A stretch of DNA of 64,000 nt from Planctomycetota bacterium (GCA_044222185.1 JBGANV010000007.1:96001-160000); one strand, 5' to 3'; counted from the stretch's first letter, positions 1 to 64,000 are shown. Notes: generated by a model from the letters alone, not told the origin. Translations and numbers: made by a program.

Positions 1-679
1 GCGCCACCGACAGCACGAGTCGGAGGTTGCGCTCGATGAGCGGACGGCGAGCCGCGACGAAGAGATCGCGAACCTGCTGGATGTGCTGTTTCAGCGGACG
101 GCCGCACGTGTCGATGGCCGCGTCCCGGTACCGCTTGAGCGGGCCTGGACGGAGACCGACGAACAACAGGGCGCCGACGAGTCGGCCAGTGTTGTTGTTG
201 CGGACGGACGCGAACGGCTTGCGCGGATGCTTGTCCACGTGCCGCTTGAAGATGTCGAACAGGCGGGCGACGTGGTTGTCGCCGTCCTCGCGGCCCGGCT
301 TGGGCTTGGGAGGTCCGGGGACGAGGCTGCGCGCAGCCATCTCGTTGCGCTTCCAACGCTCGAGGTCGGCCCAGACCGCTTCCAGGCCCGGCTCGGTGCC
401 GAGGAAGGACGCGATCCACCGATTGCGGGCAAGGATGAGATCCCCGAGGAGGAGATGCTCTTCTTCCGGCTCGAGCAGGTCGTGGGCCCCGACGTCCTTC
501 AGGTAGATCCCGAGCGGATCGTCAGGCGCCGTGTGGTGCACGGGTTCAAGGCGTGACCCGGTCTTCGGCGCGAGGAGTGGCGCTTCGACGGCCTGCTCGT
601 CGCGGTCTCCGAAGGTGGTCCACTCTTCCTCCTGAACCGGGGTGAGTGGTGCTGGTTCTGGTTTTTCCTTGAGTTTCAC
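1..679 (-). CDS. Sigma-70 family RNA polymerase sigma factor (RpoD/RpoS-like), 3' end runs off the window
   Basis: Not in the ORF track; translated by hand from GTG at 679. Region 1.2 motif DDPLGIYLKDVGAHDLLEPEEE and region 2.1 motif ARRPLIERNLRLVLSVA at the window edge. Confidence 0.85.
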   Translation of the reverse strand, partial: MKLKEKPEPAPLTPVQEEEWTTFGDRDEQAVEAPLLAPKTGSRLEPVHHTAPDDPLGIYLKDVGAHDLLEPEEEHLLLGDLILARNRWIASFLGTEPGLEAVWADLERWKRNEMAARSLVPGPPKPKPGREDGDNHVARLFDIFKRHVDKHPRKPFASVRNNNTGRLVGALLFVGLRPGPLKRYRDAAIDTCGRPLKQHIQQVRDLFVAARRPLIERNLRLVLSVA

Positions 680-1158
680 GGCACTGGCTTTCGCGTTTGA
701 CTGGCCGGGCGGCCTCGCTCCGTCAGATGGACGTTTCATTTCCCGAAATTTTTGACGAAAACCCGATCCCCGCCGAACCGACGATCAACGGTACGGACGC
801 TGCACAGGTGAAGCGGCGTGCAGGTTCTTTGGAGTCCGGACTTTCGCCTCCTGTCCCGCGGTCCCTCGGGAATCCCCAACCAGACCACGACGACGAACGC
901 GCGGAACGACCATCTGACCGCTGCAGGATGCGGACTCCGCTTGCTCGACGCAGGGGGATCCTAAGGCCCAAAACCAGCTTTGTCCACTTTCGGGCCTAAT
1001 CTTTGAGCCAGGACTCGGGGCGCCTCCCTCGAGGTCGCATAACGACCGCCGCAGGCATGATTTGAACGGAATTCAGTGCTCAGGTTTCGTGACGGCGGCG
1101 GCTATCTTCGGACGCCTCGCGGTGACCCCCCGGGCACGCTTCTCACCCGGTCCGTTCG

Positions 1159-2358
1159 ATGCTCGCCATGAACGACGTGATCCTGATTCAATACGACGAG
1201 ATCGGCTTGAAGGGCGGCCGAAGCACGTTCTGCGAGAAGCAGTTGGTCCGTGCGGTTCAGAACGCTTTGCGCGATTTTGGGTCGGTGGCCGTCGAGGGGG
1301 TCCGAAACCGGTTCCTGATTCGCCTCGCGGAGAAGCCCTTCACAGCAGGGGTTGCGATGGATCGCCTCTCCCGTGTGTTTGGCGTCCGGTATCTCCTGCA
1401 CGCCATCGAGACGGAGCCGTCACTGGCGGCCGTTGCGGCGGCCGCGATCGAGCTGGTTACACGTGAGACCGGGGCGCGCTCGTTCGGAGTGCGGGTGCGA
1501 CGGGTGGACTGGCCCGCCGACCAGTCGTCACCTCAGATCGAGCGGTGGCTCGGCGACGAGGTCGGCCGGGCCAGCGGCCTGCCTGTCTCGCTCGAGAACC
1601 CGGACGTCTGGATCCGAGTCATGCTCGTGTCGCGCAGGGGCCTCGTGGGAGTACGCCGGGTGGATGGTCCGGGCGGACTCCCCAGCGGGTCGTCCGGCCA
1701 CGGGGTCGTGCTCCTTTCCGGGGGCATCGACTCGCCGGTCGCCGCCTGGATGATGATGGGGCGCGGGCTGAAGGTCTCCGCCGTCCACTTCCATTCCGCG
1801 CCGTTCACGAGCGCGGAGAGTCAGCGGAAGGTGAAGGATCTCCTCGCGGCCCTCTCGCGCTGGCAACCCACCGTCCCCGCCGCCTTCATTCCCTTCGCGA
1901 CGACGGTTCAGCAGGCGATCATCCAGAACACGCCACCGAAGTTCCGGGTCCTGCTCTACCGTCGTTTCATGCTCCGCATCGCAGAGAAACTCGCGCGGGC
2001 GGTCGACGCGACAGCCCTCATCACCGGCGACGCACTGGGACAGGTCGCGAGTCAGACGATCGAGAACCTGGCGACGACGGAAGCCGTGGCCGTACTGCCG
2101 GTCTTTCGTCCGCTCGTCGGCATGGGGAAGGAGCAGATCATCACCACGGCACGGAGGATCGGGACCTATGAAATCTCGATCCGTCCTCATGACGATTGCT
2201 GCTCGTATCTCGCGCCCCGCAACCCGGCGACCTCGAGTACCGCTGCCGAGCTGGACGAAGTCGAGCGCAGCCTGCCGGTTCAGGATCTGGTGGACGCGGC
2301 GGTCCGTGCGCGCGAGGTCTTCTCCGTGCGCTTCGAGCGCGACGTCTTCGGATCGTGA
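1159..2358 (+). CDS. thiI: tRNA 4-thiouridine synthase ThiI (THUMP + PP-loop, no rhodanese domain)
   Basis: N-terminal YDEIGLKG, PP-loop LLSGGIDSPVA, TGDALGQVASQT, RPLVGMGKEQI, C-terminal PHDDCC. Start may be ATG 1168. Confidence 0.93.
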   Translation: MLAMNDVILIQYDEIGLKGGRSTFCEKQLVRAVQNALRDFGSVAVEGVRNRFLIRLAEKPFTAGVAMDRLSRVFGVRYLLHAIETEPSLAAVAAAAIELVTRETGARSFGVRVRRVDWPADQSSPQIERWLGDEVGRASGLPVSLENPDVWIRVMLVSRRGLVGVRRVDGPGGLPSGSSGHGVVLLSGGIDSPVAAWMMMGRGLKVSAVHFHSAPFTSAESQRKVKDLLAALSRWQPTVPAAFIPFATTVQQAIIQNTPPKFRVLLYRRFMLRIAEKLARAVDATALITGDALGQVASQTIENLATTEAVAVLPVFRPLVGMGKEQIITTARRIGTYEISIRPHDDCCSYLAPRNPATSSTAAELDEVERSLPVQDLVDAAVRAREVFSVRFERDVFGS

Positions 2359-3269
2359 TCTCGGGCCGGAGCGGCCAGTGCGAGGAGGCCGTGAGCGAGC
2401 CACCCGACGACTTCGGCGATCGCCGCCGCCTCGCCGCCCTCGCCCGAGCCAAGCGCCTGCGCGCGCCGAACGGCCAGTGATTCGAGCCGGAATCGCGACT
2501 TTCCGCGCGCCGCGCGCACCTGACGCCAGGCGGGGGCATCGAGTTCCACGATGCGGGGCAGGAGCGACTCCGGGTCGCGCGTCAATGCGAGGTACTCATC
2601 CGCGCGCCGGACCGACTGGTGCACGGTGCGCAGCTCACGCCTTCGATCGCGCACCAGCGTGACGAGCTCCTTCACGTTGTGCCGCATGCGGAAGAACTGC
2701 ACGTGTCGCGGGACCACGACGGTCGTCTGGAGGAGGTCGTCGACGGTGCCCTGGGCGATCCGCTCGATCACCGCTCGCGTCGCGGGAATCTCGGACCCGT
2801 CGAGTGCGTACTCGACGTCGAGCCGCGCGCATTCGATCGCCGCAAGCTCGCCAAGGACGGGAACACGCTCGAAAGCCGCACCGAACGTCTTGCGCAGGAA
2901 CGCGCGGAAGCGGTCCGCGAGTTCGCGAAGGCTGTGGGTGCTCGCAGGGCCATCGAGGAGGAACGCTTCGATCATCGCACGAAACGTCATCGGCTTCGTC
3001 GCGCGCGGACCCGACTTCTGCGCGAGACCGAGGACGGCGAGCGTGGTTGCAAACGTCCACCCGAGCATGGACTGGTGGCCGCCGACGACCAGGTCGTGGT
3101 AGACGGCGAGGCGCTCCCTGGGGATGCGTGCCAGGGCGTCGCGCTCGCGGGCGCGCAAGCCGGGTGTCGTTGTGACGATGCGGTGCGCCGAGCGGGCACC
3201 CGACGAGAACTCGGTCGTCGAGTGCAGGACCATGTCGCGGAACGCAGCTTGGACGTGACGTAGCGGCAT
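2280..3269 (-). CDS. DUF2063/HvfC-like MNIO partner protein
   Basis: Real start inside ORF 2280..3587 (MPLRHVQAAFRDMVL). Motifs ERLAVYHDLV...TFATTLAVLG...FRAMIEAFL...SLRELADRFRAFL...LGELAAIE match the usual DUF692 partner. Lies directly downstream of the DUF692 gene. Confidence 0.75.
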   Translation of the reverse strand: MPLRHVQAAFRDMVLHSTTEFSSGARSAHRIVTTTPGLRARERDALARIPRERLAVYHDLVVGGHQSMLGWTFATTLAVLGLAQKSGPRATKPMTFRAMIEAFLLDGPASTHSLRELADRFRAFLRKTFGAAFERVPVLGELAAIECARLDVEYALDGSEIPATRAVIERIAQGTVDDLLQTTVVVPRHVQFFRMRHNVKELVTLVRDRRRELRTVHQSVRRADEYLALTRDPESLLPRIVELDAPAWRQVRAARGKSRFRLESLAVRRAQALGSGEGGEAAAIAEVVGWLAHGLLALAAPARDHDPKTSRSKRTEKTSRARTAASTRS

Positions 3270-3277
3270 GTTCACTC

Positions 3278-4135
3278 TCAGGCCGAGCGGGCCGGTTTCC
3301 GTTCGGCAGCGAAACCTGTTCGGGAGACGATGCGGGCGGCGCGAGCCGCCTCCTGGAGCAATCGCTCCCAGGTGGGAATGTCGTTGTCCCACTCGATCAT
3401 CACGGAGCAGGGCGGCAGGAGCGGGAGCACCCGCTCGAACAGCCGCCAGACCGGCGGCGGCACCGGCGCACCGTGAGTGTCGACGAGGATCTCTCCCGAG
3501 TCGTCGTGCCCCGCGAGATGCACCTGGACCACGCGTTCCAGCGGCAGGCGCGCGATCATCGCCTCGGCGTCGTAGCCGTGATTGCACGCGTTGACGTAGA
3601 CGTTGTTCACGTCCAGGAGCAGTCCGCAGTCCGCTTCTTCGCAGACTGCGCGGATGAACGTCGCTTCGTCCATCTCGCTGTCGTCGACGACGGCGTAGTA
3701 CGACGCGTTCTCGACCAGGTAGGGCACTCCGACTGCGTCCCGCACACGGGTCACGTTCTTCGCGATCCGTCGGACGGCTTCTTCCGTGAACGGCATGGGG
3801 ATGAGCTCGTTCATCGAGATCGGGCCTGCGGTGGAGTACGAGAGGTGATCGCTCGCCCAGAGCGCGTTCGCCGATCTCACCGTGTCACGAAGGTGACGGA
3901 GGAACGTGCGATCGACCGGGCGATCGGACCCGAGCGAGGCGCCAACGCCGTGCGCGACCATGGGGAATCTCTCGGCGACGGCCAGGAGGTTCCGCCGGTG
4001 GAGCCCGCCGCGGTTCATGTAGTTCTCGGGAGTGAACTCGAACCAGTCGACGCCCGGCGCGGTCTCCAGGATCCGTGCCACGTGTGGCCTGCGCAGGCCC
4101 ACACCGATCCCGAGCGGGCGGGTAGCGGATGTCAT
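3278..4135 (-). CDS. DUF692 family multinuclear non-heme iron-dependent oxidase (MNIO)
   Basis: GIGVGLRRPH, FEFTPENYM, AHGVGASLGS, SDHLS, LVENASYY, LLLDVNNVYVN, QVHLAGH, VDTHG and IEWD motifs intact. Start placed at ATG 4135. Confidence 0.93.
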   Translation of the reverse strand: MTSATRPLGIGVGLRRPHVARILETAPGVDWFEFTPENYMNRGGLHRRNLLAVAERFPMVAHGVGASLGSDRPVDRTFLRHLRDTVRSANALWASDHLSYSTAGPISMNELIPMPFTEEAVRRIAKNVTRVRDAVGVPYLVENASYYAVVDDSEMDEATFIRAVCEEADCGLLLDVNNVYVNACNHGYDAEAMIARLPLERVVQVHLAGHDDSGEILVDTHGAPVPPPVWRLFERVLPLLPPCSVMIEWDNDIPTWERLLQEAARAARIVSRTGFAAERKPARSA

Positions 4136-4176
4136 CGAGCGTTGGGGTGCCATCGAGGGGGTGCTTCGGAACGAAA

Positions 4177-4221
4177 CCGCGCGGGCATCGCCGCTCGACG
4201 GAGCGGGATGCACGCGCGCGG
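4177..4221 (-). terminator. GC-rich hairpin (leaky terminator or mRNA stabiliser) between precursor and MNIO genes
   Basis: Arms ccgcgcg-gcatc-ccgctc / gagcgg-gatgc-cgcgcg around a 4-nt loop, followed on the minus strand by a weak TTTCGTT tract. Confidence 0.5.
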
Positions 4222-4264
4222 GTCGAGCCGGGCCGTCGCGGCCTGACTCACGGGGTGATCGGCA

Positions 4265-4546
4265 TCACTTCGCGGAGCCGCAGGACTTCGTCCCGCCGCA
4301 GCTCTTGTTCGAGCCGCAAGACTTGTTGCCACCACAGCTCTTGTTCGCGCCGCAGGACTTGTTCGCGCCACAGGATTTGTTGGCGCCACACGATTTGTTG
4401 CCGCCACAGCTCTTCTGGTCGGCTGACGTGCCCGTCGATCCCGTCTCATCGCTCGAGCACGCGGGCAGCATCAAGCCACCGAGCCCGAGGAGGGCGCTGG
4501 CGACGATCACCTTGCGGAACTTCGTGAACGGCTTCTTCGAGGACAT
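4265..4546 (-). CDS. Lipoprotein RiPP-like precursor with eight KSCG repeats (93 aa)
   Basis: MSSKKPFTKFRKVIVASALLGLGGLMLPA-C lipobox, Ser/Thr/Gly linker, then (KSCGxN)-type repeat x8. SD AGGGAG/AGGA upstream of ATG 4546. Directly upstream of DUF692. Confidence 0.88.
   Translation of the reverse strand: MSSKKPFTKFRKVIVASALLGLGGLMLPACSSDETGSTGTSADQKSCGGNKSCGANKSCGANKSCGANKSCGGNKSCGSNKSCGGTKSCGSAK
4268..4414 (-). repeat. 18-bp coding tandem repeat x8 (KSCG[G/A/S][N/T/A])
   Basis: Units such as AAGAGCTGTGGCGGCAAC and AAATCCTGTGGCGCGAAC; variation is mostly synonymous. Confidence 0.9.
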
Positions 4547-4634
4547 TCCTGATTCTCCCTTGATCTTCATCGAACTCTCCCATCGAGCCTCCGGCGCACG
4601 TGCGCCGACGCAAGATGGCCTATCGATGATGAGA

Positions 4635-4664
4635 TAGATGCGCGCAGCGAGGTCTGCGTTTCCT
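4635..4664 (-). promoter_or_regulatory. Possible ECF-sigma-type promoter of the precursor operon
   Basis: AGGAAAC-N17-CATCTA on the minus strand about 90 nt upstream of the start; resembles the generic ECF AAC...CGTC pattern only loosely. Confidence 0.25.
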
Positions 4665-4777
4665 TCGCCCCGAAAAATCGGGTCCGGACAGGCTACAAGC
4701 AAGTTCGTCCGGTGTGAAGCGCAGTCGGCCGTCGCCGCCTTGGCAACGGAAGTACGACCTGAGCGGTCGCTCGGATT

Positions 4778-6385
4778 TCAGCGCGGCCTGATCCGCGAGC
4801 CGAGGAGCAGATAGGACGGCTCGCCGTCGACGGCGGCGGCCGTCGCGCGAATCGGGAAATCGCGCAGCGATGTCGGAACCTCTGCCGCCGTGCCCTCGAA
4901 GAGCAGCAGGGCCCCCGGCGTCCCGTCCAGAAATGATGCGGCACCGTCGGGCGGGATGATGCGCAGGTCCGGTCGTCCCAACGCGAACGCGACCGCCGGG
5001 TTGGCGTCCAGGGACGCGAACGGGGCGTCGCCGACTTGCGGGGCCAGCGCTCGCATGATCGGGGCGACGGAGCGGTAGGGCGCGACGGCCGAGGCCACTC
5101 CGGCGTCAGCGAACAGACAGTCACTGACGAGCGGCAGCCCGAGCACGATCAGGCCGGCGGCCGTCAACTCGGTGCGCCGCCCGATCCTGTGGAGGATCAC
5201 GACGGCGGCGACGGCGAGAGTCAGGGAGGTGACGGCCGATGGGACCAATGGCGCCGCAGGATCCGCTCCAGGTGCCATGGCGGAGATGCCCCAGGTGACG
5301 GCTGCTACGGCGACGCCCAGCCCGGCCACGAACACGGCGGCCGTGCGCAACCGGCCCGCGAGCACTCGTACCGCGGTCGTGCCGCCCCAGACTGCGAAGA
5401 GGGGATAGAACGGCAGCAGGTAGTGCGACTGCTTGCTGCGGCTGACGGAGAAGACGATCAACCCGAGGATCCCCGTCAACGCGGCGGCGCGAACGGGCGG
5501 CAGCAATCGCCGCCAACCGAGGATCATCCATGGCAGGAGAAGACCCGCGGGCAGCAGCCCCTCCGGCAGTTTCTCCAGGTAGTACAGCGGCCCGCGACGA
5601 TGCTCGACGTTCGCCATCGTCAGGCGGTCGATCAATGCGCCCCACGAGCCCAGCGCACGTGCGACGGGCCAGGCCCAAAGGAGCGCGAACGCCACCGCGG
5701 TCACGACCAGCGCCACGGTCCCACGCCAGTGGGTCCACGGAGCGCGACGACGCGCGACGCTGCATCCGAGCATGAACGAGATGGGAAACAGGAGCGCGAG
5801 CACGGGGCCCTTCGTCCACGTCATCAGGCCGACGGAGAGGGAGGCCACGACCCACGGCCCGGCGCCGCGCACGTCGAAGAGAAACGGACCCGACAGCGCG
5901 AGGTAGCCAGCCGTCGCCAGCGTCGTCAGCAGGATCTCGAGCTCGGTCGAGCGCGCCTGCGTGAAGAAGCGGAAGCTCGCCAGGAGGAAGAGCCCGGATG
6001 CGAGACCCGCCAGCGGCCCCCCGAGGCGCCGGCCCAGGCGGGCCGTGAGCCACACGCAGACGGTCGCGGTGAGGACCGACGCCAGCCGCATCAGCCACAG
6101 GTCCGTCCGTCCGGTGATCCCCGCGAGCGCTGCCGAGAGTGAATGCGCCAACGGTGGCTTGTTCACGTAGGGCTCGCCGAGCATGTAGGTCGGGAACAAA
6201 CGTCCGTGGGTCGCGATGTCCCAGGCGACCAGCGGAACGCGGCCCTCCGATCGTTCGTCCATGTCCCGCGCTGCCAGCCAGGGGATGAGGGTCGCCACGG
6301 TCACGAGTCCGAGGACGAGCCCCGTCGCAAGTCCTGACGGTCCCGGTGCTGCTTGCGTTTCGGTCGTTTCGATCGGGTCTGACAC
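4778..6385 (-). CDS. ArnT/PMT family (GT-C) membrane glycosyltransferase
   Basis: SEGR near the N-terminus, GEPYVNKPPL, TKGP, HRRGPLYYL, SKQSHYLLPFYP; many TM helices. Confidence 0.85.
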   Translation of the reverse strand: MSDPIETTETQAAPGPSGLATGLVLGLVTVATLIPWLAARDMDERSEGRVPLVAWDIATHGRLFPTYMLGEPYVNKPPLAHSLSAALAGITGRTDLWLMRLASVLTATVCVWLTARLGRRLGGPLAGLASGLFLLASFRFFTQARSTELEILLTTLATAGYLALSGPFLFDVRGAGPWVVASLSVGLMTWTKGPVLALLFPISFMLGCSVARRRAPWTHWRGTVALVVTAVAFALLWAWPVARALGSWGALIDRLTMANVEHRRGPLYYLEKLPEGLLPAGLLLPWMILGWRRLLPPVRAAALTGILGLIVFSVSRSKQSHYLLPFYPLFAVWGGTTAVRVLAGRLRTAAVFVAGLGVAVAAVTWGISAMAPGADPAAPLVPSAVTSLTLAVAAVVILHRIGRRTELTAAGLIVLGLPLVSDCLFADAGVASAVAPYRSVAPIMRALAPQVGDAPFASLDANPAVAFALGRPDLRIIPPDGAASFLDGTPGALLLFEGTAAEVPTSLRDFPIRATAAAVDGEPSYLLLGSRIRPR

Positions 6386-6553
6386 CTCAGAGCGGCTCGC
6401 ATCCGCGCGTTTCGGCGGTCTTTGGCGGTTTCTGGTCGTGGATTCTCACCGAAGCCGACGCCCGGGCAAGACCGACCGCTCACGGTGAAGTTGCGAAGCC
6501 GTAATGAGGTCAGTGCGCAACTGCCGATGAATTCCTGTAAGCTGACGACCCTC

Positions 6554-6754
6554 ATGTCCGACCGACGCGACAACTCCGGCTCCGAGCCCGCATCTCGTGA
6601 GAGACCCGGCTTCCCCGCACGCCTCCCTGACGTCATCGAGAGCGTGAAGCGTGCCTGGGCAGCGCTGCGCGAACGGCTCGGCATCGCCGAGGAGCGCATC
6701 CCGGTGCCCGTCCGCGTGCCCGCACAGCGGTCAGCCCCCCGTCGTCCGCGCTGA
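6554..6754 (+). CDS. Small hypothetical protein (66 aa) with IPVPVRV motif
   Basis: ATG 6554; amphipathic helix VIESVKRAWAALRERLG followed by IPVPVRVP; fills the gap between two minus-strand genes. Confidence 0.5.
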   Translation: MSDRRDNSGSEPASRERPGFPARLPDVIESVKRAWAALRERLGIAEERIPVPVRVPAQRSAPRRPR

Positions 6755-7606
6755 CGTACGAACGAGCGTTTCCGGATCCAGCCGGCGCGCTTCGTGGCCT
6801 CTGACGCGCGACACCTCGCGCGACACGACCTCCTCGGTCGAGGACAGGTCTCCGATCGCCGCCTCGCGGGCGTAGCGTGCGAGGAACCTCGACGCGTGCT
6901 CCGTGCCGAGGATCAACTCGCATGCGAGGGCGATGGGCGCGAGGTCTCGCGCATGACGGCGCGATACCGTGCCTCGCCAACGCGAGCGTGCGCCGCGGCC
7001 CGCGTCGATGGCGCGGAACTCGGGCGTCACCATCTCCGGTGCTCGCACGAGGACGTTTCGCGCGTTCAGGTCACCGTGTACGAAGCCGGCGCGATGGACG
7101 CGCGCGACCCACCCCGCGAGCGCATCCACGGCCTCCGCAGCGCCATGCGCGCTCCATCGGCTTGCAGCCGCGAGCCATCGATCGAGACGGATGGCGCCGT
7201 GAAACTCCTCCGTCACGAGGAGCGCCGAGCGAAGCAGCCCGAACTGGCGTCGCTCGCCGAGGGCGAGCCGGCCGACGGTTGGAATGCCGAGCTCCTCCTG
7301 AATGCGCAGACTGCGCCACTCCCGCTCCGCGCGATGCCACCACATGCGCCGCGAGACGATCCGCAGGACGAGATCCAGGGGCGTCGGGTAGTAGAAGCAC
7401 TTCGCGAACACGGCGCGACCGCCGTCGATCTGGAGGCGCCGCACCCAGCTCGTCCGCGACCCCGCCACGAGCTCTCCTCTCGCGAAGGCGTCGATGCCCT
7501 CGAGCGAGGTGATCGCCAGCGCCGCGACCGCGCGTTCTCCACCGGCGTGGAACCGCCAGCGGTCGCCGTGCCAGCGGGCCGAAGGAATGCGGCGCTTCCC
7601 GTTCAT
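6731..7606 (-). CDS. Lipopolysaccharide kinase (Kdo/WaaP/InaA family)
   Basis: VFAKCF, RAEREWRSL, LVTEE, HGDLNARNVL catalytic loop, IDAG, RDL. Confidence 0.85.
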   Translation of the reverse strand: MNGKRRIPSARWHGDRWRFHAGGERAVAALAITSLEGIDAFARGELVAGSRTSWVRRLQIDGGRAVFAKCFYYPTPLDLVLRIVSRRMWWHRAEREWRSLRIQEELGIPTVGRLALGERRQFGLLRSALLVTEEFHGAIRLDRWLAAASRWSAHGAAEAVDALAGWVARVHRAGFVHGDLNARNVLVRAPEMVTPEFRAIDAGRGARSRWRGTVSRRHARDLAPIALACELILGTEHASRFLARYAREAAIGDLSSTEEVVSREVSRVRGHEARRLDPETLVRTSARTTGG

Positions 7607-7799
7607 CGCTCAGGAAACTATCAGCCGGCGTTCGACCCAACGGCTGAGGCGAGCCTGGAATCCCCGCGCCGGCGAGGCTCGGCCGCGTGGCGGTTTCGGG
7701 CCGCGAGGAAAATCCGGCGGTTCATTTCGGACGTTCTTCGGGCGGGTCGCGCCAAGGGATTCGGACGCGGTGATCGACCGCGATGGAGGCCGAACCCAG

Positions 7800-8483
7800 A
7801 TGACGACCGACATGATCCTGAACGGCAATGTGGATTTCGCGGACGAGCGGAACCTCGTTCTGGCCCTGCGACGGGGCGACGACGCGGCGTTCGAATTCGT
7901 CGTACGAACGTTCTCTCCCCGCCTGTTGCCGGTCGCGAGGCGTCTCCTGAAGAACGACACGGACGCGGAGGACGCCCTTCAAGATGCGTTTCTGTCTGCG
8001 TTTCGTGGACTCGATGCATTCTGCGAGGGTGCGCGGCTGTCCACCTGGCTTCATCGGATCGTCGTCAACGCGGCGCTGATGAAGCTCCGCCGGCAGCGCC
8101 GGAAGCCCGAGTGTTCAATCGACGAGCTCCTGCCGCGCTTCGACGCCGAGGGGCATCACGCCATCCCGATTGCAGCCGCCAGCGCCACGGCCGAGTCCTC
8201 GATCACGCGCGACGAACTGCATGCCCTCGTGCGGTCTCGCATCGCCGAGCTTCCGGACGACTATCGGAACGTGCTCGTCCTTCGCGACATCGAGGAACTC
8301 GACACGGAGGAAACCGCCGAGGTTCTCGGGATCAGCATCGCGGCCGTGAAGACCCGCCTGCATCGCGCGCGCCAGGCGCTGCGGACGCTGATCGCTCCGA
8401 GCCTCTTCGGCGCCGATGAGGCGAAGGACGCCGCGCCCGGACGGACGGCGCGGCGCCGCGACGTGGCGGCGCTCCTCGTGTGA
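7800..8483 (+). CDS. ECF RNA polymerase sigma factor
   Basis: DAEDALQDAFL, LSTWLHRIVVN (region 2); LPDDYRNVLVLRDIEELDTEETAEVLGISIAAVKTRLHRAR (region 4); GGAGG SD before ATG 7800. Confidence 0.93.
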   Translation: MTTDMILNGNVDFADERNLVLALRRGDDAAFEFVVRTFSPRLLPVARRLLKNDTDAEDALQDAFLSAFRGLDAFCEGARLSTWLHRIVVNAALMKLRRQRRKPECSIDELLPRFDAEGHHAIPIAAASATAESSITRDELHALVRSRIAELPDDYRNVLVLRDIEELDTEETAEVLGISIAAVKTRLHRARQALRTLIAPSLFGADEAKDAAPGRTARRRDVAALLV

Positions 8484-8486
8484 CGT

Positions 8487-11400
8487 TCAGGGCAAGAGGA
8501 GGCCGCGGGCTCTCAGGATGTCGCGCAGGGCGGCAACCGCCGACGGCTCGGCGGTATCGATGGCTCGCAGCCCATCGGATCGGATGCGTCCCCGGATCAT
8601 GCGGCGCCATGACTGGGGCGTCGTCGGGGCGAACGCGATCCGGGTTCCGGCGACCGTGCTCACGGTGAGCGGGCGACCCATTCTGTCGAACCATCTCTGG
8701 GCGAACGCCACGCGCGCGTCGTCGGAGGGCAGATTTGCCGCCACATCGGCGACGGCCCGCAACGTCTCGACCGTGTCGTCGAGCGAGGCGACGAAGGCCA
8801 CCAGGTCGCGAGGCTCGATCGGAGCCGGCGCCGAGTCCGTGCCGGTGGCCGCGGCCGCCAGTTGCTCGAAGGCCTGGGGCTGAACCGGGCCAAGCACGGC
8901 GAACAGGGCGACGCGATCACGCGCCGTGCGTCCGACGGACCAGCGGCGCCACAAGTCCAGGAGTTCCGGCCCCAGCGCCTTCTTCGCCGACGCAGGGAGG
9001 AGTCGGACGACGTCGATGACGGAACCTCGCTCCGGTCCCTCGGGCGCCGATGGATCCGGGCACGCCTCGGGCGACCCGAGGTAGTGCTTCAGGTCTTCCT
9101 TCGTCCATTGCGCCGCTCGTGCGGTCAGCGGCGATCCGTCGGGCAATCGTCCGAATCGTTGCACGTCCTGCGGCGTTGCCTGATTCGAAAGGTCGCTCCA
9201 CCAGGCGTTGACGTCCGCGTCGCTGGCGTTCTGGCTTCGGGTGAGCGCCGCCTCGAGCCAGCCGCGCACGATCGTGCCGGCGTCGGGCTCGCCGGCGCGC
9301 GCGCGCAGTCGCGTGTCGGTCCGCGTGTTCTCCGGATCGTCGAGGCTCCAAGGCACGGCGATGAAGTGCGCGTCGCCGAGAGCCCTGATGAGGATCGAGA
9401 CGATGGGCCCCTCGCGGGTTTGCGACAGCGCTGCCGCCACGGTTTCCGGATCGAACTCGACCCTCCGCCTGACCTCCGCCTCGAGCATCTGGAGCCGCGA
9501 CTCGGAGAGGTTTTGAAGCGCAACGAGCCGCGCGATCGGCAGGTCCTCGAATGGATTCGCTTCGATCCGAGCCAGGGCGGAGACGACTTCGTCGGCCACG
9601 TCCCGGGGGACGTCCTGCCGGAGTGCCTCGCGGAGGATCGCGACGGCGTCCGGCCGATCGAGAATCAGCTCCAGCGCTCTCTGCGCCGTCTCGCGGGACC
9701 TGAGTCGGGCGACGAACACGGGGACGGGAAGCGCGGCGCGGTCTCGCTTGTCGATCGCCTCGAGCGCCGGCATGGCCCATTCCGCGGAGCCCGTCGACGC
9801 CAGGCCCATGAGCATCAGTCCGAGAGTCGACTGGATCGGGACGCGTCCGCGCATGCGCGCGAGTACGGTCGTCGTCACGTCCTGCGCACGGGCGCTCGTG
9901 GCCGGATCGCCGCGCGCCCAGGCCACGATCACGCGGACGCGTTCCTGGATTGCCGCTGCGTCCGTGTCCGTCGTCACGGCCTCCGTTGGCAACGCTCCCG
10001 GGTCGAGGTCTCCGTTCACGAGGCTCGCGACGAGTGCGTCGGCGGCCGCGCGGTGCAACGCGGCGGCCTCGTCGAGCAACGTGGAAAACGATGCGTCGAC
10101 GCGTGCCCCGAACGGCGGGCGGACGACTGCCGCGCCGAACTCCAAGCCAAGCCGGGCCCATCGCACGTCGCCACGGTCCGTGGCGAGACGGCCGCGCACG
10201 AGGCGAATCAGCTCGAGCCAGCTGGCGAGCACGGCTTCGCTCCCGGTTGCGTCGCCGGTGACGATGCCATCGACGGTCGCGACCGCGTGAGCCGAGCCCG
10301 CGAAGGCGTCATTCAACCGCAGGTCGAGGATCGCATCCAGTCGCTCGCCGCGAGCGTCGGCCGAAGAGTCGTCGCCCCGTCGATCTCCCAGGGCCCTCAC
10401 GAGCATTCCCGGGTCGAACGAGCGTCGGATCGCGATCAACGCGGCGAGCCGCGCTTGCAGCGGCGTCATGGCCGGATCGCCGAGTTTCCAGCGGTCACCG
10501 AAGGCGCGCCCCTCGGTGGTCTGGCCGATGGCTGCGGCCAGCGCGGCGAGGGCCTCGATCGCGGGCGGATCGCCGAGGATCTCGGCGATCACGGGGCCGT
10601 TCAGGAGCTCCGTTCGATTCGCGCCCAGGGCCAGTACGAGCGGTACAAGCACCTCGGGCGTGCGAAGGAGCGGCGCGAGAGACCTCACCGCAGAGGCGAG
10701 CGTGGGACATGCGTCCGCGAGCGGAAGCCCGGCGAGCATGTCGAGGCGCGCGCGAAGAACGGCAGCGTCCGTGATGGACGGCAACGCCGCAATTGTCTCG
10801 TCGCGGATCTTCCCGATCGTCGCGGTCGAGAGCGCGTTCACGGTCGTCCGCGGCGCAACGGGCGCGCCCTCGTCCACGGCCCTGACGGCCATCCACGCGC
10901 CAGCGCCGACCAGCGCCGGGTTCTGAACCGCCCAGGCCGAATCCGGCGGCCAGGAGGCCTCGGTCGCGGACGTCACGACGAGTCGCATCCGGACCGTTCG
11001 CCGGCCGTCGTCTCCCGCGTCGTCGAAACCGATGAGGATCCGGTCATCGCGCAGGTCACCGGATGGCGTCGCCGTCAGGATCTGGCAGCCGGGCGGCAGC
11101 GGGCACTCGACGAGGAGCGGACCCGAGTCCTTCGGCGCCGTCACGCTCGTCTGGACGTCGAGCATCTCGCCGACGCGAAACGACAGCCGATCGGGCGCGC
11201 TGGCGGGCAGCGGCGAATCGGCACCGGCTCGTCGTACCTCGCGGACGACCGAGAGCAGGCCTGTCGAGGTGCGCGCCGCGTCCGGCCGCGGATGCCACGG
11301 GCGACGAATGAACGCGAAGACGGGACCGCTCGTCGCACGAACGGTGAAGGGGCGATCCTGCGCGCTCAAGTCGATCGTCTTCCGTGCGCCGCGACCAGCG

Positions 11401-14400
11401 ACGAGATCCACCGTCGAGACGGAGGGAACGCCCTCGACGTGCACGGTGACCGGAGGCAGCTCGGTGGGAAGCGGTGTCGTCCGAGTGCGCGCGAGCGCCG
11501 CGATGGCCAGCGCTCGCGAAAGCGGATCGCTCTCCGGGTTCGCTGCAAGCGCCGTCGTCACGGCCTCCGCCAATCGCTTGCGAACGGGCGGCGAGGCCTC
11601 GACCAGCGCCGCGAGCTCGAGCCTGTGCGCGGCCCGGGCGACGGCACTCTCGAGCCACGCCGGGCGAGTCACGTCGGCCACGGTGTCGCCGGCTTCGATC
11701 CGCGAGAAGGCAAGCTGGGCGCCCTCCGCGTCACCGGCGCGAGCGAGGACTGCTGCCGCCCAGGCGAGCAGCCCTGGAGGCTGGCGCGTCGATTGGCGGA
11801 CGAACGCCGCCACGGCATCGCGCGCGAACGCATGCGTCGCGTCGTACTCGAACGCGGCAATGGCCGTCGTCGTGACGATGGTCGGACGCTGCGCCACCGG
11901 CACGCGGTTGTTCCACGGCGCGAACTCCTGGATCTCCTCACCTTGGACGGCGACGGCGCCGTTTCCCCGCGCATCACTGAAGATCCTCCCGGCGAGGCGG
12001 GGGAACCCATCGCGGAAGTCGGGGAGGACGTTCAGCGCGTCGACGTCCAGGCCGAACGATCGAGCTACGGCGAACAGGTGAACGAGTCCCGGCGTCAGCT
12101 CGAAGTCCGTCGCCACGCCCTGGAGGCGCGCGAGGCCGTCCGCGGTACGGAACGTCCGCAGTCGGGCCGCGCGTTCGCCCGCGGCGCGGCGGGTGAGCTC
12201 GTCGCCGCCACTTGGCACCGGGTCTCCGAGGAGCTGCGCGAGCATGGTCGCAGCGAGGGCGTCGGCGGTGGGTGTACCGTCGACGAGGAGCTCCTCGCGG
12301 ACCTGGCGCACGAGTGCTGCTTCGCCGTACGCGAGGATGAGGGCCGTACCCGGCACTGTTTCCGCCGCCACGCTCGTGGCTTGACCGGCCGTCACGGGTT
12401 CCGTTCGCCACGTGCGTCCGACGGGCGTTGCGCCGACGGGGAAACGGGCCGAGTTCGTCGCGGCGACCCGGCCGTCCGCGCCCGCGGCCAGCACGCGGAA
12501 TTCGACGGAACCCGCGTTCGTGCGCGCCTGGATCCCGTAACGCCGCACGGCGACCTCGCCGGGCGTGAGCGTGATCGACTCGTGGGCGTCGATGAGCGGC
12601 GGATCGGTGACCGCGCCCGCGGCGATCGCCGTCGCGCGCAGTTCCAGGGTTCGTGGGGCGGCTTCGTCGGGGCCGATCCTCACCACGACCGTGGTCTGGT
12701 CACCTGGCCGCATGAACGACGGGGCGACGACGGCGATCGGCACGGCCCCGGTCGAGTCGATGGACGCCATGCCGAGACCCGGTGCACCGCCATCGTCGAA
12801 CGCGATCGCCGTGACACGCATGCGGCCAGGGCGATCCGGCATCGTCACGCGCGCCGCCACGCGCCCATCTGCGTCCGTCTCGAGGTCCGCGGCGAAGAAG
12901 ACCGTCCCCAGGGTGCTCGGCAACGTCCCCGACTCTCCGCGAAACGGGTTGAGCGGGGCCGACGGCGCGCTCACGCCGACCGAGCGGAACACGACGGAGT
13001 CATCGGACTCGCTCAGCACCGCGCCGACGGATCCGCCGGAGATCAGCTGGCCGACGACGCGCAGCGGCCTGTTGAGCGGAGCCGTGGCGAGCGTGTGGAC
13101 GTAGCTCGGTCGCAGCTGCGGTCGCATCAGTTCCGCGAGGTCCGAAGCGCGCAGATTGAACAGCGCTTGATCCTCGTCGACGACGGACAGGGCCACGCGG
13201 GCCTGTCTCGGGTTGCCGTTCCGGCTCGTCACGCGGACGGCGATCGAGGCTTCGGCGCCGGGTTGCACGCGCCGCGGAGCATCGCAGGCGACGACGAGGT
13301 TGCCGCCGGGTGGCGCCACGTCGACGACCAACGCCGCGTCGGCAGGGCGTTCGCGACGGGCTCGGAGTTCAGTCGCGACCGCCGCTCCCTCGCAAGGGCC
13401 GCTGGCGCGGCTGGCCGCGAGTTGAACGCGCGGCCACCACCTGCCGTCGGTCGCGAACGTCGCGGTGCCCTCCCCCCGATCGTCGAGCAGGACGCTCTGG
13501 ACGGCGATGGGGCCGATGCGCACCGCCGACACGAGGAAGCGCGTCCCGGGATCGCCGCGGAGCCGGACGGTGAGCGGTTCGCCCACGGCGGGGGCTGGTG
13601 TTTCGAGGTCCAGGGTCGCCACGGCGTCGGCCGTGCGCGCCGATCCTTCCGAGGGCACCCGGATGTCCCCGTTCCACGCGACGGTGGCCTGGTCGGATCC
13701 GCGGACGAGAATGCTGAGCTTGACCACGCCTTCGCGGACCAACGCCGCGGCGTCGAGTCCGGAAAGGCCCAACGACAGCTGTGTCCGTCCCGAGTCGTCC
13801 ACCGTGAACTCGTGGGATTCGCGATGGGCTCCGAGGGTGCAGGTGAGAGTTCCAGTCAGAGGCCCCGGCGACGTACCGTTCGACAGCCGCGCCGTGACGT
13901 CGATCTGCGGGTCGGGGTCGCCGGGGCGGTAGGTCGACGTCGTTCGTGCGTGGATCGTCAGCGGCGATCGCGCGGAGTCGCGCACGGAGAAGACCGGGAC
14001 GTCGGCCGCGACGTCGGCGTCGTCTTCGGGCTTGTCATCCGCCGGGACCTGCACGCGGATGCGCGCCACGCCCGGCCCCACGCCCGCGGGGAGCGTGAAC
14101 GTGACGTCGAATCCGCCGTGTTCGTCCGTGGCCCCGTGGAACGCGAGCGTCTGCGGTTGACGCGGAAACGCCGTGACGACGACCCTCGTTCTTGCTGCGC
14201 GGGTGAGACCCCAGGGGCGGTCGGGCAGCATGCCGGCGGCCGGCTCCTGACCGATCCCTGCCAGCTTCCAAAGCGAGACGCGCATGCGGACGACGTCGCC
14301 CGGGTCGTGGAAGGCCCGGTCCACGTCGACGTGCGCGACGTGTCCGGGGATCGTCGCCGGCTGGACCGCATCGGCTGTGAACGCGGCGACGGCGAGGTGT

Positions 14401-15467
14401 CGGCCGTACGACGCCTGGATGAGGGTGTGACGCGGTGCGAGCGCTCCCACCCAGGTGCCATCGTCGCGAGTCACGCCCGTGATCACCGCCGGCCATGCGC
14501 CGCCGTCGGTGCGATTGAACCCGGCCTGGGCTCTGGGATCGGTCGAGAACCGGAGTTTCACGCCAGGTGCGGGTTTGCCGGCGAGCGTCGCGAGGAGCGT
14601 CGCGCCGCCCGTCGTGCCGTGAGCGACGATCTCCAGGTCGGAGACGATGAGCGCGCGTACGCGACGTGCGCCCGTGACGGGGGAGGCGACCTCCACGCGA
14701 TACGCGCCGGGCTCGAAGCCGGGAAGCGGGTCGAGGGTGACGTCGCGGGGAAGGATGCGGTTGATCACGGGAGCCGAGGTCGGCGCGACGAACGACTCCG
14801 GCTCGAGCTCCTGCGTGTCGACGTCGATTCGGTGGACCTGCAGCGCGACGGATTCGGCGAGCGGCCACGGAAGGGGAATGGGCGTGCCGGAGGGGATCCG
14901 GATGGACGAGGGCCGCTGGCTCGCGAATTCGAGCAGGTAGCGCCGGGCCTGATCGAGGGCGAGGTGATCGGACGTCGGGATTCGCGCGCGCCGTGCGACG
15001 ACGTCGGCGAAGCCGGGCAGGAGCGCGGCGACCTCCGCGGACGAGGGGGCCTCGACGCGATGACGGCCGTCCCCCTCGGGGCGTTCGACGAATGGCTCGA
15101 AGAGGTCGGCACAGGACTGGGATTCGATGAGCATCGCCGCGAGGCCGGCGACGATCGCCGTGTCGGCGGCGGCGTCGTCGACGTAGGCGCGAGCGACGCC
15201 GAGCATCGCCCGCGGTCGCCGGCTCGGCGGCTCGGCCGCCGCGCGCAGGAGTGCGATCCGCGGAGCCATCTCCGTGGCGACAGCGGGATCGAGCGTGAAC
15301 GTGAGGTCGTCGAGCGCGGTGCGTGCGAGGACGGAGTCGTCGCGCAGCAGGGCTTCCTGGATCGGCGCCAGCGGCGACGAGGCGGGGAGCAGGACCTGGG
15401 CCGAAGCATGGCCCGCGAGGAGCGCGGACCCGACGGCAGCGAGCACCCGGATGATGAGAGTGCGCAT
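8487..15467 (-). CDS. Large secreted alpha-2-macroglobulin-like protein (MG domains), no thioester motif
   Basis: Signal peptide (..AGHASA-Q); MG2-like VDRAFHDPGDVV; A2M-like TVFFAADLETDADGRVAARVTMPDRPGRMRVTAIA and APSFMRPGD; bMG10-like FRVGEMLDV..LLVECPLPPGC..DLRDDRI. Confidence 0.8.
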   Translation of the reverse strand: MRTLIIRVLAAVGSALLAGHASAQVLLPASSPLAPIQEALLRDDSVLARTALDDLTFTLDPAVATEMAPRIALLRAAAEPPSRRPRAMLGVARAYVDDAAADTAIVAGLAAMLIESQSCADLFEPFVERPEGDGRHRVEAPSSAEVAALLPGFADVVARRARIPTSDHLALDQARRYLLEFASQRPSSIRIPSGTPIPLPWPLAESVALQVHRIDVDTQELEPESFVAPTSAPVINRILPRDVTLDPLPGFEPGAYRVEVASPVTGARRVRALIVSDLEIVAHGTTGGATLLATLAGKPAPGVKLRFSTDPRAQAGFNRTDGGAWPAVITGVTRDDGTWVGALAPRHTLIQASYGRHLAVAAFTADAVQPATIPGHVAHVDVDRAFHDPGDVVRMRVSLWKLAGIGQEPAAGMLPDRPWGLTRAARTRVVVTAFPRQPQTLAFHGATDEHGGFDVTFTLPAGVGPGVARIRVQVPADDKPEDDADVAADVPVFSVRDSARSPLTIHARTTSTYRPGDPDPQIDVTARLSNGTSPGPLTGTLTCTLGAHRESHEFTVDDSGRTQLSLGLSGLDAAALVREGVVKLSILVRGSDQATVAWNGDIRVPSEGSARTADAVATLDLETPAPAVGEPLTVRLRGDPGTRFLVSAVRIGPIAVQSVLLDDRGEGTATFATDGRWWPRVQLAASRASGPCEGAAVATELRARRERPADAALVVDVAPPGGNLVVACDAPRRVQPGAEASIAVRVTSRNGNPRQARVALSVVDEDQALFNLRASDLAELMRPQLRPSYVHTLATAPLNRPLRVVGQLISGGSVGAVLSESDDSVVFRSVGVSAPSAPLNPFRGESGTLPSTLGTVFFAADLETDADGRVAARVTMPDRPGRMRVTAIAFDDGGAPGLGMASIDSTGAVPIAVVAPSFMRPGDQTTVVVRIGPDEAAPRTLELRATAIAAGAVTDPPLIDAHESITLTPGEVAVRRYGIQARTNAGSVEFRVLAAGADGRVAATNSARFPVGATPVGRTWRTEPVTAGQATSVAAETVPGTALILAYGEAALVRQVREELLVDGTPTADALAATMLAQLLGDPVPSGGDELTRRAAGERAARLRTFRTADGLARLQGVATDFELTPGLVHLFAVARSFGLDVDALNVLPDFRDGFPRLAGRIFSDARGNGAVAVQGEEIQEFAPWNNRVPVAQRPTIVTTTAIAAFEYDATHAFARDAVAAFVRQSTRQPPGLLAWAAAVLARAGDAEGAQLAFSRIEAGDTVADVTRPAWLESAVARAAHRLELAALVEASPPVRKRLAEAVTTALAANPESDPLSRALAIAALARTRTTPLPTELPPVTVHVEGVPSVSTVDLVAGRGARKTIDLSAQDRPFTVRATSGPVFAFIRRPWHPRPDAARTSTGLLSVVREVRRAGADSPLPASAPDRLSFRVGEMLDVQTSVTAPKDSGPLLVECPLPPGCQILTATPSGDLRDDRILIGFDDAGDDGRRTVRMRLVVTSATEASWPPDSAWAVQNPALVGAGAWMAVRAVDEGAPVAPRTTVNALSTATIGKIRDETIAALPSITDAAVLRARLDMLAGLPLADACPTLASAVRSLAPLLRTPEVLVPLVLALGANRTELLNGPVIAEILGDPPAIEALAALAAAIGQTTEGRAFGDRWKLGDPAMTPLQARLAALIAIRRSFDPGMLVRALGDRRGDDSSADARGERLDAILDLRLNDAFAGSAHAVATVDGIVTGDATGSEAVLASWLELIRLVRGRLATDRGDVRWARLGLEFGAAVVRPPFGARVDASFSTLLDEAAALHRAAADALVASLVNGDLDPGALPTEAVTTDTDAAAIQERVRVIVAWARGDPATSARAQDVTTTVLARMRGRVPIQSTLGLMLMGLASTGSAEWAMPALEAIDKRDRAALPVPVFVARLRSRETAQRALELILDRPDAVAILREALRQDVPRDVADEVVSALARIEANPFEDLPIARLVALQNLSESRLQMLEAEVRRRVEFDPETVAAALSQTREGPIVSILIRALGDAHFIAVPWSLDDPENTRTDTRLRARAGEPDAGTIVRGWLEAALTRSQNASDADVNAWWSDLSNQATPQDVQRFGRLPDGSPLTARAAQWTKEDLKHYLGSPEACPDPSAPEGPERGSVIDVVRLLPASAKKALGPELLDLWRRWSVGRTARDRVALFAVLGPVQPQAFEQLAAAATGTDSAPAPIEPRDLVAFVASLDDTVETLRAVADVAANLPSDDARVAFAQRWFDRMGRPLTVSTVAGTRIAFAPTTPQSWRRMIRGRIRSDGLRAIDTAEPSAVAALRDILRARGLLLP

Positions 15468-15537
15468 GAGCCCGAGGGAGGTAGGACCGGTGGCGGGGGT
15501 CCGCGGCGGAGTCTACCACGCAGCCCCGCGACGGCGG

Positions 15538-16638
15538 CTATGCGTTTCGTGCGCGGTCGCGCAGCGGTTCTTGGCGCACGAGACAGTCCCGGCACGGCGA
15601 AGGGACCTCACCCGTGGCCATGGCGCGGCGAAGGCTGCGCGCCGGCGCGCCATTCCAGACGGCGTCGAATCCTTCGCGGTAGACGTTCCCGAGTCGGAGT
15701 TCGCGGGGTCCGCGACAACACGGAAAGGCCTCGCCGTCGGGCTCGACCTTCAGGTAATGACCGACCTGGGGGCAATACCCCGCCGCTTCGAGTGCCAGCT
15801 TGTCCTGCAGCGAGTCGACGACCAATGCCTCGGTGATCCGCAGGCCCTCCTCGCGGACCTTCCAGCGGCCTCCATGCGGACCGGCGATCCGGAGCGTGAG
15901 GTTGACCCCGCGGCGATGCGCCCGTTCCCGGGACGTTCGCAGGATCTCCTCCACTCGCTCGGCGCCGAGCCGGGCGACCGAGTGCTCCGCCGCATCGCTG
16001 GTGTTGTAGAGCTGCTCGAGAACCGTCACCTCGAACCCACCGTGATCCGCCACGAAGTCGATGAGCTCGGGGAGATGCGGAGCCGTTTCCGCCATGAACA
16101 CCGAGTGGACGACGCAAGCGATCTGCTCCGCCACGGCCCGCTGGAGCGCGTAGGTGATGTTGGGCAGGGCCTTCGCCCATTTTGCGGGCCACCGAACGGC
16201 CTCGAAGACGTGTGGAACGCTGGAATCGAGGGAGAGAGTGAGGCGGTAGAGGTGCGGCACCAGGCGGTCGAGCACCTCGGGCGTGAGCAGCGTCACGTTC
16301 GTGATGAGGTCGATGAACACGCGGTGCTCGCGGCACATGGCGATCATCGTGTCCACGTCGTTCAAGAGCGGCTCGCTCGTCGCCGACGGCACCCAAACGG
16401 TGACGCTCGGCAGGACGGAGCCGAGAAACGTGACCGCCTCAGCTTTCGGGGCGCGAATGACGGGCGGGTTCTCGGCCTGGCTGCACATGGGGCATCGCAG
16501 GTTGCACGCGGACGTGAAGGCATATTCCAGGATCGAAGGCCCGTGCTCGAACTGCTCGTCTCCTCGCGTGACGGACCGAGCTTCGCGTACGAACGCGCGG
16601 AGCACGGCGTCGACTTTTGCAGTGGTCGGATCGGGCAT
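15538..16638 (-). CDS. Radical SAM protein with SPASM/twitch domain
   Basis: CNLRCPMC; SEPLL; C-terminal YCPQ..VEPDGEAFPCC..LGNV..VWNG..PCRDC. Confidence 0.9.
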   Translation of the reverse strand: MPDPTTAKVDAVLRAFVREARSVTRGDEQFEHGPSILEYAFTSACNLRCPMCSQAENPPVIRAPKAEAVTFLGSVLPSVTVWVPSATSEPLLNDVDTMIAMCREHRVFIDLITNVTLLTPEVLDRLVPHLYRLTLSLDSSVPHVFEAVRWPAKWAKALPNITYALQRAVAEQIACVVHSVFMAETAPHLPELIDFVADHGGFEVTVLEQLYNTSDAAEHSVARLGAERVEEILRTSRERAHRRGVNLTLRIAGPHGGRWKVREEGLRITEALVVDSLQDKLALEAAGYCPQVGHYLKVEPDGEAFPCCRGPRELRLGNVYREGFDAVWNGAPARSLRRAMATGEVPSPCRDCLVRQEPLRDRARNA

Positions 16639-16702
16639 GCGGACGCCATGGTAGCCGACCGCGGGCCGTGCGTATCATCGCCGCTCAACTGGAGGTTCAA
16701 CG

Positions 16703-17191
16703 ATGTCGAACAAGCCGCTGGTGGCCGTGTTGATGGGCAGCAAGTCGGACTGGGAGACGATGCGCCACTGCGACGAGACGCTCACGAGCTTCGAAGTCGC
16801 ACACGAGTGCCGCGTCATCTCCGCCCATCGTGCACCCGCTGCGCTGACGGAGTTCGTGAGTGGCGCCGAGGCTCGCGGGGTGGAGGTCCTCATCTGCGCC
16901 GCGGGCGGAGCGGCCCATCTCGCCGGGGTGACGGCCGCACAGACCGTCCTCCCGGTCCTCGGCATTCCCATGGAAGGCTCGGCGCTGAACGGGCTCGATG
17001 CGCTGCTCTCAACCGTTCAGATGCCCGGCGGAATTCCCGTCGGAACACTGGCGATCGGCAAGGCTGGCGCCGTGAACGCCGCGCTGCTCGCCGTCGCGAT
17101 CCTGGCCAACAAGCGGCCGGAGTTGCGGGACCGGCTGCGCCGATTCCGCGAGGATCAGACGAAGAAGGTCCTCGCGACGACCGTTCCCTGA
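16703..17191 (+). CDS. purE: N5-carboxyaminoimidazole ribonucleotide mutase
   Basis: MGSKSD, SAHR, AGGAAHL, VQMPGGIPVGT, NAALLA; GGAGG SD. Confidence 0.97.
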   Translation: MSNKPLVAVLMGSKSDWETMRHCDETLTSFEVAHECRVISAHRAPAALTEFVSGAEARGVEVLICAAGGAAHLAGVTAAQTVLPVLGIPMEGSALNGLDALLSTVQMPGGIPVGTLAIGKAGAVNAALLAVAILANKRPELRDRLRRFREDQTKKVLATTVP

Positions 17192-17208
17192 TCGGCGCGC
17201 GATCGCGG

Positions 17209-18051
17209 TCAGTACATGCGCTTCTTGCCGGCTGCGAGGCGCGCGATGGCCGCCGTGACGCGCTTCCTGCGTGTCTCCGGCTTCGCCGCCTGCTCGACGA
17301 GTTCGACCCAGTCGGCTTTCATGCGCGGCGTCAGCGTCTGCCACGTCGCAGTGGCCTTCGGCGAGGCTTTCAGCGCCTTGGCAAGATCGGCCGGCGGTCG
17401 CGTCGCGGTCGCGGCCGTCGATCGCTCGCGCTCCTCGTTTCCCAGTTCATAGGCGGCGCGCAGCCATTTGCCGACGAATGCGTCGATCTGCCCCACATCC
17501 GTGATGCGTATCCGATGGGTGATGCGGTTGCCGGCGGCGCGGCTCGACAGACGTTCGAGGCGGCCCGACGGAGTCTCGGTGCCCAGCGCCAACCCCAGGT
17601 CGATGCTCGTGTTCGTCGTCGGCTTGATCTCGGCGAAGGCGTATCTGCGATAGAGCGGCACCATGGTTTGACAGGGGCACGCCTTCACGTCGTCCGCGAG
17701 CGCGAGGCCTGCGGCGAGCAACGCGTCGTAGACCGGCCGAAGCCCCGCCCGTTTCCCGGCGAACAGGGCGTCGACCATCGACGCCGGGTCGTAGCTCTCG
17801 GCGGACCAGTCCTCACCGCCAGCGACCCAGGTTGCATAGTTGATCGAGAGCCCGTGGTCATTGCGGAGCCAGTCGCGGCGTGCGTTGACCTCCGCGGGGC
17901 CGTTCTTCCGTGCGAACTCGACCCACGACTCGAATGACCGCCCGGTCTTCTTTTCGAGCGACTTCCGGTAGCCATCCATCAACCGATAGGACGGATGGAG
18001 CGAATAGGGAGACGTCTTGGAAGCCTTCTTCCTGCGTGCGGGGGTCACCAT
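17209..18051 (-). CDS. DUF4287/DUF5655 protein with C-terminal YdeI/OmdA-like domain
   Basis: LEKKTGRSFESW..WLRNDHGL; ITHRIRITDVGQID..WLRAAY; PADLAKALKASPKATATWQTL..AAKPETRRKR. Confidence 0.75.
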   Translation of the reverse strand: MVTPARRKKASKTSPYSLHPSYRLMDGYRKSLEKKTGRSFESWVEFARKNGPAEVNARRDWLRNDHGLSINYATWVAGGEDWSAESYDPASMVDALFAGKRAGLRPVYDALLAAGLALADDVKACPCQTMVPLYRRYAFAEIKPTTNTSIDLGLALGTETPSGRLERLSSRAAGNRITHRIRITDVGQIDAFVGKWLRAAYELGNEERERSTAATATRPPADLAKALKASPKATATWQTLTPRMKADWVELVEQAAKPETRRKRVTAAIARLAAGKKRMY

Positions 18052-18063
18052 CGCGTCGATCTC

Positions 18064-19227
18064 TCAGCCAAGGAGCGGGTAGTTGGTGCGGGCTCGGTGA
18101 CCACCCGTTCGGAAACGCAGAGGGGCGAAGAACGTGGCGTCGAAGGCCGACGGCCGGCCGGCGGTGATCCACTCGGCGACGCCGCGCCCGACGGACGGTG
18201 CGAGCTTGAAGCCGTGGCCGCTGAACCCGGCGACGAGCCAGAGTCCACCGACTTCGGGCACGGGACCGATGATCGCCTGCGAGTCGGGCGTCACGGCATA
18301 GATCGCACCGCACCCGCCCCAGGAGACGGCGTTTTCGTACCGCGGAAGGCGCTTCATGATCTGGCCGCGGGTCCAAGCGACGAACCGCCCCGAGCAACCC
18401 TCGTCGAAACTTTCCGGGTCTATTCGCTCGTCGTCCTCGTAACCGAGCTTCCCGACGCGCGTGCCCCGTCCGCCCTCGCACTTGTAGTAGACGTCCAATT
18501 CCAGGTCCGCCACGATCGGCGTGACATGCTCGCCGCCCGTCGGAGTTTCGAAGTACGCCTGCTCGGGGCGGACCGCGACGATGGGCGCCGTGACGCCGAC
18601 GCCTTCGAGAATGCGGTCACTCCAGGCGCCGGTCGCCAGGACCACGGCGTCAGCGGGTTCGATTCCTTGATCGGTCTTCACGCCCGCGACTCGCCCTCCA
18701 TCGAGAACCAGTCCGCGTGCCGGTGTGTGTTCGCGGATCGTCACGCCGACCCGCCGAGCGGCCTCGGCGAAACCGGCGACCGTCCGCACGGGATCCACGT
18801 ACGCGGCCTCCGGCTCCCACCCGGCGACGTGCGTCGCGTCGACGGCCATGTCCGGGGCGACCGACAGGATTTCCAGTCCGACGAGCACCGACGCGGCGAC
18901 TCCGTGCGCCTGCTGGACAGCCACGGTGTCGCGGATGACCTGCGCCTCCGCGGGTCCCCCGATCACCATCATTCCCGGCTGGCGGAAGCCGATGTCGATT
19001 CCGGTCCGGGCCGCGAACGTGCGATACGCCGCACGGCTGTCACGGGCCATCTGCACGAGGACCGGTTGGGGATAGAAGGTGCGGAGGATCGCTCCGGACT
19101 TGCCGCTCGACCCGGCGCCGAGGAACCGTCGTTCGAGAAGGGTGACGGCACCGCAGCCGTGCTCGCGGAGCTCGCGCGCCGTGGCGAGTCCCATGACCCC
19201 GCCGCCGATGACGATGACTTGTCCCAT
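18064..19227 (-). CDS. FAD-dependent oxidoreductase, DAO/sarcosine oxidase beta-like
   Basis: VIVIGGGVMG, GSSGKSG, YAVTPDSQAIIG, GFSGHGFKLAP. Confidence 0.9.
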   Translation of the reverse strand: MGQVIVIGGGVMGLATARELREHGCGAVTLLERRFLGAGSSGKSGAILRTFYPQPVLVQMARDSRAAYRTFAARTGIDIGFRQPGMMVIGGPAEAQVIRDTVAVQQAHGVAASVLVGLEILSVAPDMAVDATHVAGWEPEAAYVDPVRTVAGFAEAARRVGVTIREHTPARGLVLDGGRVAGVKTDQGIEPADAVVLATGAWSDRILEGVGVTAPIVAVRPEQAYFETPTGGEHVTPIVADLELDVYYKCEGGRGTRVGKLGYEDDERIDPESFDEGCSGRFVAWTRGQIMKRLPRYENAVSWGGCGAIYAVTPDSQAIIGPVPEVGGLWLVAGFSGHGFKLAPSVGRGVAEWITAGRPSAFDATFFAPLRFRTGGHRARTNYPLLG

Positions 19228-19327
19228 GGGCACCCGGTGCGGTGCGCGCCCGCGTAGCTCAGCCGGACTGTGAGGCCGTCGCAGCCGCGCCCGCGCTCTT
19301 TGGCTGGCACGAGCTCAGCGGAAGGAG

Positions 19328-19609
19328 GTGGTGAAGCTGAACCGGACGGCCCTCACGGCCGAAGCTCGGGAGGCGTCGCTTCTTCAGCCGGAGTTCACTG
19401 CGCGTCTGGCCACTGGGGCGACGTTCGCGAGATCCATCCTGGCTCATGCTGCGTTCCCGACTTTCTCGTCCGACGACGTGATCGCGTTCGCGCTCGCCGG
19501 TCTCCGACACCCTGGCGGGGGCGTCCCCAGAGCACGTCGGGGTCGGCGAGCGACCGCGATGGTAATGGGGCCAGTGAGCGGGCATCAAGTGGCGACCGCC
19601 GACGGCTGA
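19328..19609 (+). CDS. Possible small hypothetical protein
   Basis: AGGAGGT at the start region and GC-rich third positions; no recognisable motif. Confidence 0.25.
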   Translation: MVKLNRTALTAEAREASLLQPEFTARLATGATFARSILAHAAFPTFSSDDVIAFALAGLRHPGGGVPRARRGRRATAMVMGPVSGHQVATADG

Positions 19610-19723
19610 TCGGAGGGAGGGGCCTTGACAACGGATCGTTGGTTCCTTTTGTGTCGCTATCATGCACGCCTTCGCACGCCGGCGTGCGAGGTTCACCGAC
19701 CAGATTTCCTCGGAGTCACATTC

Positions 19724-20407
19724 ATGCGAACGATCATCTCCGTTTCCGCCATGGCTCTCGTGTTTGCACTGGCGAGTTGCGACGAAACCACCGCGAAGCC
19801 CAAGACCCAGGACGCCAATGCGTCGCGCGCCACGTCCGCGGCGTCACGCAAGACGGAAGAGCCGATCAAGGCTCCCGACGGCAAGGCGGATTTCGCCGTC
19901 GTGAAATTGACCACTTCCGAAGGTGACATCCTTCTCGAGCTGAACCGCAAGCGCGCACCGAACACGGTCCAGAACTTCATCGACTACGTGAAGGCCGGGT
20001 TCTACGACGACACGATCTTCCACCGCGTGATCAGCAATTTCATGATCCAGGGCGGCGGCATGGCGCCGAATGGCGTCCAGAAGAACACGCGCAAACCGAT
20101 CCAGAACGAGGCGGACAACGGCCTCACCAATCAGCGCGGGACGATCGCCATGGCACGAACGGGGGACCCGCACTCGGCCACGTCGCAGTTCTTCATCAAC
20201 GTCGTGAACAACACCATGCTCGACCATCGCAGCAAGGCCAACGGGCAGACCTGGGGCTACTGCGTGTTCGGAAAGGTCAAGGACGACGCGAGCCAGGCCG
20301 TCGTCGACAAGATCAAGGCGACGCCGGTCACCATGAACGCCATGGGCGAGAACTCCTCGCCGGTGAAGCCGCCGAAGATCGTGAAGGCCGAGATCGTCAG
20401 CGAGTGA
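19724..20407 (+). CDS. Cyclophilin-type peptidyl-prolyl isomerase, lipoprotein
   Basis: Lipobox LASC; [54 protein letters not shown]. Confidence 0.95.
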
Positions 20408-20805
20408 TCGCGACCCTCGCTCGGGCGGGCGCCGTCTTCTGCGGTGCGGCGGACGACGGAGCGCCGAGCCGGGCGGTCCTCGAACGCCTCACAGCGATGG
20501 TCGCGTGCCTGCCGGCGGACCAGCGTGCACTCCTGCGTGCCGGCGTCTTCATCCTCGACTGGATCGCGGTGCCGCGGTACATGAAGCGGTTTCGACGGTT
20601 GGATGCGGGACGCGCCGAGCATGTGTTGCGCTGGCTCGCGCGCGCGCCGATCGCTCCGCTGCGCCGCCTTCACGCGAGCCTCAAGATGATCACCCAGATG
20701 GCCTGGTATGCGGATCCGGCCCGCTGGCCGGAGATCGGATACGACGGCCCCTGGCTGGGGACACGAGCGGTCGACGTGGGCCCGGGGCCCAAGCTCGCGC
20801 CATGA
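20404..20805 (+). CDS. Small partner of GMC oxidoreductase (gluconate-2-dehydrogenase subunit 3-like)
   Basis: RFRRLD...[22 protein letters not shown] pattern; 4-nt overlaps with both neighbours. Confidence 0.65.
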
Positions 20806-22283
20806 TCGCCGCGGCCGATCGGCGGCAGGACCAGGGCGAGCTGGCGTGTCAGGTCGCCGTCGTCGGATCCGGTGCCGGCGGAGCCGTCGTGGCTCACGTG
20901 CTGGCGCAGGCCGGCCGCGACACCGTTCTGATCGAGAGCGGTGCACACCATGATCCCGCGACCTTCGATCAACGCGAAGCGACGATGATGCCCCGCCTCT
21001 ATCACGACGGCGGGCAGCAGATGACGGCCGACCAGGCCATGGTCGTGCTGACCGGCCAGGGGCTCGGCGGCTCGACGGTCCACAACACGGGAATGTGCGT
21101 GCCGACGCCACCCGCGATTCTGGATCGGTTCGAGCGGGAAGCCGGGCTTCCAGCGACGCGCGCCGAGCTCGAATCCACGACGGCCTGGGTGCTGGATCGG
21201 CTGCGCGCTCGACCCATGCGGGAGGAGGACACGAACCGCAGCAACCGGTTGCTTCGACTCGGCGCCGAGCGCCTCGGCCTCGCGACGGTGGCGCCGTTGC
21301 ACAACCGCGAGATCTGTGACGGATGCGGCTTCTGCATCCTCGGCTGTGCGTACAACCGCAAACGTCACGTCGTCTTTGCGTTTCTCGAGGATGCGGTCGC
21401 CTCGGGGCTGCGGATCGTCACCGAGCGGGCGGTGACGCGGATCGATCGGCGTGCGAGCCGTTGGGTCGTCAGCGGGCCGGGCCTTCGGGTCGTGGCCGAG
21501 AAGGTCGTGCTCGCCGCGGGCGCGCTTCGCACCCCCGGGTTGATCCTCTCGAATCGCCTCGCCGATCCGTCGAGCGTGGGGCGCTCGTTGCGGCTTCACC
21601 CGTTTGCGCCGGTCGCGGGCGTTTTCGACGAACCGGTGGACGCCTACCGGGGAATCCCACAATCGACGCTCGTGACCGGTGACGCGCGATTCCTGCAGGG
21701 TGAGCGTGGGGGGTGGGTCCTGATGGCGGCCCCGGCGCACCCGGCGACCGCCGCGGTTTTCGTTCCCGGAGTCGGGTTCGAAGTGCGGGAGCGGATGCGG
21801 CGGTTCCGCCACCTCGCCAGCGGAGGTGTGCTCCTTCACGATGAAGTTCCCTCGCGGGTCGGCGTGCGGCGCGACGGGCGGCCGTCGATCCGCTCGTGGC
21901 CGTCCGGGCCCGACGAGGTCGACCTTAGGGCGGGGATTGCAGCGTTGTGTCGTGTCTGGCTCGCGGCAGGTGCGCGTGAGGTGCTCGTGCCCTTCGGGCG
22001 CCGACCGGTCGTGCGGAACGAGGACGACATCCGCCGCTTGGCCGAGCTGGCATTCCGTCCGTACGACGTGGCGCTGACGTCCGTTCATCCGCATGCGTCC
22101 GTGCCTCTCGGTCGAGAGAGTCGCGCTCCGGTTCGACCGGACGGCGGACTGCGCGGCGCGCCCGGAGTTTTCGTCGCCGATGCCTCGATCCTTCCGTCCT
22201 CGGTCGGGGTTCCGCCCCAGGTGACGATCATGACCTGGGCCGCATGCATCGCGGGTCATGTGCTGGCCGAGGCCGTCGCGTGA
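20802..22283 (+). CDS. GMC family oxidoreductase (long-chain alcohol oxidase-like)
   Basis: VVGSGAGG, GLGGSTVHN, CDGCGFCILGC, VGRSLRLHP, VADASILPSSVGVPPQVTIM. Confidence 0.9.
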   Translation: MIAAADRRQDQGELACQVAVVGSGAGGAVVAHVLAQAGRDTVLIESGAHHDPATFDQREATMMPRLYHDGGQQMTADQAMVVLTGQGLGGSTVHNTGMCVPTPPAILDRFEREAGLPATRAELESTTAWVLDRLRARPMREEDTNRSNRLLRLGAERLGLATVAPLHNREICDGCGFCILGCAYNRKRHVVFAFLEDAVASGLRIVTERAVTRIDRRASRWVVSGPGLRVVAEKVVLAAGALRTPGLILSNRLADPSSVGRSLRLHPFAPVAGVFDEPVDAYRGIPQSTLVTGDARFLQGERGGWVLMAAPAHPATAAVFVPGVGFEVRERMRRFRHLASGGVLLHDEVPSRVGVRRDGRPSIRSWPSGPDEVDLRAGIAALCRVWLAAGAREVLVPFGRRPVVRNEDDIRRLAELAFRPYDVALTSVHPHASVPLGRESRAPVRPDGGLRGAPGVFVADASILPSSVGVPPQVTIMTWAACIAGHVLAEAVA

Positions 22284-23275
22284 GCGACGTGACCTGGCGG
22301 CGAGGGCTTCTCGAGGCACGCATTCCGGGGCTCGTCGCCGTCGCGCCGCGCCTGTCGCTCGCCGACCTCCCTACGCCAGTGACGGTGATCGAATCCCTCG
22401 CCCGAGAGTGGGGGTTGGCGTCTCTCGCGGTCAAACGTGACGACCTGACCTCCCGTGTCTATGGCGGCTGCAAGGTCCGGGCGCTGGAATTCCTGCTCGG
22501 GGACGTGCTTCGGCGCGGGGGCCGGTGCGTCGCGACCATGGGACCGGTCGGGAGCCACCACGTCCTCGCGACGTCGCTGTTCGCGCGGGAATTGGGTCTT
22601 GGCGTTCGCGCGGTCGTGTTCCCTCAACCCGCGAGCGAGGCTGCTGAATCGACCCTCCGCCGGGTCCGCGGCCTGGGTACGGAAGTCCTGAGGGCCTCGA
22701 CGCTCCTGACCGTGCCGCCGTTGGTCTGGCGCGTTCGGCGTCGGGACGCCACCGGCATCTCGCCAGCCTGGATCCCGCCCGGCGCAACGAACGCGCTCGG
22801 CGTGCTCGGCAACGCGGAGTCGGCCCTGGAAGTCGCAGCGGCGATCACGCGTGGCGACGTCGACCCGGTCGATGACGTCGTGGTCCCGGCGGGATCATGC
22901 GGCACCGCCGCCGGCGTCGCCTTGGGTTTCGGGCTCGCGGGGCTCGATGTGCGGGTCGTCGCGGTCCGCGTCGTCCCCTGGATCGTGGCGACGCGATTGC
23001 GTGTCCGTCGCCTTGCCCGCCGGGCCGCCGGGCTGCTCGAAGCTGCCGGCGGACCGGAGGCCATCGAGCTTCCCAGGATCCATGTCATCGGCAGCGAGCT
23101 CGGCCGGGGATACGCCCATCCAACGGAGGCGGGGGAGCGCGCCGCCCGGCGGGTGGAGGATGTCGCCGGTTTCCCCTGCGACCCGACGTACACGGGGAAG
23201 ACCTGGGGCTTCGTTGCCGGCGGAGCATTGGCCCACCGCCGGGTCCTCGTGTGGCAGACCTTGAGCGGCGTTTGA
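22280..23275 (+). CDS. PLP-dependent ACC deaminase / D-cysteine desulfhydrase family protein
   Basis: LPTPV, VKRDDL..GGCKVRALE, IPPGATNALG, AGSCGT, DPTYTGK. Confidence 0.85.
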   Translation: MSDVTWRRGLLEARIPGLVAVAPRLSLADLPTPVTVIESLAREWGLASLAVKRDDLTSRVYGGCKVRALEFLLGDVLRRGGRCVATMGPVGSHHVLATSLFARELGLGVRAVVFPQPASEAAESTLRRVRGLGTEVLRASTLLTVPPLVWRVRRRDATGISPAWIPPGATNALGVLGNAESALEVAAAITRGDVDPVDDVVVPAGSCGTAAGVALGFGLAGLDVRVVAVRVVPWIVATRLRVRRLARRAAGLLEAAGGPEAIELPRIHVIGSELGRGYAHPTEAGERAARRVEDVAGFPCDPTYTGKTWGFVAGGALAHRRVLVWQTLSGV

Positions 23276-23683
23276 TCCCCACGGCCGCCGCAGCGATTGA
23301 ATTTCATCGGGGCCAGCGCGGTTCCGACAAACCGGTGGGCTGGGGCGGATTTCGCGAAAGCGATCGCGGTCGGCCAGAAAACCGAATTCCAGGAACGATC
23401 GCTCTTATCCGGTTCTCAGGTTGAGACTTAAGGCCATCTCGGTGCACGGGTCGGGTTCTCGGTTTGGGCACGAATTCTGAACAGTCTGCCGGAGCCGGCT
23501 CACGATTTTCGGGCTATGGCTCTGTGATCCGGAAAAGTCTGGAACGCAAAAATCTATTATGTGCTTGTTTCCGGTTTTGCCGAAATCGGGCATACTGTCG
23601 CCCTCACGCGTTCGATTCGGAGCGCTGGTCGTGCAAGCGCCCGCATCGGACACAGACCTTCGGATGCCTCGAGGAGCAGCGTC

Positions 23684-24277
23684 GTGCAGCAACGGTTGAT
23701 GACAACGAACGAGATCGGTCGACTCGTCGGAGTGAGCGAGCGAACCGTCGCCAACTGGATCGACCGAGGCTACCTGCCGGCGTTCCGCACTCCCGGTGGT
23801 CACCGGCGAGTCGATCCGAAGGTCCTCACCAACTTCCTGATCCAGCGCGGAATCCCGATTCCCGAGTCGCTGGATACCCGGACCGTAGTCTTGATCGTCG
23901 AGGACGACGTTCAGGTCGCAGAGACGCTCCGCTCATTCCTCGACAGCGGCGGTGGCCGCTACAACGTCCAGGTCATCCACGACGGAGTCTCGGCGCTCAT
24001 CTACATCGGCAACAAGAAGCCCGACCTCGTTCTGCTCGACGTCGGGATGCCCGGGATGGACGGCCTCGAGGTCTGCCGGAAGATCCGAGGCAACCCCGAA
24101 CTCGCAGACTGCCGAGTGATGTTCGTCACGGCCCGCCACGACCTGAACAGCGCCGACGTGATCAAGGAGACGGGGGCTGCGGGTTGGATCACCAAGCCGT
24201 TCCGCAAGCAGGAGCTGGTCGACGCGGTCAACTCCGTCTTGTTCAAGCCGTCGCCCGCCATGGCGAACCGGGCCTGA
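23684..24277 (+). CDS. Response regulator with N-terminal excisionase/MerR-like HTH
   Basis: TTNEIGRLVGVSERTVANWIDRGYLPAFRTPGGHRR, then receiver LIVEDD..LLDVGMP..VTA..KPF; GAGGAG SD before GTG 23684. Confidence 0.9.
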   Translation: MQQRLMTTNEIGRLVGVSERTVANWIDRGYLPAFRTPGGHRRVDPKVLTNFLIQRGIPIPESLDTRTVVLIVEDDVQVAETLRSFLDSGGGRYNVQVIHDGVSALIYIGNKKPDLVLLDVGMPGMDGLEVCRKIRGNPELADCRVMFVTARHDLNSADVIKETGAAGWITKPFRKQELVDAVNSVLFKPSPAMANRA

Positions 24278-24304
24278 TCCTTCGCCCGGCGCGCTGGGAC
24301 GGCG

Positions 24305-24559
24305 TCATTTCGGCGGATCGTCGCGGTACAGACGCAGGATGCGCTGGCCGATCTGCTGCATGCGCGTCACGACCTGATTGAAGTCTGTCGTCGCGCGCTT
24401 CACGCTCTCGTCAGCGGCGGGCGACGCCTGGATCGTCTGCAGCGTCTCCTGAAGCCCATACATCACGGTCAGGACGTTGAAGAGATCGTGAGAAACCGAC
24501 TTCAGCTCCGTGATCAACCGCGCGTGATTGGATTGACTCGGGTCGTTGTCGGCAGCCAT
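24305..24559 (-). CDS. Stand-alone HisKA/DHp-like helical protein (84 aa)
   Basis: H-box-like SVSHDLFNVLTVMYG followed by a second amphipathic helix; GAGGA SD; no ATPase domain. Confidence 0.65.
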   Translation of the reverse strand: MAADNDPSQSNHARLITELKSVSHDLFNVLTVMYGLQETLQTIQASPAADESVKRATTDFNQVVTRMQQIGQRILRLYRDDPPK

Positions 24560-24709
24560 CGTTTCCTCGTGTTCGATCCTTGGGTTGTCGGGGAGTGAAC
24601 CGAACGACTTTGGGTCACCGCGCAAGAACGTACCAGATTCTCTCTGGACCGGGCGCGAGGACAACGCCGTAGGCACTCGCTCAGGCGGTGGCCGCGCGTT
24701 CAGACCGGC

Positions 24710-25470
24710 TCAGACGGCGAGCCATCGGCCCAGAGCGTCGAGATCGTCGAACTGCCGCGCGCCGACGGGAAGCGTGTCGGACGCCGGCCCGGGCGGGCGG
24801 CCGTGCGGAATCCACACGGCGCGAAGGCCGGCAGCGTGCGCTCCGGCGACGTCCTCGCTGAGTGAGTCGCCAACGTGGATCGCCTCGGCGGCCCTCACGT
24901 TCATCTGCGCCAAACCCGCTTCGAACATGGCGGTATGGGGCTTTCGCCAGCCCACCTCAGCGGACGAGAGGGCTCCGTTCAGGATCGGTAGGAGATCGAG
25001 GGCCGCGAGGACGCCGCGAAGCGCGCTATGCCAGTTGCTCAGGACTCCAACGCGAATTTGGTGAAACCGCAGGTCTTCGATGAGGCGCCGTGCCTGGGGC
25101 GCGACGACCCAGGCTTCAGCGGAGTCGAAATGGCGAATCAGTCGATCGAGCCAATCATCGTGCCGCCGCACGAGGTCCGGGATCGGTTCGGCGATCGAGC
25201 GCGTCAGTCTCCACCAGGCCGAGCGCTCGAGAGCATCCGACGAACGCAGGTCCGTTCCGCGATGACGGCTGTGAGCCCCGCCCCAGACCGATGCAAAGGA
25301 TGCGCGGATCTCGGCATCGTGCGTCACGACGCCGCAGTCGTGGGCGCACGCCAGGTACGACTCGACGACGGGGACCCTGGGAAACACGAGAGTGAAACCG
25401 GCGTCGAAGAACACGGCTCGGACGTCGGTCGGCCTCGGCCCGAAGGGCCGGGCCTCACGTCCCGGGGCGG

Positions 25471-25474
<4 letters not shown>
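24710..25474 (-). CDS. HAD-IA family hydrolase (REG-2-like)
   Basis: FFDAGFTL, LSNW, KP, HVGDSLSEDVAGA; GTG overlaps the ABC-F stop. Confidence 0.9.
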
Positions 25475-27354
<1,880 letters not shown>

Positions 27355-27361
27355 CGCCGAC

Positions 27362-27802
27362 TCACAGGCCGCGCATGTGCGCGAGCGCCTCGCGCAGGAC
27401 GCGCTTCAGGTCTTCATGACCGAAGAGGGCGATGGCTTCCTCCGGACTGACCCACCCCCCGGCATCGTGCTCGCGGCTCCGCCAAAAATCCGGCGCATCG
27501 ACGGACCCGAGAAAATAGACAACACGCTTGGTGGGCCTCTCCTCGCCGTCGTCATCGTCGTCGTCCGCACCCGTACCCGGCAATTTGTACACGGACTCGA
27601 TCTGGATGCCGTCGATCGCCTGAATCGACTCAATGCCAGTCTCCTCCGCGAGTTCCCTTCGCGCCGCCCCTTCCGCGGACTCGCCCGGCTCGAGGTGCCC
27701 CTTTGGAAACCCCCAGGTTCGGTGCCGCGCGTTGCGCAGGAGGAGGAAGCGGGGGCCGTCAGGGGTCTCCCGGAACACGATGAAGCCCGCCGCTTCTTTC
27801 AT
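27362..27802 (-). CDS. NUDIX hydrolase (Ap4A hydrolase-like)
   Basis: AAGFIVFR, WGFPKGHLEPGESAEGAARRELAEETG, SREH..GW. Confidence 0.9.
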   Translation of the reverse strand: MKEAAGFIVFRETPDGPRFLLLRNARHRTWGFPKGHLEPGESAEGAARRELAEETGIESIQAIDGIQIESVYKLPGTGADDDDDDGEERPTKRVVYFLGSVDAPDFWRSREHDAGGWVSPEEAIALFGHEDLKRVLREALAHMRGL

Positions 27803-28012
27803 CGGCGCATCATAGGCCGATCAAGGGGGCGGCCAAGGCGTGCCGAATGTGTGTGGAGCTGGAAGTTTCCGGGCACGTCACCCGGTGCGGTTTCTCTGGT
27901 ATGGTGGCCGCACGATTCCGGACCGCAGGCACGCGAACGTGGCGAACGGCGGCGCCATCGCTCGCGCGCGCTGACATCGAGAGGGTTCATCCGTCGCGTG
28001 AGGTATCGATAC

Positions 28013-28726
28013 GTGGACGAGACGACAGAGGGTGAGCGGCAGGACGTTCCGCGGCTGAAGACCAAACGGCCCGCCCCCACGGCCGAAGCGGTACTCGATG
28101 CGATGTACGCACTTTCGATCGCGCCGAACGACTCCGATGCAGCGTCGGCGGCGATTCACCTGGTCCAGCTCTGCTGCGGGCGATGCAGTGGGCTCCTGAA
28201 GCTGAACCGTGAGGGATCTCTCGAGGTCGCTTTCTCGAAAGACGGCAGCATCATCGAGTCGCACGCGATCCATCCAAAACAGGTCGCGCTGGATGGGATC
28301 ATGAATCCCATCTTGAGGCACAACGCGACGTTCATCCGCCCCTTGCTCTGGGAGGGCCGGTGCGTTGGGGTTCTCCGCATCACGCTTCATGACGGCCGGA
28401 CGGATGAGCCGTGCCTCTTCGCTCGTTGCTGCACCCAGATCGGTGGCGCATTCGGTACGGCACGTGGGGGACGGTGGCGTCGACTGTGGTCGGCGCTGTT
28501 CCGTGCCCGCGACTCCCTGCGCGACGCAAAGCTCGAGTTCGAGCGTTTGATGATCGAGGACCGCATCGAGGAGACCGGCGGGAACATCGCTGCAGCGGCC
28601 CGCGAGCTGAGGGTCGACCGCGGGCAGCTGTCGCGGCTCATCAAGCGCCACAAGATCCGGCTCCCCGAGGCGAGATCACCCGATGGCTCGGGAACTCCGG
28701 ACTCCGAGGCTCAGCCTGGTGGGTGA
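28013..28726 (+). CDS. GAF-like domain plus Fis-type HTH protein (no AAA+ domain)
   Basis: PLLWEGRCVGVL GAF-like strand; C-terminal LRDAKLEFERLMIEDRIEETGGNIAAAARELRVDRGQLSRLIKRHKI. Start uncertain. Confidence 0.7.
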   Translation: MDETTEGERQDVPRLKTKRPAPTAEAVLDAMYALSIAPNDSDAASAAIHLVQLCCGRCSGLLKLNREGSLEVAFSKDGSIIESHAIHPKQVALDGIMNPILRHNATFIRPLLWEGRCVGVLRITLHDGRTDEPCLFARCCTQIGGAFGTARGGRWRRLWSALFRARDSLRDAKLEFERLMIEDRIEETGGNIAAAARELRVDRGQLSRLIKRHKIRLPEARSPDGSGTPDSEAQPGG

Positions 28727-28743
28727 TCGTAAGATATTGATCA

Positions 28744-28763
28744 ACAATGACTTGAGTCATTGT
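28744..28763. promoter_or_regulatory. Perfect AT-rich palindrome, operator candidate
   Basis: ACAATGACT-TG-AGTCATTGT in an otherwise GC-rich context. Confidence 0.5.
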
Positions 28764-28915
28764 CGCTGGCTCCGTGGAGGCGCCGGCCCGATCCTGGGGA
28801 AGGCCGAAAGAACCCCCGCGGTGCGGCGTTCAATTCCACGGTAGAGGTGCCCGCTGCTTCCGCATGGCGCGGTCGTGCGGCCCGGCACCAATGGATTCGT
28901 CACTGAAGGACTGCC

Positions 28916-29626
28916 ATGAAAAAGATCGCTTGGGGTGTGATGGCGTTTGCGCTCGCAGGACTCGTCGCGGCGCAGGACGGGGCTCCGGCCGGGTCAGGCG
29001 CAAAGAAACAGGACGCGAAACCGGCCCCAGCGGCTGAGAAGCCGCAGGATGCAAAGAAGCCCGGCGAAGCGGCCGCCCTCGATCCGGAGGCGGAGGCCTG
29101 GGTCGACACCCTTGCGAAGCGCATTGCCAGCACGAACACCGTCGTGCGCGACAGCGCCAGCGCGGGCATCGAGAAGGTCGGCAAGCCCGCCCTCCCGATC
29201 CTGAACAAGTACGCCACGGGCACCGACAAGGCCCTCGCGGACGCCGCCAAGAAGCTCGCCGAGAAGATCCAGAAGGGCCCGCAAGGCCCGCAGGGTGGCG
29301 GGTTCGCGCAGCGCGGCGCGGAGCAGATCGACAAGCTCGCGAAGGACATGAACCTGGACGAGGCCAAGACCCAGAAGCTCAAGGACCTGCAGAAGAAGGC
29401 CTCGGACAAGATGCGCGAGAACATGGACGCCATGCGCAACGGCGACATGACCCGCGAAGAGATGATGGCCGAGATGCAGACGTTCCAGACCGAGATGAAA
29501 TCCGAGCTTCGCAAGTTCCTCAGCGAGGACGAGGCGAAGAAGGTCGAGGAGTCGGTCCGCGGCATGTTCGGTGGCGGACGGATGGGCGGCGGCGGCGGTC
29601 GCCGCGGTGGTGGCGGCGGCGGCTGA
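28916..29626 (+). CDS. Secreted helical protein (HEAT-like plus Spy/CpxP-like Met-rich region)
   Basis: Signal peptide MKKIAWGVMAFALAGLVAA; strong codon bias; Gly/Arg-rich tail. Confidence 0.75.
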   Translation: MKKIAWGVMAFALAGLVAAQDGAPAGSGAKKQDAKPAPAAEKPQDAKKPGEAAALDPEAEAWVDTLAKRIASTNTVVRDSASAGIEKVGKPALPILNKYATGTDKALADAAKKLAEKIQKGPQGPQGGGFAQRGAEQIDKLAKDMNLDEAKTQKLKDLQKKASDKMRENMDAMRNGDMTREEMMAEMQTFQTEMKSELRKFLSEDEAKKVEESVRGMFGGGRMGGGGGRRGGGGGG

Positions 29627-29693
29627 TCCGCACCCCCAAGCGTCCTGATCGCGTGTTCGGTCGCGCACGGGCGGTCGGTAGCATCCGACCCTG

Positions 29694-30695
29694 ATGACCC
29701 GGCGCGGCCGAATCGGTCTTTTGGGACTCGGTCCCTGGGGCAAGAACCAGTTCCGAGTCCTGTCCGAGCTCGAAGAACTTCGGCTCGCATTCGACGTAGA
29801 TCCAGCCGCACTCGCCGCGGCCCCCGAGGCCCTGCGGGCGGCGTCATTCGACGCGATGCTGGAGGATCCACGGGTCGAGGCGATCGTGATCGCCACCCCG
29901 GCGTCGACCCATTTCGCTCTGGCCCGGCGCGCGCTTGCGGCCGGCAAGGACGTCTTCGTCGAGAAGCCCCTCACCCTGGACCCCGAAGAAGGCCAGGAAC
30001 TGGTGGAGCTCTCCGACCGGCTTGGTCGGGTGCTCATGGTGGGGCACGTCACGGTCTACCACCCCGGGATCCTCGCGCTGCGCGAGCTCCTCGTTCGTGG
30101 CCACCTGGGCCAGCCGCGGTACGTCTACTCGAACCGGCTCAACCTGGGCACGGTGCGCGAGACCGAGAACATCCTGTGGTCGTTCGCTCCGCACGATTTC
30201 GCCGTCCTGCTCCACCTCCTCGGCAAGTCGCCCACGCGAATCGTCGCCGTCGGGTCGACCTACGTCCGCGAGGGCCGACCGGACGTCACCGTGACCCACC
30301 TGGAATTCCCACTCGGCGTGCGTGCCCACATCTTCGTCTCCTGGCTGCACCCGATGAGAGAGCACCGGCTCGTCGTCAGCGGCGATCGCCGCATGGCCGT
30401 CTTCTCCGACGACGGGAAGGGCGGGAATCTCACGGTGTTCGACGTGGGCGTGGACCTCGTTGGTGACAAGGCGGTTCACCGGCGCGGCGGCGGGGAGGCG
30501 GTCCCGCTTCCACCACAGGAGCCGCTGCGCCTCGAGATGGCGCACTTCCTCGAGTGCATCGACCGGAGGGAGGAGCCGCTCACGGGCGGACGCCACGGTC
30601 TCGAAGTCGTCCGGCTCCTCTCTGCGTCGGACGGAAGCCTGAAGCGCGGAGGTCTTCCGGTGACGTTCGCTCCTGGCGTGGGGTACGGTCCGTGA
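29694..30695 (+). CDS. Gfo/Idh/MocA oxidoreductase (WbpB/WlbA-like)
   Basis: GLGPWG, IATPASTH, VFVEKP, MVGH, LWSFAPHD. Confidence 0.88.
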   Translation: MTRRGRIGLLGLGPWGKNQFRVLSELEELRLAFDVDPAALAAAPEALRAASFDAMLEDPRVEAIVIATPASTHFALARRALAAGKDVFVEKPLTLDPEEGQELVELSDRLGRVLMVGHVTVYHPGILALRELLVRGHLGQPRYVYSNRLNLGTVRETENILWSFAPHDFAVLLHLLGKSPTRIVAVGSTYVREGRPDVTVTHLEFPLGVRAHIFVSWLHPMREHRLVVSGDRRMAVFSDDGKGGNLTVFDVGVDLVGDKAVHRRGGGEAVPLPPQEPLRLEMAHFLECIDRREEPLTGGRHGLEVVRLLSASDGSLKRGGLPVTFAPGVGYGP

Positions 30696-31261
30696 CGACC
30701 TCCGGGATTCACGTGACGGCCGTCGTCGATCCCGGTGCCGTGATCGGGGACGGGACGCGCGTCTGGCACTTCTGTCACGTGATGCCCGGGGCCCGCGTCG
30801 GACGCGACTGCAGCCTCGGGCAGAACGGTTATGTCGGAGGCCGCGTCGTCATCGGTGATCGTTGCCGGATCCAGAACAACGTCTCGCTCTATGACGGAGT
30901 CGTCCTCGAAGACGACGTCTTCGTGGGGCCGTCGGCGGTCTTCACCAACGTGGATCGCCCGCGCGCGGCGTTTCCTCGGAAGGACCGATATGGCGAGACC
31001 CGCATCCGCAGCGGCGCGACGATCGGCGCGAACGCGACGATCGTCTGCGGCGTCACGGTCGGTCGCGGCGCGTTCGTCGCCGCCGGTGCCGTCGTCACGC
31101 ACGACGTTCCTGATTTCGTGCTCGTCGCCGGCGTGCCCGCGCGTCCGCGTGGGCTCGTCTGCCTTTGTGGCGAGGCCGTGGACGCCACTTCCCTGAATTG
31201 CACGGCCTGCGACCGGCGCTACATCCGAGCCGGGACGGGGCTGAAGGAGTCGCCATCGTGA
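30692..31261 (+). CDS. Hexapeptide-repeat N-acetyltransferase (WbpD/WlbB-like)
   Basis: IGDGTRVWHFCHV, CSLGQN, IQNNVSLYDGV, GPSAVFTN, C-terminal CLCG..CTAC. Confidence 0.9.
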   Translation: MTTSGIHVTAVVDPGAVIGDGTRVWHFCHVMPGARVGRDCSLGQNGYVGGRVVIGDRCRIQNNVSLYDGVVLEDDVFVGPSAVFTNVDRPRAAFPRKDRYGETRIRSGATIGANATIVCGVTVGRGAFVAAGAVVTHDVPDFVLVAGVPARPRGLVCLCGEAVDATSLNCTACDRRYIRAGTGLKESPS

Positions 31262-32367
31262 CCGTTCCCTTCATCGATCTGCGGCGCGCAAACGCTTCGT
31301 TCGAAGCGGTCGCACGCGACGCCGTCCTTCGCGTTCTCGAGCACAAGCAGTTCATCCTCGGCAAGGAAGTGGAGGCGTTCGAGTCCTCCATGTCGGCGGC
31401 CCTCGACGGCCTGCGCGTCGTCGGCATGTCGAGCGGGACGGACGCACTCCTTGCCGGCATGATGGCGCTGGGAGTGAAGGCGGGAGACCGGGTACTCACG
31501 TCGCCGTTCTCCTTCTTTGCCACTGCGGGGACGATCACGCGGCTCGGAGCCGTGCCCGTGTTCGTCGACATCGAGCCCGGCCATTTCGACCTCGACGTCC
31601 GTCAGCTCGGCCGGATCGACCGCACGCGGCTTTCGGCGATCATTCCCGTGCACTTGTTCGGGCACGTGGCTGATCTCGACCCGCTACTGGACTGGGCGCG
31701 CGAGATTCCCGTGCTCGAAGACGCCTGCCAGGCCATCGGCGGGAAGGACTCACGCGGACGTCACGCGGGCTCCATCGGCCGCATGGGCGCGTTCTCGTTC
31801 TTCCCGACCAAGAACCTGGGAGCCGCAGGCGATGCGGGCATGGCGACCACGCGGGACCCCGAGCTCGAGAAGTCGCTCCGCATGATCCGGGCCCACGGCC
31901 AGGTGACGCAGTACGTTCACCGCGTCATCGGCGGCAACTTCCGGATCGACGCCATGCAGGCGGCGATCCTGGCCGCGGGGCTTCCGCAGCTCGACTCGAT
32001 GAATCGCGTGCGGCGGGAGAACGCCGCCCGATACGCCGCGTTGTTCCAATCCGCCGGGCTCCTCGACGGCCGAGTCGCGCTTCCCGTGATCGACGCGGGA
32101 CACACCGTGCACCAATACGTGGTCCGCATCGGCGGCGGGCGTCGTGACGCGTTGCAGGCGGCCCTGAAGGCTCGTGGCATCGCGACGATGGTCTACTATC
32201 CCGTCCCGTTCCACCTGCAGGAGTGCTTCAAGGATCTGGGCTACCGCCAGGGGGAATTCCCCGAGGCCGAGCGCGCCGCGCGCGAAGTCCTTGCGCTGCC
32301 GATCTTCCCTGGCCTGACGGCTGCGGAGCAGGAGGAGGTCGTGCACGGGATCGCAGACGCGATGTGA
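31258..32367 (+). CDS. DegT/DnrJ/EryC1/StrS aminotransferase (WbpE/WlbC-like)
   Basis: VPFIDL, SGTDAL, PVHLFG, EDACQAIG, SFFPTKNLG, LALPIFP. Confidence 0.93.
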   Translation: MTVPFIDLRRANASFEAVARDAVLRVLEHKQFILGKEVEAFESSMSAALDGLRVVGMSSGTDALLAGMMALGVKAGDRVLTSPFSFFATAGTITRLGAVPVFVDIEPGHFDLDVRQLGRIDRTRLSAIIPVHLFGHVADLDPLLDWAREIPVLEDACQAIGGKDSRGRHAGSIGRMGAFSFFPTKNLGAAGDAGMATTRDPELEKSLRMIRAHGQVTQYVHRVIGGNFRIDAMQAAILAAGLPQLDSMNRVRRENAARYAALFQSAGLLDGRVALPVIDAGHTVHQYVVRIGGGRRDALQAALKARGIATMVYYPVPFHLQECFKDLGYRQGEFPEAERAAREVLALPIFPGLTAAEQEEVVHGIADAM

Positions 32368-32372
32368 TGCCC

Positions 32373-32409
32373 GCATCCCGTCGGGTGGCTGGCCCCCGAT
32401 GCTGGATGC
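32373..32409 (+). terminator. Hairpin after the aminotransferase gene
   Basis: gcatcc-cgtcggg / cccgatg-ctggatgc arms; no clear U tract. Confidence 0.3.
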
Positions 32410-32461
32410 AGCGACGCGAGCCTGTTGGCCGCAGGCATGCGGCGGATGCGCAGGAGACGTC

Positions 32462-32599
32462 ATGCGCCGAGCCCTGAAACGGCGATCCGAACTCTCACTC
32501 GTCCGCCTCGTCTCGTTCCGCTTTCAGGTGGCGACGTACGATCCGGCGACCGGGACGTATGCACTCGGACAATCGGTCGCGACCGTCCTGCGTCCTTGA
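32462..32599 (+). CDS. Small ORF or gene remnant (45 aa)
   Basis: AGGAGA SD; ends FRFQVATYDPATGTYALGQSVATVLRP, similar to an internal segment of the 50595 protein. Confidence 0.3.
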   Translation: MRRALKRRSELSLVRLVSFRFQVATYDPATGTYALGQSVATVLRP

Positions 32600-32671
32600 C
32601 CGCGACGACGCTCCGGCGACCGCGGGCCTGATCGTCGAACGCCGGACACGGCGAATCCGGCCACGCCGACG

Positions 32672-34285
32672 TCAGCCGCCGCGGATGTCCGTGGGCAGCC
32701 CCGTGTGCGCGTCCAGCTCCTTCGTCGTGCGCTCGAACCGGTGCTGCGGACCCAGGAGATCGCGCTGAGGTTGATAGCCCTCGAGTGGCTGGGCGCCGAA
32801 TCCCATGAGGTGCGGCGTCACGAAGATCAGGAGCTCGATCCGCTCCTCCGCGTCGTCCTCGCGCGTGAAGAAGATGTCTCCGATGATGGGGATGTCTCCC
32901 AGGACCGGGGCCTTCTGTTCCTTGAAGCGCTTTGCCGTGCGATAGAGGCCGCCGATCACCAGCGTCTCGTTGTTCTGCACGAGGACGTTCGACGTGACCT
33001 TGCGGTCGTCGATCACGGGCACTCCGAGCCTGAAGTCGACGAGCTCGCGCGTTTCGGGCTCGACCTTCATCTTCACGACGCGGTCGGCGCCGACCTCGGG
33101 GGTCACCTTGAGCTTGATCCCGATCTCCTCGTACTCGATCTCGCTCGACGAGCTCGTCGCCGCGTTTCCGCCGCCGACGTCGATCGTGTTCTGCGACTTG
33201 ATGTAGGGGATCCGCTGAACGACGTCGATCTTGGCCTCTTCGCCCGAGATCGTCGCGACGATGGGGTTGCTCAAGACGTTCAGCTTCGTCTTGCCCTTGT
33301 ACCCGGAGAGCAGGACCGAGAGCAGGTTGTTCGCGTTCGTGATGCCGAACTTGAAGGGCGCCGGGCCGTCGGGAGAGATCGATGGCAAGGTCGACTGCAC
33401 GATGCCGTCGTACGAGCCCAGATCGATCTGGCCAGAGTCGCTGACGGCGCCGTGGCCGGAGTTCCGCTCGCGACGCACCTCGACGACGATGGCCTCGATG
33501 AGCACCTGCGGCGCGCGCGAGTCCGCCGTCTGCATGAACTCCTCGACGCGGGAGAGCGCGTCCGTCGTGTCGGTCACCGTGAAGCGGTGCCCGGCCTCGT
33601 CGTTGACGATCACGGCGCCAGCCGAGAGCAGCGGCTTGATGAGCTTCTCCGGATCGAAAACCCGGTTGGAGCGTACGACCCACGTCCGGGTCTCCGTCTG
33701 ACGGTCCACGTCCACGACGGTGAGCACGTCGTTCTCGAAGGAGAGACGGTGTCCGTGCTGGCGCAGGACGGTATCGAGACCGAACATGGGATCGACGTCG
33801 GGGAAGTTCACGGTCACGGGCTCCGTGAGCCCGGTCGGAACGATCACGTTCGCCTTCATTTCCGCCGCCACCGATGCCACCACTTCCCGAAGGGGCGTCT
33901 CCTGGAAGACGATCGCGAGACGCGGTCCGGTCCACGCAGGGAGCGGTTTCGATGGACGCGAGGCCGGGCGGCTCGCAGGCCGATCGCCTTCCTGCACGTA
34001 CGGCTTGCCCGCCAGCATCGGCATCACCTTCGCCCGGGCCGTCTGGAGCTCGTCGGCGATCGCTGCGCGACCCGCTTCGGTGGTCGTGTCGACCTCGAGC
34101 CATCCGTCCGTGTGGTTGCGGCGCACGAGCCGCTCGTCCACGTCGTTCGACGCCGTCGATCCGCAGCCGCCGAGGACGGCGCACGCGATCGCGAGCCGGA
34201 CGAGCGCGCTCGTCCAGGAGCGTGACTGCTGGGCGGCATGCCGGAGCCTGCTCGCGGACCGCGGGCAGGGTGTGTTCGTCACCAT
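32672..34285 (-). CDS. gspD: Secretin, type II secretion / type IV pilus (GspD/PilQ family)
   Basis: Lipobox VLGGC; APQVLIEAIVVEV, VLSNP, GIKLKVTP, ETLVIGGL, PVLGDIPIIG, ELLIFVTP; AGGAGA SD before ATG 34285. Confidence 0.9.
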   Translation of the reverse strand: MVTNTPCPRSASRLRHAAQQSRSWTSALVRLAIACAVLGGCGSTASNDVDERLVRRNHTDGWLEVDTTTEAGRAAIADELQTARAKVMPMLAGKPYVQEGDRPASRPASRPSKPLPAWTGPRLAIVFQETPLREVVASVAAEMKANVIVPTGLTEPVTVNFPDVDPMFGLDTVLRQHGHRLSFENDVLTVVDVDRQTETRTWVVRSNRVFDPEKLIKPLLSAGAVIVNDEAGHRFTVTDTTDALSRVEEFMQTADSRAPQVLIEAIVVEVRRERNSGHGAVSDSGQIDLGSYDGIVQSTLPSISPDGPAPFKFGITNANNLLSVLLSGYKGKTKLNVLSNPIVATISGEEAKIDVVQRIPYIKSQNTIDVGGGNAATSSSSEIEYEEIGIKLKVTPEVGADRVVKMKVEPETRELVDFRLGVPVIDDRKVTSNVLVQNNETLVIGGLYRTAKRFKEQKAPVLGDIPIIGDIFFTREDDAEERIELLIFVTPHLMGFGAQPLEGYQPQRDLLGPQHRFERTTKELDAHTGLPTDIRGG

Positions 34286-34350
34286 CGGAACGTCTCCTTC
34301 TTCTCGTTCCTTCATCGGCTCGCGGGTCGCGGCGCCCTTGAGCCGGGCCC

Positions 34351-35079
34351 TCACCCGCCCGTCCAGCCGTCGGCGTTCGGATTCGCCCCGTTCCCGCTGC
34401 TGAGTCCCGTTTCATTCTTCGGGCGCACGTAGGAGACCGGTGTTCCTCCCGGGATCAGGGCTCGCCCCCAGGCGTCCTTCGTCCAATCCACGTCCGAGGA
34501 GAGGAGGTTCTTGGACTTCAGGGTGTTGACGACCGTCGTGATGTTCGAGGAAAGGCCCGTCTTCGGCTTGTAGTTCGCGTAGTAGCTGCTGATCGCCTGA
34601 GTCACGGTTGCGGCGACGAACGCCGACCGCTCGCGCATCTGGGCCATGATCGAGACCGTGAGGACGAGGTCGTCCGTATCGCCCGACTTGCGATTCTCGC
34701 CCAGACATCGCAGGCGCACCGTGTTCACGTCGACCTTCGTCAACGCAAAGGCCGTGCTCCAGGCATCCGTGAGGCCCGAGCCCTGCGTCGGCACCTGGAC
34801 GTACGGGCCGAGCCAGTGTGCGGCGACGCCGTAGGTCTTGGGCGGATTCGAGTTGGCGGCAGTGAGCAGGAGCAGCTCGTCCAGGTTGCGTGGCACGCGG
34901 CCCATGTCCGCGGCGAACCGTCTGATCCCGCCCGCGATGAGCTCCATGTCGGAACGCGTTCGCTCGTATTTCTGCCCGGCTTCGATCGACGTGAACGCTG
35001 GCGACAGCGCCCCGGCCAGGATGATCAGGATGGCGACGGCGATCACGATTTCGATCAACGTGAATCCGTGGTTCTTCAC
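34351..35079 (-). CDS. Prepilin / GspG-like pseudopilin
   Basis: GFTLIEIVIAVAIL, WLGPY, DAWST, second DAWG; GGAGG SD before GTG 35079. Confidence 0.85.
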   Translation of the reverse strand: MKNHGFTLIEIVIAVAILIILAGALSPAFTSIEAGQKYERTRSDMELIAGGIRRFAADMGRVPRNLDELLLLTAANSNPPKTYGVAAHWLGPYVQVPTQGSGLTDAWSTAFALTKVDVNTVRLRCLGENRKSGDTDDLVLTVSIMAQMRERSAFVAATVTQAISSYYANYKPKTGLSSNITTVVNTLKSKNLLSSDVDWTKDAWGRALIPGGTPVSYVRPKNETGLSSGNGANPNADGWTGG

Positions 35080-36287
35080 CGTCCACCTCCGCGGACCGCC
35101 GTGAGCACGGCGAGGATCGGCGAGATCACCGTGTAAACCGCGAACCCGACGGCCGCGCCCGAGACGATCGTCATGATGGGGCCGAGCATGGAAATCAGGC
35201 GGTTGACGATGCGAGGGATCTCGCGATCGAGGTACGTCTGCACGCGGCCCAGCGCTTCGTCGAGCGATCCGGACCGCTCTCCCACCGAGACCATCTGCAC
35301 CACGATCGCGGGGAAGCGTCCCGCACGCTTGACGGCCGCACTGAGCGCGTCTCCGTGGGTCACGGCTTCGAGGATGGATGCGACCGCTGCGCGCATCCGC
35401 TCCGTGCGGAGCGCCTGTCCCGTCGTCGAGAGCGCCTTCGAGATCATCACGCCGCTGCGTGACAGCAGCGAGAGGAGTGACACGAAACTCGCCGTCTCCG
35501 CCAGTTGGAGGAGCGTCCCGATGACGGGTACCCGGAACAGGATCTCCTGGATCAGATGCCGGGTTCGTCGGAATCGGAGCGAGAGCTTGAGCGCGATGGC
35601 GGCGCCGACCAGGCCGCCGACGAGCAGCGGCCATTTCGCCAGGATGACGTCTTTCGTCGCCAGCAGGAACACCGTGCTCGGCGGAGGAGCGATGCGCGCT
35701 CGCTCGAAAATCCCGGACACGCGCGGGATCAAGTAGAGGATCACGAGCAGCAGAAGTCCGACCAGCATCACGAGCACGATGCACGGGTAGCGGAACGCGG
35801 ACTTGATTTGCTGGTTGACCTGCGTGCGCCAGGTGAGTTTCTGCGCCAGTGATCCCAGCACCGTGTCCAGTGCACCCGACTGCTCTCCGGCCTCCACCAC
35901 GGTCCGGTACGCTTCGTCGAAGACCTGTGGGTGATGGCTCAGGGCCTCGGAGAACGTGACGCCGTGGCTCACTCGTTCCTGGAGGTCGCGCAGGATCGCG
36001 CGGGTCTGCGAGTGGACGGTGTCCGCCGAGATCTGCGCCAGGGCCTCGGCGATGGGGAATCCCGCTTTCGTGAGGATCTCCAGTCGTTCGGTGAGGTCGG
36101 CGAGCACGAGGGGAGGGATGCGCGCGCTCGTCGCCTTGGGGCCGTGCGCCGAGGACACGCTCGCCTTGACGAGGAACTGACCGGACTGCCGGAGGAGCTT
36201 CGTCAGATCGTCGATCGATGCGGCCGCGGAGCGACCGTTGCACCGAACTCCGTCTGCCTGGACGGCCACGTAGTCGAACGTGGGCAT
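35076..36287 (-). CDS. gspF: Type II secretion system F / PilC platform protein
   Basis: MPTFDYVA, AGEQSGALD, YPCIV, VGERSGSLD. Confidence 0.93.
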   Translation of the reverse strand: MPTFDYVAVQADGVRCNGRSAAASIDDLTKLLRQSGQFLVKASVSSAHGPKATSARIPPLVLADLTERLEILTKAGFPIAEALAQISADTVHSQTRAILRDLQERVSHGVTFSEALSHHPQVFDEAYRTVVEAGEQSGALDTVLGSLAQKLTWRTQVNQQIKSAFRYPCIVLVMLVGLLLLVILYLIPRVSGIFERARIAPPPSTVFLLATKDVILAKWPLLVGGLVGAAIALKLSLRFRRTRHLIQEILFRVPVIGTLLQLAETASFVSLLSLLSRSGVMISKALSTTGQALRTERMRAAVASILEAVTHGDALSAAVKRAGRFPAIVVQMVSVGERSGSLDEALGRVQTYLDREIPRIVNRLISMLGPIMTIVSGAAVGFAVYTVISPILAVLTAVRGGGR

Positions 36288-36325
36288 CGTCGTCCTCCTT
36301 CCCGCCTCTGCTCGGTCTGACCTGA

Positions 36326-37978
36326 CTACGCCATCGTCACGCGATCGACTTCCGCTTGCGTCGTCTTGCCGTCGAGGACCTTTTCGCGGCCGTCGAACGA
36401 CATGGGGCGGAAGTCTCCGCTCAATGCCAGCTCCAGGAGCTCATTTTCGGTGGGACGGTTGAGGATCGCCTTTCGCATCGGATCGTCGATGACGAACAGC
36501 TCGTGGAGCCCGATGCGCCCTTTGAAGCCCGAGCGCGCGCAGTTGGAGCACCCAACCGGATCGCGACGTTGGTCGGCGCGGGCCTGGAGTTCCGCGGAGA
36601 ACTCGATGCGCTTCTTGACTTTCGTCTCCGTCGGCACGGAGCACTCCTTGCAGAGACGGCGCGTGAGCCGCTGACCCACGATTCCCAGGAGCGTCGACGA
36701 GACCAGGAACGGCTCGATGCCCATGTCGATGAGGCGCGGGACGGCGCCTGCGGCGGAATTCGTGTGCAGCGTCGACATCACGAGGTGTCCCGTGAGCGCG
36801 GCCCGCGTGGCGATCTCGGCGGTCTCCTTGTCCCGGATCTCGCCGATGAGGACGACTTCCGGGTCGTGCCGGAGGATCGCTCGCAGCGCGCTCGCGAACG
36901 TGAAGCCGATGGACGACTTCACCTGGCACTGGCGAACCATCGGGATCGTGTACTCCACGGGATCCTCGACGGTGATGACCTTCTTCTCCATCGCGTCGAT
37001 GGTGGACAGCAGGGAATAGAGCGTCGTCGTCTTGCCCGAGCCCGTCGGTCCGGTGACCAGGATCAGTCCGTGGGGGCGCTGTGCCATCGCGAGCAGCGGA
37101 TCGAGCACGCGCGGCGCCATCTCGAGGGACGACGGCGGCTCGACGCCGCGCGCCGTGTCCAGCAGCCGGATGACGCAACCTTCGCCGTGCACGGTCGGCA
37201 GGATCGAGATTCGCATGTCGACCTTGCCCGTCGGCGTCGTGAACTGCGAGCGTCCGTCCTGTGGAAGTCTGTGCTCGCAGATGTCCAGGTCCGCGAGGAC
37301 CTTCACGCGCGCGATGAACAGCGCCGCCGTTTCCTTGGGCCAGGTGCGCCCCTGCCGCAGCACGCCGTCGACGCGGTAGCGGACTCGGAACACCCGCTCG
37401 TCCGGCTCGAAATGGATGTCCGTCGCACGCGAGTGGACGGCGTCCTGGAACACTTCGTCCAGAAGCGGGTTGACGTCCGTCTCGCTCGCCGGGCCCGCGA
37501 GCTTCGCCGGAGCGTCCGCGTCGGGCCGCGGCTCGAGGCGCGCCACGCGTTCGATCTCGCGCGCGATCTCGGCCTTCAGTGCGACGACCGTCTCCACGGG
37601 CACGTGGAGGAGCGCCTGCACGCCGTCGACGGCCTCCACGTCCAGCGGATCGTTCGTCGCGATCCGGATGCGGCGCGCGGACGGCTTCAGCGGGATCATG
37701 TTCCGCGCCCGCAGCCGCTCGACACCGATTCGATGCGCCGTCTCGAGGTCCACATCCTTCGAGTCGATCGAGACGAAGGCGAGGTGGAACTGCGCGGCGA
37801 GCGCTTGACAGATCTGTTGTTCGGTGCAGAAGCCCGCATCCACGAGAACCGCGCCCAGGCGCCCCCCGCGTGTCGCCTGCTCGGAGAGCGCCATCTCGAG
37901 CCGGCCAGGCGTGAGGACGCCCTGGCGCACGAGGGTCTCGCCGAGAATCCCCAGGCGGGGCGTCGTTCCGGTGGTCAT
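36326..37978 (-). CDS. gspE: GspE/PilB assembly ATPase with MshEN-like N-terminus
   Basis: ATDIHFEP, RLPQDG, GPTGSGKTTT, TVEDPVEY, LRHDPEVVLIGEIRD, TGHLVMSTLH, CKEC/CSNC. Confidence 0.95.
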   Translation of the reverse strand: MTTGTTPRLGILGETLVRQGVLTPGRLEMALSEQATRGGRLGAVLVDAGFCTEQQICQALAAQFHLAFVSIDSKDVDLETAHRIGVERLRARNMIPLKPSARRIRIATNDPLDVEAVDGVQALLHVPVETVVALKAEIAREIERVARLEPRPDADAPAKLAGPASETDVNPLLDEVFQDAVHSRATDIHFEPDERVFRVRYRVDGVLRQGRTWPKETAALFIARVKVLADLDICEHRLPQDGRSQFTTPTGKVDMRISILPTVHGEGCVIRLLDTARGVEPPSSLEMAPRVLDPLLAMAQRPHGLILVTGPTGSGKTTTLYSLLSTIDAMEKKVITVEDPVEYTIPMVRQCQVKSSIGFTFASALRAILRHDPEVVLIGEIRDKETAEIATRAALTGHLVMSTLHTNSAAGAVPRLIDMGIEPFLVSSTLLGIVGQRLTRRLCKECSVPTETKVKKRIEFSAELQARADQRRDPVGCSNCARSGFKGRIGLHELFVIDDPMRKAILNRPTENELLELALSGDFRPMSFDGREKVLDGKTTQAEVDRVTMA

Positions 37979-38679
37979 GCAGGCGCTCGCGGTGATTCGC
38001 GCCTGGTCGCGAAGTGCCGAGACACGCGCAGATTGGCCTGGGCGGAGAGGTCGAGCCACGGCACGCTCGTGTCCCATCCGTGAAGCTGCGCGAGCGACAG
38101 GAGGCGTCGTGCACTCTCCGTGCGGATCACCTTGAGCGGCTCCGACGGAGGAGGCTTGCGCTGCCCGAGCACGTGGGCGCGGATCCAGTCCATGCAGACG
38201 TCCGCGATGCCGTCACCGGTCGAGTGATGCGCATCGAGGGGCGGAGCGCTCAGCCACACGGCGAGGTCGTATCCCTCCACGATGGAGCCGAGCAACTCGG
38301 CCAGCACGTGGGTGTTGGAGGCGACGGCGTCCGCATTGCCGACGAGGATCACCGGCGCTTCGGCGAGTTGCACACCCGTGAGCGTCGATTCGACCGGGCC
38401 GCGGTCCTCCAGGCTGCGGTGCACGCGCAGAAGCGGCAGCCTGCGGATGAACGACTCGGCGGCTGCGCGCGTTCCGTCGCAGCTGTTGTCGTCCACGACG
38501 AGGACCTCGACCGGCAGGTGCGTCGACCGGACCCACCGGGCGATGACGTCCAGGCTCGATGGCAACGTGGACGCTTCGTCTCGCACAGGAATGACGAGCG
38601 TGAGCGCCGGGCTGCGCGGCCCGTCCTCGACCGCGGCCACCGTGCGATTCGGAATGACTGCGATGTCGGCGGCGAGCAC
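37975..38679 (-). CDS. Glycosyltransferase family 2-like protein with degenerate motifs
   Basis: LVIPVRDE, VLVVDDNSCDGT; the DxD position reads GNAD; ATGA overlap with gspE. Confidence 0.7.
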   Translation of the reverse strand: MLAADIAVIPNRTVAAVEDGPRSPALTLVIPVRDEASTLPSSLDVIARWVRSTHLPVEVLVVDDNSCDGTRAAAESFIRRLPLLRVHRSLEDRGPVESTLTGVQLAEAPVILVGNADAVASNTHVLAELLGSIVEGYDLAVWLSAPPLDAHHSTGDGIADVCMDWIRAHVLGQRKPPPSEPLKVIRTESARRLLSLAQLHGWDTSVPWLDLSAQANLRVSRHFATRRESPRAPA

Positions 38680-38691
38680 GATGATGATCCC

Positions 38692-39279
38692 TCAGGCGCC
38701 AGGCGTCACGAGGATGACGATGTCGTCGCCACTCGCGTCGCCGTGGGCCAGATTCGCGTCGGACGTTTCGAGGACGCCGTTGGGGCCGACCGAGAACACG
38801 GCGACGGAGCATTCCATGGAATCTGCGGCGGCAGCTGCCGTGTAGCTGACCCGGTATGCGTGCCCCCACGGGTCGAACACGCCCTCCTGAGCCGTCTCGC
38901 CGGCCACTCGGGTCGCACCTTGCGGCGGCGTGTATCCGATCGAGAGGTACGGTCCCTTCCAGTTCGGGTGATTGTGAGTGTTCTGATAGAGACACTCGAA
39001 CTGCCGCAGCTCGATGACGGCGTTGCCGAGTGCTCCCGGGGCGAGGTTGTAGTCGTGGGGCCAGAACCCCGTGTGGGCTCTGTACTGAGCGAAGGCGTGG
39101 GCGAACGTCTCGATGTCGGTCGTGGCTCGCGCGCGCCGCGAGTTGTCCATCTCCGATCCGATGACCGGGATCAGGACTCCGGAGAGTAGAGCGAGGATCG
39201 ACACGACGACGACCAGCTCCACGAGGGTGAAGCCCGGCGTCAACCGGTGCCGAGGGGGGAACGCGCACGGTGAACGCAT
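38692..39279 (-). CDS. gspG: GspG-like major pseudopilin
   Basis: GFTLVELVVVVSIL, NWKGPYL, DPWGHAY, SVGPNG, GDDI. Confidence 0.85.
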   Translation of the reverse strand: MRSPCAFPPRHRLTPGFTLVELVVVVSILALLSGVLIPVIGSEMDNSRRARATTDIETFAHAFAQYRAHTGFWPHDYNLAPGALGNAVIELRQFECLYQNTHNHPNWKGPYLSIGYTPPQGATRVAGETAQEGVFDPWGHAYRVSYTAAAAADSMECSVAVFSVGPNGVLETSDANLAHGDASGDDIVILVTPGA

Positions 39280-39380
39280 GCAACGACTCCGACAGGCGAA
39301 TGCGAGGTTTGGCCATCCCCGTTTTCGACCGGAATCGCGGTGGACCCTTTAGGGTTCTCGACGCCGTCTGCGGCCGTGAC

Positions 39381-40199
39381 TCAAACGATATGCGCGATGC
39401 GCAGGTCGGCGGGAACGACCGACGGCGGTGCGTCCGCGAGGAGGAGTCGGAAGCCCCGCCCGGTGACCCACCGCTCGAAGCGGCGCGCCCTCTGGAAGGC
39501 TGGATGTTCGCGCTCCATTCGGCGGAACTCGGGAGGGTGGACGAGGAGCCGCCCGCGACCGGGACGCGCCGGGATCACCCCGTGCAGCAGCTCGTGGTAC
39601 AGGAGGAACTCCAGGTACCAGGCGGGCACCAGGGCCGCATCGAGCGCGCGGTTGATGATGATCACGGGCCGGGGGTCCCCGCGCTCGAAGCGCCCGAGGA
39701 GGCGTCGTGTGGGCGTCACCGACCAGCCCACGTCGGCTTCGAACGGCCGCGAGAGCCGGGTCGCCGCGGCGAGGACGAGCGGAGTGAGGTCGTGGTGGCG
39801 GCCGGTCGGAGGAAGGAAGCGCGGCCGGCGGGTCGTCGGCGCCGCGTCCGATCCGAACCAGTCACGGATCTTCGTCGCCAACGCGCGGCGAAGCCGGACG
39901 GGGATCTGGCGGACGACGACGACCTGCACCAACGCCGCCGCGATCGGTTCGGGGGCCGTTCTGAACACCTCGTTGGCGGCCACGTCGACGGATCCGTCGG
40001 GGCGGTGCATAAAGCGGAACAGCTGGCGCCTTTGGCGGCGGTAGGTCACGCGAACGACCACGCCGGGGTAGAGCGCTGCCGCCGCCGACGCGATGGCGTC
40101 GGGGGCGTGGCCCGCGTGCGGCGCTCCTGCCCGCGGCGTTGCCGCCGCGAGCTCGTCAGGGAGCGCGTCCTCGCGAAACAGCGGCAGCTGGCGGGTCAT
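39381..40199 (-). CDS. SprT/M48-like zinc metalloprotease domain protein
   Basis: LLGRF..IIINRALD..VPAWYLEFLLYHELLH..HPPEFRRME. Confidence 0.75.
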   Translation of the reverse strand: MTRQLPLFREDALPDELAAATPRAGAPHAGHAPDAIASAAAALYPGVVVRVTYRRQRRQLFRFMHRPDGSVDVAANEVFRTAPEPIAAALVQVVVVRQIPVRLRRALATKIRDWFGSDAAPTTRRPRFLPPTGRHHDLTPLVLAAATRLSRPFEADVGWSVTPTRRLLGRFERGDPRPVIIINRALDAALVPAWYLEFLLYHELLHGVIPARPGRGRLLVHPPEFRRMEREHPAFQRARRFERWVTGRGFRLLLADAPPSVVPADLRIAHIV

Positions 40200-40205
40200 G
40201 CGCGA

Positions 40206-40259
40206 CGATCCTACCGCCTGCGCACCGATACCCCTGGCGCCACGTGCGCGGTAGGATCG
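40206..40259. promoter_or_regulatory. Symmetric divergent promoter region
   Basis: 12-bp perfect inverted repeat CGATCCTACCGC / GCGGTAGGATCG; each arm carries an outward-facing TAGGAT -10-like box. Confidence 0.5.
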
Positions 40260-40283
40260 GCGCCGAGCATCGGAGGACCCGTC

Positions 40284-40607
40284 ATGTCGCACAAACCCGT
40301 GATCAGCGTGAAGTGCCCGTGCTGCGGCGAAGTCCTCGAAGTCGACGTGGCGAAGGAGCGGGTCCTTTCCCACCGGCGCGGACCCCACCTGGCCGACGAC
40401 CGCCGCGCCGGCGAAGACGTCCTCGACGTGGCGATCCGCAACGCGCGAGCCGCCGAGGAGCGCCTCAAGACCGAGTTCCTCGCGGCCCAGGACAAGGTGA
40501 GGAACCAGTCGGACCATCTCGACAAGCTGTTCCGCGAGGCTCAGAAGAAGGTCCGCGAGACGCCGCCGGACCCGAACGATCCGGGGCACGGACCCAAATG
40601 GGATTGA
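40284..40607 (+). CDS. Conserved-looking hypothetical protein with CPCC motif and coiled coil
   Basis: VKCPCCGEVLEVD; GGAGG SD; ends ..PKWD. Confidence 0.75.
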   Translation: MSHKPVISVKCPCCGEVLEVDVAKERVLSHRRGPHLADDRRAGEDVLDVAIRNARAAEERLKTEFLAAQDKVRNQSDHLDKLFREAQKKVRETPPDPNDPGHGPKWD

Positions 40608-40696
40608 GTGGGTCTGGGTCCCCTCGGCGCCGCGCCCCGGCGGCTATTCCAACGGCACGCCGCTCCGGTTAACTTCCCGGCCGATTGAGCGCGACC

Positions 40697-40933
40697 ATGA
40701 CGACCGAACCAGCCATCAAGTACACGCAGACGTTCAAGAAGTACCGCGCCGAGTTCCGCGCCGAGGTCGTCCAGTTCGCGCGCGACTGGGCGAAGGGGCA
40801 GACGCTCCTCGCGAAGCACGAGGACGCGAGCATCTTCAAGGTCACGGGCACGAAGGAGCAGATCGACGGCCTGCTCGCCCAGATCAAAGAGAAGTTCAAC
40901 TGGGTTCCGCCGACGCCCGACGACTCGAAGTGA
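40697..40933 (+). CDS. Small hypothetical protein
   Basis: Strong GC3 codon bias and Lys-rich, protein-like composition; alternative TTG start at 40685. Confidence 0.7.
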   Translation: MTTEPAIKYTQTFKKYRAEFRAEVVQFARDWAKGQTLLAKHEDASIFKVTGTKEQIDGLLAQIKEKFNWVPPTPDDSK

Positions 40934-41038
40934 GCGGTGCGCAAGCCGCGGGGCTTCCGCCGTGCCGTCCTCGCCCCGTGCGCTGACCGTGACGGGGCGG
41001 TGCCGTCGTTCGACGCAGGATCTCGCCGGGAGCAGGCC

Positions 41039-42703
41039 ATGCGAATTCGCACCAGCGTCCTTCTCGTCGCTCTTCTCGCGCTGGTCGGGCGAGGGCTCGC
41101 CCAGTCGGATCCCGCCGTCGCGGCGATCGTCGAGCAGGGGCTGCGCCATTCGGAGGTGATGGAGCACCTCGATCACCTGACCAACCGGATCGGGCCGCGC
41201 CTCACCAGCTCCGATCGACTCACGCAGGCCTGCGAATGGGCCACGGACCGCTTCAAGTCCATGGGGCTCGACGCGCGGATGGAGGAGTGGGGCACCTTCC
41301 CCGTGGGGTTCAACCGGGGGCCGTGGTCGGGTCGGATGATCGCCCCCCGCGAGATGACGCTCGTCTGCGTGACGCCCGCGTGGAGCGCCGGCACCAAGGG
41401 GCGGCAGCGCGGTGACGCGGTCCTCGCGCCGACGACCCTCGACGATCTCGCGAAGCAGAAGGACCAGCTGAAGGGGCGCTGGGTGCTCGAGCCCGCGGAC
41501 GATTCGCGGAGCACGCGCGCGGGCGCGGACACGCGCCCGGCCGCGATCTCGAAGGACGTGCGCGACGCGCTCGATCGCGCCTACGACGAGATGCGCCCGC
41601 TCGGGATCATCCGATCCAGCGGGGCCGAGCTCGTCTGGGTGAGCGGCAACTGGCACGTCGACTGGGAGAAACTCCCCACTCGCACCGTGATCTCGGTCAT
41701 CGACGAGCAGTGGAAGGCCATGGCGAACGAACTCGTCGCCGGCCGACGGGTCGAGCTCGAGTTCGACATCCGGAACAACTTCAAGAAGGGGCCCATCCCG
41801 CTCTACGACGTCATCGCCGACCTGAAGGGCACGGAGAAGCCGGACGAGATGGTGATCGTCGGCGGTCACATCGACTCCTGGGACGGGGCCACCGGAACCA
41901 CGGACAACGGCACCGGCGCGTCGTCGACGATCGAGGCAGCGCGGATCCTCGCCGCCGCTGGCGTCAAGCCGCGGCGCACGATCCGCTTCATGTTGTGGAG
42001 CGGGGAAGAGCAGGGGCTTCTCGGTTCGGCGGCGTGGTGCAAGAAGCATCAGGCCGAGCTGGACAAGATCTCCGCCGTGTTCGTCCACGACGGCGGGACC
42101 AACTACGTCTCCGGTGTGGCGGGGACGAAATCACACCAGGCGGACTTCAAGGCGGTGTTCGCGCCCGCGTTGCAGCTCGAGCCCGAAATGCCGTTCGACG
42201 TTCGCGAGGTCGACGGCCTGTCCGGCGGCGGCAGCGACCACGGGTCGTTCCTCGCCATGGGTGTGCCGGGGTTCTACTGGGACCAGAAGGGCCGCGCGGT
42301 CTACCGCTACGGCTGGCACACGCAGAACGACACGTACGACATCGCGATCCCCGAGTATCAGCGTCACACGGCCACGGTGATTGCACTCGGCGCCTACGGC
42401 GTCGCCAACCTGGACCACCTGCTCAGTCGCGAGGGCCTGCGCAGCCCCCGCGGCGCCATCCCGACCTCACGCGTGCTCGGTGTGGAGTTCGAGAAGGACA
42501 CGCTCGTCGTCAGTCGAATCGAGGCGGACTCGGTCGCTGCCAAGGTCGGATTGAAGGTCGGCGACACGCTCCTCGAACTGGATGGCGTGAAGCTGAAGGA
42601 CCGCTTCGCGCTCCGCGCGACCCTGAATGGGGGCGAGCCGAACAAGACGCTGGTGCTCGAGCGCGGCGGTTCGCGCCTGACGATTCCGATCGCGTTCAAG
42701 TGA
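41039..42703 (+). CDS. M28 family peptidase (carboxypeptidase Q-like) with C-terminal PDZ domain
   Basis: Signal peptide; IGPRLTSS, GGHIDSWD, DNGTG, WSGEEQGLLGS, GSDHGSF, HTQND; PDZ LGVEF..AAKVGLKVGD. Confidence 0.92.
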   Translation: MRIRTSVLLVALLALVGRGLAQSDPAVAAIVEQGLRHSEVMEHLDHLTNRIGPRLTSSDRLTQACEWATDRFKSMGLDARMEEWGTFPVGFNRGPWSGRMIAPREMTLVCVTPAWSAGTKGRQRGDAVLAPTTLDDLAKQKDQLKGRWVLEPADDSRSTRAGADTRPAAISKDVRDALDRAYDEMRPLGIIRSSGAELVWVSGNWHVDWEKLPTRTVISVIDEQWKAMANELVAGRRVELEFDIRNNFKKGPIPLYDVIADLKGTEKPDEMVIVGGHIDSWDGATGTTDNGTGASSTIEAARILAAAGVKPRRTIRFMLWSGEEQGLLGSAAWCKKHQAELDKISAVFVHDGGTNYVSGVAGTKSHQADFKAVFAPALQLEPEMPFDVREVDGLSGGGSDHGSFLAMGVPGFYWDQKGRAVYRYGWHTQNDTYDIAIPEYQRHTATVIALGAYGVANLDHLLSREGLRSPRGAIPTSRVLGVEFEKDTLVVSRIEADSVAAKVGLKVGDTLLELDGVKLKDRFALRATLNGGEPNKTLVLERGGSRLTIPIAFK

Positions 42704-43527
42704 TGCGACGATCGAGGCGCCATCGCCGCCACGGTCGTTGGCTCGCGTGGTCGGCGGCGTTGGCGTGTCTGGCCGCCGGTTGCGGGGACGATGGACTTCC
42801 ATCGCCTCGTCGCGTTCCGAGTGCGATGGTCGTCGACGATCCATCGCACCGAGAGGCTGCGGAATGGCTCCGCTCCCAGCCGAACTTGCTCCACATCGTG
42901 CGCGCCGGTGAGCCCATGGCGGTGCCCGGGGCGGCGGGATGGGCGTTCGCGCTCAGTGTGCAGAACGGGCGGAAGATCCCCGTGATCGAGCTGAGCCACG
43001 AGGGTGCGCCCTGCGCCGTCGTGTGGAGCAAGCTGCGTTACGCCCCGACGAGTCCGCCCGGAGGAATCGCGTTGAGCTCGCCCGAGCCCGGACGGGTCCG
43101 GTTGTTCCTGCTCGATCCCACGCGCCTCATGCCGTTGACCGATGCGACGTATGCGCACGAGCGTTTCGACGGCGGCGAACGGCTCGTCACGGAGACGGAC
43201 ACGGACGCCGCCTGCATCGAGCTCGACGACGATCTCCCGCCGGGCCGCCACGAGACCACGTTCCCCGAGACGTTCGAGCGGGTGACGGAAATCACGCTGC
43301 TCTATCACCCGCGAACGGCATCGTTCGGTTTGATGTTCGTTCGGCCCAGCCGCGGTGAGGTGATCGTCGAGATCCCGAAGGAAGGGACCTTCCTCGAGGC
43401 CGACGGAGCCCATTGGCCCTATCGGATCCTCCGGCATCCGGCGTCGGGACTGCTCGTGGGCGACGGACTCGAGTATCGCACGTTCTTCATGGACGCCGCG
43501 GGGCGCGAGATCGTTGCCTGGGAGTGA
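42703..43527 (+). CDS. Putative lipoprotein
   Basis: WSAALACLAAG-C lipobox; TGATG overlap with the upstream peptidase. Confidence 0.65.
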   Translation: MRRSRRHRRHGRWLAWSAALACLAAGCGDDGLPSPRRVPSAMVVDDPSHREAAEWLRSQPNLLHIVRAGEPMAVPGAAGWAFALSVQNGRKIPVIELSHEGAPCAVVWSKLRYAPTSPPGGIALSSPEPGRVRLFLLDPTRLMPLTDATYAHERFDGGERLVTETDTDAACIELDDDLPPGRHETTFPETFERVTEITLLYHPRTASFGLMFVRPSRGEVIVEIPKEGTFLEADGAHWPYRILRHPASGLLVGDGLEYRTFFMDAAGREIVAWE

Positions 43528-43644
43528 GGCCCGCGGGCGAGCCGCGCGCGGCGTCGCGTCAGCAGGCAAGGTCGCGCGGCAGGCGTTTCGCTCGCGATTC
43601 ACGACAAGCAACGTCGTTTCGCGCTCGGATCAAGAAAGGCCGCC

Positions 43645-44259
43645 TCACGGCAGCCCCAGCGATGCAACCACGATGCGGCCGACGTAGGGCGCCGCGGCGG
43701 GAGTGAGCATCCCCGTCTTCGGCGCGACGAACGTGATCGTGACGTCCGCACGGCACGCGACGCCGAGCACCGCGCCCGTGTCGCCGTCGAGGCCGCTCGG
43801 GATGTCGACGGCGAGCTTGGGGCCACGGGCGGAGTTGAACGATGAGACCCAGAGCGAAGCGGAGCCGTCGAGGGGGCGAGTGAGGCCGGTGCCGAAGAGT
43901 GCATCGATCCACACGAGTCCGGCGAGCGCTTCGACGTCAGGCGGGGTGCCCGCTCGAATCTCGCGCCCGGCGTTTCGGAGGATGCGGAGCTGGAGCGCCG
44001 CATCCGGCGAACGATGTGGATCGGGTTCCGCGAGGAGGTGAACGATCGCCCGCGGCCCGAGGTGGCGCGCGCACGCGAGCCCATCGCCGCCGTTGTTGCC
44101 GGGGCCGCAGAGAACGACCCAACGCGGCCCCAGGGCGCGCGCTTCGTCAGCCACCGCCCGCGCCGCGTTCTCCATCAAGAGGAGCGACGGCATGCCGAGC
44201 CGAGTGACGGCGTCCACGTCGATCGCGCGGGCCTGGGCGACGGTGAGCGTGTGCGTCAC
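43645..44259 (-). CDS. nnrE: NAD(P)H-hydrate epimerase (YjeF_N)
   Basis: LMENAA, CGPGNNGGDG, DALFGTGL, AVDIPSG, ADVTITF. Confidence 0.93.
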   Translation of the reverse strand: MTHTLTVAQARAIDVDAVTRLGMPSLLLMENAARAVADEARALGPRWVVLCGPGNNGGDGLACARHLGPRAIVHLLAEPDPHRSPDAALQLRILRNAGREIRAGTPPDVEALAGLVWIDALFGTGLTRPLDGSASLWVSSFNSARGPKLAVDIPSGLDGDTGAVLGVACRADVTITFVAPKTGMLTPAAAPYVGRIVVASLGLP

Positions 44260-44263
44260 GGAC

Positions 44264-45052
44264 TCACTTGGAAGGCTTGGAGTCGGTCGCAGGGCGGGAG
44301 TCTGCCGCGGGACGGGAGGCGGGCTTCGCCACCGGCGCATCCTCGCCCTCGTCGTCATCCTCGTCGCCGCCGGCCGAAGTCTTGATCTGGATCATCACGC
44401 CAGGGAACTCCTTGGCGATGATCTTCTTCACCTCGGATATCGAGGAGCCTTCGGAGAGGAGTTCCGACACGCGGGCGCTGATCTTCTGAGGATCGACATG
44501 GCCCGGGTTCGGGCGGTCGTCATCATCCCCGGACGGCTCGTGCGCGGGCTTCGCCGCCGGGGCCTTGGACGTCTCGTGGGACTGGAGCTTCTCGACGATC
44601 GCTTTCAGCTTCTCGATCTCGGCCTTGGCCTCGGCGAGCTGCTCCTTCGTGGGCTTTCCCTCGAAGATCCTCGTCAAGCGCGCGAGGCACGCCTTCGGGT
44701 CGCCGTCCTCTCGGGGCGGGAAGGTCACCTTCAGCGGGACTTCCTTGCCGTCACGCAGGACGGTGACGTCCACCGTCGAGCCGAACTTCAACTGGTCGAG
44801 AACCCCGACGAGATCCCCGTCGGTCCCGACCTTCTTCCCGTTGACGGCGACGAGGACGTCCCCGGCCTTGATCCCCGCCTTCTCGGCCGGGCTACCCGCG
44901 CGCACGCCGTCGACGCGGAGGCCTTCGTCCGAATCCAACGCGACGGTGACGCCGAGACGTGGCCGGTCGGCGTCGTCCTGCGCGACGGCGATCAGCGACG
45001 AGGAGCAGAGGACCAGGGCCGTCAGGAGACACGCGGGCAGTTTCATGTTCAT
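44264..45052 (-). CDS. Secreted PDZ domain protein
   Basis: Signal peptide; RLGV..GSPAEKAGIKAGDVLVAVNG..VTVLRDG; disordered C-terminus. Confidence 0.8.
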   Translation of the reverse strand: MNMKLPACLLTALVLCSSSLIAVAQDDADRPRLGVTVALDSDEGLRVDGVRAGSPAEKAGIKAGDVLVAVNGKKVGTDGDLVGVLDQLKFGSTVDVTVLRDGKEVPLKVTFPPREDGDPKACLARLTRIFEGKPTKEQLAEAKAEIEKLKAIVEKLQSHETSKAPAAKPAHEPSGDDDDRPNPGHVDPQKISARVSELLSEGSSISEVKKIIAKEFPGVMIQIKTSAGGDEDDDEGEDAPVAKPASRPAADSRPATDSKPSK

Positions 45053-45175
45053 GAGAGGGTTCTCGCAGCCCTTCGCGGGCAGTTGATCGAGGTCGACGGG
45101 GCCCATGCGGTTCCCCGGGGGGCCCGACAGTTCCGAGTACGCTGGTACGACCGGTGAGGCGTCAGCCTCCGCAAC

Positions 45176-45571
45176 TCAGATGGATTCGGGCAGCGCGTCC
45201 GGAACTTGCGGCTCACGCAATAGAACCAGGATCGCGCCATGGGGGACGACGAGCAGCTTCTCTCCGTCGAATGCGATCTCCACGGCGGCCTTGCGGAAGA
45301 ACACGGCGTAATCGCCGAGTTCGGCCTGGAGCGGGAGGTAGCGGGGCTCGGTCTTCGGGCGCTTCCACGGCTCACTGTCATCATCGGGCGGCGTCGTTGG
45401 AGTGCCGGGCCCGAGGGCCACGATCGTCCCGCCCTGGACCGCTTCCTTGTCGACGGCCCCCGGCGGAAGGAACAGCCCGACGCTCGTGCGACTCTCGCCC
45501 GCATCGGGCCGCACCAGGACCCGATCTCCGACGATCACGATCTCCTTGTTTCCGCGCCGCATGGGTTTCAT
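45176..45571 (-). CDS. Stand-alone GroES-family co-chaperonin-like protein
   Basis: GDRVLVRP..RTSVGLFLP..GTIVALGPG..GDYAVF; no groEL adjacent. Confidence 0.85.
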   Translation of the reverse strand: MKPMRRGNKEIVIVGDRVLVRPDAGESRTSVGLFLPPGAVDKEAVQGGTIVALGPGTPTTPPDDDSEPWKRPKTEPRYLPLQAELGDYAVFFRKAAVEIAFDGEKLLVVPHGAILVLLREPQVPDALPESI

Positions 45572-45585
45572 TCGAGGCTCGGAGT

Positions 45586-46074
45586 CTACTTCCGCGATTC
45601 GGGCTGCGCACCCGAGAGGCGGCCGCGCTCGGCCGATGCCCACTCCGCGAGGCGGGCCTTGGCGGCCGGGTCCAGCTTCGCGGACGCGTGAAGGAGCGTG
45701 TAGGACGTGAGCGGCATTTCCCCTTCGTTGACCAACTCGACGACTTCCCCGAGCTTGTCGAGCTGACGCTTGGGCGCGTACTCGCCCCACTTGGAGAAGT
45801 TCAGGTGGCGCCGTCCCGAATCCACGTGGCGGATGATGAACCAGCTCACCGGCGCCACGTAGGTGTACCAGGGCCATGCCGTGTTGTTCGTGTGGCAGTC
45901 GTCGCACGAGCGCGCGAGAATCGCCGTGACGTCCGCCGGCACGGCCGTGGCGGCCTGGAGCGTCTTCGATGCGTCGACGCTCGGGTTCGTGCGCTTCGGG
46001 CCGAAGAACTGGATCGCGACGAGCAATACGAGTACGAGGACGCCGAGCCGTTTCAGGGCGCTGCGGATTGTCAT
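45586..46074 (-). CDS. Haem-binding domain (cytochrome c-type) protein
   Basis: SCDDCH, WPWY..VAPVSW, GRRHLNFSKW, GEMPLTSY..LH. Confidence 0.88.
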   Translation of the reverse strand: MTIRSALKRLGVLVLVLLVAIQFFGPKRTNPSVDASKTLQAATAVPADVTAILARSCDDCHTNNTAWPWYTYVAPVSWFIIRHVDSGRRHLNFSKWGEYAPKRQLDKLGEVVELVNEGEMPLTSYTLLHASAKLDPAAKARLAEWASAERGRLSGAQPESRK

Positions 46075-46134
46075 GGCGCGGCAAGTTTGGTGAGCCGGCG
46101 GCGGGCTCACAAGCCGGCGGCGCGCCGGCCCGCG

Positions 46135-49100
46135 TCAGAAGGTTTGAGAACAGGTATTGCCGGTCACGTCCTTCACCGTCAGCGTGAAGTAGAGGTCCTT
46201 CGAAGCCGGGATGAACCGCATGACGTGCGTGTGAACGGTCGCGGGCGCCGTCACGTTCTCGATCTCGTACATGCGGCAGGCAGGGATCACGCCATCGGGG
46301 CTCAAAGTGACGGTGCCGACCGTCGGTTCGTCCGTCCACCAGGAGACCGTGACGCGATCGAAGCCGGGTGCCGTAGGCTCGGCGTCGCGGTTCACGACGA
46401 GGCGCCGGACCTCGGGCATCCGGGCATCCGGTGGAACGTCGGGGATGGCGAACGTGTTCGTCGCAGCGTACAGCGAGTTGCGTAGCACGAAGTAGACGTA
46501 GCTTCGCATGTCCCGGCCCGTGAGTTCGGGGCGCAGTACGTTTCCGCCGAAGCCGCCACGGATCGCATTCGCGAGGTTGTCGTAGGCGACCTGCATGCCC
46601 TGGCTCGCCGTGTCGGCGAGGTACTGGGCCGCGTAGTCGTCGAAGTTCAGGATCGTTCCCAACCGCGTGTATCCCTGGGGGCCGTGCGTCGCGACGAATG
46701 ACGGCCGTGAGTTCATGGGGAACGCCGGCACCGTCCCGAGCCAGTGGATCGTCTCACCGTTGAGGAAGGTCAGACGGTCGTTCTGCTCGGGGTCGATGCT
46801 GGGTCGATTTCGCCGGATGAGGAGCGGCCCGGTCGAGCCCATGCCCGTCGTCAGGATCTGTGCGTCGTGGTCGTCGATCACGATGGCCCACGGGTAATGG
46901 CGCCCGAGATCGGGTTGGCATTGAACGCCGTTGCCGAGGGGGAACACGCCGCGGAAGTTCAGGAACTCACCGCTGAAGAGACCGTCAGCCGACATGCGCC
47001 AGATGAACGAGTTCCCGAGCCCGCCGACGAGAGGGACGAAGATGTCGTCGACCGGACCCACGAGCCCATGACGATCGACCTCGACCCACGTCCAGTCGTT
47101 GAGCGACGTCGTCTCGAGGAGGTGGCTTCGGACGATCTTCACGATGCCGGTGACGAGGTCGATCTCCTTGACGACCTTCGTGAGGTTCTCGGAGACGATG
47201 AGTCGCCCCTGGGAGTTCACGCGGACGCACTGCGGATAGTGGATCCAGTCGGCGACGGTCTGCGTCGCATTGCCACCCGGCACGTTCGGCGGGTACAGGA
47301 GCGGGTTGACGCTCGCCTCGGCGGGCGGGACGGGCCCGGCGAGCGAACCTCCCGCGAGCGTGACGACCGTGCCCGCGCCCGGGCCGTTCATGATGATCTT
47401 GCGGATGGCGCAGTTGTCGCGGTCCGAGACGATCATGTCGCCGTTGTCGTCGAAGATGAGGCTCGTCGGGCGATTGAACCGTGCTTGGGCGATGGGCCCG
47501 TCCACGTAGTGCTGCGACGACGTGGGTGAGCCCGCGAACGTGGTGATGTTGGGCTGGCCGTTTCCCGGGTTCACGAGCGCCGTGGTGGAACCCGTGAGAT
47601 CGATCTTCGCGATCCGGTCGTTCATCATGTCGGCGACGTAGATCACGTTGGGATCGCCGGGCGAAACGGCGAGGTCGTCGGCCACCGAGAAGGGCACCCC
47701 GTTGAAGTTGCCGATCACGTCCTTGTCCGCCGCGATGACCGTCGACATCGGGATCGACGCGTCCGTGAACAGGTAGGGCGGGCGGATCTGCAGTCCCGGC
47801 TGCGCGCGCCGGTTCACCATGCCGGCGAGCGTCGTCATCTGGCCGTCGCCCGCGATCTTGAAGAAGCGACCGCTGACGTCGATGCCGAGGAAGCCCGTCG
47901 TGACCGGGTTCGGAACGAACGACGAGAATGGGCTGACGGTGGCGCTGCCGCGCGTGCCGCACCACCAGTCGATGCGGTCGTTGTCGGGGGCGGCGGCTTC
48001 GCTCGACGTGGCACCGCGAGCGTAGTGCGGGTGCACGACGAGCTTGTCCCGATTCGGGTTCGTCGAGGAGAGCGAGCTCTTCACCCGGTAGAGACGGGGC
48101 TCGGGTTCGTAGAGCCCCGAGACGGCGTGGAGGATGGGGACCCCGAACCACATGCCCTCGCTTCGAAGCGAGAGCGCCTCCGCCGCCGAGGAGGGCGGAA
48201 CGGATGGGACGACCGGACAAGGGTGGCTCGGGATCGGTGCGAGCTCGCCCGTGTAGGTCAAGCGATCGATCCGCTGCGAGCTGAACACCTGCCGATAGGT
48301 CGGCCCGAAGGTCGGCACAACCTGCGCCTGGTCGACGCGAGGCGGGCTCGCCGTGTTCTCGACGCCGAACGGGATGACGCGCGTCTGAAGCCGGTTGACG
48401 AACGTGTCCGCATCCACGAGCTCGACGTTCAATGCATGCGTGCCGTCGGGCACCGTCGTGCTGTCCCAGCTGAACGTCGTCGACGGCGACAGCGGCGGGC
48501 TCACGACGACGTCGTCGATCCGGTATACGACCTTCAAATTGCCGGGCTGCGGAACGATGGCGACGCCACCCTTGTCGGCGGCGACGGAGCGGAATTGGAC
48601 CGTGCCCGCCACCGACTTCATGGGAAGCAGGAAGAGTGGGTCCACCGGGTTCTGCTGGGCGGCGCCGTTGATGGTCGGCAGGAGGAACCACTGCTCCTGT
48701 GCCTGGACCACGTCGCGTACGAGCAGCGAGAAACGGAACTTGCCGAGGCGCCCGGATGCGTCGCGCGAGATGAGGCTGACTTCGTACGTGCCCGCGCTCG
48801 ATCCGGTGGGGTATCCGGAGATGTATCCCACGCTCTGCGTCGTGCTCGGCATCCATTGGAGGCCCGGCGGGAGGCCGGCCGCGAGGACGCTGACGGGCCC
48901 GAAGCCGCCGGCGGACGGCGTGAGGTCGACGCGCATCACGACCTGAGGCGACCCTTCACGGACCTCGTACGTCGATCCGGGGGCGAAGTAGGTGCTCTGC
49001 GGCGCATTCGACGTGGCGCGCACGCGCAGGATCGGCCCGTGGAACGGTTGCCGCGGCTGGATCACGAACGTGACGTCGCGGTCAGCGGTCGCACCCGCCG

Positions 49101-49800
49101 TGTCCTGCGCGTGGAACCGAACCACGTGGGTACCGGCCTGTCCCAAGGTGGTCCACCAATGGAAGACGCGTGTGTCGGCGTTCAACGACTGGTTGTAGAG
49201 GAGCGGCGATGGCACTCCGTTCACGATCGACTGGGCGGTGATCGTGTTCAGGGCGTTGTTCGGGTTGTCGAGGATGACCGGGAACGCAACGACTTCACCT
49301 TCGATGGAGGAGACGTAGACCGGCGGCGAGACGAACTGTTGCGTCGCGACCGGCGGGTTGGCGGGGACGTTGATCGTCGCCGACGCGTTGTCGATGACCA
49401 CGGCGGATTGAGCGCGGTAGATCTCCCCGTGCGGCCCCTGCGCCTGGACGGAGAGGACGTGGGCGCCATTCGAGTAGGTGCTCGTGTTCAACGTTGCGCC
49501 GAAGGGTGCCAGCGCGTCGGTCGCGAACGGAACCCCGTCGATCCGGAACTCGGCGGAAGCGATGCGGATGCTGTTCCCGACGCAGACGCGGACGATGACG
49601 GCGTTGGCGACCTTCGCACCGTCGGCCGGTGTGGCGATGGCGATCCCGGCGAGCGGTGCCATTGCAGCCGACTGCCCGATTGCGGCATCGGCGAGGGCCA
49701 GTGCGGCGAGGAACGCGACGGGGATGAGAGTTGAGCGGAACGACAGGGGTGACGATGAATCAGCCCCGAGGACGCCTCGGGGGACGGCAACGAACTTCAT
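46135..49800 (-). CDS. Large secreted protein with Ig-like, NHL-repeat and FN3-like domains
   Basis: Signal peptide; Big-type ATPADGA..FRIDG..NGAHVLSV; AGLPPGL..ISGYPT; NHL YVADMMNDRI, ARFNRPTSL..SDRDNCAIRKI; VSWWTDEP. Start uncertain (ATG 49800 chosen). Confidence 0.75.
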   Translation of the reverse strand: MKFVAVPRGVLGADSSSPLSFRSTLIPVAFLAALALADAAIGQSAAMAPLAGIAIATPADGAKVANAVIVRVCVGNSIRIASAEFRIDGVPFATDALAPFGATLNTSTYSNGAHVLSVQAQGPHGEIYRAQSAVVIDNASATINVPANPPVATQQFVSPPVYVSSIEGEVVAFPVILDNPNNALNTITAQSIVNGVPSPLLYNQSLNADTRVFHWWTTLGQAGTHVVRFHAQDTAGATADRDVTFVIQPRQPFHGPILRVRATSNAPQSTYFAPGSTYEVREGSPQVVMRVDLTPSAGGFGPVSVLAAGLPPGLQWMPSTTQSVGYISGYPTGSSAGTYEVSLISRDASGRLGKFRFSLLVRDVVQAQEQWFLLPTINGAAQQNPVDPLFLLPMKSVAGTVQFRSVAADKGGVAIVPQPGNLKVVYRIDDVVVSPPLSPSTTFSWDSTTVPDGTHALNVELVDADTFVNRLQTRVIPFGVENTASPPRVDQAQVVPTFGPTYRQVFSSQRIDRLTYTGELAPIPSHPCPVVPSVPPSSAAEALSLRSEGMWFGVPILHAVSGLYEPEPRLYRVKSSLSSTNPNRDKLVVHPHYARGATSSEAAAPDNDRIDWWCGTRGSATVSPFSSFVPNPVTTGFLGIDVSGRFFKIAGDGQMTTLAGMVNRRAQPGLQIRPPYLFTDASIPMSTVIAADKDVIGNFNGVPFSVADDLAVSPGDPNVIYVADMMNDRIAKIDLTGSTTALVNPGNGQPNITTFAGSPTSSQHYVDGPIAQARFNRPTSLIFDDNGDMIVSDRDNCAIRKIIMNGPGAGTVVTLAGGSLAGPVPPAEASVNPLLYPPNVPGGNATQTVADWIHYPQCVRVNSQGRLIVSENLTKVVKEIDLVTGIVKIVRSHLLETTSLNDWTWVEVDRHGLVGPVDDIFVPLVGGLGNSFIWRMSADGLFSGEFLNFRGVFPLGNGVQCQPDLGRHYPWAIVIDDHDAQILTTGMGSTGPLLIRRNRPSIDPEQNDRLTFLNGETIHWLGTVPAFPMNSRPSFVATHGPQGYTRLGTILNFDDYAAQYLADTASQGMQVAYDNLANAIRGGFGGNVLRPELTGRDMRSYVYFVLRNSLYAATNTFAIPDVPPDARMPEVRRLVVNRDAEPTAPGFDRVTVSWWTDEPTVGTVTLSPDGVIPACRMYEIENVTAPATVHTHVMRFIPASKDLYFTLTVKDVTGNTCSQTF

Positions 49801-50594
49801 CAAATTGGCTCGGGGGGCGACCGCGAATGAATCGGGTCCGGGCAGCTTCGCGGTTCCAACTCGGGGCCGAACGGAACGCGCATCACCCGGACGGGGTCGC
49901 AACATCCTATAGAGATCTCGCGGTTTGTCTTCCCCGCGGGAGGAATGTGTCCATCGGGCTCGCCACAGGTGGAAACGCGCAGCCCGAGTTCGGGTCCGCA
50001 ACATCCGAAAAACGACCTCTCGCGAGCGCATTCGACGCGGTATTGCGGGACGTGATGGCCCGTTCCGCAACGTGCGACCACGTCTCCGCCCGGAGCTCGG
50101 GAGCGTGGCGGCGATCTCACGCGTCGACGTGACCTGCGGCGGCGGACTCCGACCCTCGGGGCCGGCGACCGAAGTGCGCGATGCTGCGTCGAACGGCAGC
50201 GAGCCCTCGCCGATTCGCCTGTCCCGCGGCTCGGTTTGCGAGCGCGGCGTCGTTCGGTTCGTGTCGGCGAAGCGCGCAGTCGCGATGCAGCGATCAGGAC
50301 GCTCGCGCCGCCGAGCGTGAACTTCCTTCACGGTTCATGCGCACGTCGACCACCGCGGCTCGCGACGTGGATCGACGGAGTCGCGACCCGTTTTCCGGGC
50401 CTCCCCACTTCGTGCCATTCGAACGTCCTGCATCCGGGCGTACGGTTCGGACGGAGGAAGGGAGTGCGGCCCGGAACGCGGCCTCCTGCGCGCAATCGAC
50501 GCGCCCAAATGCACCGGTCGGCTCCACGATCGGACGCCTCGACGCGACGGGAGACTCGCTCGCCGGACGGCTCTCAGCTCCACGGAGGTCTGTC

Positions 50595-52451
50595 ATGAAA
50601 CGCGCAGCCCTGATTTCACTCGTGCTCGTGCTCGCGCTCTGTGCCGCAGCCAGCGCACAGGTCGTCAACGGCAGCTTCGAGGTGGGAGCCCCGGGGTTCA
50701 TGCCTGCTGGGTGGGCGCTGACCGGAGGATCCGCGATGATCTGGAACGCGCCGGACGAACTCTTCCCGACCCAGGGCAACCAGTATCTGCGGATGAGCTC
50801 CGGCAATACCGGTCCGACGACCGCGGGTTGGGGGCCCCACGCGCCGGGGACCGTGGGGCAGGTGACCCAGACCGTGCAACGGCCGAACGGTGCGTACTGC
50901 GGGTTGTTCATCGATTGGGAGTGGCTGCCGGTCGAAGCGCTGACGGGTGGCATCTACAACGACTTCATCTCGATCGACGTCGTGGACGCCAACACGAATA
51001 GCCTGATCCAGAACGTGTTGTTCCTGGATACCGGACGCCTGGCAGGCGTGCCCCCGTACACGAACGTTCCGGGCGCCGCCGCGGGCGTTCCGACGTGGGT
51101 TGCGCCGCTGGCGAGCTTCCTGGCGAGTGGCGTCCATGCACCGGCGGGGTACAAGCGGGCGTTCGCCGACCTGTCGGCGGTGCCCGTCGGGACTTCGATG
51201 CGCATCGAGATCACACTGGGGAATGGGGGCGACCCGGCGGCCCCGTGCAGTGCCTACATCGACAACGTCCGACTGACCGTAGGTGAGCGCAACGGCCACG
51301 GGTCGAACACCGGCAGCCTGCGTGTTCTCGAATCCAGCCACACGGACGGCCTGTTCACCGCATTGGACGGTTCCGGCGACTTCCGCAACGAGACGCCGTA
51401 CACGTTCCGCGCGGCGCCCGGGCAGCGCATCGTCTTCCGCGCGAGCGGCTCGCCGAATACGCCTTGGGCACTCGTGATGGGCGCTCCGGCGGACGTGGGA
51501 ATGATCGTCGGCGGTTACGGGATCGTGAACCTGGACCTGACGTTCCCGCTCCTCATCGCGGTGAACGGATTCGACCCGGTCAACCCGATCAACGTGATCC
51601 TCGGAACGATGAACTCCAGCGGGTACGGCTTCCTCGAGGGGCAGGTTCCCGAGACGGTGCCGCTGGGAGTCACGTTCGCGGTCCAGGGGATCGTTCGTGA
51701 CACCGGATCCGCATCGAGCTACGCGCTCACGGCCGCGACGACCATCACGATTGCGTCGCCTCAAATCCCAGTGGGGGATGTCGTGGCTGGCGGTGCGAGC
51801 GTCGACGATGGTATCGAGGCGATTCTCTTCAACTCCTTCGGCCTCTGGCCCTTCTACGGCTCGCTGAAGTCCGGGATCTTCGTCAGCTCGAACGGCAACT
51901 GCACCTTCGATGCGGCGGACCCGACGGCGGTAGGGAGCGAGGCGTCCATGGTCATGGGACCGCCGCGCATCGCGCTGTTGTGGGATGACTTGAACAACCA
52001 ACCGGCTCTCGGAGGCACGGTCCGGACTTCCGAATCGACCACGACGTTCACGGTTTCCTACGAGCACACGGTGGAGGCGGGGAGTGAGAACAATGGCAAC
52101 ACGTTCGCGCTCCTGCTCTACAAGGGCCTGGGCTCGACCCCGAGCGGAGTCTTCACGCTGTACTTCGGGTCGACGACCATGTCCGCCGGTCTCGTGGGGA
52201 TCACTCCGGGAGGGCTCTCGGCGCCGACGCCGGGCACCAGCCAGAGCGTGGACCTGAGCAGCACGGGGCTCCAGTTCGGACAGCGGGTCTCGATCCCTGC
52301 AGGGACGTCGCTCCTGGAACTCTTCGGGGCGGCGGCGAACGGCCTGTACCGAGACTCGTTCGACCTCCTCGGGATGAGCTCCAACACCGCGCGCATCACG
52401 TTCGTGCCCAATGGCAGCGGCGGCTACACGGCCTTCGCCGGCACCCGTTGA
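50595..52451 (+). CDS. Secreted beta-rich protein with NIDO-like C-terminal domain
   Basis: MKRAALISLVLVLALCAAASA signal; NGSFE CBM-like start; FYG..FVSSNGNCTF..IALLWDDL; GGAGG SD. Confidence 0.75.
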   Translation: MKRAALISLVLVLALCAAASAQVVNGSFEVGAPGFMPAGWALTGGSAMIWNAPDELFPTQGNQYLRMSSGNTGPTTAGWGPHAPGTVGQVTQTVQRPNGAYCGLFIDWEWLPVEALTGGIYNDFISIDVVDANTNSLIQNVLFLDTGRLAGVPPYTNVPGAAAGVPTWVAPLASFLASGVHAPAGYKRAFADLSAVPVGTSMRIEITLGNGGDPAAPCSAYIDNVRLTVGERNGHGSNTGSLRVLESSHTDGLFTALDGSGDFRNETPYTFRAAPGQRIVFRASGSPNTPWALVMGAPADVGMIVGGYGIVNLDLTFPLLIAVNGFDPVNPINVILGTMNSSGYGFLEGQVPETVPLGVTFAVQGIVRDTGSASSYALTAATTITIASPQIPVGDVVAGGASVDDGIEAILFNSFGLWPFYGSLKSGIFVSSNGNCTFDAADPTAVGSEASMVMGPPRIALLWDDLNNQPALGGTVRTSESTTTFTVSYEHTVEAGSENNGNTFALLLYKGLGSTPSGVFTLYFGSTTMSAGLVGITPGGLSAPTPGTSQSVDLSSTGLQFGQRVSIPAGTSLLELFGAAANGLYRDSFDLLGMSSNTARITFVPNGSGGYTAFAGTR

Positions 52452-52567
52452 TGCGATGCCCAGCGAAATAGACCAGGGGGCGCGGATCGCCGGACGCCCA
52501 CGCCCGGCGTAGACTGTCGCCCGTCTGGTCGAAGTCATCGGTGCGCGTTTTCGTTGGAGCGATCCGC

Positions 52568-54619
52568 GTGAGGCGAACCTCGAGCGTGGCGGTGTCGTGG
52601 GTGGGAGTCGCCGGTTTGATCCTGGGCCTCGCGTGCATGGGCCTGGGCGCACAGGACCCCAAGCAGGAACGCATGGCGTGGTGGCGCGAGGCGCGTTTCG
52701 GCCTGTTCATCCACTGGGGGCTCTACGCCATCCCGGCCGGTGAATGGAAGAGCGCCACCAATCACGGCGAGTGGATCCGCGAGACCGCGCACATCCCGGT
52801 GGACGAGTACGAGAAGTTCCGCGAGAAGTGGAACCCGACGAAGTTCGACGCCGAGGCCTGGGTCAAGCTCGCGAAGGACGCGGGCATGAAGTACGTCGTG
52901 ATCACCTCCAAGCACCACGACGGCTTCTGTCTCTTCGACTCGGCGCAGACGGACTGGGACGTGATGTCGACGCCCTCGAAGCGCGACGTCATGAAGGAAC
53001 TGGCCGCCGCCTGCGCCAAGTACGACATGAAGATGTGCTGGTACCACTCGATCATGGACTGGCATCACCCCGACTACCTCCCACGGCGCAAGTGGGAGAA
53101 TAGACCGGCGGACAAGGCCAGCTTCGACCGATACACCGAGTACCTCTTCAAGCAGGTGGAGGAACTGCTCACGAACTACGGCCCCATCGGGGTCATGTGG
53201 TTCGACGGTGAATGGGAGTCGACCTGGAACAATGAACTGGGCAAGAAGCTCTATGCCCTCTGCCGCAAGCTCCAGCCCACGGTGATCGTGAACAACCGCG
53301 TGAGCACGGGCCGCGGTGGCATGGCGGGGATGACGGAGTCCGGCGACTTCCCCGGTGATTTCGGCACCCCCGAGCAGGAGATTCCGGCGCAGGGGCTCCC
53401 CGGCGTCGATTGGGAAACCTGCATGACGCTGAACGACCACTGGGGCTACAACCGCAAGGACGAGCACTGGAAGTCGACCACCGAGGTGATTCGCATGCTC
53501 GCGGACATCGCATCGAAGGGCGGCAACTACCTGCTGAACGTCGGACCCACGGCCGAGGGCGAATTCCCGCAGGCGTGTGTCGAGCGATTGAAGCAGGTGG
53601 GCGGATGGATGGCAGTGAACGGCGAGTCGATCCACGGGACCACCGCCAGCCCGATCGACGCGGGAGCCTGGGGACGCGTCACGGCGAAGGCTCGGGAAGG
53701 GGGCACGACGCTCTACCTCCACGTCTTCGACTGGCCCTCGAAGGCCACGATCGTCCTCGATGGGCTCGGCAACACGATCACGGGCGCCAGGCTTCTCGCA
53801 GCTCCGGATGCCAGCATCGGGATCACCGAGGGCGACGGTCGCGTCGAGCTCTCGTTGCCGCCGCGTTCGCCCGATCCCTACGACAGCGTCATCGCGCTGG
53901 AGCTGAAGGGAGCGCCCATCGTCTTCCGCCGGCCGGAGATCGTCGCGCCCGCGCGCCGGTTCGTGACGGAGCGCACGATCGCACTCCGCGCGTCCAATCC
54001 GGGAGTGGACGTCCGCTACACCCTCGACGGCGAGGATCCGACGGCGACGTCGCCTCTGTACACGGGCCCGTTCACGGTTCGCGATACGACGGAGGTCCGC
54101 GCTCGTTCCTTCGTCTCCACCAAGCCGGTGAACGCGGTGGTTCGCGAGACGTTCGAGAAGGTGAAGCCCCGGCCCGCCGTCGCCGTGGCCGACGCCCGTT
54201 CGGGCCTCCTTGCAGGCCGATTCCTCGGCGACTGGAAGAAGCTTCCCGACTGGACGAAGACGAAACCAGGAACCACGACGACCGCTCCCGCGATCTCCAT
54301 CCCCGGCGGTGAGCCGCGGGAGGGGGTCGGCTGGCGCTTCTCCGGGTTCATCACCGTTCCGAGCGAGGAGGTCTGGGAGTTCGCGCTCAGCTCCGATGAC
54401 GGCTCGCGCCTTTGGATCGACGAGGAACTCGTCGTCGACAACGACGGGCTGCACCAGGCGGAGACACGCCGAGGCACCATCGCATTGGCCGCCGGCGCTC
54501 ACGTCATCCGCGTCGACTACTTCAACCGCACGGGCGGTGCCGAGCTCTCGCTGTCGGCCGGCGTCGCCGGTTCGAAGCTCGATCCCGTCGCTCCATCGGC
54601 CCTGAGTCATCTACCCTGA
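52568..54619 (+). CDS. Alpha-L-fucosidase (GH29) with FN3-associated and PA14 domains
   Basis: WWREARFGLFIHWGLY, TSKHHDGF, MWFDGEW, WETCMT, GGNYLLNVGP; VRYTLDGEDP; SDDGSRLWID..DNDGLH. Confidence 0.93.
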   Translation: MRRTSSVAVSWVGVAGLILGLACMGLGAQDPKQERMAWWREARFGLFIHWGLYAIPAGEWKSATNHGEWIRETAHIPVDEYEKFREKWNPTKFDAEAWVKLAKDAGMKYVVITSKHHDGFCLFDSAQTDWDVMSTPSKRDVMKELAAACAKYDMKMCWYHSIMDWHHPDYLPRRKWENRPADKASFDRYTEYLFKQVEELLTNYGPIGVMWFDGEWESTWNNELGKKLYALCRKLQPTVIVNNRVSTGRGGMAGMTESGDFPGDFGTPEQEIPAQGLPGVDWETCMTLNDHWGYNRKDEHWKSTTEVIRMLADIASKGGNYLLNVGPTAEGEFPQACVERLKQVGGWMAVNGESIHGTTASPIDAGAWGRVTAKAREGGTTLYLHVFDWPSKATIVLDGLGNTITGARLLAAPDASIGITEGDGRVELSLPPRSPDPYDSVIALELKGAPIVFRRPEIVAPARRFVTERTIALRASNPGVDVRYTLDGEDPTATSPLYTGPFTVRDTTEVRARSFVSTKPVNAVVRETFEKVKPRPAVAVADARSGLLAGRFLGDWKKLPDWTKTKPGTTTTAPAISIPGGEPREGVGWRFSGFITVPSEEVWEFALSSDDGSRLWIDEELVVDNDGLHQAETRRGTIALAAGAHVIRVDYFNRTGGAELSLSAGVAGSKLDPVAPSALSHLP

Positions 54620-54644
54620 ACCGTCGGACACGAGGAACCTCCGG

Positions 54645-55565
54645 ATGCAATCCAGAACGTCGCCGCTCACGCGCCGTGAGCTGATCACGTCAGCCGCCGT
54701 CGTCGCCATGGGCGCCGCCCTCGATCGTCGCGAGAGTCTCGTGCGGCTCGCCGGGCGGTGCGCTCCCGCGGACATCGCCCGTGCCGTCCGCGAGACGAAG
54801 ACGAAGTTCGCCATCAACGCCGAGATCTGGTGGGGGAACCTGCCGTTCCTCGACCGGATCAAGAAGGCCAAGCAGTTCGGGTTCTCGGGCGTCGAGTTCT
54901 GGCCGTTCGAAGACAAGCCACTCGACGACACGATCAAGCTGTGCGGAGACCTCGGCGTGGAGATCGCCCAATTCACCGCCTGGGGGTTCTCGCCGGGCAT
55001 GAACGACCCTGCCAACCACAAGAAGCTCGTGGAGCAGATCACGAAGGCGTGCGAAGTCGCGAACCGGCTCAAGTGCCGCAAGATGACCGTCGTCGGCGGC
55101 AACGACCAGAAGGGCATGACGCAGGAGCAGATGCACGCGAACATCACGGAGGGGCTCCGCCTCGTCGCGCCGATTGCGGAGGCGCACAAGGTCATGCTGA
55201 TCCTCGAGCCCATGAACGTCCGCGTCGATCACAAGGGCCACTGCCTCTACGGGAGCCCTGCGGCAGTGAAGATCTGCCGCGACGTGAAGTCGCCCATGGT
55301 GAAGATCAACTGGGACCTCTACCACATGCAGCTGAGCGAGGGCGATCTCTGCGGGCGTCTGAAGGACGGCATCGATCAGCTCGGTTACGCGCAGGTCGCG
55401 GACACTCCCGGGCGGCACGAGCCGGGAACGGGCGAGGTGCATTACAACCGTGTCCTCAAGCAGTTGGATGCCCTCGGGTATCGGGACTTCGTCGGACTCG
55501 AGAACTGGCCCATCGCCGGTGAGGAAGTGGCGATCAAGCGCGTCCTCGCCTGCGACGTCTGGTGA
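54645..55565 (+). CDS. hyi: Hydroxypyruvate isomerase family protein with Tat signal
   Basis: TRRELI signal; ILEPMN..DHKG, DLYHMQ, QVADTPGRHEPGTGE, VGLE. Confidence 0.82.
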   Translation: MQSRTSPLTRRELITSAAVVAMGAALDRRESLVRLAGRCAPADIARAVRETKTKFAINAEIWWGNLPFLDRIKKAKQFGFSGVEFWPFEDKPLDDTIKLCGDLGVEIAQFTAWGFSPGMNDPANHKKLVEQITKACEVANRLKCRKMTVVGGNDQKGMTQEQMHANITEGLRLVAPIAEAHKVMLILEPMNVRVDHKGHCLYGSPAAVKICRDVKSPMVKINWDLYHMQLSEGDLCGRLKDGIDQLGYAQVADTPGRHEPGTGEVHYNRVLKQLDALGYRDFVGLENWPIAGEEVAIKRVLACDVW

Positions 55566-55669
55566 CGCGGGCGGCTCGTCGACCTCTCCGTCGTCCCCGA
55601 AACACCGTAGGGAGACGGCGTCCCGCGTGCGATGATCGCCGCCGCTCGCCGTGCGCGAGGCTGGCCTCC

Positions 55670-57193
55670 ATGCCCGATCCAGAGATCAAACGGCAGTTCT
55701 CGTTCTGGTTGCTGATCCCGATCACCGTGTTCGGGGTGATCGTCTTTGGGGCGCCGGCTTGGGACTGGGCGGACGGCAAGCGACCCTGGCGCGGCGTCCA
55801 GTTCAGCTTGAGCGGCCTGCTCGACGGCTCGGTGACGCGCTCCATCGAGAAGCGCATGACGTCGGACTCGGCGGTCGCCGACACCGTTCGGCCCCGGTAC
55901 AACGAGTTCCTCGGAGTCGCCGCGGGCGTCATCACCGCCCAGCTCGTGGAGGGGAAGGACCATTGGCTTTTCCTGCGCTCGACGGCCGTCGACTACCCGC
56001 CGCCGGGCGCGGACGCGATGCTGGATGAGCACGTGCGGAACATGGCGGCGCTCATCGGGTGGCTGAAGGCCCAGGGGACCGAGGTCCTCGTTCTCCCGCT
56101 TCCCAACAAGGAGACGATGGCCCCGGAGAAACTCCCGAAGTCGGCCCGCGGCGTGAGATCGATGTACGGCGCGATCGTGACGGAACTGCGTCGCGCCGGG
56201 CTGTGGGTTCTCGACGCACGGCCTGCGCTCGACCTGCGTGAAGGCGTGTTCTTCATCAACAACGACACGCACTGGACACCGGCGGGAGCGCGGCGCGTGG
56301 CGCTGGCGGTCGGTGCGGCCGCGCGAGAACGCTTCGGCGATGCCGTCCCCGGGCGACCCGTGAAGGCGATCTTCCACCAGTTGCCGGACGAGCCGCGTCG
56401 CGGGGACCTCCAGCGCATGCTCGGGTTCGTTCCCGGTTCCGCTGCAGATTCGAAGTACACGTGCATGACGTCGAGCGTCTACGCCGCGCGGGACGATTCG
56501 GGGCCCGTCGTCGACGACTCCGATCTGACGGTCGTCGTCTGCGGAACGAGCTTCACGGCACACTTCGGGTTCGCGTCGATGGTGGCCGGCGGACTTCAGC
56601 GGTACGTGGCGGACCGCTCAGTCCCCGCGCGAGGTCCCCTGGTGATGCTGGCCGACCTCGTCGACACCATGCGTGCCGGGCGCGCGGCCCCGCGCTTCAT
56701 CGTCTGGGAGATTCCCGAGCCGAGCTTCTTCTTCACTCCGGGCGAGTTCATCGAGCCGCTCCGAGCGCTCGTGACCAGGCTCGCGACGGAGGACTCGCTG
56801 CTCGGTTCTCGCCGTGCCTTGACGTGGACCTCGTCGACGTCGTCCGGTCTCCTTCTCGCTCCGACGGAGAGCAAGTCGGTGCTGGGCTCGACCGATCGCG
56901 ACGAGGCCTGGGTCGAGGTGACTCTGGATCGACCGGCACCCGCGGGAACGATCGCGGCGCTCACGTTCCGCGCCCGGGCGGACCGGGTCTGCGCATTTCG
57001 CGCACGGGCGTTCGCCGGCACGTCGGGGGCGGCGACGGTGGACCGCCGCGAGATCCGCGGCGACCAGAGCTTCGACCGCGTCACGTTGGCGCTGGATCAG
57101 GCCGCGGCGATCGAGCGGATTCGCCTCGAGGTCTTGGGTGGTCCAGTCCACTTCGAACTCGCGGACCTCGAGTTGACGCAGCGGCGACGATGA
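55670..57193 (+). CDS. AlgJ/AlgX-like SGNH polysaccharide O-acetyltransferase
   Basis: N-terminal TM; GKDHWLF, PNKE, DTHWTPAG, GDL, GTSF, IVWE. Confidence 0.85.
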   Translation: MPDPEIKRQFSFWLLIPITVFGVIVFGAPAWDWADGKRPWRGVQFSLSGLLDGSVTRSIEKRMTSDSAVADTVRPRYNEFLGVAAGVITAQLVEGKDHWLFLRSTAVDYPPPGADAMLDEHVRNMAALIGWLKAQGTEVLVLPLPNKETMAPEKLPKSARGVRSMYGAIVTELRRAGLWVLDARPALDLREGVFFINNDTHWTPAGARRVALAVGAAARERFGDAVPGRPVKAIFHQLPDEPRRGDLQRMLGFVPGSAADSKYTCMTSSVYAARDDSGPVVDDSDLTVVVCGTSFTAHFGFASMVAGGLQRYVADRSVPARGPLVMLADLVDTMRAGRAAPRFIVWEIPEPSFFFTPGEFIEPLRALVTRLATEDSLLGSRRALTWTSSTSSGLLLAPTESKSVLGSTDRDEAWVEVTLDRPAPAGTIAALTFRARADRVCAFRARAFAGTSGAATVDRREIRGDQSFDRVTLALDQAAAIERIRLEVLGGPVHFELADLELTQRRR

Positions 57194-57223
57194 TCCCGCG
57201 GCCGCCCGCGTCATGGACGCGGC

Positions 57224-59212
57224 TCAGTTCGTGACCTGCCACGCCATGGCGCGCGTACTCACGACCATGGGAGTGAATGGCGGCAGCGAGCCCGCGTCGT
57301 AGGTCGAGTCGAACGACCAGTTGCGGGTCGGCGCGTCGTAGTAGGAGCCGCCGTACACCCAGGCGCCGCGGGCGTGGGTGCTGCGCCAGAGGTTCACGAA
57401 CGACCCGTTGATCGTCGCCGTCTTGCTGCTCCAGTTCTCGTGGAAGCGCGGCAGGTTCTCGAACCCGCCGTTGTAGTGGCCGACCGTCGTGTTGTCGTTG
57501 CCGCAGATGATCGCCATGTTGTAGGTCGTGTTGGTCGCGGTCTTCGACTGGTTCGGTCCCTTGGTGTAGTCCCAGGCGTTGCTCAACAGATTGAGTGCGT
57601 CGGTGATCACCGAGCACGGCTTCGTGCCGACGGTGTTGAAGTCCCCGTGGACGTAGATCGGGCATGGCGTCACGACCGAGACGCCCATCACGTCGGCATT
57701 CGTGAACGCGTAGGCACCGGTCGGAGGCGAGCCCGTGAACATCCGCCCACCTCCATAGTTGGCAGTGTTCCACTTCGGCGGCGTGTTCACCGTGGCACCG
57801 TTCGTGATGACGATGCCGTTCGGTGTGCCGACGACGCCATCCGTGCGCGTGGCGTAGATGAGCCCGTTGGCCGGAAACTTGGTGCAGCGGTCGAGCGTGT
57901 TCGCGTTTCCGTCCATGTCGCCGAGCTTGCCGACGTTGATCACGGAGACGTTGTTGTATCGGCCCTCTCGCTGGTCCCAGATCGTGCGAACCGTCACGAA
58001 GCCCGACGGCATTTGCGACGTGATGTCGGTGCCGGCCTTGTTGTAGACCTTGTCGTTGATGACGACGAGATCGGCGTTCCGGTGGTAGTAGCCCTTGCGA
58101 TGAGTACCCGTGCCGGCCGCGACCGACACGAACGTACCAGCGGTGTTTCCCGCGACGTAATCGCCGCCCGTTCCACCCGGCATGGCTTCGTAGGGCTGGA
58201 TCGAGCCCACGTTCGGCGCGGCGAGCGGACGGACTCCATGTTCGCCGGTCTGCAGGGTTCCGTGGAAAAGCTCCGTGGCGCGATCGCGGAACGGAGCCAT
58301 CTCACCCGGCAGCGTGAAGCGGCTGTCGCCGTTGATGTCCCAGCCCGTGAAGCTCGAGTCGAGGCCGTAGAGCGAAGTGATCCCGAGGCCCAAGAGGTCA
58401 GCCCTCGACGGAAGCGTCACGAGCGCGCCGGCCGGAGACGTCAGATCACGGATCTTGATCCAGCCTGCCGGCGTGCTGGAGTCGTCTTTCCGGTGATGGA
58501 TGAGGTTGCCGGCGGCCCGAACGTACGGCGAGTTGCATGTCAGACTCGTCCCGGGACCCAGATGCAGGTTCGAGTTGGTGTGGATGCGGCCTGCGAGCGT
58601 CATGGCCGGTCCCGGTTGGATCTCCAGGTCGTCGCCGTAGTACGCGAGGAACTGGAAGATCGGGACCTTGATCATCTCGATGTGTTTGCGCATCGACGTC
58701 GCGCTCATGCCGACGCGGACCGTCGACGTGATCACGTAAGGCTCGATCGTCTGGCGGAGTCCCGTGGGAGCATCCGTGCGGTTGAACGGCGGAATGGCGA
58801 CGGGAGTGCCGCTGGAGGAGTTCGTCGAGCGCTCGATGGTCCACGTCGCGTCCTTGCCGGCGAGGGTATAGGTGCCGGCGAGCACCTGGAAGGGCGCGTT
58901 GTTCGGCGGAGTCGCGACCGGAACGAAGTTCGCGGTGTTCGTGATCAGCTGATCCTCGGCCACCTGCAGGGCGCCCTCCGCGAGCTTCATCGCCTGTGCG
59001 CGGTCGCCTTGGAGGGACACGCCATCCTTCTCGGCATTCACGGCGCCGAGCATCGTCACCATGAGCCCGGCGACGACGACCAGTGAGACGAGGGCGACGA
59101 CGAGCACCACGCCGCGGTCACGATGAGCGCGGCGCCGGTTCATGCGTTCGGCGGCGAGGTGGAGATTCTGGGGGTTCTGCGGGGAGGTGCGGGTTTCAGG
59201 CGAAGCGCTCAT
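57224..59212 (-). CDS. Large PilX-like protein with extended C-terminal domain
   Basis: RGVVLVVALVSL (no Glu5), AMKLAEGAL, GRIHTNSNL, GGFENLPRFHENW, PTRNWSFD, PPFTP; GAGGA SD. Confidence 0.75.
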   Translation of the reverse strand: MSASPETRTSPQNPQNLHLAAERMNRRRAHRDRGVVLVVALVSLVVVAGLMVTMLGAVNAEKDGVSLQGDRAQAMKLAEGALQVAEDQLITNTANFVPVATPPNNAPFQVLAGTYTLAGKDATWTIERSTNSSSGTPVAIPPFNRTDAPTGLRQTIEPYVITSTVRVGMSATSMRKHIEMIKVPIFQFLAYYGDDLEIQPGPAMTLAGRIHTNSNLHLGPGTSLTCNSPYVRAAGNLIHHRKDDSSTPAGWIKIRDLTSPAGALVTLPSRADLLGLGITSLYGLDSSFTGWDINGDSRFTLPGEMAPFRDRATELFHGTLQTGEHGVRPLAAPNVGSIQPYEAMPGGTGGDYVAGNTAGTFVSVAAGTGTHRKGYYHRNADLVVINDKVYNKAGTDITSQMPSGFVTVRTIWDQREGRYNNVSVINVGKLGDMDGNANTLDRCTKFPANGLIYATRTDGVVGTPNGIVITNGATVNTPPKWNTANYGGGRMFTGSPPTGAYAFTNADVMGVSVVTPCPIYVHGDFNTVGTKPCSVITDALNLLSNAWDYTKGPNQSKTATNTTYNMAIICGNDNTTVGHYNGGFENLPRFHENWSSKTATINGSFVNLWRSTHARGAWVYGGSYYDAPTRNWSFDSTYDAGSLPPFTPMVVSTRAMAWQVTN

Positions 59213-59976
59213 TGCGAGTTCCTCATCGCGACGGTCGTTGCGAGGTGGAGACGTTGGACCTGACCACGGCCGTTGCGGCGGACGAGGTGGAGGTGGATCT
59301 CGACGGCGTCGAGGGGCAGCGTCGGCTTGGTGGCCGTGGTGTCGAAGGTCATGGCCTCGACGAAACGGCAGATGACCGAGTCGACCACCTGGCCCGTCGC
59401 CGTCACCCGACGACGGACGAGGTTGCAGCTCATCCCATCGGAGTTCGGCACTTGGATGTAGGCGATGAGCTCTTCGCTCCACTCGATCGTGTCGGTGGCT
59501 GCCGCAAGGATGCGGCCGTCGCCGTCACGATCGGCGGGCTGGCGGATCACGATCTCACGGAAGGCCATGGGCTCGTTCTCGTTGCCCGGTGCGACATAGG
59601 GCGGCGGGTTCGCCGGAGTCGTCCACGATACGGCCGGTGGGAAATGACTCGCGCGCGCCGTGAGGACCGTCGTGTCGTGCCGCAGCGTGGACTGCAGCGC
59701 GGATACCGGAGTCCCGTTCACGAACGTGCTCGGCATGGGAATGGCGTAAACGGGGTCGGTGATTCGCCCGCCCATGGCCACGTCGCGACGGACCTGTTCG
59801 AGGACGATGCGCCCTTGATCCTGCAGGTTGGCGGATCCCAGGTTGGTCGCGCTGAAGTCGGCGGCATCGTTCACGGCCATGGAGAACACGCCGAACATCA
59901 TCGTGGTCAGACCCATGACGATGATGCCTTCGATCAGGGTGAAGCCGCGGTCGGATCGACGATTCGGTCGGTGCAT
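59209..59976 (-). CDS. PilW-like minor prepilin
   Basis: RGFTLIEGIIVM; ends VAMRN; overlaps both neighbours. Confidence 0.8.
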   Translation of the reverse strand: MHRPNRRSDRGFTLIEGIIVMGLTTMMFGVFSMAVNDAADFSATNLGSANLQDQGRIVLEQVRRDVAMGGRITDPVYAIPMPSTFVNGTPVSALQSTLRHDTTVLTARASHFPPAVSWTTPANPPPYVAPGNENEPMAFREIVIRQPADRDGDGRILAAATDTIEWSEELIAYIQVPNSDGMSCNLVRRRVTATGQVVDSVICRFVEAMTFDTTATKPTLPLDAVEIHLHLVRRNGRGQVQRLHLATTVAMRNSQ

Positions 59977-60407
59977 CAGCGAGCCCTCACCCCGTTGAGA
60001 ACGTAACGGCCAGGGCGGCCTCCGGATCCGGTCCACGTGACGACCACCTGGTAGCGAAGCGGGCGGGCCGTCGCGTCGCCGTTGGCGTAGACGACGCGGA
60101 CGCGTTCATTGTTCACGTGGAGGTTGGTGAACTCGGCGATGTCCTGGTTGTTCGGAAACGTCGTCGCGATGTTGCCGATGGGCATGATCGCCATCTGCTC
60201 GGCGAGCGACGTCGCATCCATGAGCGCACGGTGGCGCTCCCGATTCACCCGGCTCAGTTCGCTCGCCGAGAGGAACGTGCTGAAGAGCATCAGCATCACG
60301 AGCGCGAGCGTCGTCATGGCCATCATCAACTCGACCATGGAGATCCCGGCCTCGGCCGAAAATCGGGGCATTCGGCGGTGGATTCGTGGGGCTCTCGTTG
60401 ACGTCAT
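59976..60407 (-). CDS. PilV-like minor prepilin
   Basis: AGISMVELMMAM; C-terminal VVVTW. Confidence 0.78.
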   Translation of the reverse strand: MTSTRAPRIHRRMPRFSAEAGISMVELMMAMTTLALVMLMLFSTFLSASELSRVNRERHRALMDATSLAEQMAIMPIGNIATTFPNNQDIAEFTNLHVNNERVRVVYANGDATARPLRYQVVVTWTGSGGRPGRYVLNGVRAR

Positions 60408-60613
60408 GGGATGGCTCGGCGGTCCGAGGCGCGGGGGTGCGCGTCGTCGGACCTTGCTTTTCATATCGGAAGCATCCGCCCGTGAGATGAGTCCGGCTCC
60501 CGTCGGGGGGAGATTCGCAAAGCGACGCGGCGACGGCTGCTTTCAGCCACGCGCGATCGATGACGCCTGTCGATGAGCCGCCTCTGACTACGCGAGGCGC
60601 GTGGAAGGTTCCG

Positions 60614-61666
60614 TCATTTTCGAAGCTTCGCAGGGCGTGCCGTTTTCACCATGAATCCCACGAGCTTGTAGAGGATTCGCGCCCCGACGTTGGCGTCCCA
60701 TTCGCCGTCCTGGCCCGGCGTGACCTCGCAGAGATCGAAGCCGACGATCGTTCGGCCAGACCGCACGACGGCATCGAGCAGGAACACCGCCTCCTGGAAC
60801 GAAAGCCCGCCGGGGACGGGCGTGCCCGTACTGGGGCAGAGCGTGGGATCGAGACCGTCGATGTCGAACGAGACGTAGACGAGCCGCGGCAATTCGCGAA
60901 CGATGCGTCGCACCACGGACGAGAACGCCTCGCCGCCGAAGCGGCTGTGCGCGACGTCGCGGTCGAAGAACGTCTTCACTCGGCTCGCCCGCGCGCGGAT
61001 GAACTCGAACTCCTGCTCGCAGAAGTCCCGAATGCCGACTTGGACGATGCGCTTGACGCCGTCGATCCGCTCGTGAACGTTGTGCATGATCGACGCGTGC
61101 GACCACGTGAAGCCTTCGTAGGCCACGCGCAGGTCCGCGTGAGCGTCGACGTGGAGGATGCCCATGCCTGGGTGACGTTCGGCGAACGCGCGGATGGCAC
61201 CGAACGGCACGGAGTGATCGCCGCCGACGACGCCGACGAGGCGGCCTTCGTCCAAGGCGCGCACGGTCTCTTCGTAGACGATCTCGTTGATCTGGTCGCC
61301 CGCCGCGTTGACGGCAGCGAGCGCTCGTCTCGCTGCAGCATCGTCGTCGACGACACCGCCCGTGGCGATGATCGTCTGTGCCGCCTTCTTCGCCGACTTG
61401 TTCAGGCGCGCGACCGCAGGCACGGCGTCGAGCATCACGATGCCCGCCTCGTACGGTTTGCCCGTGTCGACGTCCAACAGGTCGACCTGCGCACTCGCCG
61501 CCAGGATCGCCGCCGGGCCTCCGGCTGTGCCGCCGCCATAGGACGTCGTCGCCTCGAAGGGGACGGGGATCAGATGCACTCGGGCTTCGTCCTGCGTGAA
61601 GGGGAGGCCGAAGATGCCCGCACCTTCGGGTGCCGCCGCATTGGGATCGAACGGGCGCGTGGTCAT
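60614..61666 (-). CDS. speB: Agmatinase (arginase family)
   Basis: GGDHS, HVDAHADLR, SHAS, QVGIRD, SFDIDGLDP, TGTPVPGG. Confidence 0.9.
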   Translation of the reverse strand: MTTRPFDPNAAAPEGAGIFGLPFTQDEARVHLIPVPFEATTSYGGGTAGGPAAILAASAQVDLLDVDTGKPYEAGIVMLDAVPAVARLNKSAKKAAQTIIATGGVVDDDAAARRALAAVNAAGDQINEIVYEETVRALDEGRLVGVVGGDHSVPFGAIRAFAERHPGMGILHVDAHADLRVAYEGFTWSHASIMHNVHERIDGVKRIVQVGIRDFCEQEFEFIRARASRVKTFFDRDVAHSRFGGEAFSSVVRRIVRELPRLVYVSFDIDGLDPTLCPSTGTPVPGGLSFQEAVFLLDAVVRSGRTIVGFDLCEVTPGQDGEWDANVGARILYKLVGFMVKTARPAKLRK

Positions 61667-61747
61667 GGCGCGAGTGTTAGCGCCACCACTCCGCGGACCA
61701 AGTCGAGCCGATCCACCCGTCGCGCGCTCCTGTAGAATCCCGCCGCC

Positions 61748-62887
61748 GTGGTGAATCCAGCCGAAGCTTCCGTCCGCTCCGTGGCATTCCGCTCGCGCGC
61801 TCTCGACGTGTTTCGCGGGGGCACGATCGCCGCCATGACGCTCGTCAACAACCCGGGAAGCTGGAGCGCGGGCCATCAGTACGCACCGTTGACCCACGCC
61901 GAATGGCACGGGTGGACTCCGACGGATCTCGTGTTCCCGTTCTTCGTGTTCATCGTGGGCGTCGCCATGGCGTTCTCGCTGGCCCCGCGCGATGGAGCGA
62001 GCGGGTCGGCTGGTGTCGGCGCGAAGATCGCTCGGCGCGCGATCGTGATCTTCGCGCTCGGGTTGTGGCTCTCGTTCTTCCTCAAGTGGGACTTCACGAC
62101 GATCCGCATACCCGGCGTCCTTCAGCGGATCGCGCTCTGCTACCTCTGTGCGGCTCCGTTCGCGCTGCGCGCGTCGTCCCGTGTCGTCGCCCTGTCGGCG
62201 GCTGGATTGTTGGTCGCGCACACGCTCCTCCTCACGCTCGTCCCCGTGCCCGGCTTCGGCGAGGCGAGCCTCGAACCCGAGAGGAACCTGGGAGCGTGGA
62301 TCGACCGGCTGGTGTTTCATCGCCACCTGTACAAGGGGACGTGGGATCCCGAAGGTCTGCTCGGCACGCTCACGGGGACGGCCACGGCGCTCACGGGGTT
62401 GCTCGCGGGGCGATGGATCCGGTCGGGCGCGACGCTCGAGCGCAAGATGGGCGCGCTGTTCGTCACGGGAGTGATCGGGTTCGCCGCCGGCCTCGCTGCC
62501 GATCGTGTGATCCCCATCAACAAGCCGCTGTGGACCGGCAGCTACGTGCTGGTCACGAGCGGGCTCGCCGCGACTGCACTCGCGTTCACGATCGCACTTT
62601 GCGATTGGCGTCCCCTCCCGTCGTGGATGACCGAGCCATTCGTGGCATTCGGGCGCAATGCGATCCTCCTCTTCGTGCTCGAAGGGATGATCGGCCGGCT
62701 CCTTGGAACCCTGAAGGTGAGCGGCGCAAGCGGCCCCGTCACGATCAAGTCGTGGATCTACGGGCATTGGTTCACGCCGTTCGCGATTCCGATCAACGCA
62801 TCGCTTCTCTATGCGCTCGCGAACGTCGTGCTGTTTGGAGTCGTGGCGGTGACATTGCACCGGCGCCGGCTCTATCTGAAGGTCTGA
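61748..62887 (+). CDS. HGSNAT-like membrane acyltransferase (DUF1624/DUF5009)
   Basis: LDVFRG, LVNNPG, HAEWHGWTPTDLVFPFF, GVLQRI, DPEGLL, INKPLWT. Confidence 0.9.
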   Translation: MVNPAEASVRSVAFRSRALDVFRGGTIAAMTLVNNPGSWSAGHQYAPLTHAEWHGWTPTDLVFPFFVFIVGVAMAFSLAPRDGASGSAGVGAKIARRAIVIFALGLWLSFFLKWDFTTIRIPGVLQRIALCYLCAAPFALRASSRVVALSAAGLLVAHTLLLTLVPVPGFGEASLEPERNLGAWIDRLVFHRHLYKGTWDPEGLLGTLTGTATALTGLLAGRWIRSGATLERKMGALFVTGVIGFAAGLAADRVIPINKPLWTGSYVLVTSGLAATALAFTIALCDWRPLPSWMTEPFVAFGRNAILLFVLEGMIGRLLGTLKVSGASGPVTIKSWIYGHWFTPFAIPINASLLYALANVVLFGVVAVTLHRRRLYLKV

Positions 62888-62941
62888 GGGCCCGACGCAC
62901 GGGCCCACCGATCACGCGACGGCGCGGCGGATGCGGCGGGG

Positions 62942-62994
62942 TGAAAGACGACCGACCGCAGAGCAGTGCTTGCGCATCGGCCTGCGGTCGGTCG
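62942..62994 (-). terminator. Intrinsic terminator-like hairpin
   Basis: 13-bp perfect arms CGACCGACCGCAG (62949-62961) / CTGCGGTCGGTCG (62982-62994), followed by TCTTTC on the minus strand. Confidence 0.6.
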
Positions 62995-63069
62995 GTGCTG
63001 CCGGCAAGGGCGCGGCGGCAGTCATCTTCGATTGGGGGTCGGTCGGGAGCTTTCTTCCAAACCGGCCGC

Positions 63070-63099
63070 ATTCCACGGATTGCCCCCCAGGCAAGTCAA
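63070..63099 (-). promoter_or_regulatory. Sigma-70-like promoter with palindrome in the spacer
   Basis: TTGACT-N18-TGGAAT; TTGCC-N5-GGCAA palindrome at 63080-63094. Confidence 0.4.
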
Positions 63100-63242
63100 C
63101 GTCATTTCTGCGTTCGTGTCCGACTGCATCGGGATGCGACCGAGAGAGCGACGAGGCCGGCGAAATCGATCGTCCGCGGCAGGTTCGACGGCTGTTTGGG
63201 TTTTCGCGTTTTGGTCCGCGTTCGCGGCCGCCGTTCGGGGGA

Positions 63243-64000
63243 TCAGGCCCGATCGGGGTCGTACGGCGTCCCGCGGAGATCGCCGGGGTCGAACTCGCTG
63301 CCGGTGACGAGCGCCGCCGCGGTGAGCACGTCGGCGCCGGTATCCGTCACCAGGATCGTGTGTTCGAACTGGGCGGACAGACTTCCGTCAGCCGTCACGG
63401 CCGTCCACCGGTCCTTCATGAGTTTCGTCTTCCAACCTCCGGCGTTGATCATGGGTTCGACCGTGAACGTCATGCCGGGGCGCATCTTCGCTCCCGCACC
63501 ACGGGTGCCGTAATGCGGAACGTTGGGCGCGCAATGGAAGATCCGGTGGATTCCGTGACCGCAGTACTCCCGAACGACTGAGAATCCGAGCGGCTCGACG
63601 AACTCCTGGATCGCGGCCCCGATGTCTCCGATGTGCTTGCCGGGCCCGACTTCGGCCAATCCGCGATCGAGCGCCAGCCGAGTGGTCTCGACGAGCTTCC
63701 GCACCTCCGGCCGGACCTTCGTTCCGACGATGAACGTTGCCGAGGTGTCGCCATGGAAGCCATCCAGCTTGGGCGTGACGTCGAGGTTGACGATGTCCCC
63801 CTCACGCAGGACTTCCTTGGCGCTCGGGATGCCATGGCAGACCACCTCGTTGATGCTCGTGCACATGCTCTTCGGGAATCCGCGGTAGCCGAGCGGCGCG
63901 GAGATGCCACCGTGGTCGCGCGTCCATTTTTCCGCCACCTGGTTGATCTGGAGGGTGGAGATTCCGGGGCGCACCCACTTGCCGACGACCTGGAGAAGCG
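63243..64000 (-). CDS. map: Methionine aminopeptidase type I, 5' end outside the window
   Basis: GFPKSMCTSINEVVCHGIP, DIVNLDV, HGDTS, GHGI..FH, FTVEPMIN, SAQFEHT. Confidence 0.96.
   Translation of the reverse strand, partial: LLQVVGKWVRPGISTLQINQVAEKWTRDHGGISAPLGYRGFPKSMCTSINEVVCHGIPSAKEVLREGDIVNLDVTPKLDGFHGDTSATFIVGTKVRPEVRKLVETTRLALDRGLAEVGPGKHIGDIGAAIQEFVEPLGFSVVREYCGHGIHRIFHCAPNVPHYGTRGAGAKMRPGMTFTVEPMINAGGWKTKLMKDRWTAVTADGSLSAQFEHTILVTDTGADVLTAAALVTGSEFDPGDLRGTPYDPDRA

Follow-up and report, generated by a model that had tools for sequence, protein, structure and literature searches.

The locus described here is very probably a RiPP operon with three genes that belongs to the MNIO-PME1 ('captophorin' or bufferin-oxazolin) kind, to judge by the sequences of its products P0001, P0002 and P0004. 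The fuller account, in which the operon would yield a thiooxazole-bearing, lipid-anchored, copper-buffering peptide, is the one we favor with more modest confidence. Captophorin and bufferin systems are recently described means of bacterial copper buffering, and P0001 is an unusual sequence variant. The window is the whole 64-kb stretch of DNA that was analyzed. Its relevant features are as follows.

2280..3269, minus strand: DUF2063/PME1-type partner P0004, 329 aa
3278..4135, minus strand: MNIO (DUF692) enzyme P0002, 285 aa from ATG, with in-frame starts up to 4213
4136..4264, minus strand: spacer between precursor and MNIO, 129 nt, with strong predicted RNA stem-loops
4265..4546, minus strand: precursor gene P0001, 93 aa plus stop
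4274..4417, minus strand: eight-hexad array, residues 44-91, proposed MNIO modification sites
4460..4546, minus strand: predicted signal peptide, residues 1-29, MSSKKPFTKFRK followed by VIVASALLGLGGLML and PA, from sequence
4592..4607, no strand assigned: perfect 16-bp palindrome CGGCGCACGTGCGCCG, 46-61 nt upstream of the precursor ATG

The initial annotation had placed three co-oriented genes at 2280..4546, and all three ORFs were recovered there on the minus strand. The precursor and MNIO genes are 129 nt apart, the MNIO and partner genes 8 nt apart, and the stretch encoding the basic disordered tail of P0004 shares 79 nt with the 3' end of thiI. One syntenic locus was compared, L001 from a Planctomycetota MAG, whose MNIO is 70% identical to P0002. 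Its order is lipobox precursor, MNIO and partner, adjoining a convergent thiI, and its precursor carries KRCG, KHCA and KSCG motifs.

The 129-nt spacer has a minimum free energy of -60.8 kcal/mol (z = -3.04), and 0/200 shuffles fold as well. The equivalent spacer in L001 forms a long hairpin that is not significant (z = -1.2; 27/200 shuffles). No Rfam match was found for the spacer, whose stem-loops may serve in attenuation or affect mRNA stability. The upstream palindrome has one exact copy in the window, with 7 matches at ≤3 mismatches against 5.7 expected, and is absent from L001-L004. It is a candidate operator only.

The precursor, its KSCG hexads and its signal

P0001 consists of a basic n-region, a hydrophobic h-region, LPAC with Cys30, a 14-residue linker of Ser, Thr, Gly and acidic residues, the hexads and a C-terminal AK. 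The 93-aa peptide had been credited with eight KSCG hexads and a Cys every 6 residues, and the count was exact. Its 9 Cys comprise Cys30, the sole Cys outside a KSCG motif, and one in each of the eight motifs, successive Cys being 17, 6, 6, 6, 6, 6, 6 and 6 residues apart. The hexads are, in order, QKSCGG, NKSCGA (three times), NKSCGG, NKSCGS, NKSCGG and TKSCGS. In a six-frame translation of the 64 kb, P0001 held the only run of at least 4 Cys at spacing 6, apart from its antisense shadow. Runs of at least 4 appeared in 6/200 trinucleotide-block shuffles; the run in P0001 is 8.

The P0001 gene appears to be genuine. In-frame GC3 is 0.86, versus 0.40 and 0.63 for the two other frames, GGGAG sits 8 nt ahead of the ATG, and the repeats differ synonymously. 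The eight 12-nt KSCG cores exist in 7 nucleotide versions with synonymous differences only, their Ser codons including both AGC and TCN, and the 18-nt DNA repeat is matched at only 74%. Since all of the core differences are synonymous, the repeat appears to be under peptide-level selection.

Searches with Pfam and NCBIfam gave P0001 no family match at E ≤ 1, DUF2282 and both HvfA models included. The HvfA models NF050137 and NF050188 identified 0/14 KSCG or hexad-type peptides (P0001 plus 13 relatives) at E ≤ 1, and the positive control, the EGKCG precursor of L003, scored 31.2 bits against a cutoff of 19.5. By these curated models, the proposal that this repeat class differs from the EGKCG repeats of HvfA was upheld. 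At the sequence level the P0001 motif is distinct, with Ser rather than Lys preceding Cys. The hexad array aligns without gaps to the EKKCG/EAKCG hexad array of P0137 (53% identity over 47 aa, pairwise E 1e-14). An AF2 model of P0001 built on a 4-sequence alignment was low-confidence throughout (pLDDT 44).

LPA-C had been read as a lipoprotein signal, and this claim stood in part. P0001 and its close relatives P0132, P0147 and P0154 (4/4) have in common an N-terminal KKxFxKxR, an h-region and a Cys-Ser-Ser sequence. Canonical lipoboxes (MGGC, MTSC and LGGC) lie at the aligned Cys in 3/4, and these three pass what we take to be a PROSITE PS51257-like lipobox pattern. LPAC of P0001 fails it at one position, -2, and is atypical as a lipobox because of the Pro found there. 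Apart from the L001 precursor, three short relatives have the common N-terminus, the aligned Cys then Ser-Ser, and KSCG motifs. With the Cys conserved in 4/4, a lipoprotein-type signal in P0001, with Cys30 (codon at 4457-4459) as the proposed lipobox Cys, is plausible. By analogy with characterized relatives, we lean toward lipid anchoring.

The same chemistry might instead act on a soluble periplasmic peptide. Cleavage by signal peptidase I, or a Cys30 left unlipidated, would mean that there is no membrane tether. The Pro at -2 is consistent with this reading, and so are other hexad-array peptides from the representative search, among them P0137, P0141, P0143, P0148 and P0153, which lack a Cys where the h-region ends and resemble SPI substrates. 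The SPI type also prevails among described bufferins and oxazolins (PMC12452194). However, the Cys then Ser-Ser comes right after the h-region in all four close sequences, three of them with canonical lipoboxes, Cys30 stands apart from the KSCG motifs, and the class has known lipidated members. We felt that a soluble product is possible but unlikely, and the lipid-anchored peptide is kept as the preferred reading.

Proposed maturation and the copper question

In the proposed mechanism, a P0002-P0004 heterodimer in the cytoplasm would use iron and O2 to convert each K-S-C-G Cys to a 5-thiooxazole, with a loss of 4 Da per site (about -32 Da for eight). Cys30 would be spared, the residue after it being Ser rather than Gly. 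Sec would export P0001, Cys30 would be diacylglyceryl-modified, and signal peptidase II would cut before Cys30. The resulting lipopeptide, 64 residues long, would carry a flexible linker of 14 residues and eight thiooxazoles, and the tethered array would act at the envelope to sequester Cu(I) or some other thiophilic metal. Judged from characterized relatives, thiooxazole chemistry on the P0001 Cys is likely, while copper buffering as the physiological role is an even call. According to excerpts of PMC13097082, 5-thiooxazoles are installed by all MNIO-PME1 pairs characterized so far, and FonBC tolerates replacement of the Lys before Cys by Ala, Arg or Thr and requires Gly or Ala after the Cys. 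This tolerance fits the S-C-G of P0001.

A Pfam scan of the 62 window ORFs identified neither DoxX nor copper-handling genes, consistent with the annotation's statement that no DoxX gene is adjacent. The only two regulators found in the scan, one ECF sigma factor ∼3.2 kb from the cluster and one MerR-HTH response regulator ∼19 kb away, are not linked to it. Because no copper gene or DoxX lies among the 62 ORFs and no regulator is linked, copper is brought in by analogy only. Bufferins give periplasmic copper protection (bioRxiv 10.1101/2024.03.18.585515).

A lipopeptide made as proposed could have a role other than copper buffering, such as binding another thiophilic metal, oxidant scavenging or a part in envelope structure. 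The results of the ORF scan point this way, as do the neighbors of the cluster, thiI and a gene for a PMT_2-type glycosyltransferase. Fusion to MerC, found in some bufferins, points to other metals (PMC12452194), and excerpts of PMC13097082 still call the physiological role of EGKCG peptides open. On the other side, all tested members of the class, as far as the excerpted sources extend, bind copper or protect against copper. We regard a non-copper role as a real but lesser prospect and retain copper buffering as the working role.

The MNIO enzyme and its partner

P0002 scored 332.7 bits against PF05114, and ten positions (H62, H97, E142, D175, N178, H206, D219, H221, E248 and D250) are invariant in an alignment of 16 MNIO sequences, three of them from DUF2282 or EGKCG clusters. 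Both results bear out the original identification of an MNIO. Some of the ten are presumably metal ligands. Sequence comparison showed P0001 to be a Cys-repeat precursor with a predicted Sec-type signal and P0002 to keep all of the family-invariant positions. The best PDB sequence match to P0002 was 3BWW (E 7.5e-49). We infer that D250 corresponds to FonB Asp249, the proposed catalytic base, from the E-x-D-F/N motif rather than from an alignment with FonB. The residue after D250 is Asn, where the EGKCG-associated MNIO of L003 has Phe. In the literature this residue is Phe in Lys-Cys enzymes and Asp in Cys-Lys enzymes. The DUF2282-associated MNIOs of L002 and L004 have Asn at the same site as P0002 (WDN motif), and both pass the BufB cutoff.

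The best NCBIfam model for P0002 was BufB, the bufferin maturase (NF050167), at 309.7 bits (E 1.4e-92), 0.3 short of the cutoff of 310. The scores with other models were 268.6 bits for HvfB (NF003818, cutoff 360), 41.8 for MbnB (TIGR04159, cutoff 325), 61.7 for ChrH and 121.3 for ApyH. P0002 falls in a separate 12-row clade with support of 100/99. Its clade relatives scored 305.3, 291.2 and 301.5 bits with BufB, and 3/3 tested lie under both the BufB and HvfB cutoffs. DUF2282 controls scored 330.3 and 376.1 bits with BufB, above 310, and the L003 EGKCG control reached 412.6 bits with HvfB and 294.5 with HvfC. P0002 itself stands just below the BufB cutoff and far below the HvfB cutoff. Isofunctionality of P0002 is assumed rather than certified, because its score is under both curated equivalog cutoffs.

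The DUF2063-type partner was confirmed by the profile search that the initial annotation had proposed, in which P0004 scored 33.7 bits against PF09836 and passed the cutoff of 27.2. With HvfC (NF050145) it scored 31.8 bits (cutoff 142). The N-domain of P0004 is helical and its C-domain mixed alpha/beta, followed by the basic disordered tail; the protein has very few relatives. Its AF2 model (pLDDT 83.7, pTM 0.79) was searched against the PDB with Foldseek. 3DEE came first (probability 1.00, TM by target 0.73) and TglI (8hi7_A) next, and MbnC stood at rank 6 (E 0.52). 3DEE is named as a PME1 in excerpts of PMC13097082. The profile and the predicted structure together showed P0004 to be a PME1-fold partner.

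P0002 might make a different modification on KSCG, either a methanobactin-like oxazolone-thioamide or other Cys/Ser chemistry, which would reflect its separate clade and the different residue after the conserved Asp. The clade support, the scores under the BufB and HvfB cutoffs and the Asn in place of the L003 Phe are consistent with this, and the MNIO family catalyzes many different reactions (excerpts of PMC13056109). Yet BufB is by far the best model, the L002 and L004 enzymes pass its cutoff with the same Asn, and the PME1-dependent MNIOs characterized so far all give 5-thiooxazoles (PMC13097082, excerpts). Another chemistry is thus improbable, and 5-thiooxazole formation remains the preferred reading. 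That P0001 is an unmodified metallothionein-like lipoprotein beside an MNIO pair acting on another substrate is hardly credible, since the order of precursor, MNIO and partner recurs in L001 and the window has no other Cys-repeat ORF.

Comparison with known systems

Clusters that combine an MNIO-PME1 pair with Cys-rich precursors bearing a Sec signal have already been described as a class (PMC12452194; excerpts of PMC13097082). Its members are named bufferins, oxazolins and 'captophorins', the last carrying 5-thiooxazoles (PMC13097082, excerpts). The features of the captophorin class found here are a PF05114 MNIO with the invariant positions, an adjacent PME1 and a Cys-rich precursor next to the pair. 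A PME1 of this class combines an N-terminal DUF2063 domain with an RRE-like C-domain. Further marks of the class are Cys turned into 5-thiooxazole (-4 Da, absorbance near 305 nm) and binding of copper, which would apply to P0001 under the proposed mechanism.

The methanobactin system MbnABC also uses an MNIO and a partner to modify Cys of a ribosomal peptide into a copper chelator. Membership was ruled out by the MbnB score of P0002 and by the rank of MbnC among the fold matches; P0004 is PME1-like, not MbnC-like. P0001 has a Sec-type signal, whereas methanobactin has a leader cleaved after export.

Bufferins pair BufA1 or BufA2 with BufB and BufC (and BufD), and BufB gave the best model for P0002. 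Three genes likewise make up the buf2 operon, and the Caulobacter buf2 cluster is without DoxX (bioRxiv 10.1101/2024.03.18.585515). Predicted lipoprotein signals occur in ∼16% of Buf2 bufferins (PMC12452194). The precursors of bufferins are small, folded proteins in which 4 or 6 Cys are conserved, while P0001 is a repeat array without a DUF2282 match. A DUF2282 (Buf1) bufferin precursor was ruled out by the Pfam result for P0001.

HvfABC (oxazolin), FonABC (fontiphorin) and NgoABC (gonophorin) are 'Lys-Cys' captophorins, with an MNIO-PME1 pair, tandem Cys-Gly motifs behind a signal peptide, 5-thiooxazoles and an association with copper (PMC13097082, excerpts). The ungapped alignment of P0001 to the Lys-Cys hexads of P0137 is a point of likeness. 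Because Ser replaces Lys before Cys, however, P0001 has neither a Lys-Cys nor a Cys-Lys dyad. It also differs in lacking an HvfA-model match and in its plausible lipoprotein-type signal, and P0002 has Asn, not Phe, after the conserved Asp. HvfA/oxazolin membership was ruled out by the NF050137/NF050188, HvfB and HvfC results.

NedABC of Neisseria dentiae, whose product is a lipidated oxazolin counted among the RiPP-lipoproteins or 'DAG-RiPPs', is similar in having a short SPII-signal precursor with x-K-C-G repeats and an adjacent MNIO and DUF2063 partner (PMC13056109, excerpts). NedA was found experimentally to be a triacylated membrane peptide, with -12 Da at three EGKCG motifs, or -4 Da per motif (same excerpts). 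As described there, its three EGKCG motifs and its host set it apart from P0001, with eight KSCG hexads and probably a Planctomycetota host. In addition, P0002 and P0004 fail the HvfB (268.6 vs 360) and HvfC (31.8 vs 142) models.

The excerpted material of PMC13097082 includes Data set S2, which lists uncharacterized lipobox precursors with EKSCG or DKSCG, such as WP_269041315.1, in MNIO-PME1 clusters. These have a lipobox LGGC, a linker, then xKSCGG and EKGCGG. Unlike P0001, they have 2-3 irregularly spaced KSCG and a long tail rich in Ala, Thr, Pro and Lys. String counts in Data set S2 were 13 for EKSCG, 4 for DKSCG and 0 for NKSCG; 'Planctomyc' had 0 occurrences in the files, which may list no taxonomy.

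The locus had been put forward as a candidate new RiPP or metal-buffer system, and this was not supported. Since the MNIO-PME1 class, lipid-anchored members such as NedA, DoxX-less clusters such as buf2 and E/DKSCG lipobox precursors have all been described already, the KSCG hexad array amounts to a novel sequence variant rather than a new system. Distinctive here are the regular KSCG hexad array, a precursor without a family model, the MNIO clade and a partner with few relatives.

Three-gene cluster and its repeat precursor

Three co-oriented genes spanning 2280-4546 of the window encode a small Cys-rich peptide (P0001), an MNIO of the DUF692 family (P0002) and a DUF2063/PME1 partner (P0004). 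The ORFs were recovered on the minus strand, and both the description and the coordinates of the cluster in the initial annotation proved correct.

Genes of the cluster (window coordinates)
4265-4546, minus strand: precursor gene, 93-residue peptide
3278-4135, minus strand: MNIO gene, 285 residues, 129 nt downstream of the precursor gene
2280-3269, minus strand: DUF2063 partner gene, 329 residues, 8 nt past the MNIO gene

P0001 begins with a basic n-region, MSSKKPFTKFRK, followed by a hydrophobic stretch and the motif LPAC, which contains Cys30. A 14-residue linker of Ser, Thr, Gly and acidic residues then leads to eight hexads, QKSCGG, NKSCGA (three times), NKSCGG, NKSCGS, NKSCGG and TKSCGS, and the peptide ends in AK. 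Successive Cys residues are separated by 17 residues once and then by 6 residues seven times. A six-frame search of the 64 kb for runs of at least four Cys at a spacing of six gave P0001 alone, besides its own antisense shadow. Runs of at least four Cys appeared in 6/200 trinucleotide-block shuffles; the P0001 run has eight. The precursor ORF has a GC3 of 0.86 in frame, the two alternative frames giving 0.40 and 0.63, and GGGAG lies 8 nt upstream of its ATG.

The 18-nt DNA repeat within the precursor gene is only 74% matched, and the eight KSCG cores (12 nt each) comprise seven distinct nucleotide sequences, all differences being synonymous. Thus it is the peptide motif, not the DNA, that is maintained. 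Ser is encoded by AGC as well as TCN codons. The synonymous-only variation argues for selection on K-S-C-G and against recent slippage or an assembly artefact. The AF2 model of P0001 (4-sequence alignment) had a pLDDT of 44, which would fit a disordered peptide without demonstrating disorder.

One scan of genome contigs yielded four loci for comparison: two DUF2282 bufferin clusters (L002 and L004), an EGKCG oxazolin cluster (L003), and L001, a Planctomycetota MAG locus and the only one from the clade of the window MNIO. The L001 MNIO is 70% identical to P0002. Its 90-residue precursor has the lipobox LGGC, then Ser-Ser, and irregularly spaced KRCG, KHCA and KSCG motifs. The gene order in this sole syntenic comparator is precursor, MNIO, partner, YceI-like gene and convergent thiI; the convergent thiI is common to the window and L001. 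The YceI-like gene (L001 2543-3160; PF04264, 97.7 bits) has no counterpart in the window.

MNIO enzyme and DUF2063 partner

P0002 scored 332.7 bits on PF05114, confirming the MNIO identity proposed from the sequence. On NCBIfam models it scored 309.7 bits for BufB (cutoff 310), 268.6 for HvfB (cutoff 360), 121.3 for ApyH, 61.7 for ChrH and 41.8 for MbnB. As controls, DUF2282-linked MNIOs scored 330.3 and 376.1 on BufB, and an EGKCG-linked MNIO scored 412.6 on HvfB. The nearest solved structure by sequence is 3BWW. H62, H97, E142, D175, N178, H206, D219, H221, E248 and D250 were invariant across 16 aligned MNIOs, among them the enzymes of two DUF2282 clusters and of one EGKCG cluster.

Among the matches listed, the closest MNIOs are Planctomycetota or unnamed metagenome records (a fragment at 91% identity, then 70-61%), and myxobacterial 'bufferin maturases' come after these at ∼49% identity. 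A maximum likelihood tree of 123 rows was built from the window enzyme, 118/120 listed matches and the four locus MNIOs, two proteins shorter than 260 aa being dropped. P0002 fell within a 12-row clade with an ultrafast bootstrap of 100 and an SH-aLRT of 99. All of the clade members scored (4/4) were just below the BufB cutoff, at 309.7, 305.3, 291.2 and 301.5 bits.

As specificity sites of MNIOs, PMC13097082 indicates two N-terminal-proximal Arg residues and the position following the catalytic Asp, occupied by Phe in enzymes of the Lys-Cys type and by Asp in those of the Cys-Lys type. P0002 carries Arg15-Arg16, and Asn directly after Asp250. The residue following the conserved Asp is also Asn in the DUF2282-linked MNIOs of L002 and L004, and is Phe in the EGKCG-linked MNIO of L003.

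The partner P0004 scored 33.7 bits on the DUF2063 model, narrowly above the cutoff of 27.2, so its assignment as a DUF2063-type protein held. Its score of 31.8 bits on the HvfC model (cutoff 142) is not unusual, because the partners of the two DUF2282 clusters likewise fell below that cutoff (35.5 and 65.3). A search with the AF2 model of P0004 (7-sequence alignment; pLDDT 83.7, pTM 0.79) placed 3DEE first (probability 1.00, target-normalized TM 0.73), TglI next and MbnC at rank 6. As 3DEE is named in PMC13097082 as the PME1 partner of a Neisseria gonorrhoeae cluster, P0004 as modeled is a protein with the PME1 fold. Relatives are rare: a search of 5.8 billion sequences, with 8000 candidates scored, returned two besides P0004 itself at E≤1e-3, and a third is the partner copy of L001.

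The 3′ ends of the partner gene and the convergent thiI (1159-2358, plus strand) overlap by 79 nt (2280-2358). The overlap codes for the basic tail of P0004, which has low pLDDT; tails of like character are present in the proteins P0126 and P0127.

Precursor relatives, probable lipid anchor and gene neighborhood

At E≤1, neither Pfam nor NCBIfam gave P0001 a family match. The NCBIfam HvfA models, NF050137 and NF050188, matched 0/14 KSCG/hexad-type peptides, whereas the L003 EGKCG precursor scored 31.2 bits on NF050137 (cutoff 19.5). The KSCG precursor is therefore outside the EGKCG/HvfA models, as had been suggested. A word-seeded search with P0001 found one relative, P0005. A full HMMER scan of 1.84 billion representatives retrieved 13 long and 15 short proteins, 28 in all, at E≤1e-3. 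The long matches, with at most one KSCG each, were set aside as low-complexity.

Three of the short matches, P0132, P0147 and P0154, share with P0001 an N-terminal KKxFxKxR, KSCG motifs, and Ser-Ser directly after the aligned Cys; P0154 is the L001 peptide (L001 367-639). These three carry a conserved insert, RRMD-x-x-D, between their irregularly spaced Cys motifs; P0001 is without the insert and has its regular eight-hexad array instead. Further short relatives have x-K-x-C-G hexad arrays behind SPI-like or SPII-like signals. One peptide with EKKCG/EAKCG hexads, P0137, aligned with the P0001 array without gaps (53% identity over 47 residues) and has the same CGSAK end. On this alignment, the P0001 core is most readily interpreted as a hexad Lys-Cys array in which Ser replaces Lys. 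ESM Atlas returned only sub-threshold leads for P0001 (0.88; clusters of 82-96 aa, commonest in Myxococcota), which we did not count as evidence, and a full-text literature search for KSCG gave no RiPP context among the matches listed.

Cys30 is the one Cys of P0001 outside KSCG, and the next residue is Ser, not Gly. LPAC misses a PS51257-like lipobox pattern for the sole reason of Pro at -2. The aligned Cys passes in P0132 (MGGC), P0147 (MTSC) and P0154 (LGGC). Judged from these sequences, Cys30 is likely to be lipidated.

A gene 231 nt upstream of the precursor gene on the same strand (4778-6385, minus) encodes a membrane protein of 535 aa whose match to PMT_2 (GT39/ArnT-like) is weak (33.4 bits). 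Since the precursor linker is rich in Ser/Thr, O-glycosylation of the predicted lipopeptide is conceivable. Such a gene is absent from the 366 nt of available sequence upstream of the L001 precursor.

A Pfam scan of 62 window ORFs gave just two regulators, an ECF sigma factor and a MerR-HTH response regulator, and the cluster adjoins neither of them. The sigma factor gene (7794-8480, plus strand) is divergently oriented ∼3.2 kb from the cluster; the intervening genes are the PMT_2-like one and one for a Kdo/WaaP-family kinase (6731-7606). Some Buf1 clusters contain sigma factors (PMC12452194). Genes for a 2326-aa alpha-2-macroglobulin-like protein (8487-15467, minus) and, preceding it, a radical SAM/SPASM protein (15541-16638, minus) are unrelated to the cluster.

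A perfect 16-bp palindrome (4592-4607) precedes the precursor ATG by 46-61 nt. The palindrome has no second exact copy in the window, is absent from L001-L004, and could be an operator for some regulator. Between the precursor gene and the MNIO gene, GC-rich stem-loops are present in the window (4136-4264) and in L001 (640-706). Folding was significant in the window (z = -3.04; 0/200 shuffles as stable) and not in L001 (z = -1.2). These stem-loops may tune the precursor:enzyme ratio. Neither the window nor the precursor flanks matched Rfam, promoter and terminator scans found nothing, and the sequences upstream of the two clusters, in the window and in L001, had no convincing common motif.

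Predicted product and comparison with known systems

In bufferin systems, an MNIO-DUF2063 pair forms 5-thiooxazoles from Cys in the cytoplasm, and the Sec-exported product sequesters copper in the periplasm. HvfBC, FonBC and NgoBC products all contain 5-thiooxazoles, and the class name captophorins has been proposed (PMC13097082). FonBC accepts Ala, Arg or Thr before Cys and requires Gly or Ala after it (PMC13097082), so S-C-G would fall within the motif space tolerated by a characterized relative; Ser was not among the residues tried with FonBC. The predicted product is a 64-residue lipopeptide of 5992 Da unmodified, and eight Cys conversions would change its mass by about -32 Da. A copper role would be by analogy, since the 62 scanned ORFs contain no copper-handling gene or DoxX; the initial annotation had correctly noted no adjacent DoxX.

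The cluster was initially proposed as a candidate new RiPP/metal-buffer system, but the concept, an MNIO-modified metallophore with several Cys and a lipid tether, is already in print. NedA of Neisseria dentiae has an SPII signal and three EGKCG motifs, and is triacylated with a 12 Da loss (PMC13056109). Some bufferins and oxazolins recovered by genome mining in that study have lipoprotein signals (PMC13056109), and such signals are predicted in ∼16% of Buf2 precursors (PMC12452194). The KSCG string occurs 162 times in Data set S2 of PMC13097082. SKSCG, AKSCG and TKSCG make up 139/162 occurrences, those shown lying inside bufferin-like domains; EKSCG (13) and DKSCG (4) belong to lipobox repeat precursors, and NKSCG has 0 occurrences.

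We tentatively raise the rather doubtful possibility of a Planctomycetota-centered class that would yield a disordered chain of eight thiooxazoles, tethered to the envelope and binding several metal ions cooperatively, with a metal preference or localization that could differ from those of soluble bufferins and oxazolins. If the predicted product described above is correct, thiooxazole metallophore systems would reach Planctomycetota and include a K-S-C-G motif without the Lys-Cys or Cys-Lys dyad by which known precursors are classified. The KSCG substrate would be a naturally occurring case in which to test how these iron enzymes select Cys, and the product a second, denser lipid-tethered multi-site metallophore, with eight sites in 48 residues. 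With the concept already published, the value is incremental. The cluster does offer a new substrate class for enzymology, and the KSCG array is an annotation marker for small ORFs of this kind, missed by the present models of Pfam and NCBIfam.

NedA has three EGKCG motifs, whereas P0001 has eight KSCG hexads. Unlike known captophorin-type precursors, P0001 has a dense, regular eight-hexad KSCG array and neither a Lys-Cys nor a Cys-Lys dyad. The P0002 clade is separate from the curated BufB and HvfB equivalogs, just outside both, and the cluster differs from those described in its very rare PME1 and its probable Planctomycetota host.
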